Positions 1 to 64,000 of a stretch of 64,000 bases of DNA are shown in pieces. The position numbers and the translations under genes are program-made. Within the stretch, counting starts at the first letter, position 1; the number at the start of each line of letters is the position of its first letter. The DNA is from Squalus acanthias. Lineage: Eukaryota. The stretch lies in NCBI GenBank assembly GCA_030390025.1, contig CM059443.1, forward strand, positions 68,076,001-68,140,000, written 5' to 3'. The notes beneath the pieces were generated by a model. That model was not told the DNA's origin, ran no database searches, and was given only the letters and a program-made list of their open reading frames with translations.

Positions 1-190
1 TCCCCCCTCTCTCCCTCCCCATTCCCCCCTCTCTCTCCCCCCACTCCCCCCTCTCTCCCTCCCCATTCCCCCCTCTCTCTTCCCCCCCGCTCTCTCTCTC
101 TCTCTCTCTTCCCCCCCCTGCCCCCTCTCTCTCCCCCCCCCCCGCCCCCCTCTCTCTCCCTCTCTCTCTTCCCCCCCGCCCTCTCTTTCC
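1..190. repeat. CT-rich low-complexity tract
   Basis: Almost pure C/T runs and (CT)n. Confidence 0.9.
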
Positions 191-1200
191 CTGATCTCTA
201 GGGAAAATGGTTTGTTGTCTCTGATCTATTCCGAAACCTGCAGCCTCATTGCCTCCGAGACTTTTTATGCAATATTGTGATATTCAGCCAGCAACTGACG
301 CCAGACGGAGTAAGGATTCGCACTGCCCCACATCATTTGACCTCTTGACCAAGACCCTCACCCCCTTGGCACTTGGAATTCACAAGAAAGTCCTTCCTTT
401 ACAAGAGGAAATGGCCGAGAAAAGATAATCTGGAATCTGTGGGTCGCAAATAAAGCCAGACACTGGAGCAAATTTATCCAGAAATGATTGCTGTGTTGCT
501 CTGTTGTTGAGGGAGTCTTTATACATTCGTTATCACGTGGTCCCCACAGTCCCATTTAGAATCATGCTTCTTAACTGTAGCCAATTTCTAACATTTCTTG
601 GGGATTTCTCTGTTAATATTCGCACAGGATTTCTCACTCTCCAAAGCAGGTTTGCAGCAATAATATCATTTTAGAAATAAATTGCACATGTGTTGTGGAG
701 TTTCTGAGTCCAGCTCTCTCACTGCGAGATCACTAGAGGATCAACAGGGGGAGGAAGGTGCATCTGTACTGGGATCTCAGCGCTGTGTGAGTGGTACTAA
801 ACTCTCCTATAATGTGTAGGTGACTCAAACACACAGACCCCCCCCCAGTGCAGAGGGTGGGTGAGTGCAGTTTGAACATTTTTGAAAACTAAGATTAGTT
901 TTTTTTGGATTGTCCATGCTGAGCACCAGAATTAAGAACAGACGTTTACAAAGAACTACACTAAGCACAACCAATTTTGTGAGCCTCTTTCTCTCCCTGA
1001 CTCCCTTCCCCCACCAACCCAAACAACACTCGGTCTGGATCCTATTTGGAATAAGTAGATTGTGAATTGTTGGGCTGTAAGCCACGGCCTTTGATTCTGG
1101 AGCCACAAGCCATAGTTTGAAACTGCACTGAGGGAACAGGTTGTGATGGGGACTGAACGGGACACTGAGGTAATTCTAACATCTGGCTGCTTTATTTCAG

Positions 1201-1337
1201 GGGAACTTGTGGTGAGTGAGACCAGTAACGTCAGAAAATGCATCGCTACGGACACAAGCGCACACGATCTCTACGGGACACTACTATGCACCAACTTCAA
1301 GATCTCCTTCATTACAAAGGATGTGACACCTTTTCGG
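1201..1337 (+). CDS. MTMR10: Myotubularin-related protein 10, exon 3 (human numbering); first exon in window
   Basis: tttcag|GG...CGG|gtttgt. Encodes GELVVSETSNVRKCIATDTSAHDLYGTLLCTNFKISFIT, matching human GEIVVNEVNFVRKCIATDTSQYDLWGKLICSNFKISFIT. The 14 exons in the window join in frame (2168 nt). Confidence 0.93.
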
Positions 1338-1416
1338 GTTTGTGCACTCTTGTAAACTTTCAACTCTTTAGTGAATATCTTTTACAATAAGTACAAACAA
1401 GTATTTCATAGAATCC

Positions 1417-1727
1417 TAGACTAGAGAAACTGGGATTGTTCTCCTTGAAGCAGAAAAGGTTAAGGGGAGATTTAATAGAAGTGTTCAAAATCATGAAGGA
1501 TTTTGTTTGAGTAAATAAGGAGAAACTGTTTCCACTGGCAGGAGGGCCGGTAACCAGAGGACACAGATTTAAGATAATTGGCAACCAGAGGGAGATGAGA
1601 ATTTTTTTAAGCAGCGAGTTGTTATGATCTGGAATGCGCTGCCTGAAAGGGCGGTGGAAGCAGATTCAATAGTAACTTTCAAAAGGGAATTTGATATATA
1701 TTTGAAAAGGAAAAATTTGCAGGGTTA
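1417..1727 (+). mobile_element. Older CR1 3' fragment, split by the full-length CR1; continues at 6617-6724
   Basis: C-terminal RT-like sequence. The tail resumes at 6621 (tagggaaagagtagggg...gaatggcctccttctg), colinear with the copy at 44390-44510. Confidence 0.8.
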
Positions 1728-1825
1728 CATAGACATAGAAACATAGAAGATAGGAGCAGGAGTAGGCCATTCGGCCCCTCGAGCCTGCTCCGCCATTCGA
1801 TGAGATCATGGCTGATTATCTAAAC

Positions 1826-4800
1826 TCAGTACCCTGTACCTGCCTTCTCCCCATATCCCTTGATACCTTTAGCTTTAAGAAATATATCTAACTCATCCTT
1901 GAATATATTTAATGACTTCGCCTCAACTACCTTCTGTGGTAGAGAATTCCACAGGTTCACCACTCTCTGGGTGAAGAAATTCTTCCTCATTTCTGTCCTA
2001 AATGGTTTACCCGTTATCCGTAGATTATGACCCCTGGTTCTGGACTCTCCGACCATCGGGAACATTCTTCCTGCATCTAGTTTGTCCAGACCTGTCAGAA
2101 TTTTATATGTTTCGATGAGATCCCCTCTCATTCTTCTATACTCCAGTGAGTATAAGCCCAATCGACCCAATCTCTCCTCGTATGTCATTCCTGCCATCCC
2201 AGGTATCAGCCTTGTGAATCTTCGCTGAACTCCTTCCATGGCAAGAACATCCTTCCTCAGATAAGGCGACCAAAACTGCACACAGTACTCAAGGTGTGGT
2301 CTCACCAAGGCCCTGTACAACTGCAGCAGGACATCCCTGTTCCTATACTCAAACCCTTTCGCTATGAAGGCCAACATACCATTTGCCTTCTTCACCGCCT
2401 GCTGCACCTGCAAGCTTACTTTCAGCGACTGGTGCACAAGGACACCCAGGTCTCGTTGCACTTCCCCTTCTCCCAATCTATTGCCATTCAGATAATAGTC
2501 TGCCTTTCTGTTTTTGACACCAAAGTGGATAACCTCGCACTTATCCACGTTATATTGCATCTGCCACGCTTCTGCCCACTCACCCAACCTGTCCAGATCA
2601 TCCTGGAGTTTCTCGCTATCCTCCTCGCTGCACACACTCCCACCCAGCTTTGTGTCATCTGCAAACTTGGAGATATTACATTTAATTCCCTTATCTAGAT
2701 CATTAATGTATATTGTGAATAGCTGGGGTCCAAGGACCGATCCCTGCGGTACCCCACTAGTCACTGCTTGCCACTCGGAAAAAGACCCATTAATTCCTAC
2801 TCTCTGCTTTCTGTCCGCCAACCAGTTCTCTATCCAAGTCAATACCTTGCCCCCAATCCCATGTGCCTTAACTTTACCCGCTAATCTCTTATGCGGGACG
2901 TTATCGAAAGCCTTTTGAAAGTCCAAATACACCACATCTACTGGTTCTCCCTTATCTATTTTCCCAGTTACATCCTCAAAAAATTCCAGTAGATTAGTCA
3001 AGCACGATTTACCTTTTGTAAATCCATGTTGACTTTGTCCGATCCTGTCACTGTTTTTCAAATGCTCAGCTATTACATCCTTTATAATGGACTCTAGCAT
3101 TTTCCCCACTACCGATGTCAGGCTTACCGGTCTGTAATTCCCTGCTTTCTCTCTACCACCCTTTTTGAATAGTGGGGTAACATTAGCTACCCTCCAATCC
3201 ATGGGTACAGTTCCAGATTCCATCGAATGTTGGAAGATGATCAGCAATGCATCTACTATTTCTAGGGCCACTTCCTTAAGTACCCTAGGATGTAGATTAT
3301 CCGGCCCTGGGGATTTATCGGCCTTCAATACCGTCAATTTCCCTAACACCATTTCCCTGCAAATTCTGATTTCTTTCAGTTCCTCCCTTTCATCAGACCG
3401 TATGTTCTCCAACATCTCTGGGAGGTTATTTGTGTCCTCCTTTGTGAAGACAGAACCAAAATATGCATTTAATTGGGCTGCCATTTCTTTGTTCCCCATT
3501 ATAACTTCCCCCGCTTCTGACTGCAAGGGACCTACACTTGATTTCACTAATCTTTTTCTCTTCACATATCTATAAAAGCTCTTACAGTCAGTTTTTATGT
3601 TCCCAGCAAGCTTACTTTCATATTCTATTTTCCCCTTCTTAATTAATCCCTTTGTCCTCCTTTGTTGAATCCTAAACTGCTCCCAATCCTCAGGGCTACC
3701 GCTTTTTCTGGCCAATTTATATGCCTTCTCATATGGGCAACACGGTGGCATAGTGGTTAGCACTGGTGCCTCACAGCGCCAGAGACCCGGGTTCGAATCT
3801 AGCCTCGGGTGACTGTCTGTGTGGAGTTTGCACATTCTCCCCGTGTCTGCGTGGGTTTCCTCCGGGTGCTCCGGTTTCCTCCCACAGTCCAAAAATGTGC
3901 GGGTTAGGTTGATTTGGCTATGATAAATTGACCCTTAGTGTTAGGGGGGGATTAAATATGTGGGGTTACGGGGATAGGATGGGATATGTTAGGGGGAATT
4001 AAATACGTGGAGTTACGGGGATAGGGTGGGATATGTGTCGGTGCAGGCTCGATGGGGATTCTGTGGGAGAAAGCAGGGACAGGGTACTGGATTTGGATGA
4101 TCAGCCATGATCGTATTGAATGGTGGAGCAGGCTCGACGGGCTGAATGGCCTACTCCTGCTCCTAGTTTCTATGTTTCTATGTTTCTCCTTGGATCTTAT
4201 GCTATCCCTAATTTCCCTTGTTAGCCACGGTTGAGTCACCCTTTTTGTTTTATTCTTATGCCACACTGGGATGTACAAATTCTGTAGTTCATCCATGCAG
4301 TCTTTGAATGTTTGCCATTGCCTATCCACTGTCAACCCCTTGAGTGACATTCCCCAATCAATCCTACCCAATTCGCGCCTCATACCATCGTAGTTTCCTT
4401 TATTTAAATTCAGGACCCTAGTCTCTGATTCAACTACTTCACTCTCCATCCTAATGAAGAATTCTATCATATTATGATCACTCTGACCCAAGGGGCCTCG
4501 TACAACAAGATTGCTAATTAATCCTTTCTCATTGCATAATACCCAGTCTAAGATGGCCTGATCTCTGGTTGGTTCCTCGACATATTGTTCCAGAAAACCA
4601 TCTCGTAAACATTCTAGGAATTCCTCTTCCACAGTATTTTTACTAATTTGGTTAGCCCAATCTATATGTAAATTAAAGTCACCCATGATGACTGCTGTGC
4701 CCTTACTGCATGCTTCTCTAATTTCCCTTTTAATGCCGTCCCCAACCTCTGGAGGTCTATATACCACTCCCACTAACGTTTTCTGCCCCTTGTTATTTCT

Positions 4801-5133
4801 CAGTTCTACCCATACAGATTCCGCATCATCAGAGCTAATATCCTTCCTTTCAATTATGTTAATCCCCTCTTTAACCAGCAATGCTACCCCACCTCCCTTT
4901 CTTTTTTGCCTATCTTTCCTAAATATTGAATAACCATGGATGTTGAGTTCCTAGCCTTGGCCACCCTGGAGCCATGTTTCTGTAATCCCAATCAAATCGT
5001 ATTCATTTACCTCTATTTGCGCAGCTAATTCATCCACCTTGTTCCGAATGCTCCTTGCATTAAGACACAAAGCCTTCAGGCTTGTTTTTTTAACGCTCTC
5101 AGACCTATATGAATTATTATTTACTGTGACCAT
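1826..5133 (-). pseudogene. CR1 ORF2 (APE endonuclease + reverse transcriptase), interrupted
   Basis: Endonuclease motifs CLNARS, ITETW, GDFN and SDHN; RT motifs GVPQGSVLGP and FADD. One in-frame TAG at 4951-4953. Removing the SINE restores the frame (SIRSKEK/AYKL). Confidence 0.93.
3731..4183 (+). mobile_element. tRNA-derived V-SINE (HE1-like) with CR1-derived tail
   Basis: A box (tggcatagtgg), B box (ggttcgaatc), V-domain-like core (gtggagtttgcacattctccccgtgtctgcgtgggtttcctccggg) and CR1 tail. TSD ttctc (3726-3730, 4184-4188). Confidence 0.88.
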
Positions 5134-5255
5134 GTTTGATTTAAACCGTTGAGTTCTTTGCCTTCTACTTTTGTTTTTCTCCTTCCTGTCTTTAGCTTTT
5201 ATCCTTATTTCCCTTTCCTCTGTCTCCCTGCTCAGGTTCCCAACCCCCTGCCACT

Positions 5256-6209
5256 TTAGTTTAAACCCTCCCCAACAGAACTAGCAAACACTCCCCCTAG
5301 GACATCGGTCCTGGCCCTGCCCAGGTGCAGACCGTCCCGTTTGTACTGGTCCCACCTCCCCCAGAACCGGTTCCAATGTCCAAGGAATTTGAATCCCTCC
5401 CCCTTGCACCATTCCTCTAGCCACGTATTCATTTGAAATATCCTCCTATTTCTACTCTGACTAGCACGTGGCACTGGTAGCAATCCTGAGATTACTACCT
5501 TTGAGGTCCTCTTTTTTAATTTACCTCCTAACTCCCTATATTCTGCTTTTAGGACCTCATCCCGTTTTTTACCTATATCGTTGATGCCTATGTGCACCAC
5601 GACAACTGGCTGTTCGCCCTCCCCCTCCAAAGTGTTCTGTAGCCGCTCCGAGACGTCCTTGACCCTTGCACCAGGGAGGCAACACACCATCCTGGAGTCT
5701 CGATTGCGGCCGCAGAAACGCCTATCTAGTCCCCTTACAATTGAATCCCCTATCACTATAGCTCTTCCACACTTTTTCCTCCCAGCCTGTGCAGCAGAGC
5801 CACCCATGGTGCCAGGAAGTTGGCGGCTGCTGCCGGCTTCCCCTGATAAGTCATCCCCCCCAACAGCATCCAAAGTGGTATATCGGTTTGAGAGGGGGAT
5901 GGCCACAGGGGACCCCTGCACTACCTGCCTGCACCTCTTACTCTGCCTGGTGGTCACCCATTCACTTCCTGCCTGTACACCCTTTACCTGCGGTGTGACC
6001 AACTCGCTAAACGTGTTATTCACGACGTTCTCAGCGTCGCGAATGCTCCAATATGCATCCATCCGCAGCTCCAGCGCCGCAATGCGGTCCGTCAGTAGCT
6101 GCAGCTGGATACATTTCCCACACACATGGTCGTCAGGGACACAGGAAGTGTCCCTGATTTCCCACATATTGCAGGAGGAGCATATCACGGCGCCGAGCTC
6201 TGCTGCCAT
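5256..6209 (-). CDS. CR1 ORF1p (Zn-finger/coiled coil + SGNH esterase)
   Basis: Intact 317-aa ORF with CSSC...CGKC, GDSIVR, VVHIGINDI and DGLHL motifs. Confidence 0.9.
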   Translation of the reverse strand: MAAELGAVICSSCNMWEIRDTSCVPDDHVCGKCIQLQLLTDRIAALELRMDAYWSIRDAENVVNNTFSELVTPQVKGVQAGSEWVTTRQSKRCRQVVQGSPVAIPLSNRYTTLDAVGGDDLSGEAGSSRQLPGTMGGSAAQAGRKKCGRAIVIGDSIVRGLDRRFCGRNRDSRMVCCLPGARVKDVSERLQNTLEGEGEQPVVVVHIGINDIGKKRDEVLKAEYRELGGKLKKRTSKVVISGLLPVPRASQSRNRRIFQMNTWLEEWCKGEGFKFLGHWNRFWGRWDQYKRDGLHLGRARTDVLGGVFASSVGEGLN

Positions 6210-7369
6210 GACTTACCCTTTAATTAATTAATTAATTAATTAATTAATTAAAATTAAACTAATTGAATCCCACCAATTTCACTTCAATTAAATGATATAC
6301 TCAAGGGCCCTTGCTTAACAGCAGTCCCCGCTACACCACAGAGACTCTAGAAACTATAAACCACAGAATTTAAGTTTGGAAAAAAGGAGAAAAAGAGAAA
6401 TACTCACCAACCAATCACTTACCTGCTTTCTGGTGACGTCACACTTTGATTATTTTCTACTTCTCTCTCTCCCGCTCTCGGGGCTCAGATTGGTAAGCCT
6501 ACCTGGTCGCCGCTGTCGCTCCACCCAGGTCCGCTGCCTCTGTGGGCCTACCTGGTCGCCGCTTCTTTTAAAGCCGCCGCCTCGCCGCAGCCGCTCCACC
6601 CAGGTCCGCCGCCTCTGTTATAGGGAAAGAGTAGGGGAGTGGGACTAATTGGGTAGCTCTTTCAAAGAGCCGGCATGGGCACGATGGGCTGAATGGCCTC
6701 CTTCTGCGTGGTGTGATTCCACGAGGCCATTTGGCCCATTGCACCAAGCTGGTGTTAGCTCTCCATTCATCAATTTAGCGTTACATTATAAAACAAAAGA
6801 TACAGAAGACTGGAAGGTTTTCCACTGGTTTCAGTGATACTGGGCATCTCAGTATAAAATACTACACGCCAAAGAAATGGATCAGGTAGATAAAGTGATC
6901 GAAACCAGCGCAGCAGCCTATGCTACATAACTATTAGATGTTCGCAACACTAAAGTGAAACTAAATACACGTGCATGAGCTTCCTGTCACTCCCGCCACC
7001 CACTCTGTGCCCCAGCAGTAAGTTGTTATCGCTTCCTTCCTCCATTCTACTGAACCACGGCAGTGAATCACGCCCAACAAGCTGTGGATGTGTGGATTAA
7101 GCTTGCCAGATGACTGGACGAGGAAAACGGTCAGGGAAAGTTGTACCTTCATATCGGGATTTAAAGGAGTGGTTTTCCTGGGAGTTAGAGAACACTCCTG
7201 CCAAGGAACATCTGGGGCTAGAAGTACTGAAACCTCTGCTTCTCCGGCCGGTTGACGGTGTTCCCCTTCTCACTGTTGCTCTGCTGCTATTTGTAGAGAC
7301 CTCAGCAGCTACTCCAATACGGTCCTCCTCACATAACCATATCTTATAGTATTGTACAAGAGGGAGAGG

Positions 7370-8330
7370 CAGACATTAGCAAACCACGAAGGATATTGGG
7401 TATGAGGAGAAGGCTTTTGAAGACATAGAGAAGTAGTGAGTGGTGTTGGAGAGAGTTCAGGGGGTGGCGTGTCATGGCTGAAAGATGGGCCTATATTAGA
7501 GATGCAGAGGCTGCTGGAACAAGCAGTAATCCAGACTTCGAGGGGCAGAGGGTGCAGGTTGAGTATGTCTAAAGGTTTCCTATTGGGGCAGAGGGTGCAG
7601 GTTGAGTATGTCTAAAGGTTTCCTATTAGGGCAGAGGGTGCAGGTTGAGTATGGCTAAAGGTTTCCTATTGGGGCAGAGGGTGCAGGTTGAGTATGGCTA
7701 AAGGTTTCCTATTGGGGCAGAGGGTGCAGGTTGAGTATGTCTAAAGGTTTCCTATTGGAGCAGAGGGTGCAGGTTGAGTATGGCTAAAGGTTTCCTATTG
7801 GGTGGCTCAAGGCTATGAAGGAATTTGAAAGCATGGACGGGGGTTTTGAAATCAGTCTTCTGAGGTACAGAGTGCCAAAGGCACAGAGAAGTTGATGGAC
7901 AACAGGCCATGGTCACACTTACGGAGGAAGTCATTGATGATCTGCTGTGGGCATGGAGGGACTTGAACCTGGAGAGGTTAGAGATGTGAGGCCATAGTTG
8001 GGTAGCAACTACATTCAGGGATCTTGGAGAGCAAAGGGCAAGTTGGAGTTCCAATTGTAGTTTCAGAAGATCAGTTGAGGTTGGGCTGTTTCCAGAAGAG
8101 GTTTGATGACTGCTGTTCTGAAAGGGCTGGGACCAATGTCTGACTATGGGAGAGGTTGATGATGTCAAAGAAGACTGGGGCCAAGAAGGGGAAGTAAGGT
8201 AGTTGGCTAAGAAGGGGATTGAAGGAGCAGCTGGATGGAGCTTATTAGAAGAGATGAGACTGTTGAGGGTGCATAGGGATGGGAGGGAAGCTAGGCAATG
8301 TAAGAGATGGGGGCAGGGTTTGGAAGGAGC
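7370..8330 (-). mobile_element. Degenerate L2-like LINE fragment
   Basis: Minus-strand WHSVPQKTDFKTPVHAFKFLHSLEPP resembles the L2 C-terminal WLPV..RIDFKILL..FKALHGLAPP. Boundaries are approximate. Confidence 0.5.
7542..7803. repeat. 43-bp minisatellite, ~6 copies
   Basis: Unit ggggcagagggtgcaggttgagtatgtctaaaggtttcctatt. Confidence 0.92.
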
Positions 8331-9276
8331 TGAGGATGTGAGTGATAGGGGATTGTAGGGGTCAGAGGAGGCACAGGCGACTGAGTGGATAGCCCAAATT
8401 AAAAAAATTATATAATGAGAGTGTAACGCACAGTGTGTTATATGACAATGAGGGGAGTGTTATAGCGGGTAACGCACAGTGGGGGAGTGGATACATTTTA
8501 TGGCCCTTTCCTGACAGACACAGTCTTAGGAACGCTGTCTGCTTCACTTGACTTGTCCCTAATCACTGCCCCATTCATCAGAGTCTATTAAGGAGATTAA
8601 AAGTGGAAAAGTTGTCTGAGCGGAAGCACGTGCCCAAACAGGTTCAGCAAATGAAGAATTGGGCCTGGCAGTGCAGCACGAGGAGCTGAAAGTCTGTGCT
8701 GAATCACTCTCATTCCATCACTGTAATCAACCCTAGGCAGCTGAGGTAAGAGTGACCAGAATATGTAGGAAAAATCCGAATGATAATTTAATACAGGAAA
8801 ATTTCCTCTATTATTTGTAATGGAAACATGCTTTATATGAATGCATTTTACGATTTAGCCATTAGCAAGTACATCAGAGTGGTGTGCTAAAGATATGTGG
8901 GCTGATTGTTGGTGTTCCCCAGAGTCCCTTTAAGGTTGTCCTTAGTTTGCAGGTGTAGGTAGGTTAGAGTTAGGAGGTGACTTCAAACCCGTATCACATG
9001 GGATTAACACCGGGATTTTAATTTTACATCATTTTCTTCCACTGCAGTTACAGATTGCATGTTTCATTCTGCTCCAATTATTGACTGCTGCCACATTGCC
9101 TGGGAGTGCAGATACTTGCACTGTAAACCTGCAACCTAACTGTCTCATAAGACTATATTCTTATATTTGCACTCTTAAGGTGCAAAACAAAGTAAAGATA
9201 CCCAAATTCTTACTGACTGTCCTTCTCCTGTGAATGGGTCGGATTTTGATTCTAACTTTTAACTTTTCAACCATAG

Positions 9277-9349
9277 AAATTTCAGTACAGAAACCTGCTG
9301 CTGGAGGAGCATGACATCTCTCTGACCTGTGTGGAGCAGGTTGTGGCAG
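9277..9349 (+). CDS. MTMR10: MTMR10 exon 4
   Basis: ccatag|...G|gtacgg; KFQYRNLLLEEHDISLTCVEQVVA. Confidence 0.92.
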
Positions 9350-10281
9350 GTACGGCGATCTCCGATCATCTGCACCATTTCTCATACAGACCAATCCCTG
9401 GCCTATATTGCTGGTATGCTAAATTGAAATTTGCCAATGCCAGAAGTCTGAAATAAAAACAAAAAATGCTGGAAAGCAGCATTTGAAAAGAAGAAAGAGA
9501 GATTAGCGTTTCAGGTCTGGATCATAAACATTATCTTTACAGACTGTGACTGCGTTGCTGTTTATTTCTGATTTAACTTTCTCCTGTGGGGTATAAATTA
9601 AGGAGGTTGGGTTGTGGATTGTTCTCACACTGGTGTTTTTCAATATTTATTGTGTCTCATTACCAGAAAGTGTCTGATTACGGGACTGTTAGAGGCGGTT
9701 CTATGTCAGCCGCTTGTGATGGATTCCATGTTCTAATGACCCTTTGCATCAAAGGTTTCTTCTAAGCTCCCTCATTATGCCTGTAATATTCCTGAATTTA
9801 TCGTTCCTTGTTACAGTTCACTACCCAGTGCAACTGTGCACAGCAGGAATGGAATCTGGGAGTTTCTCAATCTGTGTGTCTCAGTACCACACCGGGTGGG
9901 GAATTACTAACAGCCATGGGGAGATTGCAGGTCTTTTAAATCCCCCAAGTTGTGCTTCGTGTCCACGTTAGAAGTCTGTTACTGAGAGTGTCTCGCTCTC
10001 TCCAGGCTTTATTCCACAATTAGGTTGACCCCGCTGAACTTTCCTATCTTGTTCCTGTGGTTTATGCACTCTTCCTCATCAGTGCATCCTCTCTGTGTTG
10101 AAATAAAGTCTTATCGTGCAGTTTCCTACTCTCTCACTCATTCCAAGAACCTCCTCACCTCCCTCAGATTTCCCTTTCCTTCCTCCCACAATCTGCCGGC
10201 TTTGAAAAGCCAAGCATGGTGTCACCGAGCCACTTCCTCCAGCTTTACCTTGTCTCTATGGATCTTGAACCTCCTTACTGG

Positions 10282-10545
10282 CCTACACTCTGGGTCACAA
10301 CCCTTCACCCTTGGTGCTGTCCTACACTCTGGGTCATGACCCTTCACCCTTGGTGCTGTCCTACACTCTGGGTCACAACCCTTCACCCTTGGTGCTGTCC
10401 TACACTCTGGGTCATGACCCTTCACCCTTGGTGCTGTCCTACACTCTGGGTCATGACTCTTCACCCTTGGTGCTGTCCTACACTCTGGGTCATGACCCTT
10501 CACCCTTGGTGCTGTCTTACACTCTGGATCTTGACCCTTCACCTG
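10282..10545. repeat. 39-bp minisatellite, ~6.5 copies
   Basis: Unit cctacactctgggtcatgacccttcacccttggtgctgt. Confidence 0.92.
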
Positions 10546-12052
10546 GAATTCTCAAGCTGATTTGATTTAGGATTTCAGAGTTCAAAAATAAATTTAGGCA
10601 TTTGGCTAAATTTCAGTGTAAGAAAATACGATTTCAATCTGGCATTTCACGAGCTTTTGGAAACTTTCTTTGCTGCTGAAGGGCTGTGCTATTCAGTGGC
10701 AGTGCCACGTCTTGGACCTATTTTAGTTTATATGCTGTAATAATAAACCATCCACGGTACTTGTAGCTGCACCTCGCTCGGACTGTTCCTGGCTCCATCC
10801 TGGATTGAATGTCACCAGTCCACAGTAAACAATAAATCTCCTTTCCTGAATGTGCGCAGGAGCCTATTTGTCCCTCTGGTGTTTTTAACATTTCTATTCC
10901 AATTAGCCTGGTGCTGTTCTGCCTGTAGCTCAGTCTTTCATTAATCTGCAGGCAGCTAATTAACAAGGTTGTTGTAAATTGGAGGAATGGGCTTGGTCGG
11001 ACCTCCCATTCAAGGAGGATTGGGGCCTTTTTATCCGTGCTAGCCGGCTCCTGCCATTCCTCTCTTTATATAATATCCTAACGACACCTCGGGTACGGCC
11101 GCTGAGAGTCCACATTCCCTCTTGAACTGCACCCAACTGGTTTTAGAATTCAATGGGTGCCATCAGCTCCTGTTACCCGCACACACAGCCATTCTTCATG
11201 GAGCCCAGGGTGAGTTGCCAGCAGGCTATTTGGCCAAGATGGGTTATTGCAGCCGAGCCTACCTCGTCCAACATCCACACACCTTGGATGATATTTTTTG
11301 CTTCTCCTTATCCCAGGGACACAGGCTAATTGTAGTTGCTTATCCTGCCTTGCTGAGATCAGCTCACTCAACATAAACTGAGGTTAGGACATAGAATGTC
11401 CTGCCAGGAATAACGATGGAAACGGAATCAACAATCCCTTTTTAAAGGGAAGTGGATAAATATTACCACACCACACAGGGCTGTGAGGCAGTGGCGAGCT
11501 TATCTGGTAGCGATGTCTGCGAGCCAGTTGGACCTTAACATTTGGCCCCAGCTTCTGTCACTAACATGGGGCAGGGGTTTGTCTGCAAAATTCCCAAAAC
11601 TAGGGGTAATGGGATCGCCTGCAGTCTGCTGAACAAATTTGGACACGCTGTTAGTTACGTGACGGGAAACTCTAACCACAGAGTTTTCAAAGTTGGTGCC
11701 TGCAGATATATTGATGCCCTTGGCCTTGTATCTTGAGAGCTAAAAAGTTAATTTCATGCAAGTAGGTTGGCAAGGAATGGGGGAAATGGCAGATTCAGCA
11801 AAGGTAGACAGGCTGAACTGTGAAAAGTCATTAAAAAAAGAATTGGGGACAGAATTGTGAAATGAGCATAGATTCCGAAAAGAGCTGATTATTAATTTAC
11901 GGCATAGTTCCAAAACACGTACGTGTGCGGCATGCATATGCGCGCGTGTAACATGCATGTGCTTTTCACTATTTACATGTCAGTCTTGCTATGGCAGAGG
12001 GAGCGTGTTTCTGACCACGGTTGGGTTAAATGTTGTGCTTTCCTTTGTCCAG

Positions 12053-12195
12053 TGAATGATGCGAGGAAGAAGAGGAAGGTTCTGGGACCGAACCAGTACC
12101 TGAAGTTTAAACCCACTGAGCTGATCATTTACTGCAAGGATTTCCGCATCATTCGCTTCCGCTTCGACGAGTCTGTTCCAGAATCTGCCAGAAAG
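12053..12195 (+). CDS. MTMR10: MTMR10 exon 5
   Basis: gtccag|...AAG|gtgaaa; NDARKKRKVLGPNQYLKFKPTELIIYCKDFRIIRFRFDESVPESARK. Confidence 0.95.
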
Positions 12196-12197
12196 GT

Positions 12198-13072
12198 GAA
12201 AAGTGTACCCGGGTATGATGGGCACAGTGTGGGCAGGGTAAAGTGTACCCGGGTGTGATGGGCACAGTGTGGGCAGGGTAAAGTGTACCCGGGTGTGATG
12301 AGCACAGTATGGGCAGGGTAAAGTGTACCCGGGTGTGATGGGCACAGTGTGGGCAGGGTAAAGTGTACCCGGGTGTGATGGGCACAGTGTGGGCAGGGTA
12401 AAGTGTACCCGGGTGTGATGGGCACAGTGTGGGCAGGGTAAAGTGTACCCGGGTGTGATGGGCACATTGTGGGCAGGGTAAAGTGTACCCGGGTATGATG
12501 GGCACAGTGTGGGCAGGGTAAAGTGTACCCGGGTGTGATGGTCACAGTGTGGGCAGGGTAAAGTGTACCCGGGTGTGATGGGCACAGTGTGGGCAGTGAA
12601 AAGTGTACCCGGGTGTGATGGGCACAGTGTGGGCAGTGTAAAGTGTATCCGGGTGTGATGGGCACATTGTGGGCAGGGTAAAGTGTACCCAGGTGTGATG
12701 GGCACAGTGTGGGCAGGGTAAAGTGTACCTGGGTGTGATGGGCACAGTGTGGTCAGGGTAAAGTGTACCCGGGTGTGATGGGCACAGTGTGGTCAGGGTA
12801 AAGTGTACCTGGGTGTGATGGGCACAGTGTGGTCAGGGTAAAGTGTACCCAGGTGTGATGGGCACAGTGTGGGCAGGGTAAAGTGTACCTGGGTGTGATG
12901 GGCACAGTGTGGTCAGGGTAAAGTGTACCCGGGTGTGATGGGCACAGTGTGGGCAGGGTAAAGTGTACCCGGGTGTGATGAGCACAGTATGGGCAGGGTA
13001 AAGTGTACCCGGGTGTGATGGGCACAGTGTGGGCAGGGTAAAGTGTACCCGGGTGTGATGGGCACAGTGTGG
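12198..13072. repeat. 40-bp minisatellite, ~22 copies, starting at the exon-5 donor
   Basis: Unit aagtgtacccgggtgtgatgggcacagtgtgggcagggta. Confidence 0.95.
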
Positions 13073-13732
13073 TTCTGTGTACTGGTTGTACGGACAGATT
13101 GACTACATGAAGGAAATGACAGGAATGGAAATGGAGAGCTGGCATGTGATACAGGCGCTCCTGTCTGAGATGTGTAGCTGCTCTCTCGATAAATAGCAGT
13201 CATTGTATTGTGTATACAATAAAACTGGAAGGGCCTGGAGCAGTGGTCACGTGCTGTGCATAGAACGCTCTTTGTGTGCGGCAGGAATGATCACAGTAAA
13301 GTGCGGTCTCTTCCTCGGGGCACTTTAACTATTTACTGCACTTACAGGCTGTGAATCATGGACCTTTCTCCCTCACGTGACTGTCCTTGTGTAGAAGGTT
13401 ATCCAAGTCCAATGTAAATACAAACACATTGCTGAAGAGGTAGCTTTTCTCCAGTGTTTGCTGAATTCTCCTGGGTCGGATATTCACTGGAGCTCTGTGG
13501 AATTGTAACTTTTCATTAAATCTCAGGCTCTCTGAGCAGGAGCTGCTTCAGTTGGCCTCAGTACCCAAGGCTGAGGGTGGGAAATAAAACCAGCTAGGAT
13601 TCCCACTGCAATCCCTATCCCTGCTGGGAATTGTGGGAATGTCTGGTGATGACAGGATTGGGCTTTGCTGTGATACCCCCATGGTTGAATGTCCTGTCGT
13701 CGCCCATTGTCCAATAGCTATTGGGGTGAAAA

Positions 13733-13945
13733 GTAAGAAAGAAAGACTTGCATTTCTGTCGCGCCTTTCACGACCTCAGGACGTCCCAGAGTGCTTTACA
13801 GCCAATGAAGTACTTTTGAAATAAAAACAGAAAATGCTGGAAATACTCAGCAGGTCGGGCAGCATCTGTGGAGAGAGAAACAGAGTTAACGTTTCAGGTC
13901 GATGACCCTTCGTCAGAACTTTTGAAGTGTGGTCACTGTTCTGTG
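13733..13945 (-). mobile_element. 3' fragment of an L2-tailed SINE (DeuSINE/SacSINE1-like), split by a Penelope-like insert
   Basis: aagacttgcatt...cgcctttcacgacctcaggacgtccc...gctttacagccaatgaagtacttttgaa/gtgtggtcactgtt. The family name is from memory. Confidence 0.5.
13821..13917 (-). mobile_element. Short Penelope-like terminal-repeat insertion with minimal hammerhead motif
   Basis: Flanked by acttttgaa direct repeats (13812-13820, 13918-13926). Minus strand reads CTGACGA-A-GGGTC-ATC-GACCT-GAAACGTT. Confidence 0.7.
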
Positions 13946-14474
13946 AGGTGCCTGAGGCTGCTGATGCCTCCCTGTGAGAGGCAGCACCATCTGGTGGTAA
14001 GGGCCAGCGGGTTGGACACATTCCTGGTTCCCACTGAGCATGACGAGTTATTTTGGATCTCCAGGCTACTTTCTATTGACATGTTGGAGTAAATATTTAC
14101 AACCTGAAATCCAGCCTCCGGCCACTGGGGGTGCTGAGCACACTCGCCCGGCTCCGAAAATCCCTGGTTGTGTAAAGTTGTCCAGATGGATTCCCGTGCG
14201 GTTATGGACTAGACTAACTCTACCAAAGAGCCGGCACACTCACGATGGGTCGAATGGCCTCCTTCTGTGCTGTATTTGCAGGAGGAGGGATTGCGTTGGG
14301 ATCAAACCCCTTGGAGAAATGTTGAGGACTGGCTATAAGAGCATGAGATCGGGGCGGGGAGAGCTTCAGAATCCCGGCCATTCAGAATAGAAGTGATGGT
14401 GAGGGAGCAGCCTGGGACCTTAAATAGTTTCTCGTAATAAGGCGCAAGGTCCTACACACTGACTGTCCTGGCAG

Positions 14475-14950
14475 CAACAGCAACTTGTATTTATCCAGCG
14501 CCTTTAACGTGGTTAAAATATCCCAAGGCGCTTCATAGGAGCGTTATCAAACAAAATTTAACACTGAGCCACAAAGGAGATATTAGGACAGGTGACCAAA
14601 AGCTTTGTCAAAGAGTTTTTAAGGAGCGTCTTAAAGGAGGAGAGAGAAGTGGAGAGGTTTAGGGAGGGAATTCCAGAGTTTAGGGCCCAGGCAGCTGAAG
14701 GCACGGCCGCCAATGGTGGAACGATGGAAATTGGGGTGCGCAAGAGGCCAGAATTGGAGAAGCGCAGAGATCTCGGAGGCTTGTAGGGCTGGAGGAGGTT
14801 ACAGAGATAGGGAGGGGCGAGGCCATGGAGGGATTTGAAAACCTGGATGAGAATTTTAAAATCGAGGCATTGCCGAACCGGGAGCCAATGTTGGTCAGCG
14901 AGCACAGGGGTGATGGGTGAACGGGACCTGGTGCGAGTTAGGATACGCAG
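14475..14950 (-). mobile_element. L2 LINE 3' end
   Basis: PITPVLADQHWLPVRQCLDFKILIQVFKSLHGLAPPYLCNLLQPYKPPRSLR followed by an L2-type tail (aaggcgctggataaatacaagttgctgttg). Confidence 0.85.
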
Positions 14951-15263
14951 GTCACTGGACAAGGAGGAGAGTGAAGCTAGACCCTGATAGAGAGCAGCCT
15001 CTTGGCAGTTTACTGGGCTCGTTTGGGGATCAGCAATGAACTTGTGGTCAGAACTGAACTCTGGTGTGTGGCGGGGAAGCACTACCCTTTGGCAGGTTTG
15101 GTGACTGCTGGCAATATGGGAAGTCGCCAAAAGAATTTGGGCCATTCTGTAAAGTTTTGCCCTGACAACCCCACCGTTCCAGGTGAGAAGCCGAGGTCGC
15201 AGTTCAGCTGTTGGTGCCGTTTCCGCAGCCTGTCCTTAACTGTGGATTCCCACTTTGTTCCAG

Positions 15264-15354
15264 ATCTGCCTTGTGATTGCGCATTACTCTCAGCCTAAAG
15301 ATTTGCAGCTGCTGTTTGGGTTTGCATACGCCAGGGAGCAGTGTCAGAATTCAG
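15264..15354 (+). CDS. MTMR10: MTMR10 exon 6
   Basis: ttccag|...G|gtaagg; ICLVIAHYSQPKDLQLLFGFAY. Confidence 0.95.
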
Positions 15355-15579
15355 GTAAGGCAGCGGGAATAGCAGACACTGTGTTACCTGCTGTGCTGGT
15401 GAGGGGTTTGTTCCTGGGGTGTGTTGTTTTGATGGTATTTGTCTCCTTGTATTAGTTTACCTGCCCTGATCAGTCATAGCTTCTTTCGAATAGATTGTGC
15501 TCGTCAATAACCCTTGGTGAGTGAGTGAAGTTTCTGATAGGCTCCTCGACACTCCTGGTAAAAGCAGCGAGAGACTTGG

Positions 15580-15935
15580 CTGTGCAGGCCAGCGAGAGAC
15601 TTGGCTGTGCAGGCCAGCGTGGCCGGGCTCTGTGCAGGCCAGCGTGGCCGGGCTCTGTGCAGGCCAGCGTGGCCGGGCTCTGTGCAGGCCAGCGTGGCCG
15701 GGCTCTGTGCAGGCCAGCGTGGCCGGGCTCTGTGCAGGCCAGCGTGGCCGGGCTCTGTGCAGGCCAGCGTGGCCGGGCTCTGTGCAGGCCAGCGTGGCCG
15801 GGCTCTGTGCTGGCCAGCGTGGCCGGGCTCTGTGCAGGCCAGCGTGGCCGGGCTCTGTCCAGGCCAGCGTGGCCGGGCTCTGTGCAGGCCAGCGTGGCCG
15901 GGCTCTGTGCAGGCCAGCGTGGCCGGGCTCTGTGC
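15580..15935. repeat. 25-bp GC-rich minisatellite, ~13 copies
   Basis: Unit ctgtgcaggccagcgtggccgggct. Confidence 0.93.
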
Positions 15936-16363
15936 TGGGTCTGCTGTCCTCGGCTGTAGGGTTACAATTAGCCTCAGTGCCTCTGGGCGCAGAGGGGATG
16001 ATTCAGCCAGGGCTGCTGATCCTGATCACTGTCAGTGGTCCCATCCCCCCCTTTGGATTGTGTGCCTGGGGATCTTGGGTGAGGACAGGATTGTGGGTCA
16101 GCTGTGACTCCAGTGAGAGTCACTGGACCTGGATCGTATTGCGAATCGATCCCTTCTGGAGATGAGGAAGGAAAATTGCAACAAAAAAATAATTCCCATC
16201 AACGAGAAGAATTTTTCCATAAAACTGTTGCGCTGGTCGGGGGATTGACCCTGTACTCGCGTGGTCCCATATCGACGCTTGATTACAATCGCAGACTTCT
16301 GACTCGAGTTATGTGATGGAAGTGTACGGTAGGATCTCTAAGCCGTGCTCTTCTTGCTCTTAG

Positions 16364-16514
16364 TTGACAGAGTGAATGGAGCAGAGCCGGGAGCAGATGG
16401 ACTGCAGACACCGCTGTTTGAAACCTACTCGGACTGGGACAGGGAGATAAAGCGGACAGGGGCATCGGAGTGGAGAGTCTGTTCTGTCAATGAACACTAT
16501 GTCACTTCCACTAG
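16364..16514 (+). CDS. MTMR10: MTMR10 exon 7
   Basis: tcttag|...AG|gtagga; QTPLFETYSDWDREIKRTGASEWRVCSVNEHY. Confidence 0.93.
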
Positions 16515-16882
16515 GTAGGAAAACCCTCAGTGACATTAACTGTGACTTGGAAACATGCAGCAGTGTGTAACGTGTTTGGATTTCACTGCAAGTGATTCAA
16601 ATATCTAAAGAGCGCAGTAAACGAGGAGCTGGGACGCAGGGGCCGGGGAGGGGAGCCAAGGCTCGGGCCGGGGGAGGAGGGGAGCCAAGGCTCGGGCCGG
16701 GGGAGGAAGGGAGCCTTGGGGCTGGGGGGAGCCCGGTGGTGGGACCAGGTGGGTGGGGGTTAGGTAGGGGGAAGGGTCCAGGGGGTGGGGGTGGGAGCCA
16801 GCTCTGCCTGTATTTAGAGTTTAAAGGTACAAGTACTTTAATGTGACAAGTTTTTTTCTGTTTATTCTGTTGCGGTTTGCAG

Positions 16883-16970
16883 CCTTCCAGAATACTTTGT
16901 CGTTCCAGCTTCCCTGGCAGATGAAGACTTGAAACAGCTGGCTCCTTCTTTCAACGGTGCTCGAATCCCA
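16883..16970 (+). CDS. MTMR10: MTMR10 exon 8
   Basis: ttgcag|...|gtgagt; LPEYFVVPASLADEDLKQLAPSFNGARIP. Confidence 0.93.
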
Positions 16971-17690
16971 GTGAGTGTTGATCTGGAATCACAGTACACA
17001 CACCTTGGTTTGGAAGTTAGTGAATGGGACGCCACAAAGATTTAAACACTTCAGTTGAATCCAGACCTCCAGTTCTGCTGTGTGCAGCACCCATTGGCGT
17101 TGAACTGGATGGTGTTAGGGCCTGGAGCAGCAGCACCATAAGCTCCCTGTGCCTGGATTCTGCTTTCTGTATTTGAGTTACTACTTCGAAAGAAAGTATG
17201 GAACACAGCAGAAAGTACCAGGGCAAGCAAGGAACTGCTTCACTTACACTGCAGGTCAATATGTGCTAGTCTGAGAGACTAGCGAGATTTGGAGAGGAAA
17301 TATCACTGTCACTAGGCAGATCAAACCGAAAGCTCAGATCCTAAATATGGAGTTTATTCCAATAAAAAGCAGTCGGACACAGCCACTCAGTACATGAGGG
17401 GGTGTGTGGGGAGGAGGAGCGCCTGGAATGGACCTGTTCTGGTCACAGTGATTACAGGTGTGAGGCCTGTGATTCGATTCCACCCGAATAGTCCCTTCTG
17501 CCTTCCGTTTGTTAAGCAACAAAGTAGTTTGCAAAATATTCAAAAAAAACAGTAAAACTATTCATCTGGAAATGAGGGCAGTTTGCACATTGTGTAATTA
17601 ATTAATTAATTTTTGGAGTGTCGTGTTTTTAAAAGGAGCAGGGATTGTGATTGAGTGGAAGGTTTAGCTATGCATCTGATTCTGTTGTAG

Positions 17691-17779
17691 ATGTGGTGCT
17701 GGCATCATTGGACTGGCAGTGCACTGGTGAGAATGGCCAACATTAAACCTGGGATCCAGCTGAGAAAACACGACACCAG
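17691..17779 (+). CDS. MTMR10: MTMR10 exon 9
   Basis: ttgtag|...AG|gtaggg; MWCWHHWTGSALVRMANIK. Confidence 0.93.
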
Positions 17780-17865
17780 GTAGGGAGATAATATCGCCAT
17801 CAAAAAGGATAAATTCAGCATTCTAAAATGTGTAACTAGACAAGAGTGAGTCTGAGGAGACTCTC

Positions 17866-18091
17866 CCTGGGGTACAGTTCCTGAAGGTGCTGACTCTCAC
17901 TGGGGTACAGTTCCTGAGGGTGCTGACTCTCACTGGGGTACAGTTCCTGAAGGTGCTGACTCTCACTGGGGTACAGTTCCTGAAGGTGCTGACTCTCACT
18001 GGGGTACAGTTCCTGAAAGTGCTGACACTCACTGGGGTACAGTTCCTGAAAGTGCTGACTCTCACTGGGATACAGTTCCTGAAGGTGCTGG
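17866..18091. repeat. 33-bp minisatellite, ~7 copies
   Basis: Unit ctggggtacagttcctgaaggtgctgactctca; the same unit recurs at 28596-28692. Confidence 0.92.
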
Positions 18092-18196
18092 GTTGCCAGT
18101 AATGTTAATGCTGATGTGTTGCTCAGCTCAGCGCTGACATTGTCTAAATGTGACAGAAAATGCCCTTTGAGCTAAGTCTTCTCCCCTTTTTGTTAG

Positions 18197-18327
18197 GATC
18201 CTTAAGGCGATAGCGCAGAGCCATCCAGAGAAGAGTGAGGTGTTTAAGTCTGATTTGGATAAGAGTTTACCGAGTATCCCGGAGGTGCAGGCAGCGTTGG
18301 TCAGACTCAAGCAGCTGTGCATTAATG
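18197..18327 (+). CDS. MTMR10: MTMR10 exon 10
   Basis: tgttag|...G|gtgagg; ILKAIAQSHPEKSEVFKSDLDKSLPSIPEVQAALVRLKQLCIN. Confidence 0.95.
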
Positions 18328-18799
18328 GTGAGGTGCGATTCAGGTCTTCCCAATATTGTGTTTCTTGTCTGTGTGTCTTTGCCCCCCCAATTCCGCAGGC
18401 ATTCTTTGGATTGTTTTTGGGGGGTTGATTGTGTGTCCGTGTGGTTCCTTGTCTTTGTGATTTTTGGAGTTATGTTGCCTCAGTTGAATGCTCTTGTTTT
18501 GCCAGCTGATGAGCTCCTGTATTGAATGTCTCCAATTGGCCTCAGTGCCCGGGTAGGGGAGCGGGAAACAACGAATCAGCGTTGCTGCCCATTGCCCTCC
18601 AGTGAATCGTGCTGCAGAGTGTGGATGTGGATGTTGGGTCAGGTCAGGAATGGGCCACCATGAAAACACCTCCAACATTGCGACAAGCCCAGCCAACACG
18701 CGCTGTCATGGCTCACTCATTATCAATGGCCACTGGGATGTGAGGTAGTTCCTGTGGAACTGTATCTTTGTAAGGAGTCAGGCGGGTGGGGAACTGGGG

Positions 18800-19350
18800 T
18801 ATGGGAGGGATTGCAGTCATTGTCTTCAGAGCTTGTTTCACCAATGTCCTCCTGGCTGGCCTCTCGTCCTCCACAAACTCCCAACTTACCAATGGTCAGC
18901 TGCCCATAATCTGTCCTGCTCAACCCTGTCCTCATTGACCTACACTGGCTCCCTGTCCCCGACAATATTAAATCTAAAATCATTGCCCTCACCTTCAAAT
19001 TCCCCCATGGCCTTGTGCCGCCCTGTGCCTGCAACCTTCTCTAGTCTTGTATCTTCCCCCTACACCAATGCTTCCTCCCCCTCCCTACCTATACCACTCC
19101 CCCTCCCGGAACCCCGCCGCTTTCCTCATAAACCCTGCCCCTTTTCCTTAAACCCCTCTCCACTTTTTCTCCACCCTTAAAAGCCTTCTGAAAGCCCACC
19201 TACCTTTCTGACCAAACCTTTGGTCACCTTGTCCAGTCCGCACACCATGGCTCCATACCTGCTCCTTTATTCCTTTTATCTATGCCTTAACTTTCCTACT
19301 CACTCCAGTAAAGTGCCTGAGATCTTTTCTACATTAAAGTTGCTATATAA
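18800..19350 (+). mobile_element. Degenerate L2 3' end
   Basis: LIDLHWLPVP...FKFPHGLVPP-like reading and an L2-type tail (acattaaagttgctatataaaagcgagttg). Confidence 0.6.
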
Positions 19351-19547
19351 AAGCGAGTTGGCTACAATTACGCAGTGCAGTGGTTACACCCAGATTAATG
19401 AAAGCGATCAGTTAGATACTTGTAATGTCATTACCAGCAAGCTCCCTACACCCTGTTCCCTAACATCTGCAACCTCTGTGCAGCCTATTGATTAAACAGT
19501 AAATATAAGAGGTGTAATCACACGAATTGTAATCTGTCCCACTGTAG

Positions 19548-19617
19548 ATTTATTTGAAGAAACAGATGAGAAATGGCTGTCCTTGTTAGAAAACACTCGG
19601 TGGCTGGAGTACGTCAG
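19548..19617 (+). CDS. MTMR10: MTMR10 exon 11
   Basis: ctgtag|...AG|gtaaga; LFEETDEKWLSLLENTRWLEYV. Confidence 0.95.
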
Positions 19618-20246
19618 GTAAGAAAGGAAGCAGGAGAGAGAGAGAAGGCCATTCGGCCCATTGAGCCCGTTCATACCCCCACCCCGTATGGCCTTGCCCA
19701 TCGTGGACTCTATGCTGCCCGTTTACTCTCCTGAGAGAAAGCAGAACTCCTCCGATCGATGACCTTGCACCCTTCGCTGTCCTTGATCAGTTGCCTGCCC
19801 TGGTGTGACCTTTCCCTGGACCCAAGAGTGCATCTTGTTCCACACAGCATTCGAACACTTCTACTTCCACTTCCCCTGCTGCTCGTTAATCCTGTCCCTA
19901 ACCAGATAGTTACCCTGCTCTGTTTACGGGTGCTCATGGAGCCAGCATTAACTACTTGAGCTGGGACTACATGCCACACCTCCAGGGACAGACCAGGCAG
20001 TGTGAGGATTTGTCTCAGCACTTGTTCACTCAGAATGTTTTGCCCTTTACAGCAGATGAGAAGATGTTGAGGGTGCGTTTGTGAGCTCCGCACGAGTCAG
20101 CGCCCATACTGCAGCGCCAGCGTCTGCGGGCCCGTACCCCAGCGCGAATCAGCACCCGCGGGACCCGTACCCCAGCGTGAGGGTAGAGACTAAAAGAAAA
20201 TAGTTTTTTTGAGCAGGCTGTCAGTGTGGGCTTTCTGTCTCCACAG

Positions 20247-20317
20247 ACTGTTCCTGAAGCACTCAGCAGAACTCACACAGTGGATGTACAGCAAGAACAT
20301 TTCCGTCATCATTCAGG
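20247..20317 (+). CDS. MTMR10: MTMR10 exon 12
   Basis: ccacag|...G|gtgagt; LFLKHSAELTQWMYSKNISVIIQ. Confidence 0.93.
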
Positions 20318-20623
20318 GTGAGTATTAAATATTTCACGTGGATAATAACAAGCATGCACATTCACAGTACACTCGTGTAAAATATCTCTGGTACACAGAG
20401 CAGTATTCAGGAAAGCAGCTTGAATGTAGCCAGTGCGGCTGAGGTGGTGTTACTGCACCTACTGCACTCTGGTAAATGTGGGGCAGCAACTGCCTGTATC
20501 TACCGGTAACTAGAGAAGCTGCTTGTCACAGACAGACTCCATTCTTTATCAGCTGGTATTTAATAGAGCTCAGTGCTCGCTATGAAGCTTTTCATCCATG
20601 TCGACCTTGTGTTCCGTCACCAG

Positions 20624-20796
20624 AGGAGGAAGGAAGGGACCTGAGCTGTGTGATAGCCTCGATCGTGCAGGTGATGCTGGATCCCCATTTCCGCACCATG
20701 CTGGGATTTCAGAGCCTGATCCAGAAGGAGTGGGTGGTGGCCGGTTACCGCTTTCTGGATCGCTGTAACCACCTCCGGGAATCTGAGAAACACGAG
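20624..20796 (+). CDS. MTMR10: MTMR10 exon 13 (inactive phosphatase signature QEEEGRD)
   Basis: caccag|...GAG|gtgagg; EEGRDLSCVIASIVQVMLDPHFRTMLGFQSLIQKEWVVAGYRFLDRCNHL. Confidence 0.95.
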
Positions 20797-21290
20797 GTGA
20801 GGATTACACCCGCTCTCGCTTAAACTCAGGACATTTAGTTAGTGAGTACAGCCCATGTAGTAAGGCTGGGCCGGGAATTGGACAGACTGCGCTCTCAACA
20901 TAGACCCCCACAATCAGCCTCCAGCTTTAGCAGAAGCTGTAACCCTCCCGGAGTGTCGATCATTACATTTAAATTGCAGGATGGCTCGGACTTGGATTAA
21001 ACTTTTCTATTCTATATGTGAGCCCCACCGTGACTGAGCAGTGTCCGGGATTAGTTTTGACATGACTTCAGTTGGGGAACTCTCTCTCTAACTTTTTGCT
21101 GATCCCATTTTGTGTTCCTTTGGGATTTATTGGGTTGCTGGTAAGATTATTGATCGACACATGCCTGCGATGGTTGAGCTCCAAGAGCGAGGCAGTTCTA
21201 TGTGCGAGCTGCAGCTTGCTGAGATGGTGTGATGTCCTAATTCTGGTGTGAATGTATTAAAGTTAAAGCTGTGTTTCTCTGTGCACTCAG

Positions 21291-21461
21291 TGTCCCCTCT
21301 TCCTGCTCTTCCTGGACTGTGTGTGGCAGCTACTGCAGCAATTCCCAGCCGCCTTCGAGTTCACTGAGACCTACCTGACTGTGTTATACGACAGCTCGCG
21401 GATCCCCCTGTTTGGCACCTTCCTTTTCAACAGCCAATACCAGCGGGTGCAACAGAGCCAG
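21291..21461 (+). CDS. MTMR10: MTMR10 exon 14
   Basis: actcag|...CAG|gtgagt; CPLFLLFLDCVWQLLQQFPAAFEFTETYLTVLYDSSRIPLFGTFLFNS. Confidence 0.95.
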
Positions 21462-21480
21462 GTGAGTGTAACCAGACAGC

Positions 21481-21606
21481 GACTGTTGGGGTTCAAGTCC
21501 CCTCCCCTGAAGGCACTGACTGTTGGGGTTCAAGTCCCCTCCCCTGAAGGCACTGACTGTTGGGGTTCAAGTCCCCTCCCCTGAAGGCACTGACTGTTGG
21601 GGTTCA
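21481..21606. repeat. 37-bp tandem repeat, ~3.4 copies
   Basis: Unit gactgttggggttcaagtcccctcccctgaaggcact. Confidence 0.9.
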
Positions 21607-21665
21607 GATCCTGGGATTCTGGAACACTCCAATGCCTTGCCTAAGTGGATACTGAACCATGAATC

Positions 21666-24600
21666 CCATCTGGTTCACTAATGTCCTTTAGGGAAGGAAA
21701 TCTGCCGTCCTTACCTGGTCTGGCCTATATGTGACTCCAGACCCACAGCAATGTGGTTGACTCTTAACTGCCCTCTGAAATGGCCTAGCAAGTCACTCAA
21801 TTGTAACTAACCGCTACGAAACATAATAAGAATGAAACCGGCATCGACCTCGGCTACGGACATGTCAACGGCACACCCAGCCCAGTCAACCCTGCAAAGT
21901 CCTCCTCACTAACATCTGGGGACTTGTGCCAAAATTGGGAGAGCTGTCCCACAGACTACTCAAGCAACAGCCTGACATAGTCATACTCACAGCATCATAC
22001 CTTTCAGCCAATGTCCCAAACTCCTCTATCACCATCCCTGGGTATGTCCTGTCCCACCAGCAGGACAGACACACCAGGGGTGGCGGCACAGTGGTATACA
22101 GTCGGAAAGGAGTGGCCCTGGGAGTCCGCAACATTGACTCCAGACCCCATGTAGTCTCATGGCTTCAGGTCAAGCATGGGCAAGGAAACCTCCTGCTGAT
22201 TACCACCTACCACCCTCCCTCAGCTGATGAATCAGTACTCCTCCATGTTGAACACCACTTGGAAGAAGCACTGAGAGTAGCAAGGGCACAGAATGTACTC
22301 TGGGTGGGGGATTTCAATGTCCATCACCAAGAGTGGCTCGGTAGCACCACTACTGACCGAGCTGGCCAAGTCCTGAAGGACATAACTGCCAGTCTGGGCC
22401 TGCGACAGATGGTGAGAGAACTTGACCTCGTCCTCACCAATCTACCAGTCGCAGATGCATCTGTCCATGACAGCATTGGTAGCAGTGACCACCGCACAGT
22501 CATTGTGGAGACGAAGTCCCGACTTCACACTGAGGACACCCTCCATCGTGTTGTGTGGCACTACCACCATGCTAAATGGGATAGATTCAGAACAGATCTA
22601 GCAGCTCAAAACTGGGCATCCATGAGGCGCTGTGGGCCATCAGCAGCAGCAGAATTGTATTCCACCACAATCTGTAACCTCATGGTCCGGCATATCCCTC
22701 ACTCTACCATTACCACCAAGCCAGGGGACCAACCCTGGTTCAATAAGGAGTGTAGAAGAGCATCCCAGGAGCAGCACCAGGCGTACCTAAAAATGAGGTG
22801 CCAACCTGGGGAAGCTGCAACACAGGACTACATGCATGCTAAAAAGCAGAAGCAGCATGCTATAGACAGAGCTAAGCGATCCCACAATCAACAGATCAGA
22901 TCAAAGCTCTGCAGTCCTGTCACATCCAGTCGTGAATGGTGGTGGATCATTAAACAACTAACGGGAGGAGGAGGCTTCATGAATATCCCCATCCTCAATG
23001 ATGGTGGAGCCCAGCACGTGAGTGCAAAAGACAAGGCTGAAGCGTTTGCAACCATCTTCAGTCAGAAGTGCCAACTGGATGATCCATATTGGCCTCCTCC
23101 TGAGGTCCCCACCATCACAGAAGCCAGTCTTCAGCCAATTCGATTCACTCCACGTGATATCAAGAAACGGCTGAACGCACTGGGTACAGCAAAGGGTATG
23201 GGCCCCGACAACATCCCGGCTGTCGTACTGAAGACTTGTGCCCCAGAACTAGCCGCGCCTCTAGCCAAGCTGTTCCTGTACAGCTATAACACTGGCATCT
23301 ATCTGACAATGTGGAAAACTGCCCAGGTATGTCCTGTCCACAAAAAGCAGGACAAATCCAATCCGGCCAATTACCGCCCCATCAGTCTACTCTCAATCAT
23401 CAGCAAAGTGATGGAAGGTGTCATCGACAGTGCTATCAAGCGGCACTTACTCACCAATAACCTGCTCACTGATGCCTAGTTTAGGTTCCACCAAGACCAC
23501 TCGGCTCCCGACCTCATTACAGCCTTGGTCCAAACATGGACAAAGGAGCTGAATTCCAGAGGTGAGGTGAGAGTGACTGCTCTTGACATCAAGGCAGCAT
23601 TTGACCGAGTGTGGCATCAAGGAGCCCTAGTAAAACTGAAGTCAATGGGAATCGGGGGGAAAACGCTCCACTGGCTGGAGTCATACCTAGCACAAAGGAA
23701 GATGATTGTGGTGGTTGAAGGTCAATCATCACAGCCCCAGGACATCACTGCAGGAGTTCCTCAGGGTAGTGTCCTAGGCCCAACCATCTTCAGCTGCTTC
23801 ATCAATGACCTTCCCTCCAACATAAGGTCAGAAATGGGGATGTTCGCTGATGACTGCACAGTGTTCAGTGCCATTCACAACTCCTCAGATAATGAAGCAG
23901 TCTATGCCCGCATGCAACAAGACCTGGACGACGTTCAGGCTTGGGTTGATAAGTGGCAGGTAACATTCGTGCCACAGAAGTGCCAGGCAATGACTATCTC
24001 CAACAAGCGAGAGTCTAACCACCTCTCCATAACATTCAATGGCATTACCATCGCCGAATCCCCCACTATAAACATCCTGGGTGTCACCATTAATCAGAAA
24101 CTTAACTGGACCAGCCACATAAATACTGTGGCAACAAGAGCAGGTCAGAGGCTAGGTATTCTGCGGCAAGTGTCTCACCTCCTGACTCCCCAAAGCCTTT
24201 CCACCATCTACAAGGCACAAGTAAGGAGTGTGATGGAATACTCTCCACTTACCTGGATAAGTGCAGCTGCAACAACACTCAAGAAACTCGACACCATCCA
24301 AGACAAAGCAGCCCCTTTGATTGGCACCCCATCCAACCTTAACCTTAACCCCAACCTTAAACATTCACTCCCTCCACCACCAGCGTACCGTGGCTGCAGT
24401 GTGTACCATCTACCAGATGCACTGTAGCAACTCACCAAAGCTTCTTCGGCAGCACCTCCCAAACCCGTGACCTCTTCCACCTAGAAGGACAAAGGCAGCA
24501 AGCGCATGGGAACACCACCACCTCCAAGTCACACACCATCCTGACTTAGAAGTATATCGCCGATCCTTCATCGTCGCTGGGTCAAAATCCTGGAACTCCC

Positions 24601-24740
24601 TACCTAACAGCACTGTGGGAGTACCTTCACCACACGGACTGCAGCGGCTCACCACCACCTTCTCAAGGGCAACTAGGGATGGGCAATAAATGCTGGCCTT
24701 GCCAGCGACGCCCAGATCCCATAAGCGAATAAAAAAAAAA
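21666..24740 (+). mobile_element. Jockey-group (CR1/L2-type) LINE, second family; APE+RT ORF 21926-24427 with one in-frame stop
   Basis: Motifs GDFNVHH, SSDH, GVPQGSVLGP and FADD. TAG at 23477-23479. Poly-A tail. TSD atgaatc (21659-21665, 24741-24747). Confidence 0.9.
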
Positions 24741-25066
24741 ATGAATCGTGATGCTATCCTTCCTCAGTGTCCACACACAGACTGGCCCGGGACCCGGGAG
24801 TCTCTGGTCGGAACGAGTGTACCACACTGGGAGGTGCATTCACTCAGTGAGCTGTCTTAATAATAAAATCTAATGTAAACAAACTCCAGCAAAGTCCTGA
24901 TCAGCGACTGCTCCCTCAAACAATTAACATCTAGATATATTGCTGACTAACTGTTAATTAGAACATTAAATATATATTACTGTGCTGAATCTACAGTAAG
25001 GTTGTGTCTGCAATGTTCTGCTTGGTTATTACGTTTAATCTCATTCCCTTCACCCACTAACTGCAG

Positions 25067-25246
25067 GATTTTGCCACTAATGGGAACCTGCAGTGTGATG
25101 GGAAAGTTCTGGAACTGCCCTCCGTCTGGAACTGGTCGCTGCAGTTCACCGCTAAAGATCTGACGCTGTTCAATAACCCTCTGTACATCGGCAAAAGTGT
25201 GACCTGTGTGCAGAATGGGACAATCAAATCCTTCAAAAGAGCGAAG
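25067..25246 (+). CDS. MTMR10: MTMR10 exon 15
   Basis: ctgcag|...AAG|gtgagt; LPSVWNWSLQFTAKDLTLFNNPLYIGKSVTCVQNGTIKSFKRAK. Confidence 0.95.
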
Positions 25247-25258
25247 GTGAGTGAGCCT

Positions 25259-26307
25259 GAGGGAACCAGTGGGTGGTAGTGTATTTGGATTTTCAAAAAG
25301 CATTCGATAAAGTTATTATAAAATGAGGGCTCATGGGGTTGGGGGTAAGGTATTAGCATGGATAGAGGATTGGTAAAGAGAGCAGGAATAAACGGTTGGC
25401 AGGTTGTAACTAGCGGGGTGCCGCAAAGATCAGTGCTTGGGCCTCAGCTATTTACAATCTATATCAATAATTTGGATGAGGGGACCGAGTGCAATGTATC
25501 CAAGTTTGCTGACGATACAAAGCTAGGTGGAAAAGTAAAGAGGATGCAAAGAGGCTGCAAAGGGATATAGACAGGTTAAGTGAGTGGGCAAAGAACATAG
25601 CAGATTGGGAAATGTTAGTATTCAGGGGGACCTGGGTGTCCTTGTACATGAATCACAGAAAGTTAACCTGCAGGTACAGCAAGCAATTAGGAAAGCAAAT
25701 GGTATGCTAGCCTTTATTACAAAAGGATTGGAGTATAAGAGTAAAGACATCTTACTCCAATTATATAGGGCCTTGGTGAGACCACACCTGGAGTACTGTG
25801 TACAGTTTTGGTCTCCTTACCTAAGGAAGGATATACTTGCCTTCAAGGGAATGCAACAAAGGTTCACCAGACTGATTCCTGGGATGGGGGGTTGTCCTAT
25901 GAGGAGAGATTGAGGCGACTAGGCCTATAATTCCCTAGAGTTTAGAAGAATGAGAGATGATCTCATTGAAATGTATAAAATTCTGAAGGGGCTTGACAGG
26001 GTAGATACTGAGAGATTGTTTTCCCTTGCTGGGGAGTCTAGAACCAGGGGTCACAGACTCAGGATAAGGGGTCAGCCATCTAAGACTGAGACGAGGAGAA
26101 ATTTCTTCGCTCCGAGGGTTGTGAATCTTTGGAATTCTCTACCCCAGAGGGCTGTGGATGCTCAGTCGTTGAGTATATTTAAGACTGAGATCGATAGATT
26201 TTAATCAAGGGAAGGTGGAGTTGAGGTAGAAGATCAGCCATGATCTTATTGAATGGCAGTGCAGGCTCAAAGGGCCGAATGGCCTACTCCTGATCCTATT
26301 TCTTATG
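25259..26307 (+). mobile_element. 5'-truncated, internally deleted CR1
   Basis: RT fragments ([29 protein letters not shown]) and a CR1 tail. Confidence 0.88.
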
Positions 26308-26957
26308 AGAGCAGTCACTGCAGTTTGTGTGTCTGCTTTTAAATGTTGTTCTGAGGCTCCCGTGAGATCAGTTCTCAACCCTGGGCAGCTTCCTCTCTGA
26401 TCTCCTGGGGAGAGCAGGTGCTCTGTGTAATGTTGGCCTCCTCAGGACGCCTCAAATCAGTTGTCGCTAAAACATAAACACTATCGGGGGACAGACCCCA
26501 AGAGCTCAAGTTCCTTCCTCAGTGACATTTATTTCTGAGAAACTTGGGGCGGGGGGGGGGGGGGGAGAGTGAAGGTCCCAGGCCCGCAGGGCAGGGCTGG
26601 AATATGTGCGAAGTCAAGACAAGATGGGGCCTCACTTGGGTTTAAAAGCCTGTAGATTGTGTAAGTGAGGAGTTTGAGATGGTGGAGAGGAATCAGTTAG
26701 AGGAGAAGACCGTGCGATGTGTTTTGATTTTAACGCAGGAAGGAGGACTGTGTAGAACAAGCGCAAGATAAACGAGAGGGGAAAGTTAGAGGAGCCCAGA
26801 CCTTGAAAGTATCGTAGAGACAGGAGGAGTTGAGAGAATGATTGCTGTAGATTGGAGAGGGGGGTGACCATCAGCTTTGCACACGGCCCATTACTGTGCT
26901 GTGAGTAATGGAGACTGCAGAAGCAGCATGTTTATTTTACTGCTTATTTCTTATCAG

Positions 26958-27557
26958 AAAAATTCCTCGTCCTCCATCTACTCGGTATACACAATGAAGA
27001 ACGGAAAGCTCAGTGACCAGCACGACTTCTTTCCGCGCAGGAACTCGACAATACAAAGACCCAGCCCTGATTTGGCGCAGTTGAACGAGAGCCATGATCG
27101 GCACACAGAGCGCTACTTCAGGGACTGGTTCTCAAAGCCCTTGGATCTGCATGGACTAATCCTGCCGTACCTCAGCAGCGCGCACGCCCAGCTCTGGAGG
27201 CAGTGTTACTTGCGCTGGATCCCCGAGGCGCAGATCACCAATGGAGGATTCATCAGCGCCTTTCACCAGATCTCATTACTGGCGGACGACATCGAAACTC
27301 TCCAGCAGCGTCTTCGGCAGTACCGGAGCGACCCCTTCCTGTCAGGCTCCCCTGAGCCCGGCAATTGCAGGATGTATTTCCGGGCCAAAGATTTCAGTGA
27401 AGCACCTGGGTCGCCTGACTGTTTCTCCTCGTCTTTTCCCTTCTCTCCCGTTGGGAACCTCTGTCGACGAAGCATTCTGGGAACGCCGCTAAGCAAATTC
27501 CTGCTAACCGGTGCCAAAACCTGGCCTTCCACAGAAACCCTGGCCAACGAAGATTGA
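26958..27557 (+). CDS. MTMR10: MTMR10 exon 16, terminal coding exon
   Basis: tatcag|AAA...; ends SSSFPFSPVGNLCRRSILGTPLSKFLLTGAKTWPSTETLANED*, closely matching the human C-terminus. Confidence 0.96.
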   Translation, partial: KNSSSSIYSVYTMKNGKLSDQHDFFPRRNSTIQRPSPDLAQLNESHDRHTERYFRDWFSKPLDLHGLILPYLSSAHAQLWRQCYLRWIPEAQITNGGFISAFHQISLLADDIETLQQRLRQYRSDPFLSGSPEPGNCRMYFRAKDFSEAPGSPDCFSSSFPFSPVGNLCRRSILGTPLSKFLLTGAKTWPSTETLANED

Positions 27558-28595
27558 GGATCCCTGGGGGTGGGAGAGTGACACTGAGACACTGGCATCC
27601 CAGCAAAGGCCAAAAGCTAAATCTAATCAAATTGAACGCTGCTCTCTCAGGCTGACAATAATGAATATGCAAGAAGATGATATTATATTAGAAATTTGCA
27701 CAGATATTTTTAAGAGGAAAGGGGACTTGAGGAGGGAAAGCACTCGATGTAAAGACATCGCAGCTCCCAGGGAGTTTTGTAAACATATCTTCTGTTGAAG
27801 GGACCCTCAGTCTTTCCTCGAAGCATAATTGCAACCACAAGCTGCCAGTCATTGCCTGTTTAATGTTTGAAGTCCTTGTACTGGGTGGCAAAGTGGGTTA
27901 GGCACTGGTGTTTAACCTCTGGGACCAGTCTGATGGGACGGAAGTCTGTCAGCAGTACGACCCCTGACATAGAATGAGTGTCTCAACAGCAGAAACCTTG
28001 CACTAATTGTAATCTCACTGGGTGCCTGAAATGGAAAGTGTTCCTCAGCACTAACACCCCTCACCTTAATGGCCAAGTGTGCCTAAAGAATTTATAAAAA
28101 TTCCAGTAATTTAAAAAAGAACTATTCCTGAATAAATTATTTTTTGTACATTTAAAAAGACACAATTTCTGATCAGCCCTGAATCCAGCTGGTTACATGG
28201 CAACTGTTGGCAGCTTGGGGCTGAGAATCCCCTGTGGTGGGGACTTGAATTCTCCCGGCCGGGGGACAGAGGCTAGTTCTCCATGTGTTGTGTTCGGTGG
28301 AGAGGACCCTTCACATCAGGATTACTGAACTCTGTAGGAGCGGGTGTACCCAGCAGTTACCTCTCTCAGCAGCTCGTTATACAACACGTGGCGCCTTTCA
28401 AATTAAACTAAACCTTGGTATAGGGAATATAGATCATTAATCCTTCAACAACAAACCTTGATCACCTGGCCCATCGTTCCCACCTGCCTGTGCACTCTGT
28501 ATCCCGGCTCCATGCTGCAACACTCCCGCTGACCAGATTCTCTGCCCACCTACCCATGGAGAGAATACACCTCTGTTCATTTTTTACTCTCCTTT

Positions 28596-28692
28596 CCTGA
28601 AGGTGCTGACTCTCACTGGGGTACAGTTCCTGAAGGTGCTGACTCTCACTGGGGTACAGTTCCTGAAGGTGTTGACTCTCATTGGGGTACAG
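28596..28692. repeat. 33-bp minisatellite, ~3 copies (same unit as 17866-18091)
   Basis: ctgaaggtgctgactctcactggggtacagttc repeated. Confidence 0.85.
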
Positions 28693-29634
28693 TCCCAATT
28701 CTGCTGTTACCTGACGTTGATACGCAGCAGTTTCTGGATAGGAGGTAGCAGCGGGGACTCTACCTGGTATATTCTCCTCGCTCAGAGGTGCTAAAGCCCA
28801 CAGTAGCACCATAGCTGAGAGCTTAGCCCTGCCTGACAGTGGGACCTGGGACCCTGTGGCTCAGTAACACACCCCATGGCACCTATAATCATTTGAAAAT
28901 CTCGGAGCTTGGCTCCTGCAGCATTTTTCTCACCAGACAGTAAGCGCCTGACTGTTGTAACTCTGGATCAATTTGTACCCAATACTGACTGCGTTGTAAT
29001 CATATACAGCAGACAAATGGTTTGATGTATTTTTCTCAGTGCCACATTGCGGCAGAGTGGGTGGGAAGGCTTCTGGCAATGCGACTCTTTAACTGACCAC
29101 CGATGGGTGCAAAGAAACAGTTCCTATCTCGACTCTGAGAATGGGCTGAAATTCAGAACACACTCCTGCAGGGAGTCGGTGGCTAAACTAGTTTTTAAAA
29201 CTCACGTCTCCTTTTAAGGTGAAGCTGCGAGCTCAGCCTAACTATGAAGTGCTGCCGAACTGTGCGGCCACTTTGACCTGAGATGACCCCAGTTTAATTT
29301 TTTAATTTCCACTGAAGGTTTTTTCAAGATGGCTGGGCATTTCTGGCAGGAGGCACAGGGAGGCTTGGGATTAACGGCCGTCTCCACTCGCAGTTAACCT
29401 CAGTGAAGGTAACCTGATAATCTGCAAGTGTCATTTTTAATGTAGACACGTGTTGTGTACACAGAATGCTGAGCGGGAAAGCTGTAGATTCGGAGGTGAT
29501 AGGACTGTGAGGAAGGATCTGATAGCTCGGCCTGTATCAATGAGCTGTCGGCTCCATATGTCTCCGGTGTGCAATGAATCCTGGATTCTGCAGATTCCCA
29601 TTGAATGTCCTCTAGCTAGCTTAAGTCGCACAAA

Positions 29635-29787
29635 AAGGAACAGAAAATGCTGGAAATACTCAGCAGGTCAGGCAGCATCTGTGCAGAGATGTTAACTCTG
29701 TTTCTCTCTCCACAGATGCTGCCTGACCTGCTGAGTATTTCCAGCATTTTCTGTTTTTATTTCAGATTTCAGCATCCGCAGAATTTT
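29635..29787. mobile_element. Palindromic Penelope-like short insertion
   Basis: Perfect 45-bp inverted arms (29639-29683, 29711-29755). 16-bp TSD gcttaagtcgcacaaa (29619-29634, 29788-29803). Confidence 0.78.
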
Positions 29788-31492
29788 GCTTAAGTCGCAC
29801 AAATGTTGTTTTAATTTCTCGGGCCCTGCCACATAGGGCAGCAGTGCTGAGTTTAAGAGGCTTTGTAAATGTAGAGAAAGAAAGAATTCATAAGAAAACC
29901 TCAAATGAATTTTTTTTTAAAATGCAGCATTTACACAACAGGCGGTCAGCCTCTAAAAGGTGAAAGCAGGTTAATGCCTCGGGTGGGATTCAGCCGCTGT
30001 GTGAAGGGTCTTGTCCCAAACATTAACTTTTCTCTTTCAGGTGCTGGTGACCTGCTGTGTATTCCCAGAGTTTGCACTTTTTCTCAGTAGATTGGGGTCC
30101 GTTTTATCTTCTATCAGCTTTTAAACTTTGAATAAGCAGAAACGTTACTGGAAAAATATTGTCACAATCCGATGACTCCCGTGATCGTTCTTTCTAACCG
30201 TTCTGTGCTCTCAACAGTGGCTCTCAGTGACTGGCAGCCCCGGGCACAGTGATGTGTAAAATGGATTCCTTCCAGATGTTCTCGCTTTGTAACCACAACA
30301 ATCCCATCTCCAGAAGAAGCAAATAAAGCAGATTCTGGAAATCTGAAACAAAATAAGCGAATGCTGGAAAAGCTCAGCAGGTCAGTCAGCATCTGGAGAG
30401 AGCGGAGGAGATAATGGGGGAAGAATTCGGCCCCCGTCCCACCCAATCTCTGGCGAATAAAGGCGAAAGTCAGTTACAGCACATTGAGGGTTGTGATGAG
30501 CTCGGTGACTAACCTCCACCTCTGGCTGGAACTGGTTTTGTCCGATATCTTAATTATAAATTTAGTTTAAAGGAGTTTTCCTCCATATTGTAGAAAATAG
30601 TTCTATTTTTAATAGTTTAATCACACCGAGCTTTCTGTCCAGTCTGATTGCAGCTTGTCCCAATGCCGTGTTGTGTGCTCGCTGGTCAGTCGCCTTCCTG
30701 GCTGACGAGTGATCTATCTGCAGACACATTTCCCAATGATGTTTTAAGTTGCAGGTGGGGATACATAATTTAAGGTACGTGAAGTGATTGTATCCTTGTT
30801 TGTAACACAGTCCTCGCTATAACGCATCCAACCTGAGCATTCTGTCCTGGGAAAATCACAAAAGTAGAGACAGCATTGGCTCAGACAAACTGAAACCTGC
30901 CCAGAATAGGTCCCACAATATTAAACGCAGAGAGTGCTGCAAAACTGCCAGGAAGTTCTGAATAGGGAATGTTTACAGTGAGCCTCTGCACAAATATGCC
31001 CTGTTCGTTATGAAACTCTCTTGCTTTGATGAATTACTGCAGTGTTTCAAACCCCACTATCCTGGGTCTTGTAGTCACAAGGGAATTATTCACTAAGGGT
31101 TTGGTCTATTACAGCAATGAAGCTAAAAACGAGGGAACCAGCAACTGCACAACCCCTTGGGGAGTAGAGTAACTGATCACATTTCAACTGAGTACATTTT
31201 AGGAATATTAAATGTCTCCAATACAGAATCTGTTCCTGCTTTTCCTGCAGATTCCACCAATCCGAGAGACAAAATGTTCCTGGTAGATTGTGCCAGTTTG
31301 TGATTTTCTTTGCTTGATTATTCCGTGTTCTGCTATTTATTAAACGCCTGCTTTTATTTAATTCCAGGTTTAGCAGGCGTTCTGTCAGTGGGTGTTGGAA
31401 GGGGAGGGTTGGGTTTCAGCTGCTGTGCACTGTGTGCATTACAAGGTGTTTCCATGCCTGTATCCATTCATCCTGTGTGCCTTAAATGAAGC

Positions 31493-31498
31493 AATAAA
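31493..31498 (+). terminator. Candidate distal MTMR10 polyadenylation signal
   Basis: AATAAA at the end of a long repeat-poor stretch after the stop codon; a proximal AATAAA is at 28131-28136. Usage is not demonstrated. Confidence 0.35.
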
Positions 31499-31779
31499 TA
31501 CTTTGGTGTAAATGTTCCTTAATGGAATCCACTTACCAGTCTAAAGCCTCCCATTGTATAATGAACATTGTAAGACAGTGATATGAATGTTCCGGGAACA
31601 CCGTTAACCTGTTTGTGACCTGATGCAGTGTCTTTACATTCCAAACAAAATCATCACTTTCTGCCATAAATCATTATTTCATTAATCTCCTGCGTTTATC
31701 CCAGAGCGAGGACCAGTGAAAATTAAAGGACACTATTTTAAGACTGTACAGGTTGCTGGGCAGACTGCACCGAGTGTAA

Positions 31780-32692
31780 TGTAGCCAAGTTTGCGGATGA
31801 TACAAAGATGGGTGGGAAAGCAAGTTGTGCAGAGGACTCAAAGAACCTGCAAAGGGATATAGACAGGCTATGTGAGTGGGCAAACATTTGGCAGATGGAG
31901 TATAATGTGGGAAAGTGTGAGGTTATCCACTTTGGCAGGAAAAATAAAAAAGCAAACTATTATTTAAATGGAGAGAGATTACAAAATGCTACAGTTCAGA
32001 GGGACCTGGAGGTCCTTGTGCATGAAACACAAAAAGTTAGCATGCAGGCACAGCAAGTAATCAAAAAGGCAAATGGAATGTTGGCCTTTATTTCAAGGGG
32101 GTTGGAGTATAAAAGCAGGGAAGTCCTGCTACAACTGTACAGGGTATTGGTGAGACTACACCTTGAGTACTGCGTACAGTTTTGGTCTCCTTATTTAAGA
32201 AAGGATATACTTGTATTAGAGGCAGTTCAGAGATGATTCACTAGGTTAATTCCTGAGATGAGGGGGTTGACTTATGAAGAAAGGTTGAGCAGGTTGGGCC
32301 TATACTCATTGGAATTTAGAAGAATGAGAGGTGATCTTATTGAAACATATAAGATACTGAGGGGGCTCGACAAGGTAGATGCAGAGAGGCTGTTTCCCCG
32401 CGTGGGGAAATCTAGAACTCGGGGGCATAGTTTCAGAATAAAGAGTCGCCCTTTTAGAACTGAGATGAGGAGGAATTTCTTTTCTCAAAGGGTCGTAAAT
32501 CTGTGGAGGCTGGGTCATTAAATACATTTAAGGTGGAGATAGACAGATTTTTACAAGATAAGGGAGTGAAGGGTTATGGGGAGCGGGCTGGGAAGTGGCT
32601 TTGAGCCCAAGATCAGCCATGATCTTATTGAATGGCGGAGCAGGCTCGAGGGGCCAAGTGGCTTATTCCTGCTCCTATTTCTTATGTTCTTA
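31780..32692 (+). mobile_element. 5'-truncated CR1
   Basis: FADD through the C-terminal RT region, then a tail ending ttcttatgttctt. Confidence 0.9.
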
Positions 32693-32924
32693 ATGAAAAT
32701 GGTGAGCTGTGTAAAGGTTTGTGGAGCTGCTACTTTGCTGCTCTGTGTAGCTGGTAACCTTCTTCAATCAACACACTGGTTGGATCGGGCTGGCCCAGTA
32801 ACCTACCCATAACACAGTCAAGCCCGATAGTGCACAGTGTGAAATGTTTAATGCATTTTCTAAATGAGAGGCCATCTCCAGAGCTCCTTGTACAAGTATT
32901 AAAGTCGTGCACCTTGCTTTTATA

Positions 32925-33420
32925 CATAGAAGCTACAGCACGGAAAGAGGCCATTCCGCCCAACCAGTCCGTCTCATTGTTTATCCTCCATGCGAGCAAT
33001 TAGTTCTAATCACATTTACCCGCCTTGTACCCATGTTCCTTCATCGTCCATTCCTTCAGCCACCTTCCACTCTAATCTTGAACGTTGACATAGTTTCTGC
33101 CTCAGTCACTAACCCTACATGTGAATTCCACAGCCTCACAACTCTCTGTGAAGAAGTTTCTCCTGTCCTCTGTTCTAAATCTCTTACAATTAATTTTGTA
33201 TTTATGGCCCCTCCTTCTGGAAACGGTCTGCTTCTATCCACCCTTTTTATCATTTTAAACACGTCTGCACACTCTACTCCAACTGCCATCTTAAGGTTTG
33301 ATATAGGCTCATCGTTACCCCTCGGTTTTTATGTTCAGTACTTCGTGATAAAACTTAATTCTATTTGTTTTTTACAGCTTTATTAACCAGAGGTGCTGTC
33401 TTTTATGTCCTGTGAACCTG
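32925..33420 (-). mobile_element. Degenerate CR1 3' end
   Basis: Minus-strand QRVVRLWNSH...VTEAETMSTFK and a CR1 tail. Confidence 0.65.
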
Positions 33421-34507
33421 TAGCCTTAAATTCCTCTGCTCTTCCCCAGCACCGAGACTACTTCCATTTACAGTATCATCACTGCTGTTTTTAATCAAAA
33501 TACATCATCTCATACTTGCATCTAATTCCATCTGCCACTTTTTAAGCCCATTCACCCTCTTATAAATATCACTTTGCAGCTTCCTGATGCTGTTGCATTT
33601 TCTAATGTTGATATTCCAAAGTCTTAAATTGGAAGATTTTTTTTTAGGCAGTTTGATGGCAGGAGCACGAGTGAGTTCAGGAATGTTCAGTAAATGACGA
33701 GGCCAGCAGCGATTTATTTCATTCTTTGATTCTGTGCTGGCTCAGCAGCAACCCCCGCAGAGCATAACATGTTCCTGCCGGTGAGTGAAGGAGCTCCCTG
33801 GGCTACATCGGATATCGCACACAGCCATCACTGGTGGGGTGGGTGAGGCAGGGGCAGGTGAGTGGGCGTTTCTGGGGAATATGGACTGTTCCACTACCTC
33901 CTCGTCAGCTGTGAGCTTCATCGTCCTGTCCGTACCGCAGGGTCAGCAGGATTGTGAGCTGTGGCTGATTTCCCCTGGCTTGAATCCAAGAGCACTGAGG
34001 TTAATCGTGGCCTCCTGGTCTGTAGCTCACAGTGCACCACAGTGGGTCGTCCTTTACCCACTGCCCTCTGGGGTAGGTGCTGTACGTGGCCCGGTGCTCC
34101 CGCTATGGACATTCAATCCCTCCTGAATTGGTACACCGATAACTGCAGGGAGTGAAATTGAGGAGAGACGGGGAGTTTCTGAACCACACTGACTGCTCCC
34201 TCCTGCTCGGAGCCCTCTGCCAACTAATCCTGAGCCCAGTATTATCCGCTTCAGGCTCGACTGAACAGTTCTTGATACTCAATTTGATTTATGGAGCAAC
34301 CATTTGCAAAACTGTATCTGACTTGTAAAGCTCAAAGCAACACAGCAATCCTAACAGTTAGATCTCACTCGATGTAGACAGCAGCTTCCCAAGAGCGTTC
34401 TGCCGCAGGTACGGGGGAGTGCAGGGTGCGTCCAGGAAAGGGGGGGGTCGCAGGCAGGTCCAGGTTACAGGGGGGAGTCCGGGGGATGAGCTGTCCTCTC
34501 ACTGGGA

Positions 34508-34645
34508 TTAGCTGAGCCGGTGACTCCGTGCTCCGACCGCACTGACGTGGCAAACCTCGGCATCGGCCCCAAGTCGCCGCAGCTGATCCAGCCACACCGT
34601 CTGCTTGTGGGAGAGTCGGTCGCTCGGACCTTTCACTTCTACCAG
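34508..34645 (-). CDS. FAN1: FAN1 coding exon 13 (VRR_NUC, VEVKG; stop codon)
   Basis: [45 protein letters not shown] vs human LVEVKGPNDRLSHKQMIWL...AVGAKSQSLS*. Confidence 0.96.
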
Positions 34646-35109
34646 CTGGAAACCAAAGAGAAAAATAAAATACAGGTAAGGAACGTTTAAAGCAAAGAGA
34701 TCACTTCAGGTGTGACGGCAATACAGACATAAATATCAGGAAGAGATTGTGTTAAAAGAACATTCGACATTCAGGCAGCGCAGTGTGCAAGGATGTGCAA
34801 TAGGGTGACTCGCACTCCTCCCCCCCCCACAGGACAGCCACACTGTGTGTTTGGGCGGGTGTAAGATATCACAATACTGAGTGAGCAGGAACTGAGGACC
34901 ACTGGATCTCACCCTTTAGCTGAGAGCTGCTCAGTCTGGGATATTCTTACATGAATGGAAATTAGCACAGCAGAGAAAAACAATCAAAATTCTGAATCAG
35001 TGACTAGTGACTGCAGGCCAGTGATTGTGGGATGACCAGGCCCCTGATATTCTGCCAGTCTCGGTACACACACCCGTTGTAAGATTGCCTCAGACTCGCT
35101 GTCGCTCAC

Positions 35110-35238
35110 CTTGTACTGGAGGCTGTGGCTGTTCCACACCACAAGATCAGGGAGCCCCCCACGGCAGTGCCTCAGGTTCTTGGCCAGAATCCTACAAACG
35201 CCACTCAGGAACAGACCACCAAGACAGCTCACCAGGCT
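35110..35238 (-). CDS. FAN1: FAN1 coding exon 12 (catalytic GLPDL)
   Basis: [37 protein letters not shown]; AG/GT ends. Confidence 0.95.
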
Positions 35239-35371
35239 CTGAAAACATCCCCACAAACACGTCAATTCAGGGCCAAAGGGACAACTTCACTACAAATCTG
35301 CTAATGACAGTCCTTTCAGTGAGGGGGAAATATTCATCCTGTCGCTGTGTAACACTGGGGTACAGTACTGA

Positions 35372-35875
35372 TCATAGAAACTTACAGCACAGGATGCCAT
35401 TCGGCCCATCTTGTCTGTGCCGGCCGACAAAGAGCTTTCCAGCCTAATCCCACTTTCCAGCACTTGGTCCGTAGCCTTGTAGGTTACGGCACTTCAAGCG
35501 CATATCCAAGTACTTCTTAAATGTGATGAGGGTTTCTGCCTCTACCACCCTTTCAGACAGTGAGTTCGAAACCCCCACCACCCTCTGGGTGAAATAATTT
35601 CTCCTCAAATCCCCTCTAAACCTCCTACCAATTACTTTAAATCTATGCCCCCTGGTTATCGACCCCTCTAAGGGAAATAGGTCCTTCCTATCCACTCTAT
35701 CTAGGCCCCTCATAATTTTATACACCTCAATTAGGTCTCCCCGCAGCCTCCTCTGTTCCAAAGAAAACAACCCCAGCCTATCCAATCTTTCCTCATTGCT
35801 AAAATTCCCCAGCCCAGGCAACACCCTCCTAAATCGCCTCCGCACCCTCTAGTGCAATCACATCCTTCCTGTAAA
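35372..35875 (-). mobile_element. CR1 3' end
   Basis: ERLDRLGLFSLEQRRLRGDLIEVYKIMRG... followed by a CR1 tail. Confidence 0.88.
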
Positions 35876-35989
35876 GGTACAGGTCTGTCACTGTGTAACA
35901 CTGGGTTACAGTACTGGTGGGGAACAGGTAGGTAGATGACTGGGTTACAGGTAGGCAGATTGGGGTACACTGGGGTAGAAGCTGTGTAC

Positions 35990-36184
35990 CTGGGCCTGCT
36001 GAAGAGAGCTGAAGATCTCCCAGTTGACTAACGCGGCTGCTGTGCCTCCGTGACTGTTCCACACATCAGCGATGAGTGTGTGGAGGGTTCCTGTGGGGGC
36101 GTCTCGCAGGAACTCCAGCCTTGATTCAATGGGCTCCCTCCGGTGCTGATAGAAACATTCAGTGTAGAGATCCAGAGGGCAAGC
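35990..36184 (-). CDS. FAN1: FAN1 coding exon 11
   Basis: ACPLDLYTECFYQHRREPIESRL...LVNWEIFSSLQQAQ. Confidence 0.94.
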
Positions 36185-36617
36185 CTGGGGTAGAAACACA
36201 CCATTACAGTCATGCTCATCACAGCAACACAGCAATCAGGACCAAAAAGACATGGTCCATCCAGTTCACCGACGACTAGCCTGGTTCAACAATAATGGAA
36301 TTGTTGGATATTCACATCAATCAATCTCTATCAATGAGTCTACAACAGACCCAGACAAAAGGAAACCCCCAGTGGTGGAGAGCTTTGGGAACCATAGGTC
36401 CAAAGTCACCCGTTCCTCCCGAGCACGCTATACTCGCCACGTCATGTCTCAAATTACTCCAATACGGTATCCCAAAATGTTATTTTCTGAAAGAAATGAT
36501 CTAATTTGCATTTGAATGAATTGACATGCTGCCCCCAGTACCTGCCTGAGGTCCGTTCACCAGTCTGGGGCGGGGGAGGAAGCACCCCCAGAACAATGCA
36601 ACCCTTCAGCCAAATAC

Positions 36618-36721
36618 CTGATACGGATTCCGGAAAACGTCCGGGATTCCAGGCAGGAACATGACTTCCCAGAAGAGAAGTCCGAATAGTGTTAAGAATG
36701 TGGCTCCTTCGCCGTGTATCC
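36618..36721 (-). CDS. FAN1: FAN1 coding exon 10
   Basis: [35 protein letters not shown]. Confidence 0.94.
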
Positions 36722-36805
36722 CTGGAACACAGATCGACAGATCACTGCACACAGTCCTCGCGCCTCAGCAACAATGAAAGTCAGTGGATTCGGTACGGTG
36801 ATTAC

Positions 36806-36959
36806 CCTGATTGAAGCCTTGCCGCTGGTAGTGGGCCAGAGAAACTTCCTCCACCGAACAGATCACCGTAGAGCGAGGCTCCCCCTCCCCCTCACTGCTG
36901 CCTTCCATCAGGAACATGGCATTGCCCATCCCCGGGCACGGTCTGCCCTTCACCGTCAC
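36806..36959 (-). CDS. FAN1: FAN1 coding exon 9
   Basis: VTVKGRPCPG...TVICSVEEVSLAHYQRQGFNQ. Confidence 0.94.
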
Positions 36960-37072
36960 CTAGAAAGAAAATTAAAACCAGAAATTAAAACCTCTTCAGC
37001 TGGGGCCTGGCTCCCAGGGCACCATTATCCTGAAATAATTTATATTAAAGGGTTAAGTAAGAGTCTCCTTTA

Positions 37073-37385
37073 TTGGCTCAGTGGGTAAAGGCCATGCACG
37101 GTGTGGGTGTGGGACTGAGCCCTGGTGAGCAGGAGAGCACTGCCCCAGTGTGGGACTGAGCCCTGGTGAGCAGGAGAGCACTGCCCCAGTGTGGGACTGA
37201 GCCCTGGTGAGCAGGAGAGCACCGCCTGGAGTGGGATCCCAGGTGATATCTCCGCCATGGGAGAGTTGGTACAATTAGCCCCAATCTCACTCAGCTGGGG
37301 AAAGGAAAGCAATCAGCCATGGTTCCAGCTCCTGATCACTGACCCCGCTGAGGAAGGCTCCTGTGAACAGACTGCCTGGGTGAGG
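37073..37385 (+). mobile_element. Old tRNA-headed SINE-like family copy containing a 41-bp triplication (37108-37228)
   Basis: A-box-like ggctcagtgggtaaa. The body is shared with degenerate copies near 13540, 15960, 18490, 52300(-) and 60110. Confidence 0.5.
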
Positions 37386-37753
37386 TGTCCAAGTGACTGG
37401 TGCTCGTGGTCAGATACCCAGCAGGCATCAGCACCTTCAGGAGAGGAGCGGGGTAAACTGGGAGGCCAATGCTCCACCAGGGCAGGGAGAGGGGTGGGTG
37501 CACTGCTGCTGTGTTGAAACAGCAGCCGCTAATGTCCCTGACAATCGATGGTGGGAGTTTGTCACTGTGCTTCACACATGGACCCAGTCAGGCCTGAGAC
37601 ACATTCATGGGAATAATGCCATCAATAAAAGGATTTAAATAAAAGAATCATCCACATCAGACTCTTAGAGAATGAAAGAATGTGATGTTTAGACTGGGGT
37701 GAATTATTCCATTGGCTGTGGGTCCCTGAGCTCCTGCCCTCAGCACCACTCAC

Positions 37754-37918
37754 ATGCGGCACATCTCCCACTCCCATCACTGGCAGATCCTGAAGAAGGT
37801 GGTGCCATTTCTTGCAGCTCGGGGAGTCGCGTATCCGCAGTGCCCGCTGGTGTAGCGCCAGGCGATGTCCCATCTGCACCTGCGCATCGTTCAGCCCTTC
37901 CCGCACACAGCGGATTGC
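37754..37918 (-). CDS. FAN1: FAN1 coding exon 8 (TPR)
   Basis: [38 protein letters not shown]. Confidence 0.94.
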
Positions 37919-38272
37919 CTGGAGTCCAAAGCCACATGAACAGCAATCAATTCTAACAGAACAATCTGAGGAGACGGTCAGTGAGTCCAAATCAACTTCC
38001 ACCGCCAGTTAAACCGTTACATCCACCGTGAACAATCCTCAACCAGGTTACCTGGACCTAGTTATTGATCAAACCTGATTTAATGTGCAGCAAAGTTGAT
38101 CAGGATCACAGAGCATTTGGTCGGACTCTGGTCCGATCCCCTGCGCTGGCTGTGACTGATTACCACAGTGCTGGGATCTGTCCCGTCACATCATCAACAC
38201 ACTGCAATACACAAGGACTTGGCAATGACATCACATTGAGCAGCAGCCACTAGCCCTCACGGTCAGCGGTAC

Positions 38273-38392
38273 CTGATCGGTCTGCTTCAGATGCTGCTGG
38301 AGATTCAGACTCAGCCGATCCCACCAGTGCCCGCGGCTCTCTGGACAATAGACGCTTTGCTCCAAAAGGCTTTGCAATTCCTCCACCGCCTC
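38273..38392 (-). CDS. FAN1: FAN1 coding exon 7 (TPR)
   Basis: [36 protein letters not shown]. Confidence 0.95.
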
Positions 38393-38613
38393 CTGAGAAT
38401 GAGATTCGAAGACAGAGTTCAACATCTAACGCCAACAGCTCCAATCCTCTCATCTAAATTCGTCTCAACCAAACAAAACCAACTTGCACCCCGCCCCCCC
38501 CACCGTGCCGGATCTCCCCCCACGCTGATCACCAGATCACTTTAACTGGCACTGGATCACCGAACCCCGCACTGGATCACTGCGCTTTTATGTAACTTTG
38601 CATTTTTTTTTAC

Positions 38614-38722
38614 CTGGTACATGTGCAGCCGCTGTAAAATTTCCACCCCACGGAATCGGATGCGCGTGTAGACCCAGCCCGCAGTGAAACATCGCAGGTA
38701 CACTGGGAGCTCCTGATAGAAC
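38614..38722 (-). CDS. FAN1: FAN1 coding exon 6
   Basis: [33 protein letters not shown]. Confidence 0.95.
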
Positions 38723-38992
38723 CTAAAATTAACCAATATTAGTCACCCGTTGTAAAATGAAAAAGAAACATACTGGTCTGGTTATGAATGTTTACAGTGT
38801 GAATGGGTGGTGCCAGGGATCAGACTTTACCCTCACAGCCCTGGACTCAAACCCATCTGTCTGCTCGCTGTTACAGACCTTGGCCAGTCTCAACCTGTCC
38901 CTGCGGGACCAGAGTCCACAGCACAAACAGGCACAGGTGTGAGAACGCTCACATTACTCGCTGGGGCAGTAGGCAGCATTAATGAGGAACAT

Positions 38993-39093
38993 TGTTGGGA
39001 CAGTGAAGAGGGAGCTTCACTCTGTGTCAAACCTGTGCTGTACCTGCCCTGGGAGTGTTTGATGGGACAGTGTAGAGGGAGCTTTACTCTGTA
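38993..39093. repeat. Short copy of a dispersed tandem repeat
   Basis: gggacagtg(a/t)agagggagctt(c/t)actctgt occurs twice. Confidence 0.6.
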
Positions 39094-39634
39094 CAAAAGC
39101 TCATATCCAATCTTGTAAAACTGCCTATCGCCACCTACTGAACGCCCACCGCCGCTGAAATCCTCATTCATTCCTTCAGCTTCCTCAACTCCATCCAACA
39201 CAAACTCTAACTTGTCCAAACCTCTGCTGCTTGCATGTGATCATGCACGAAGTCCACCCTCCCTCCCTCTGCAACGTCCCCCAGCCTCACACACCAGCGC
39301 ACACGCTCCACTCTTTCAACTCTGGCCTCCCCTTCGTTCACTCCACTTTGGGATGCACAACCTTCAGCTGTGTTAGCTCAATATTCTGGAATGTGCTCCT
39401 TAAATGCCTCACTACTTCTCGCCCCACCTTCAAAAGTCTCCTCAATACCCAACTTTGACATGTCATTGGTCACCTCTCCAGTTCTTTTATTACTGGGACG
39501 TTTATTACATTAAAGACTCCATATTAAGGCAAGGTGCTGTTATTCAGGTCCGTGCTCCCGTGGACCCACTTCTCCCATCACCCCATCTGAGCTTCTCTTG
39601 GGAGACAGGAACGGGTGTTCCCCAGTTCCCTGAA

Positions 39635-40765
39635 ATGAGTAGACTAGGCCTATATTCTCTGGAGTTTAGAAGAATGAGAGGTGATCTCATTGAAACATAC
39701 AAAATTCTTACAGGGCTTGACAGGGTAGATGCAGGGAGGATGTTTCCCCTGGCTAGGGAGTTTAGAACCAGGGGTCACTGTCTCAGGATAAGGGGTCGGT
39801 CATTTAGGACTGAGAGGAGGAGAAATTTCTTCACTCAGAAGGTGGTGAATCTTTGGAATTCTCTACCCCAGAGGGCTGTGGGGGCTCAGTCATTGAGTAT
39901 ATTCAAGACAGAGATCACTAGATTTTTGAATATTAAGGGAATCAAGGGATATGGGGATAGTGCAGGAAAGTGGAGATGAGGTAGAAGATCATACGAACAT
40001 ATGAATTAGGAGCAGGAGTAGGCCACTCGGCCCTTCGAGCCTGCTCCGCCATTCAATAAGATCATGGCTGATCCGATTACTTCACATTCCCGCCTACCCC
40101 CGATAACTTTTTACCCCCTTGCTTACCAAGAATCTATCTACCTCTGCCTTAAAAATATTCAAAGACTCTGCTTCCACCGCCCTCTGAGGAAGAGAGTTTC
40201 AAAGACTCACGACCCTCTGTGAGAAAAAATTTCTCCTCATCTCTGTCTTAAATGGGCGACCCCTTATTTTTAAACAGTGACCCCTAGTTCTAGATTCTCC
40301 CACAAGAGGAAACATCCTCTCCACATCCACCCTGTCCAGACCCCTCAGGATCTTATACGTTTCAATCAAGTCACCTCTTACTCTTCTAAACTCCAGCGGA
40401 TACAAGCCTAGCCTGTCCAACCTTTCCTAATAAGACAACCCACCCATTCCTGGTATTAGTCTAGTAAACCTTCTCTGAACTGCTTCCAACACATTTACAT
40501 CCTTCCTTAAATAAGGAGACCAATACTGTACACAGTACTCCAGATGTGGTCTCATCAATGCCCTGTATAACTTTTGTATTCAATTTCCCTTGCAATAAAT
40601 GATAACATTCTATTAGCTTTCCTAATTACTTGCTGTACCTACATAGTAACTTTTTGCGATTCATTCACTAGGACACACAGATCCCTCTGCATCAGCCATT
40701 GAATGGCGGAGCAGGCTCGAAGGGCCAAATGGCCTACTCCTGCTCCTATTTCTTATGTTCTTATG
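39635..40765. mobile_element. Nested CR1 pair: a + strand 3' end (39635-39990, tail 40691-40765) interrupted by a - strand CR1 3' end (39992-40690)
   Basis: Both encode RLGLY.LEFRR.RGDLIETYKIL... on opposite strands; atca repeats flank the inner copy. Confidence 0.88.
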
Positions 40766-40997
40766 TCTGTTCCTGCACTCGCTGTCACCATGCTCCCAGT
40801 TATGGGATTAACAAAGTGCCTCTAATTACAAAGCTGCACACGGCCCTTCAATGGGTATTCATTTGCCCAAAGGGGCTGGGGGGGGGGGGGCATTGCTGCC
40901 TGGAGGGGTTCCTTTCCCCATTAAACACTGTTACCACCCGACACAGAGGGTTGTGAGAGTGACAGACCCGAGTGTGCTGTACACTCCCTCACATTAC

Positions 40998-41129
40998 CTG
41001 ATGTCACTGCTGTTCTCCAGCGAGCTCCACCTCTCTCTGGCAGTTTGATAAATCTGAAGAGCGTCGCTCCAGGTCCCATTGGTCATCGCACTTCCCACCT
41101 CAGCCAGAGAATGCACGGCTGCATTGTAC
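40998..41129 (-). CDS. FAN1: FAN1 coding exon 5
   Basis: YNAAVHSLAEVGSAMTNGTWSDALQIYQTARERWSSLENSSDI; phases fit both neighbouring exons. Confidence 0.92.
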
Positions 41130-41362
41130 CTGTCAGGGAACGCACGTCACACCCATCAGGGATTGAATAGCCCGTCGTTTGATTTTAAATGGTGGCATTT
41201 CCGCTTCATAAGTCAAATTGCACAAACAGCATAATGCTGTATAACCATATTGGGAAGCATCACCCATCTCACTCACCACCCAGCTATCCATCCAACAATT
41301 TGCCCATACATCCATCCATTATACATTCATTTATCTGTCCATACATTGATCTTTCCATCAAG

Positions 41363-41733
41363 TCCCACACCGGGCAGTGCTCCCCGGGGCTCAGTCCCAC
41401 ACCGGGCGGTGCTCCCCGGGGCTCAGTCCCCACACCGGGCGGTGCTCTCCTGCTCTCCGTCCCACACCGGGCGGTGCTCCCCGGGGCTCAGTCCCCACAC
41501 CGGGCGGTGCTCTCCTGCTCTCCGTCCCACACCGGGCGGTGCTCCCCGGGGCTCAGTCCCCACACCGGGCGGTGCTCCCCGGGGCTCAGTCCCACACCGG
41601 GCGGTGCTCCCCGGGGCTCAGTCCCACACCGGGCGGTGCTCCCCGGGGCTCAGTCCCACACCGGGCGGTGCTCCCCGGGGCTCAGTCCCACACCGGGCGG
41701 TGCTCCCCGGGGCTCAGTCCCACACCGGGCGGT
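41363..41733. repeat. ~32-bp GC-rich minisatellite, ~11 copies
   Basis: Unit ccacaccgggcggtgctccccggggctcagtc, with variant units. Confidence 0.92.
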
Positions 41734-41795
41734 GGATTGATCCTGTTAACTCTGTGGATGCCGTATTTATTGAATAGATCAGAGAATGGTATCAC

Positions 41796-42029
41796 CTGAG
41801 CAGGTCATCCCTGTGCCGGAAGATTTTTGTCTCCCTCAGCACGGTGTAACTGGGGAAGACGACGTGTCCCATGTTGACCATGAGCACCGTGGACAGCTGA
41901 CTCTGACCAGCACTGGCCGCCTCCTCTTCATCCGTCGACTCTATCAGAGAGAAAAGTAGCAACACCCGCGAGAACACGGCACGGGCTGGTGCAGCGACTC
42001 TCACACACCGTCCGACCATCTCCTTCACC
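41796..42029 (-). CDS. FAN1: FAN1 coding exon 4
   Basis: RAVFSRVLLLFSLIESTDEEEAASAGQSQLSTVLMVNMG...IFRHRDDLLR. Confidence 0.95.
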
Positions 42030-42469
42030 CTGACAACACACAACACCATTAAAGTCATGCCAGTAAGTACACACAGAATTACATCGAATGTACAGCACTG
42101 AAACAGGCCATTCGGCTCAACCGGTCCGTGCTGGTGTTTATGCTCCACACGAATCTCCTCCCACCCCATCAACATATCCTTCCATTCTTTTTTCCCTCAT
42201 GTGCTTTATCTAGCTTCCTTTCAATGCATCTCTGCTATTCGCCTCAAAAGGGCGAGGAAAGTCCATTAGGCCCATCGTGCTGACCTTCCCATTAGACGCC
42301 GCGCAAACCCTTTCCCAGTAGGTATTCTACATTGCCCACACCCCTCCCTGCCCTCCCCGCCTCACTGCCCCGCCGTCTCCCCCCCCTCGTTGCCCCTCCC
42401 CCGCGGGCAGTGTGGGCTCCGCTCTAACGTGCAGCTGGTACGAAGGTTAGATGGCGCCTGTTGAAGGAC

Positions 42470-42668
42470 CTGTTGAGGATGGCGGAGCCGGGGCTCGATG
42501 GGTTCCGGTCACAGCTGAAGATCGATTTCTGCTTGGCCAAACGGAGCAAGGACCCCAGGATCTCTGCCCTTTGACCCCGGGGTTGCAGGTGGAAGGTTTT
42601 AGCCAATAGTTTGAGCTCAGGGGCCGACAGCAGGTCCAGGGCCTCGGAGACGTCGCAGAGCTCCGACT
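42470..42668 (-). CDS. FAN1: FAN1 coding exon 3 (SAP domain)
   Basis: SELCDVSEALDLLSAPELKLLAKTFHL...AILNR. The donor AG|GTCCTT is weak. Confidence 0.88.
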
Positions 42669-42799
42669 CTGGGGGGAGGAAAAGGACATCGTCAGGGAAT
42701 AAACACATGCGGCCCGGGGGGGGAATCCACTGACCCTTCACCCCACACTATCCCGGGCCTACCCCAGGCTGGATGTCTCGGGCATAGTTTGAAAGACAG

Positions 42800-43250
42800 T
42801 GACATCCTGTGCCCCATGCACATCTACTCAGCATCCGGAACAGAGCACCGAGACAATGAGGGCGTGTTTACCAAAAGCTTGGTCGAAATGATGGGTTTTG
42901 AGAAGGTTTTTAAAGGTGAAGGCAGAAGTGGAGAGGGGGAGGGTTTGGGGAGAGAGTTCCAGAGTGTGGCCGAGGTGGCTGAAGTCCCTGTTCCAATGGT
43001 GGGCCGAGGCAGGGGGGCACAACAGGCCAAGGATCGAAGAGTACCAGAGCAGGTGTAGGGCTGGAGAGGGTGGGGGCGAGGCTGTGGGGGGGAAGGGCGG
43101 GGGGGGGAGAGGTGGGGGGAGGGCGGGCAGGGGGGGGGGGAAGGAGGGCGGGGGGGAGAGGTGGGGGGAGGGCGGGGGGGAGAGGTGGGGGGGGCGAGGC
43201 CGCGGGGGAAGCTGAAGATGGAGAAGGATTTTAAACTCAGTAATGCAAAA
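42800..43250 (-). mobile_element. Degenerate L2 3' end with G-rich expansion
   Basis: TLWNSLPKP...LKTFSKP-like reading; poly-G runs at 43070-43210. Confidence 0.55.
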
Positions 43251-43296
43251 TTTCAATTTTCTGATTAAAACCTGCCCTGCCCGAGGGACCCCGTAC

Positions 43297-43437
43297 CTGT
43301 CTGTAACAAGCCAGTGAGGCTCAGCTCCTCGATGGTGGGGGTCAGATCCAGGCCAATCTCAGCGTAATCCAGTCTGCTCACTTTCAGCCAATTCAGCTTC
43401 CGTTGAAAAAGTCTCACGTAGAGCTTCTGGGCAGCAG
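43297..43437 (-). CDS. FAN1: FAN1 coding exon 2
   Basis: [46 protein letters not shown]. Confidence 0.95.
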
Positions 43438-43494
43438 CTGAGGACAAGACAGAGCGCCCAGTAACTACAGCGAGAGTGACAGACCCAAACTGGG

Positions 43495-44511
43495 GGCAGG
43501 ACAAGTTAAGAAGGCTGTTAAAAAAGCATACGGGCTCCTTGGTTTTATTAATAGAGGTAGAAAGTACAAAAGCACGGAAGTTATGCTAAACCTGTATAAA
43601 TCACTGGTTAGGCCTCAGCTGATGTATTGTGTTTAATTCTGGGCACCACACACTTTAGGAAGGATGTCAAGGCCTTAGAGAGGGTGCGGAGGAGATTTAC
43701 TAGAATGGTTCCAGGGATGTGGGACTTTAGTTACGTGGAGAGACTGGAGAGGTTGGGGTTGTTCTCCTTAGAGCAGAGAAGGTAAAGGGGAGATTTAATA
43801 GAGGTGTTCAAAATTATTAGGGGTTTTGTTAGAGTAAATAAGGAGTAACTGTTTCCAGTGGCAGGAGGGTTGGTAACCAGAAGACCCAGATTTAAGGTAC
43901 AGGAAACTCTCTTTTAACCGGCACCCAAATAACCGGAAATCTCTCTTAACCGGCAAAATTCTTGAGTAGGTAACCGGGGTTTTCCTTCATCTCTCCTTTA
44001 AAAATAACTTTAAAAAAAACCCCAAGGCGTTTGCCTTGTATCGGAGCATGTAGATTGGGAGGGGAATGTGCAGCCCAGGTAGGCAGCGGACACGACAGAT
44101 GGTCAGCTGGCGGTCCCCGGGGAGACGGAGCTCCGAATGCAGGCGCATGTCAGTGTGTACGGGGCTCTCGTACGTTGGGAGATATAACTTTCCGTTATCC
44201 GGACTTTTTGATTAACCGGCACCACGCCGGTCCCGGTTAATAAAGAGTTTCCTGTAATTGGCATAAGAACCGGAGGGGAGAGAATTTTTTTATGCAGAGT
44301 TGTTGTGATCTGGAATGCACTGTCTGAAAGGGTGGTGGAAGCAGATTTAATAGTAACTTTCAAAAGGGAATTGGTTAAATACCTGAAGAAAAAAAATTTG
44401 CAGGGCTATGGGGAAAGAGCAGGGAAGTGGGACTAACTGGATAGCTCTTTCAAAGAGCCGGCACAGGCACAATGGGCCGAATGGCCTCCTTCAGTGCTGT
44501 ATGATTCTATG
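43495..44511 (+). mobile_element. CR1 3' portion hosting a MITE
   Basis: C-terminal RT sequence and a tail ending gattctatg. Confidence 0.85.
43900..44254. mobile_element. Tc1/mariner (Tigger/pogo-like) MITE, 355 bp
   Basis: TIRs caggaaactctcttttaaccgg / ccggttaataaagagtttcctg and a TA duplication. Removing it restores the CR1 sequence tttaaggtaattggc. Confidence 0.85.
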
Positions 44512-45034
44512 AAACGGATCTGGGGCAAAGCCAACCTGCTAAGGGTACCATGTAGAGGGTAGTCCCACTACAAGGGCCATTCAACAGGTCAGAGCCACCA
44601 ACACAAAACAGCAAGTGTGTCACCTCAGATTGATCAAAGTAAAGGAACCCAAACAATTCCAGGCAAATCTGGTTGCCTCCTGGTCCTGGATCTTTTTATC
44701 TCAAATCGAAAAAGTCTGAATGTTTCCTCCTCCACGCAGGTACTGACGCTTGCTGGCTCTGGGCTCCGAGGGAGCTAGGCACCCTCTTGAATCTCACTCA
44801 ACTGACCCTATTTCACATGAGTGTTAAAATGAGTGTCACCACCATATTTAAACATGAGGTGCATCACAGCAGATGGTTCTCACTCGATATCCGCACGTGC
44901 ACTTTCCAGCAGAAGTGACTGGAAGGTGGGATCCCTGCGCCCTGCCCTGCAGTACTGAGGCTAACTAGCACCTGGACTGTATTCACTTACAGTGTACTGC
45001 AAATTCAGTGTGGCTCAGCCTACTCTACAGTGTT

Positions 45035-47607
45035 TCTTTTTATTCGTTCCTGGGATGTGGGCGTCGCTGGCAAGGTCAGCATTTATTGCCCATCCCTAAT
45101 TGCCCTTGAGAAGGTGGTGGAGAGCCGCCTTCTTGAACTGCTGCAGTCCCTGTGGTGAAGGTACTCCCACAGTGCTGTTAGGGAGGGAGTTCCAGGATTT
45201 TGACCCAGCGATGATGAAGAAATGGTGATATACTTCTATGTCAGGATGGTGTGTGGCTTGGAGTGGAACTTGCACCTGCTGCCCTTGTCCTTTTGGGTGG
45301 TAGAGGTCACGGGTTTGGGAGGTGCTGCCGAAGAAGTCTTGGCGAGTTGCTGCAGTGCATCTTGTAGACGGTACACACTGCAGACACATTGCGCCAGTGG
45401 TGGAGGGACTGAATGCTTAAGGTGGTGGATGGGGTGCCGATGAAGCGGGCTGCTTTGTCTTGGATGGTGGCGAGCTTCTTGAGTGTTGTTGGAGCTGCAC
45501 TCATCCAGGCAAGTGGAGAGTATTCCATCACACTCCTTACTTGTGCCTTGTAGATGGTGGAAAGGCTTTGGGGAGTCAGGTGAGACACTCGCTGCAGAAT
45601 ACCTAGCCTCTGACCTGCTCTTGTTGCCACAGTATTTATGTGGCTGGTCCAGTTAAGTTTCTGGTCAATAGTGACCCCATGGATATTGATGGTGGGGGAT
45701 TCGGCGATGGTAATGTCGTTGAATGTCATGGGCAGGTGGTTAGACTCTCACTTGTTGGAGATAGTGGATGCATTGGTTGTCATCTTCCAAAATTCTATAG
45801 ATTATGGAACAGTTCCTGCAGATTGGAGGGTGGTAAATGTAACCCCACTATTTAAAAAAGGGAGAGAGAAAACAGGGAACTACAGACTGGTTAGCCTAAC
45901 ATCAGGAGTAGGGAAAATGCTAGAGTCTATTATAAAGGATGTGATAACAGGACACTTAGAAAATATCAACGGGATTAGACAAAGTCAACATGGATTTATG
46001 AAAGGGAAATCGTGTTTGACAAACCTACTGAGTTTTTTGAGATTGTAACTGGTAGAATAGATAAGGGAGAACCAGTGGATGTGGTGTATTTGGATTTTCA
46101 GAAGGCCTTTGATAAAGTCTCATATAAGAGGTTAGTGTGCAAAATTAAAGCACATGGGATTGGGGGTAATATACTGGCATGGATTGAAAATTGGTTAACA
46201 GACAAGAAACAGAGAGTAGGAATAAATGGGTCTTTTTCGGGGTGGCAGGCGGTGACTAGTGGGGTACCGCAGGGATCAATGCTTGGGCTCCAGCTATTCA
46301 CAATATATATCAATGATTTGGATGAGAGAACCAAATATAATATTTCCAAGTTTGCTGACGACACAAAACTAAATGGGATTGAGTTGTGAGGAGGATGCAA
46401 AGAGGCTTCAAGGCGACTTAGACAAGTTGAGTGAGTGGGCAAATACATGGCAGATGCAGTATAACGTGGATAAATGTGAAGTTATCCACTTCAGTAGGAA
46501 AACAGAAGAGTATTATTTAAATGGTGAAAGATTGGGAAATGCTGATGTACAAAGGGACCTGGATGTCCTTGTACACCAGTCACTGAAAGCAAACATGCAG
46601 GTGCAGCAAGCAGTTAGGAAGGCAAATGGTATGTTGGCCTTCATTGCAAGAGGATTTGAGTACAGGAGCAAGGATGTCTTACTACAGTTGTACAGGGCCT
46701 TGGTGAGACCACACCTGGAGTAGTGTGTGCAGTTTTGGTCTCCTTACCTAAGAAAGGATATACTTGCCATAGAGGGAGTGCAGCGAAGATTCACTAGACT
46801 GATTTCTGGGATGGCAGGACTGTCGTATGAGGAGAGATTGGGTCAACTAGGCCTATATTCACTAGAGTTTAGAATGAGAGGGGATCTCATTGAAATGTAT
46901 AAAATTCTGACAGGGCTAGACAGACTGCAGGGAGGATGCTTCCCCTGGCTGGGGGGTCTAGAACAAGGGGTCACAGTCTCAGGATACGGGGTAGGACATT
47001 TAGGACTGAGATGAGGAGAAATTTCTTCACTCAGAGGGTGGTGAACCTGTGGAATTCTCTACCACAGAAGGCTGTGGAGGCTCAGTCATTGAATATATTT
47101 AAGAAGGAGATTGATAGATTTCTAGACACAAAAGGCATCAAGGGGTATGGGGAGATAGCAGATCAGCCATGATCATATTGAATGGCGAAGCAGGTTCAAA
47201 GGGCCGAATGGGCTACTCCTGCTCCTATTTTTTCATGGTTTTTTTTCTATAGTCATTGCCTGGCACTTGTGTGGCACAAATGTTACCTGCCACTTCACAA
47301 CCCAAGCCTGAACGTCATCCAGGTCTTGCTGCATGCGGGCATGGACTGCTTCATTATCTGAGTTGCGGCGAATGGCACTGAGCACTGTGCAGTCATCAGC
47401 AAACATCCCCACTTTTGACCTTATGTTGGGGGGGAAGGTTATTGATGGAGCAGCTGAGGATGGCTGGGCCTAGGACACTGCCCTGAGGAACTCCTACAGT
47501 GATGTCTTGGGGCTGAGATGATTAAACTTCAACCACCACATCCATCTTCCTTTGTGCTAGGTATGATTCCAGCCAGTGGAGAGTTTTCCCCGATTCCCAT
47601 TGACCTC
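45035..47607 (-). mobile_element. Second-family LINE 3' part, interrupted by a + strand CR1
   Basis: Same family as 21666-24740 (TFNDITIAESPTINIHGVTIDQKLNW). Resumes at ~47248 and ends ~20 nt from the FAN1 first donor. Confidence 0.85.
45766..47247 (+). mobile_element. 5'-truncated CR1 nested in the second-family LINE
   Basis: Frameshifted RT fragments (DWRVVNVTPLFKKG...FADD...) and a tail; atagt at both junctions. Confidence 0.88.
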
Positions 47608-47627
47608 AGGGTGTCCAGCGGGGATAC

Positions 47628-48078
47628 CTGAGAGTTGCTGGAATATTCGAATCCAGTCGTTGTCTTCTTCATTGAAGAGTTGTTTATCTTCACTCTCCAG
47701 CACCGTGTCCAGCACCAGCAGAAAGTTCACCAGGTAGTAGGGCGCTGGGACCGTGTCCCCGCTGGCGGCCCCCGCCCGGCCCACCGGCCCCTCCCCGGCC
47801 CCCGAGCCCCGGTCACTCAGTGCAGCCGCCCCCGGGCCTGGGTTTGGCTCCGGGCCGTCCCCGGGGCCCGCTCCCCCGCCACAGCCTCTCGCTCTCCGAT
47901 ACCGCCTGGAGAGTTTGGAGAGCGGGCGGCCCGCGGGCCCGCAGCTCCCGCCCCCCTCACCCGGCGCCCCGGGGCCGCTGTTTCCCATAGGCTCCCCCGG
48001 GTTCGGTGCTGCGGCGCCCCGCTTTCTGGCTCGGAGAGAGAGGCGGCATGGCGGGCTCCTCCTGTTCGGGGAAGACAT
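47628..48078 (-). CDS. FAN1: FAN1 coding exon 1 (short N-terminus, no UBZ)
   Basis: ATG at 48078: MSSPNRRSPPCRLSLRARKR...LSKLSRRY...PYYLVNFLLVLDTVLESEDKQLFNEE...FQQLS, then a phase-1 donor G|gtatcc. The start codon is inferred. Confidence 0.82.
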
Positions 48079-48109
48079 CGAGAGGAGGGCTTGGCTCTTC
48101 CACCAGCCG

Positions 48110-49160
48110 ACCAATCACAGCCGCCCCTTCCACCGGCCCGCCAATCATAGCCGCCCCTTTCACCAGCCGGCCATTCACAGCCGCCCCTTCCACCGGCCCC
48201 GCCAATCACAGCCGCCCCTTCCACCGGCCCGCCAATCATAGCCGCCCCTTTCACCAGCCGGCCAATCACAGCCACCCCTTTCACCGGCCGGCCAATCACT
48301 GCCGCCCCTTCCACCGGCCCGCCAATCACAGCCGCCCCTTCCACCGGCCCCGCCAATCACAGCCGCCCCTTCCACCGGCCCGCCAATCATAGCCGCCCCT
48401 TTCACCAGCCGGCCAATCACAGCCACCCCTTTCACCGGCCGGCCAATCACTGCCGCCCCTTCCACCGGCCAGTCAATCATAGCCGCCCCTTTCACCGGCC
48501 GGCCAATCACTGCCGCCCCTTCCACCGGCCAGTCAATCACAGCCACCCCTTTCACCGGCCGGCCAATCACTGCCGCCCCTTCCACCGGCCAGTCAATCAT
48601 AGCCGCCCCTTTCACCGGCCGGCCATTAACAGCCGCCCCTTCCACCGGCCCCGCCAATCACAGCCGCCCCTTCCACCGGCCGGCCAATCGCAGCCGCCCT
48701 TTCCACCGGCCCCGCCAATCACAGCCGCACCTTCCACCGGCCGGCCATTCACAGCCGCCCTTTCCACCGGCCCCGCCAATCACAGCCACACCTTCCACCG
48801 GCCCGCCAATCATAGCCGCCCCTTTCACCAGCCGGCCATTCACAGCCGCCCCTTCCACCGGCCCCGCCAATCACAGCCGCCCCTTCCACCGGCCGGCCAA
48901 TCACAGCCGCCCCTTCCACCGGCCGGCCAATCACAGCTGCCCTTCCACCGGCCCCGCCAATCACAGCCGCTCCTTCCACCGGCCGGCTAATCACAGTCGC
49001 CCCTTCCAAAGGCCCGCCAATCACAGCCGCCTCACCCACCGCCCTGTGAATCAGTCTCCCCTTCCACCAGCCGGCCAATCACAGCTGCCCCTTCCACCGG
49101 CCCCGCCAATCACAGCTGCCCCTTCCACCGGCCCCGCCAATCACAGTCGCCCCTTCCACT
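48110..49160. promoter_or_regulatory. Tandem array (~34 x 30-31 bp) of CCAAT box + GC box directly upstream of FAN1
   Basis: Unit ccaatcacagccgccccttccaccggcccg. The repeat is certain; the regulatory role is inferred. Confidence 0.7.
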
Positions 49161-49811
49161 CAGCCCCCATTTCATTTACTGCCGGGATGCTGCTCTCCCG
49201 CTCTCCCACTTTTCCTTGCTGTGGTGTAATTTGCTGCATTCTCCATTTCCAAGTTCAAATGAAACAAGTCTTTTGGTTTGTGTGTTTCTTCCTGCGCTCT
49301 CCGGGCTTCTGGTTATTCAGTCACTTCCCCAGTCTGTTGCTTAGTTTGTCTGGTGTCTCCTTTCAGAGGCCAGCAATGGCTTCACAAACACACAGGGTAC
49401 AAAGTCACAGCAGAGGTAACAAACCGTGCACCATCTGACCTCAACACAACAAAAATGACAATGTATTTATTCTGTTAGTGGAGACACAGACACTAGATCC
49501 CCCACTGCGCACACTACAATACATGTTGTGTTTCTGATGAAGGCTCCCGCCATTACCCCTTAAGATGGCTGTATACTACAGGCTCACCCCTCACCTCTGC
49601 TGGCTTCAGGCAATACCATCCAAAATATAACTCCAAATTTTTTTAAGATATTCCTGAACAATTGGACATTAAAAACCCATTTCTCAATTCCAGGATTCAA
49701 AACGGCATGTGCTCACACTGATCGAGCTGCCAAAAAGTTACCGTAAACAGCCCGATGGATGTTTGTATTTGAATTGAATGGTTTGGGCTACTGATCTGTT
49801 CCAAACACATT

Positions 49812-50533
49812 GGCCCAGAAATTGATCTTGCTCTGTTCCCGCGGGGGTAAGGCTTTCCCGCGATCTCTCACCTCGCTTGTGCTTTTTCAGATCCAGCTCG
49901 CACGAACTTCATGTTCTAGAGATCAGCTGGGCAGTGCTTGCGTATCCCAGCGGCGTAGTGAATTCGTGCGAGCTGTGGGATCACGTGACTCAGTTAGAGC
50001 CAATGGCAGCACACCATCTTCCATTCATAAGTTTCACAGCTATGAATCTTACACCCCCCCAAAATAACAGCTAAACCTCAATTAAAAAAAAACCCATCAC
50101 ATTAATAAAATAAGTATAGTTAATTAAATTAACCATTTTAAATAAAAAATTAAATTTTTGAAAAAATTTAAAATCTTTTAAAAAGTTATAAAAATAAACT
50201 TACCTGTCTTTAAAGTCTCTAAAAAAGAAATACCTGTTAAAAAAAATTCAAAAAAACTTAATTCACTACTTACCTTCTTAAAAGTGGGTCTTACTCCTCC
50301 TTTTTACATTTCTAAAATCTTCCGTACTTACCTGCGCGTCCACAGCATGAAGTGCACAGCGTGCGCGCAGCCTGTAGCGCGCACGCGATGCACCGAGGAC
50401 CCGCCCCCTTTTCAGAAGAGCAATTGCCGGTTTTCAGCGCATGCGCAGGGCATGCAGAAAACCGGCAATTGGAGTGGGAATACGCGAGAGTACGCAGTGC
50501 GTACTCTCGCGTCCCGGGATCAATTTTCGGCCC
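49812..50533. mobile_element. MITE-like element (possibly PIF/Harbinger)
   Basis: Imperfect 16-bp TIRs ggcccagaaattgatc / gatcaattttcggccc, 3-bp att duplication and an AT-rich core. Confidence 0.55.
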
Positions 50534-50796
50534 ATTGAATGATCTGCTATGTTGAATAATGATGAAGGTTCCCATCCAATCAACTTATGCGTATCAATCA
50601 GTCTAGGATGTGTATACTCTGCAGAAATTTCTTGCAGTTACCACTTTGAATCCTGCGTGTGCTGTAACAAGCAAGTTATAATCCAACCTGGAAAAAAATT
50701 TCACACATGATTGAGTTTATGCTTAATATAGCTCTATCGCAGGAGCTGGGAATCTTACAAAGTAACACTCCATACAGAATAGAGAAAACTCAGCAT

Positions 50797-50802
50797 TTTA
50801 TT
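50797..50802 (-). terminator. MPHOSPH10 polyadenylation signal
   Basis: AATAAA on the minus strand, 110 nt after the stop codon. Confidence 0.65.
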
Positions 50803-50911
50803 AGGAAACAGCCATGTTTTAAATAAGAATGGTTTTTGGAATGCTCTGCTATATACCAGTGGGTCCAGGAAGAGGATGGGTCAGTCTGTAGAGGAGGTGA
50901 AGGGGTCTGGA

Positions 50912-51061
50912 TTAAAGTTTCAGCTTGCTTGCTGAAAGCTCTCTGTGTTTGGACTGCTTCTTGGCTCCGATCTTGGTTCCTTTGAGCTCGGCTTTCACTT
51001 GATCTTGTAACTGGGAGAAGAAGGCCTTTGACGAGCGCAGAGTTTTATCTTTCCCTTCATC
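50912..51061 (-). CDS. MPHOSPH10: MPHOSPH10 exon 11 (stop codon)
   Basis: DEGKDKTLRSSKAFFSQLQDQVK...SASKLKL*. Confidence 0.94.
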   Translation of the reverse strand, partial: DEGKDKTLRSSKAFFSQLQDQVKAELKGTKIGAKKQSKHRELSASKLKL

Positions 51062-51875
51062 CTTTTAATAGTTAAAAACAAAACCCAGTTAGAAGTTCAG
51101 TTTTTAAAGTAGAAAATCCTGCTTTTTCCTCCTTGCAATGTGGTGAATGACATTGCGAAAACAAATGCGTGGAGAATACAGATTGTTCCACACAATGCTG
51201 GACAGTGCTAGGTCTGCTACAATAAACAGGAGATTCCTATTCAGGGTACTGATGCCACAGGCAGTATATAAAGGAGTGAGTGGAGAGTAAATGGTGGTTA
51301 AGGGAGAGGTTGTATGCAAATACGAGCAGGTAATAGAGAGGTACAATGCAACTTGGGAAAGTGAACTGATCCAAGGATTAGAGATAAAACAGTGAATGCT
51401 GGAAATACACAGATGGTCAGAAAGGATAGGTTAACATTTCAGGTGAGCTCTTTATACAAGGACCCCACCATAACATTAACCCATCTTTTCTCTCTCAGAT
51501 GCTGACAGACCTGCTGTGTATTTCCTGCTGAGCATAGTATATTTCTGAAGCTACACAGATTTTGATGAAGAATGGATGCAAGAGATAAATGATGGAGAGG
51601 GTCTGTTTGAAATTGTGATACAGTACATGGAGTTAGTTGGACTGAACATTAGGCAAAGGAAACATTTGCTGGGAATTGATTCAGTCGCTCCTTGCTCTGA
51701 ACAGGAACAATGGGACTCAGTGATTTACTGCCACAGGGCAGAAATTATTCAAAGGAAATAAGACATTGTAAAATTAATTTAATCTCTTTCTCCCAGTCAG
51801 TGCAAGTCATATTAAACAGCTTCATTACACTGCCGGCCTTCTCCCTGCTGTTAATCACCATATGTCAGCACTCAC

Positions 51876-52106
51876 CTTCAGCAGTGTCGCCTTGCCTTCC
51901 TGAGTCAGTTTCCTCACTTTCTCAGCATTCGTTTCCTTCTCTCGTTTATTGCTGAGTTTCACATTCAGCTTCTCCAACCCTTTCTGACATGCCTCCTTCT
52001 CCCTCAGTCGCAGACGTTTCAGTTTCTTCTTCTTCCTTCTCTCCCGCTTCTTGTCTGTTGCTGTCTTTTCCGTGTCTCCCTGGAGGTCCCCAGCTTGGCC
52101 CTTCTC
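51876..52106 (-). CDS. MPHOSPH10: MPHOSPH10 exon 10
   Basis: EKGQAGDLQGDTEKTATDKKRERRRKKK...GKATLLK. Confidence 0.94.
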
Positions 52107-52548
52107 CTGTAATTAACAGGCCGTCAGCACTGCTCAGACCAACCACAGGTCTCACACCTCATCTTTAAAGTCACCCAATGCAATAACAAAGCAGCGTTCA
52201 TACAATCCAGCCTCTTCAGCTGCCCACCATCACGCCCTCCCCAGTACAGGCTCAGACACGGAGGTGCTGCAGCAGGGCCAATCAAATGTGTGAGCCTAGC
52301 CGTGCCCAATCCCAATCTCACCTAAAGTGCTCACTTTCCAGCGGGGAATCATTAGCACGATCAGAAGCAGGGGTCCGAGCTCAGGTCCTTTCTCTTTAAA
52401 CCATGGGCTTGCAGGCTGATGTAGCACCCCTGCCCCAGCTGCCATCAGTTAACTCAGCAAAGACTGCAGGGCTCAGTGCCGCTCCAGGGAGGGGCTCAGT
52501 GCTGATTAGCAGTTTGGCTTTACGTTACTTTTCTCTTTAGTTTCTTAC

Positions 52549-52656
52549 CTTGACTTCTTCTGGTGCCAGTAGAGTGGCATCACTGACATTCACTGGTGCC
52601 ACCTCCTCCATACTGATGGACGGCAGGTTAGAGACCACCTTCACTTCAGGCACAGG
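52549..52656 (-). CDS. MPHOSPH10: MPHOSPH10 exon 9
   Basis: [36 protein letters not shown]. Confidence 0.95.
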
Positions 52657-53417
52657 CTGGCAAAAGAAACAAATATCGTTATATATGATCAACAGCAAGT
52701 TTAAGCAACCCTTCCCCTCTCACCCTGGCCCACTGCCAGCAGAGGACATACAGTTCGGTGCTCGGCCTCACGATGTGGGGCCCCCCAGTATCAGCCTCGC
52801 GACCTGGGACACTCAGTGTCAGCCTCGCGGTGTGAAGTTCTCAGTGACCTGTCCTCGGATTCTGCAGGTGACCGATACTGAATTGTACACAGCACAAAAG
52901 ATCAGAGAGTCGGAGCGCTGTGGGCTGCAGGAATAAAATTGCCCATGGGGCAGTGTGTGTAAGGTCACATACAGACTGCACCCAAACAGCAAGTCAATCA
53001 TCTACACAAATAAGAAAGTAAAAAGTCAAAGGAAACATTGAGCATTTGAGTTTAGGTTTTGGTGCCACTGAAGTTCCACAATTAGAGTCTGAAACTCTCG
53101 TTTCCACTCCCACACCAAGGGGGAATGTGTGCTTATTATTTTACCAGTTTTGTCTGACCGTTTCCCCCATCTCTCCTGAAGACTCCAACTCTCGCTGGCT
53201 ACAGTAGCACAGGCATTGGTCACGTGGGACCTCACTCAGGTGGCAATTCTTCATGTGCGAGCCTAGATTGTAAGATATCCAACCACAGGGGGCATCACAG
53301 CAGAGTGTGATCCCATCCTCAATGAATGTCCATAAACACACACTTTACAGCAGGGGTGACAGGACAGCCCCCCCCCCCCCCCCAGCTGACCAGAAATCGA
53401 GTGTGGGACCTTGCTGA

Positions 53418-53702
53418 TTTTTTTAATTCATTCACGGGATGTGGGCGTCGCTGGCAAGGCCAGCATTTATTTCACACTCCCTAATTGCCCTTGAGAAGGT
53501 GGTGGTGAGCTGCCATCTTGAACCGCTGCAGTCCGTGTGGTGAATTTCTTTGTAGTGGTTTGTTACAACTGAGTGGCTTGCTCAGCTACTTCAGAGGGCA
53601 ATTAAGAGTCAAGGACATTGCTGTGGGCCTGGAGTCACATATAGGGCAGACCGGGTAAGGACAGCAGATTTCCTAGTCCAGTAACATAACCACTACTACA
53701 CC
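53418..53702 (-). mobile_element. Short non-autonomous element: tRNA-like head + LINE 5' segment + LINE 3' tail
   Basis: 53545-53673 matches ~21700-21820 and 53418-53544 matches the tail of the second-family LINE. Confidence 0.7.
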
Positions 53703-53986
53703 GATCTGTATCGCTCCAGCAGCCAGCTCGAGTCACACTAAACGGCGTCCATCAAACAATGCAGCAGGGGTTATTCCTGGATCCAGAGGGTGTGAGTGCC
53801 GCCCGGGAGCAGACTGCAAATGCACCCTCACCGTGGCAGGGTCAGGCCAGGCAGGGCATTAAAGTACAGCAAAGATAAAATGTTTCTAACCCAGTAATAC
53901 AGACAATCAGCAAAACAAACAGAGTCGTGCTCCTGCCACGCTGTTCTCTGCTCAGTCTCCGATGTTACACCGATTCCTTTACTCAC

Positions 53987-54097
53987 CGGTTTGGGTGTGA
54001 AGTGGAAGTTAGAGAGAGCGTCCAGTTTGAGGAAAAGCGAATCCATCATCTTTTGGATCTCCGCGTGCTGCAGGTTTTCCTCCACTTCAGACTTTTG
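53987..54097 (-). CDS. MPHOSPH10: MPHOSPH10 exon 8
   Basis: [37 protein letters not shown]. Confidence 0.95.
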
Positions 54098-54396
54098 CTG
54101 CAACAATAAGGGTTTAATTAAAAACCTGACACAATGCCCCACTGACAGTCACCCGGCAGCTCTGCGACCTCACGTACCCGTACGGCCGCGGCCTGTAATC
54201 TCACACCACTACAAATCATTTACCAGTTATAACTTAGGCCTTCCTAAAATCTTATTACCGTGCAAGGCATCACTGCTGAGCCAGATCCTGGTCTGATGTC
54301 CTGTGTCTAGCCTGGGGCGCTGAAACTAGCTGTAGCACTTCCACTCCGATCAATCCCTTGCTTAAAACCCAGAAGCTGATTACCCGAGATTATTAC

Positions 54397-54534
54397 CTGA
54401 GTTTGCTTTAGATATTCCTGCTCATACACTTCAGCTAGACTCAGCTTGCTTTTCTCATGGTCCAAGGTGAGTCGTTTTTTGTATTCAAAGGTCTCCTCTT
54501 TTGGCTTTTCCTTGCGCACAACATCGTCCCAGGC
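54397..54534 (-). CDS. MPHOSPH10: MPHOSPH10 exon 7
   Basis: [43 protein letters not shown]. Confidence 0.96.
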
Positions 54535-56429
54535 CTGTAACACAGAGCAGACGATGCTTACCCATCAACAACTGATTAATATGTGCCCGTTAGTGGCTGA
54601 AATCCACAACATTTATAAAACAGAGAATCAGACCCACTCCACAGATTCCAACATGGCTGTGGACAAGTCCAAAGGAACTTCCTGGAAAATGCCACTGTTT
54701 AAAGCAGTGTAAACATATTGATACTCAACATTCACCAATCCTGACAAACAGAAAATGCTAGACATGCACATCAGGTCCATCAGCACTGGAAAGAGAAGAG
54801 GCAGGGAACGTTTGGGATGGGGATCCCTTGTCACAGCTCCAGCTCCCACCTGGACCGCTCACTGGCCTTTTCACTTTCAGTTGCTGACTGACCTGCTGTG
54901 CGTTCCAGGATTTTCTGTTATTTCAGATTGAGGGAAAGATATTTTATCCCAGGAGGGGACATTCAGCCCTCGTCACCTGAATCAAAGTTAGGCCTCTCCC
55001 AGGAACTGATTTTCCACAGTCCCACTTTCCTTCTTTCTTCTCCTATTTTTTCCATACTGTAATCGCTGTAATTAATCTAGTGCCGATCACGTGCAAAGCA
55101 TTCACCTTCCAATAACGGTGAAAAACTTCCTCCACCCTGGCACACCGTACTGGTGCTTATCTCAAGATCACGGCTTTGTCTTCAATCCACTGACCGATGG
55201 AAAGCATTGATTTATGTTTGCCTCGTCTATCCCGTTTATCATTTTGAATAGCTCTATAAAAAAAAAACCCCACTGATCTTCTCTGTTCTTGCATACTAAG
55301 TGGAGCGATACATTCTCAATCTAATTACATGAATACACCTCCCAGATCCCAGGGGTGAGAAAGATCTATTTTTAATCAGGGATGGGCAGTAATTCTAGCA
55401 CACACTTTAATATAAATTTTACATATGCATGAATCATTAATCCCACTCCAACAAGAGTGCTTATTTTGAACAGCCCTAGCTCTCCATCTTTCAAACTCCA
55501 CGCTACTGCTTTCCATCATTTACAATATCGTCATTTTTCAAAACATTTTTCCTTTTGTGTTTTCCACACTTTTTTCTCCTTTAGTTTAAGAATCTATTTT
55601 CCTGCTGCTTTTACATTTGGCTTAAATGGAAGCACATTGTATCTGCACTTGGCAAGCACAAGCTGCCCATGCAATTGGGCACCGATGCACAGCTGGAATA
55701 TTTCAATCAATCAGATGTTAGACATACGAGGCTACGTGGCACAAAGCCGTTAGGTTTGGAGATTTTCCTGGGTAACAGTTATTTCACAGCTTCTTGCTGT
55801 CGGCCTTTAAAACATCACCACCTAGTGGCAGTTCCTGTCTACAATGCTCCTGATAAACTGGCCTGTGTGGGTCAGAGGTGGAGGTGTCTGGGCAGGTTTT
55901 ACAGTCTTCACTCTCTCACCGATTTTCACAGCAATTCAAAGATTCGGTTGAGAGTGTCTGCGTAAAATCAGATTTTCTGTACAAATTGTGGCTGGCTCCT
56001 ACAGCCTGCTTTATATCAATCGGCTGTGGCTGCGTTTATTACACATCAGCATGTAAGGGAAATTACTACCAAGGATTTTTTTTTTCCTAACCTGTCTGTT
56101 TCCCTGCAATTTTATGAACTCCCACTAAGAAGATAGTGACAAAGAGGTGGTGGACAGACCCCAGACTCAGCCAATGTGGCTCTGGTCAATCGACCAGGAG
56201 GTTATACCCCCCTCCAACACAAAGTGAAAACCCAAACTAAATGTTCGTTGAAACCTTGACTCTGTTGATCTTCCAGCTTAGACTCAGGTACTGCACCTAC
56301 TAGACTAACACTTAAAACATGAGACCATCTACAAATGACACTTAATTCGATTGCAAGATGGTGCACTTTCTCTCCTTCCACCTATTTTAAAACTCTTGAC
56401 CCTTTACAGACAAGCTGCTCCACGAGTTA

Positions 56430-57485
56430 ACGACAGTGGAAAATGAATTCAACCCGGAGAAGTGTGAGAATGCATTTGGGGAGGGCTAACAAGACAAGGG
56501 AATACACAATAAACGGTAGGATGCTGAGAAGTGTAGAGGAAAAGAGGGACCTTGGAGTGCATGTCCACAGATCCCTGAAGGTAGCAGGACAGGTAGATAA
56601 GGTGGTTAAGAAGGCATACGGGATACTTTCCTTTATTAGCCAAAACATAGAATATAAGAGCAGGAAGGTTATGCTTGAACTGTATAAAACACTAGTTAGG
56701 CCGCAGCTAGAATACTGCATACAGTTCTGGTCATCACATTACAGGAAGGATGTGATTGCACTAGAGAAGGTACAGAGGCGATTTACGAGGATGTTGCCAG
56801 GACTGGAGAATTTTAGCTACGAGGAAGGATTGAATAGGCTGGAACAACAGAAAACGCTGGAAAAACTCAGCAGGCCAGGCAACATCCGTGGAGAGAGAAA
56901 CAGAGTTAACGTTTCAGGTCGAAGATCTTTCGTCAGAAGGTCTTCGACCTGAAACGTTAACTCTGTTTCTCTCTCCACGGATGTTGCCTGGCCTGCTGAG
57001 TTTTTCCAGCGTTTTCTGTTGTTGTTTCAATTTTCCAGCATCCGCAGTATTTTGCTATCTGAATAGGCTGGGTTGCTTTCTTTGGAAGAGAGGAGGCTGA
57101 GGGGAGATTTAATTGAGATGTATAAAATTATGAGGGGCCTAGCTAGAGTGGATAGGAAGGACCTATTTCCCTTAGCAGAGAGGTCAATAACCAGGGGGCA
57201 TAGATTCAAAGTAATTGGTAGAAGGATTAGAGGAAAGTTGAGGAGAACTTTTTTCACCCAGAGGGTGGTGGGGGTCTGGAAATCACTGCCTGAAAGGGTG
57301 GTAGAGGCAGAAACCCTCATCACATTTAAAAAGTACTTGGATATGCACTAGAAGTGCTGTAACCTACAAGGCTATGGACCAAAGGCGGGAAAGCGGGATT
57401 AGGCTGGATAACTCATTTTCGGCCGGCACAGACACAATGAGCCGAATGGCCTCCTTCTGTGCCGTAAATTTCTATGATTCTATGA
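56430..57485 (+). mobile_element. CR1 3' portion hosting a palindromic insert
   Basis: RPQLEYCIQFWSSHYRKDV...RGDLIEMYKIMRG followed by a CR1 tail. Confidence 0.88.
56843..57059. mobile_element. Palindromic Penelope-like insertion with 83-bp perfect arms
   Basis: Arms at 56843-56925 and 56941-57023. 12-bp TSD tgaataggctgg (56831-56842, 57060-57071). Confidence 0.82.
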
Positions 57486-57502
57486 CAAAGCCTTGCACTG
57501 AC

Positions 57503-57570
57503 CTGGTCTTTAATCCTCTGGATAATGACATCCTCCAGTTGAAGTGTTGTCTCCTCAGTGATGACAGGAG
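57503..57570 (-). CDS. MPHOSPH10: MPHOSPH10 exon 6
   Basis: PVITEETTLQLEDVIIQRIKDQ. Confidence 0.94.
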
Positions 57571-57754
57571 CTGAGAACAGAGATCAGAAATCAGCACAAA
57601 CTCAATACAAAGCAAACTATAACACAGTTTAATGCTTTGCTAATAAACGCACTGTCCCGTACACCCAGACATACCAAAGACGTACTGCTGTCTGAATGAG
57701 GGGTCAGTGCCCCCCCGTCCCCACTGCAAGGCGAGTGTGTGGAGCGAGACTCAC

Positions 57755-57896
57755 CCTTCCTGACTGCATGGTCAAACAGCAGGTCCTCCTCCAACAGGCT
57801 GTTCTCGGGCCGTTTCTGGCTACTGACCTCTCCCAGAAGCTGCCAAGGCTTCTGCTCCAAGGCAGATTTCTCCAGCTCCTGGATTTGTGCGTTCAA
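57755..57896 (-). CDS. MPHOSPH10: MPHOSPH10 exon 5
   Basis: LNAQIQELEKSALEQKPWQLLGEVSSQKRPENSLLEEDLLFDHAVRK. Confidence 0.95.
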
Positions 57897-58045
57897 CTAT
57901 AGGGAACAAAACACGATGCAGGTTACCTGCGGAATTGCGTTACATAGAAATTACAGGCTGCACACCGGCCATTCAGCCCAACCAGCCCGTGTTAGTGTTT
58001 ATCCTCATGCTCTGTGCCCGAATTAATTGTAATTCCAATAATCAC

Positions 58046-58214
58046 CCTTTCTTGGCGTTTTTCAAAGGCTGATTTTGCCTCTTCCGGCTTCTTTCCTCCT
58101 ATCACATCGGCCAATTCCTCCCCCTCACTGTCATCCGACAGGACAAAGCTAACTTTCTTATGGGCCCCCTTGGCCTCTCGACCTCTCTCGGACTCCTCCA
58201 TCTTCTCCTGGTCT
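58046..58214 (-). CDS. MPHOSPH10: MPHOSPH10 exon 4
   Basis: HKKVSFVLSDDSEGEE...KSAFEKRQER. Confidence 0.92.
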
Positions 58215-59004
58215 CTGGGTCACAGAAAGGAAACCAAATTAATGCAACACAGAAATACAGGATCTACATTCTAGTTCGTCAAAAGAATATACCAGATCAT
58301 CTATTTTCAGCTTCTATTTATATTATTCCTTGCCAATTAAGCGTGATACCACAAATCAAATTCTTACAGAACACCAGGTGGGGTGTGTGACACATACCAA
58401 TTGCTGGAGCAGTACAATTCTTTCAACAGCTTTGGCAGGACTGCATTGGCAATGGTTCGGCGTACCTACTTCCTGCAAACCAGGTGGCCCAGACTCCATC
58501 CCATCGCTGGTCTCAGTCAGTGTATTCGTTGGGCTGCTACACCTGGTCTCAGTGCACTGAATAATTGTACACCAATAAAGAGGTTCAGGGCTCCAGGTAC
58601 ATGTCATTAAAAGCCAGCGCAGATGTAAAAGCAGAACAGTTAAGGCCAGTGGGATGCTGGGCTTCATCACGAGGTACAGAATATAAAACCAAGGCAGTAC
58701 TATTGCAGACACACAGCGCCAGGCAGTCCTCATCTGGAATATGGTGTCTGGAGAGTGTCACCAGGAGAAAGGGAATGGGTAAACTTGGATTATATTCCCA
58801 GGCGATGAGGAGGGTAAGGGGTGGCCTGATTGAGGCGCAGCCCACTGTCAAATAGTCAGCTGGCACCCACTGTCTCGCCCAAGACAGGAACGGTCACTTG
58901 GATGGGGTATCAGAGGGGTGTCAGCAACTCTCGGGCTGGACCCAGCGCCTGTGGCTTAGGAACGGGGGGGGAGGAAATGGAGAAAGAAACTTCAGAAAAC
59001 ATAC

Positions 59005-59168
59005 TCATCCATTTCTTCCATATCCTCGTCCTCCTCAAATTCTTCTGGCTCTGGTTCCCCTTCTGCCTCATCACTTTCGTTCTCCTCGTCGCCATCTTCT
59101 ATCGCAACTTCCTCACCCTCGACCGGGTCGAAGAAATCCTTGTACTGCAGGTTCCTGGAACTCTTAGT
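59005..59168 (-). CDS. MPHOSPH10: MPHOSPH10 exon 3
   Basis: TKSSRNLQYKDFFDPVE followed by an acidic tract. Confidence 0.93.
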
Positions 59169-60486
59169 CTGACAAACAACAACAAAATTCAAATACGTAA
59201 AAACATTAATACAGAGCTCCTTATACTCATCTCATGTCACAGAATATCACTGGGCCCACCCACCCTCCATCACTTATTCCCATAGAAGGGACGGGCAACC
59301 AACCTGTTCTCAGATCTCTACCAATTAGCTCTACAGGCTGCGACTAGTGGGTGTGCAAGAGAGCTTAGGAACTTCCAAGGGTTTTGCTGCAGTTTAACCA
59401 GCTGAATTCGCACACCTTATGAACGCTATCTGGAGCCTCGTGGGAAGAATCCTGATCCTAGCAACAGCTCAATTCCTCCAGGTCCCAAAAGTAATCTAGA
59501 CTGGCTGGTCAATCAAGCCCTGGAGTACTGTGGGCCTACAGGCTTCAGATTACAGAGACCGGGGGGATTGACTTAGTTCCCCACCAGCATGTCAACTTGG
59601 AGCCACCTTGGTCCTATGCAGACCCCTGCGGACCTCTCCCCTCCATCCCAGCAGGATAGTCACTAACTGGCAAGCAAAGGTCTCTGCCCTTTGCTGCTGG
59701 ATAACAGGGACTAGGATCTCTCTGCGAGCATAAGGTGTGCGAGTGCATTCCACCGTGTGGGCCACAGCCCGAGCACACACCGAACCCCAGGGAACGGTGG
59801 TCCCACCAGCGAAAGATGCAGAGTTTCAGCAGCAGCTGCCTCTCTAAGCCAGTTATGGGGGTCACTGGGCCCTGGATATAAGAGTGTGTGCTCTCGTACC
59901 CAGCCTCCAGGTAATGCACCCCAGCTTTCAGCTTCCTCATCAACAATATGGTAGAAATCTGACTTCAGTGTGAATAAAGGAAGACAAACAAATGAGAAGC
60001 AGAGATAGCTGCAGGAGGAGAGAGAATAATGTTTTATCTGTGAGCAACATCACGGTGGATCAGCTCGTGGTATTTCATTAAAAGATCTTCACTTCAACTC
60101 CCCCGAGGGGTCAGCAGATAAATGCGTAGCTTGGTGTGGTGCTGAGCTATACAGTCCAGTGGCCCAACCCCCAGTCTATGTTGAGCTAGCCAATCTCAGC
60201 TGGGAGAATGGCGAGGGGGCAGCATTTCCCCAGCAGCCCTGGGCTCGGGAGGAGAAAACAAATCAACCAGGGCCTCTGATCCTGGTCACAATTCAGTGAG
60301 TGTTTGTACAACGGATGAAGACTGTGCTGCCTCCACAATCGAATAGCACGCAGACTCTCAATGCCTAAAATAAAGAATGGCCATTAAATCAAGGTACCAG
60401 AGATTGACGGGCATCCATGAAACCATATCACAGCAGGGGTCAGCACTGGCAGGGAGCAGGGCTGAATACTGGTGGAAGATCATTAC

Positions 60487-61135
60487 CTTTTGCTTAGTCT
60501 CTGTTTTCATGACAAGTTCTTCATCTTCAGAAGGAATATCTTCAAAATAATCTATTTCATCATCATCATCCTTCTGCTTCCCTTCTTCCTTCTCAGCTTG
60601 CTCCAAAAAAGCTTCCATTTCTGAAAGTCTAAAAAATTTATCGTCTAGGTCGGAGCTGGTGGCGAATCTAGGGTTCCTTCTCTGGGGTTTAGTCCTTTTC
60701 TCAAGTTCATCAATGTCAAAGTTGAGATCAGAGTCTTCATCACTAAGCTTTTCAGTTTGAATATTTTTTCCTTTGACTTTCTGATTTTTTAACTCTTCTT
60801 CTTCCTCCTCCTCTTCACTGCTCTCCCTTATCTCAGCATCTTCTTCTATAGACTCATCGTTTTCAAACTCTTGCTCAGGAGCCTCGATCTCCACCTCTTC
60901 TTCAATCAGCCTGATAAGAGTGTCTCGAAGTAGAGAAGCCACTGTAACTTTGAAGTAGTTTAAGACTGAATTGTTCTGCAGTTCGATCTCTTGCCAGATC
61001 TGCTCCTCATCAAACTGTTCTATGACCAGCTCCTTCAGCGCGCTTCCAGCAACAGCATCTGCCTCCTGCTCCTTCTGTAAATCATACAGCTCCTTAGTGA
61101 GAGCAGTGAAGTCTGATGCCAATCCATCCTGTACA
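60487..61135 (-). CDS. MPHOSPH10: MPHOSPH10 exon 2
   Basis: VQDGLASDFTALTKELYD...FDEEQIWQEIELQN...DDKFFRLSEMEAFLE...IDYFEDI. Confidence 0.95.
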
Positions 61136-61395
61136 CTAGGAGAGGGAGAGAGGAACAGTGTTAATCTCATGGCTCCTTCCACAATCCCACCCTGTAACAC
61201 AGCAGATTAGGATCCGTTTATTACAAATTCCACATCCCCACCCCCCAATTTTCCCCAAAAGGTGTTGAGTCCTGTGGTTCTACAGGGAAGTCTGTTTGCC
61301 TCAGGCCCACGCCAGACACTGCACCCCGCTCAGTATAACTCAGGTCCACATGGGGCTGTTCACTGGATTCTCGCTGCCGGTGAGAGAGCTCGGGC

Positions 61396-62240
61396 CCCGG
61401 GCTCGGGCCTTTACCTGAGCAGGGGCTCGGGCCTTTACCTGAGCAGGGGCTCGGGCCTTTACCTGAGCAGGGGCTCGGGCCTTTACCTGAGCAGGGGCTC
61501 GGGCCTTTACCTGAGCAGGGGCTCGGGCCTTTACCTGAGCAGGGGCTCGGGCCTTTACCTGAGCAGGGGCTCGGGCCTTTACCTGAGCAGGGGCTCGGGC
61601 CTTTACCTGAGCAGGGGCTCGGGCCTTTACCTGAGCAGGGGCTCGGGCCTTTACCTGAGCAGGGGCTCGGGCCTTTACCTGAGCAGGGGCTCGGGCCTTT
61701 ACCTGAGCAGGGGCTCGGGCCTTTACCTGAGCAGGGGCTCGGGCCTTTACCTGAGCAGGGGCTCGGGCCTTTACCTGAGCAGGGGCTCGGGCCTTTACCT
61801 GAGCAGGGGCTCGGGCCTTTACCTGAGCAGGGGCTCGGGCCTTTACCTGAGCAGGGGCTCGGGCCTTTACCTGAGCAGGGGCTCGGGCCTTTACCTGAGC
61901 AGGGGCTCGGGCCTTTACCTGAGCAGGGGCTCGGGCCTTTACCTGAGCAGGGGCTCGGGCCTTTACCTGAGCAGGGGCTCGGGCCTTTACCTGAGCAGGG
62001 GCTCGGGCCTTTACCTGAGCAGGGGCTCGGGCCTTTACCTGAGCAGGGGCTCGGGCCTTTACCTGAGCAGGGGCTCGGGCCTTTACCTGAGCAGGAGCTC
62101 GGGCCCCCGGCTCGGGCCTTTACCTGAGCAGGAGCTCGGGCCCCCACCTGAGCAGGAGCTCGGGCCCCCGGCTCGGGCCTTTACCTGAGCAGGAGCTCGG
62201 GCCCCCGGCTCGGGCCTTTACCTGAGCAGGAGCTCGGGCC
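61396..62240. repeat. 24-bp minisatellite (~30 copies) built from the MPHOSPH10 exon-1 donor
   Basis: Unit gggcctttacctgagcaggggctc; on the minus strand gagcccctgctcag|gtaaaggccc. Confidence 0.95.
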
Positions 62241-62289
62241 GCTCCGCCGCGCTCTCCAGCCGCCGCGCGCACCCGGCCAGCGCCGCCAT
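62222..62289 (-). CDS. MPHOSPH10: U3 snoRNP protein MPP10, exon 1
   Basis: aagATGGCGGCG: MAALAGCARRLESAAERPELLL, then a phase-2 donor AG|gtaaag that matches exon 2. The 11 exons total 1998 nt. Confidence 0.88.
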
Positions 62290-62580
62290 CTTCCTGCCTG
62301 GAGTCACCGCGCGCCCGTCCCCGGAACACCGGCACCGCGGCACAAGGTTCCGGCCACCGAGTCCGCTGCGCAACCTTCCCCCGTCACTGACTCCAGCTTC
62401 CCGCCGATCGATTCGGGAGCGGAATCTCCCGCTTTATTCAGGAGGGGGTCCCTGGGGCTGGGCTGACCGACCCCCGGGGGGTCCCGGGGGCTAGGCTGAC
62501 TTACCGGGGCCTCCAGTAGATGGGAAAGTGAAGCCCATCCTCAAACAGGGGCCGCGGGGTAACCATGGCAACAGCAGCTG
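62240..62580. promoter_or_regulatory. CpG-island promoter of MPHOSPH10 with YY1, ETS and RFX X-box motifs
   Basis: CpG-rich. cgccatctt (YY1) at the ATG, ccggaa/ttccgg (ETS), and gtaaccatggcaac at 62559-62572 (X-box). Confidence 0.7.
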
Positions 62581-62689
62581 CCAGATTCTGTGGGGAGAAC
62601 AGGTTCTGGGTTTGAAACCTTCAGTAAAAGCGGTGCGAGCCCCTTTAAATGTACCTCAGTCCCATGTCAAATAATGGAACTGATTATCA

Positions 62690-63420
62690 GGAGTAAAGTT
62701 GAAGATGATCTGTCCAATAATCCGCCTCATAAACATCAGTCAGCATGGATTCAGGAGAAGAGCCTGCCTCCAACCTCTGAGGAGGTGACACCCCAGGTAG
62801 ACTGTGGTAAGCCTGCCAATGTGTTGCACCTAGACTTCCAAAAAATCCACAAAAATAACTATTAGTTAAACTCAAAGCTGTGGGAGTCTGGGGTAGATCT
62901 GGAGTATGGATAATAAACTGGTGTAAAACAGAGGAGTTATATTGTGGTGGGAAGGAGTACCGAGGGGGATAACTGCTGTTTCTAATTTACAACAATGAGT
63001 GTGACTCAGAAACCCAATGGAAATTGGTCAAATTTGGAGATGATACGAAACCAGGAGGTACAGTGAAATTGGAGAAAACTGTTTAGAAATTACAGAATGA
63101 GTTGGACATATTTAAGTACATAGAACAAAGGCAGATGAAATGTTTGCATTGAATTTACAGCACACAAATCGTCCATGGCGGCACATAATATGCTCCACAC
63201 GAGCCTCCTCACACCCTACTTCATCGAACTCTATCAATGTTTCCTTCTATTCCTTTCTCCTCATGTGTTTATCTAGCTTCCTCTTAAAGGCCTCAATGCT
63301 ATTCACCTCAACTACTCCATGGAGTAGCAAGTTCCACATTCGAACTACTCTGGGTAAAGAAGTTTCACCTGAATTATTTACTGAATTTATTAGTCCCTAT
63401 CTTATATTTATGAATTTAAT
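62690..63420. mobile_element. Degenerate CR1 fragments (+ strand RT piece, then - strand tail)
   Basis: VDCGKPANVLHLDFQK and KFGDDTK-like relics; the tail resembles 42065-42250. Confidence 0.55.
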
Positions 63421-63521
63421 GCAGACAAGCACTGCTCATAGAAACGATACATTGGCAACACACGTACTTTGTGAATTGTGTTGAAATACCTAACGATGAA
63501 GTTGGAAGTGACCTGAACGTA

Positions 63522-64000
63522 GGATGGGCTCCAATGGGAGAGTTAGGGTACGAGGGGGATGGGCTCCAATGGGAGAGTTAGGGTACGAGGGGGATGGGGT
63601 CCAATGGGAGAGTTCGGGTACGAGAGGGATGGGCTTCTATGGGAGAGTTAGGGTACGAGGGGGATGGGCTCCAATGGGAGAGTTAGGGTACGGGAGGGAC
63701 AGGGTTCGATGGGAGAGTTAGGGTACGAGGGGGATGGGCTCCAATAGAGAGTTAGGGTACGAGGGGGATGGGCTCCTATGGGAGAGTTAGGGTAGGAGGG
63801 GGATGGGGTTCGATGGGAGAGTTAGGGTACGAGGGGGATGGGCTCCAATGGGAGAGTTAGGGTGCGAGGGGGATGGGGTTCGATGGGAATGTTAGGGTAC
63901 GGGAGGGATGGGGTTCGATGGGAGAGTTGAGGTACGGGAGGGACAGGGTTTGATGGGAAAGTTAGGGTACGGGAGGGATGGGGTTCGATGGGAGAGTTGG
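63522..64000. repeat. 35-36-bp G-rich minisatellite, runs off the window edge
   Basis: Unit gatgggctccaatgggagagttagggtacgagggg. Confidence 0.92.

Follow-up and report, generated by a model that had tools for sequence, protein, structure and literature searches.

An intact FAN1 nuclease gene of Squalus acanthias with a short N-terminus lacking PIP, UBZ4, SPYF and KEN motifs, as in the other cartilaginous fishes examined

Can a vertebrate FAN1 be an intact nuclease gene and have none of the N-terminal motifs by which the protein is known to be recruited and regulated, or does such a gene model reflect an incomplete first exon? This question is raised by a 64-kb stretch of the Squalus acanthias genome (hereafter the window), in which the original prediction had recognized a FAN1 gene with an unusually short first coding exon and had proposed a natural vertebrate FAN1 uncoupled from FANCD2 recruitment. 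The motifs concerned have distinct functions in the published accounts: the PIP box is non-canonical, lies immediately ahead of the UBZ (I30/F34) and acts jointly with it to bind ubiquitylated PCNA and restrain forks (PMC5648898); SPYF (MIP box, 126-129) vies with MSH3 for MLH1, the nuclease being described as a separate second layer of CAG stabilisation (PMC8424649); and KEN is reported as the FAN1 degron (PMC7990447). The reading that we favor, at a probability of about 0.8, is that this shark has a single intact FAN1 nuclease gene whose exon 1 is without PIP, UBZ4, SPYF and KEN, likely by shrinkage of the exon in the ancestor of cartilaginous fishes, and whose enzyme is predicted to reach lesions by its own SAP domain and not by ubiquitylated FANCD2, ubiquitylated PCNA or MLH1.

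The gene lies on the minus strand of the window in 13 coding exons (Table 1), which were delimited by comparison with Pristiophorus japonicus P0001, the orthologue of known species that lies closest; exon 4 is 93% identical to this protein. GT-AG borders flank each of the 12 introns, and splicing yields a frame of 756 aa with a single terminal stop, which bears out both the length and the exon 1 of 150 codons that had been proposed. This exon of 451 nt, comprising the 150 codons and a phase-1 GT donor, has a GC content of 69% and adjoins a 1-kb minisatellite; its ATG is at 48078, with an in-frame stop 12 codons further 5' (stop-to-stop ORF 47557-48114). The last 46 residues of exon 1 align to full-length human FAN1 (PDB 9gy0 chain residues 369-415), and the N-terminus ahead of the HTH domain measures 112 aa in the window, whereas the median in bony vertebrates is 393 aa.

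The rest of the protein is conventional in its layout. The domain order HTH, SAP, TPR and VRR_NUC is present: the closest orthologue matches Pfam PF21315, PF21169, PF21170 and PF08774, each window exon aligns to it in sequence, and VRR_NUC family matches were found at the window locus itself. The PD and EVK catalytic columns of the window are identical to those of all 34 other alignment rows, in agreement with the intact PD-ExK residues noted at the outset. Searches of the 3.7-Gb assembly with exon 4 and with VRR_NUC each matched the window locus only, so that no second FAN1 copy was found and one locus was detected. This single copy is situated between MPHOSPH10 and a myotubularin-related gene, an order that we take to be the usual one in vertebrates; the downstream 3-PAP neighbor is presumably MTMR10, by synteny. 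By its domain order, catalytic residues and locus the window gene is a FAN1, and its activity as a 5'-flap endonuclease and 5'-3' exonuclease is predicted.

Table 1. Positions of FAN1, its motifs and its neighbors in the window.
Feature	Position	Strand	Basis or remark
FAN1 coding exon 1, 150 codons	47628..48078	-	N-terminus short, of low complexity, no PIP, UBZ4, SPYF or KEN; followed by start of HTH; likely-RNA contigs over 47808-48070
FAN1 basic N-terminal motif, residues 6-20	48019..48063	-	alignment to Pristiophorus start
FAN1 MIM-region remnant GRPLSKLSRRY, residues 50-60	47899..47931	-	L159 and KLSR core kept; I150/L152/L155 positions are G/A/P
FAN1 coding exon 2 (HTH)	43297..43437	-	alignment to orthologue
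FAN1 coding exon 3 (SAP)	42470..42668	-	PCNA-contact T483 and H485 kept; R507 position is K at 42526-42528
FAN1 coding exon 4	41796..42029	-	genome search, likely-RNA contigs, alignment
FAN1 coding exons 5-10 (TPR region and link to nuclease domain)	36618..41129	-	alignment to orthologue
FAN1 coding exons 5-10, singly	40998-41129, 38614-38722, 38273-38392, 37754-37918, 36806-36959, 36618-36721	-	
FAN1 coding exons 11-13 (VRR_NUC, PD and EVK, stop codon)	34508..36184	-	singly 35990-36184, 35110-35238, 34508-34645
MPHOSPH10 exons, upstream neighbor of FAN1, same strand	53831..61206	-	Pfam Mpp10 (three frames examined)
Myotubularin-related 3-PAP exon, downstream convergent neighbor of FAN1	26868..27554	+	Pfam 3-PAP, E 7e-44
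30-bp minisatellite, ~35 copies, 26 CCAAT boxes	48097..49159	.	starts 19 bp upstream of FAN1 ATG

No SPYF, PIP-like or KEN motif occurs in exon 1 of the window gene, and this exon contains three cysteines and no histidine, so that a CCHC finger is impossible and the RAD18-like UBZ4 finger is absent from it; the missing finger and the missing SPYF were thus correctly predicted. The absence of a UBZ-like exon upstream was likewise upheld by searches for a lost or hidden segment. The best tblastn match of five bony-vertebrate FAN1 N-termini against the 64-kb window had an E of 0.13, and a 39-aa PIP+UBZ query against the genome gave at best an E of 8.9 on another contig, in a search that scores the best candidates only and missed the UBZ fingers of other genes. 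As a positive control, a 40-aa bony-vertebrate FAN1 query located exon 1 in the genome at an E of 0.002.

Contigs of likely RNA origin bear on the same point; they come from four sequencing runs of the 13 listed, and their RNA nature is guessed, though they skip introns. One of them spans 47809-48070 without gaps and with two differences, including the basic start through KLSRRY, and others connect FAN1 exons 3 and 4 over their intron. Most of the upstream minisatellite is without cover in the four runs, and the contigs cannot mark a start; neither the exon 1-2 junction nor the 5' end of FAN1, nor a full-length transcript, was among the matches listed. These contigs also carry a FAN1 3' UTR of more than 1.5 kb beyond the stop (window 33000-34645), toward the convergent myotubularin-related gene.

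An incomplete model, in which the UBZ segment is encoded by GC-rich sequence that the assembly lacks, by an exon far upstream or by a rare isoform, would draw on this missing 5' end, on the GC content and adjoining minisatellite of exon 1, and on the shark models P0009 and P0122, which begin within the HTH domain and thus indicate an exon that is hard to annotate. It is nonetheless extremely improbable, because the 17 chondrichthyan N-termini that we compared come from separate assemblies and share one anatomy, Met followed by the basic motif, because an RNA-like contig crosses the shortened stretch and an in-frame stop lies 5' of the ATG, and because the genome search found no UBZ segment with its control working. 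The missing motifs are neither an assembly nor an annotation gap, and with no UBZ segment or second copy emerging from the searches, the evidence supports a vertebrate FAN1 that naturally has no UBZ, PIP or SPYF.

The minisatellite that precedes the ATG has its own structure, with CCAAT boxes spaced 30, 60 or 90 bp, a GC-box-like flank, 69% GC and a CpG o/e of 0.93; we take the boxes and flank to represent NF-Y and Sp1 consensus. One exact 28-mer of this array has a single occurrence in the genome, and the array possibly represents a tandemly amplified promoter element, judging from its composition. Another minisatellite, of 24 bp in 29.5 copies with 99% match, lies close to the MPHOSPH10 5' end (window 61399-62105), and both neighboring genes, FAN1 and MPHOSPH10, therefore have an array near their start. 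The window holds 38 tandem-repeat rows, and the link between such repeats and the FAN1 form, which the original prediction had called speculative, gains no support here. It also contains long LINE reverse-transcriptase frames at 1829-3934 (-) and 21836-24424 (+), the latter coming after an endonuclease frame.

The chondrichthyan comparison comprised 17 N-termini: the window, nine other sharks, five named batoids, one skate-like protein and Callorhinchus milii. The 218-aa fragment P0006, the models without N-terminus (P0009, P0122), the redundant isoforms P0121, P0125 and P0126 and the shorter Callorhinchus models P0193, P0340 and P0341 were left out. PIP-like, UBZ, SPYF and KEN motifs were each found in none of the 17, and KLSR in 16. 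The bony-vertebrate set, in which birds dominate, contained the 159 of 171 FAN1 proteins whose N-terminus reaches 300 aa or more; UBZ was present in 153 of these, SPYF in 156, a PIP-like motif in 136, KEN in 135 and KLSR in 158, and when the length filter was lifted the counts for UBZ and SPYF were 157/171 and 162/171. Every elasmobranch FAN1 returned by the search has the short form, and Callorhinchus has the same one. The alignment of chondrichthyan orthologues therefore confirmed the short FAN1 but showed a trait common to all cartilaginous fishes examined, and not one particular to this genome.

UBZ and SPYF occur together in the hagfish Myxine, the amphioxus Branchiostoma and the acorn worm Ptychodera, and UBZ also in the sea anemone Nematostella and the sponge Oscarella. 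Their joint presence in hagfish and amphioxus implies that the short chondrichthyan FAN1 is derived, and since the chimaera has it too, this form would predate the split between holocephalans and elasmobranchs, which took place ~400 million years ago. Among the 15 named outgroup and 159 bony proteins tested, the joint loss of all motifs is confined to chondrichthyans.

Loss of the UBZ finger by itself is more widespread. The FAN1 models of two lampreys, Lethenteron reissneri (P0202) and Lampetra fluviatilis (P0355), are, like those of sharks, vertebrate FAN1 proteins without the finger; unlike those of sharks, they retain a PIP-like motif, SPYF, the MIM core L155xxxL159, KEN, R507 and a long N-terminus. 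Because hagfish has the UBZ, the lamprey sequences point to a second, independent loss within vertebrates. An annelid and four molluscs (P0205, P0207, P0209, P0213, P0219) also have no UBZ and retain the PIP-like motif, and the loss may be general among lophotrochozoans. The UBZ-less FAN1 of bacteria and fission yeast, mentioned in the original prediction, thus has company in lampreys and these five lophotrochozoans, and UBZ loss recurs in animals. Our literature search found no report of a UBZ-less FAN1 in cartilaginous fishes (PMC11061109, which it brought up, deals with fungi), although supplementary alignment figures outside the search might hold a chondrichthyan row; the class-wide form without PIP, UBZ4, SPYF and KEN accordingly appears to be new as a description, UBZ-less FAN1 itself being already known elsewhere.

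The pieces that survive in the chondrichthyan N-terminus keep the order of bony FAN1: the basic start comes first, KLSR second and the HTH domain last. Between the LSL motif and L159, chondrichthyans have 33-68 aa and the listed outgroup rows 138-179 aa, a pattern that fits internal shrinkage of one exon. When the starts were scored against a bony-vertebrate N-terminal profile, 8 of the 17 chondrichthyan sequences were bettered by at most 1 of 200 shuffles; the Pristiophorus score was reached by 0 of 200 shuffles and that of the window start by 86 of 200, and the window start aligns to that of Pristiophorus. The basic N-terminus that had been foreseen is present at residues 6-20, and we infer that it is the counterpart of the human NLS at residues 11-25 (PMC8424649).

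Coding exon 1 of the ancestral chondrichthyan FAN1 likely shrank through the loss or replacement of two segments. The first, of ~100 aa, would have extended from the basic start to KLSR and held PIP, UBZ and SPYF, and the second would have extended from KLSR to the HTH domain and held KEN. The whole N-terminus may instead have been replaced: the start of the window protein does not itself score against the bony profile, and fewer than half of the chondrichthyan starts do. In several chondrichthyans the stretch that links KLSR to the HTH domain has grown into tandem peptide repeats, as coding minisatellites within FAN1; the proteins concerned are P0007, P0008, P0010, P0011, P0012 and P0339, and the N-terminus reaches 280 aa in Stegostoma.

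A linker of such unconstrained length (43 to 280 aa), in many cases built of repeated peptides, might also be expected of a gene under relaxed selection and heading for loss in cartilaginous fishes, with SNM1A-type redundancy, as described in PMC4803051, compensating for it. Such decay is very improbable given the intact frame over 13 exons, the unchanged catalytic residues, the close similarity of exon 4 to that of Pristiophorus, the spliced RNA-like contigs and the class-wide retention of the core.

The one motif of this region that persists is the remnant GRPLSKLSRRY, which had been compared with the second MLH1-interacting motif of human FAN1 (MIM). The resemblance and the change from L to P hold (L155 position, residue 52); the working motif probably does not. 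Human MIM contacts the S3 site of MLH1 through I150, L152, L155 and L159, and its affinity drops from 0.06 uM to 33 uM when the beta-strand is removed (PMC13473659; PMC8324060). In the window the corresponding residues are G, A, P and L, so that three of the four anchors are missing and only L159 and its basic flank are retained. Across 15 other chondrichthyan species none has I, V or L at the I150 position or L at the L152 position, and 8 have L or I at L155; all 162 bony-vertebrate matches carry L at L155. With the anchors I150, L152 and frequently L155 lost, SKLSRR, although retained, probably no longer works as an MLH1 motif. The pattern [KR]LSR[RK] persists in chondrichthyans and is present in amphioxus as well, and its retention likely serves a function other than MLH1 binding, for which USP7 binding and nuclear import are candidates. 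The human 158-KLSRK-162 peptide is described as the sole KxxxK candidate binding USP7, and the K158A/K162A change left USP7 binding not abolished (PMC13086964). Some weak MLH1 binding by shark FAN1 may persist, since 8 of the 15 species still have L or I at L155 and since MLH1 in this genome retains its pocket leucines (L585, L636, L639, L650, L653).

At MLH1 position 629, this genome has Gly in place of E (L016:1501-1674, an MLH1 exon; one genome only). In the human structure E629 forms a hydrogen bond with R145 of FAN1. Co-evolution of this site with FAN1 cannot be claimed from a single genome.

A further contact lies outside the N-terminus: R507 of FAN1 bridges PCNA D232 and is reported to be required for PCNA activation on CAG extrusions (PMC12078661). 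The R507 column was placed using wild-type and R507H PDB chains. Of 160 bony proteins, 157 have R here (the other 11 of the 171 were dropped where the anchor motif was missing), and of the 16 elasmobranch rows that cover the segment 13 have Q, 2 (window included) K and 1 R. R507 is retained in Callorhinchus and Mobula, and elsewhere hagfish has Q, a notothenioid K and a bat P; with these deviations, loss of R507 as a chondrichthyan hallmark would be too clean a statement, and we rejected it. The change is suggestive and non-diagnostic, and T483 and H485 are retained in the window.

These observations also bear on whether shark FAN1 might be rewired and not uncoupled, its KLSR remnant still engaging MLH1 at the S3 site and its SAP loops still engaging PCNA, with repeat protection largely kept. 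The near-universal KLSR, the L or I at L155 in about half of the species, the conserved MLH1 pocket, PCNA D232 and FAN1 T483/H485, and the conservative K at 507 in this species beside the R of Callorhinchus and Mobula would all suit such a protein. We consider it unlikely, as a minimal MIM without its beta-strand is far weaker (PMC13473659), three of four anchors are gone here, the R507 position is Q in most elasmobranchs, and MLH1 binding in cells is reported to require SPYF (PMC8424649).

The partners themselves are in place, as this genome has a FANCD2 (29 exon matches) that retains K561, a PCNA that retains D232, and MLH1. Their persistence indicates that the change lies in FAN1, and not in the loss of partner genes. 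For the favored reading, of an enzyme that depends on its own SAP domain, the functional consequences are a carry-over from mammals. UBZ-mutant FAN1 of mouse and human rescues crosslink sensitivity and retains fast SAP-dependent recruitment, with only the slow FANCD2-dependent phase lost, and the purpose of the UBZ-FANCD2 link is described there as unexplained (PMC4803051). By extension from the human and mouse mutants, crosslink repair in sharks would remain via the fast SAP-dependent route, and slow FANCD2-dependent foci, stalled-fork restraint and competition with MSH3 for MLH1 would be lost; the protein would give up ubiquitin-guided recruitment, MLH1 sequestration and the KEN degron. The uncoupling from FANCD2 recruitment that was originally put forward is a prediction of the same kind, and non-ubiquitylated FANCD2, which is reported to load FAN1 on chromatin without the UBZ (PMC7990447), may still provide a UBZ-independent route.

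A bolder version, which we hold only tentatively and regard as rather doubtful, is that FAN1 acts in cartilaginous fishes as an autonomous nuclease, separated from every known regulator (ubiquitylated FANCD2, ubiquitylated PCNA, both MLH1 sites, the Cdh1 degron and, in the majority of sharks and rays, the R507 latch), with the MLH1 drift from E629 to G matching. If this were true, a vertebrate class of long-lived animals would be without the brake that FAN1 and MLH1 put on repeat expansion, and KLSR, the only motif on which selection still acts, would point to a different and more basic partner, for instance USP7.

Several characterized FAN1 proteins can be compared with the shark gene. The core of HTH, SAP, TPR and VRR_NUC, as represented by the Pristiophorus orthologue, aligns end to end with human FAN1 (1017 aa; PDB 9GY0, 9CL7, 4RI8 and others; P0001 against 9gy0, E 3e-258), and the PD-ExK residues, the basic N-terminal motif and KLSR are shared with it; unlike the human protein, the window FAN1 is without PIP, UBZ4, SPYF and KEN, has the MIM residues I150, L152 and L155 replaced and has K at R507, and it falls outside the regulatory type that UBZ, PIP, MIP and MIM define in mammals. 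As a UBZ-less nuclease core it resembles fission-yeast Fan1 and bacterial FAN1 (Pseudomonas-type, PDB 4R89, 5Y7G), and S. pombe Fan1 is reported to repair crosslinks without a UBZ (PMC7990447, PMC4803051). It differs from both in that the UBZ-less state of sharks is a secondary loss inside vertebrates, and whereas S. pombe is described as without Fanconi machinery (PMC7990447), the shark genome keeps FANCD2 with K561. The engineered mammalian mutants C44A/C47A, I30A/F34A, Y128A/F129A, L155A/L159A and delta73-349 each remove one handle that is missing in the shark; unlike these single mutants, shark FAN1 is without all of the handles together, as the natural state of a whole class.

The significance of this natural state is tempered by the fact that accessory-motif loss within lineages is common, that UBZ dispensability was already known from mutants and that the function of shark FAN1 is predicted. 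Even so, a class that dropped these FAN1 motifs yet kept FANCD2 K561, MLH1 and PCNA shows that the motifs are dispensable over evolutionary time. Shark FAN1 would offer a natural nuclease-only form with which the contribution of the nuclease to repeat stabilisation could be told apart from that of MLH1 sequestration, an issue of current interest for modifiers of Huntington's disease, and the lampreys, in which UBZ is lost and SPYF kept, would complete a natural series.
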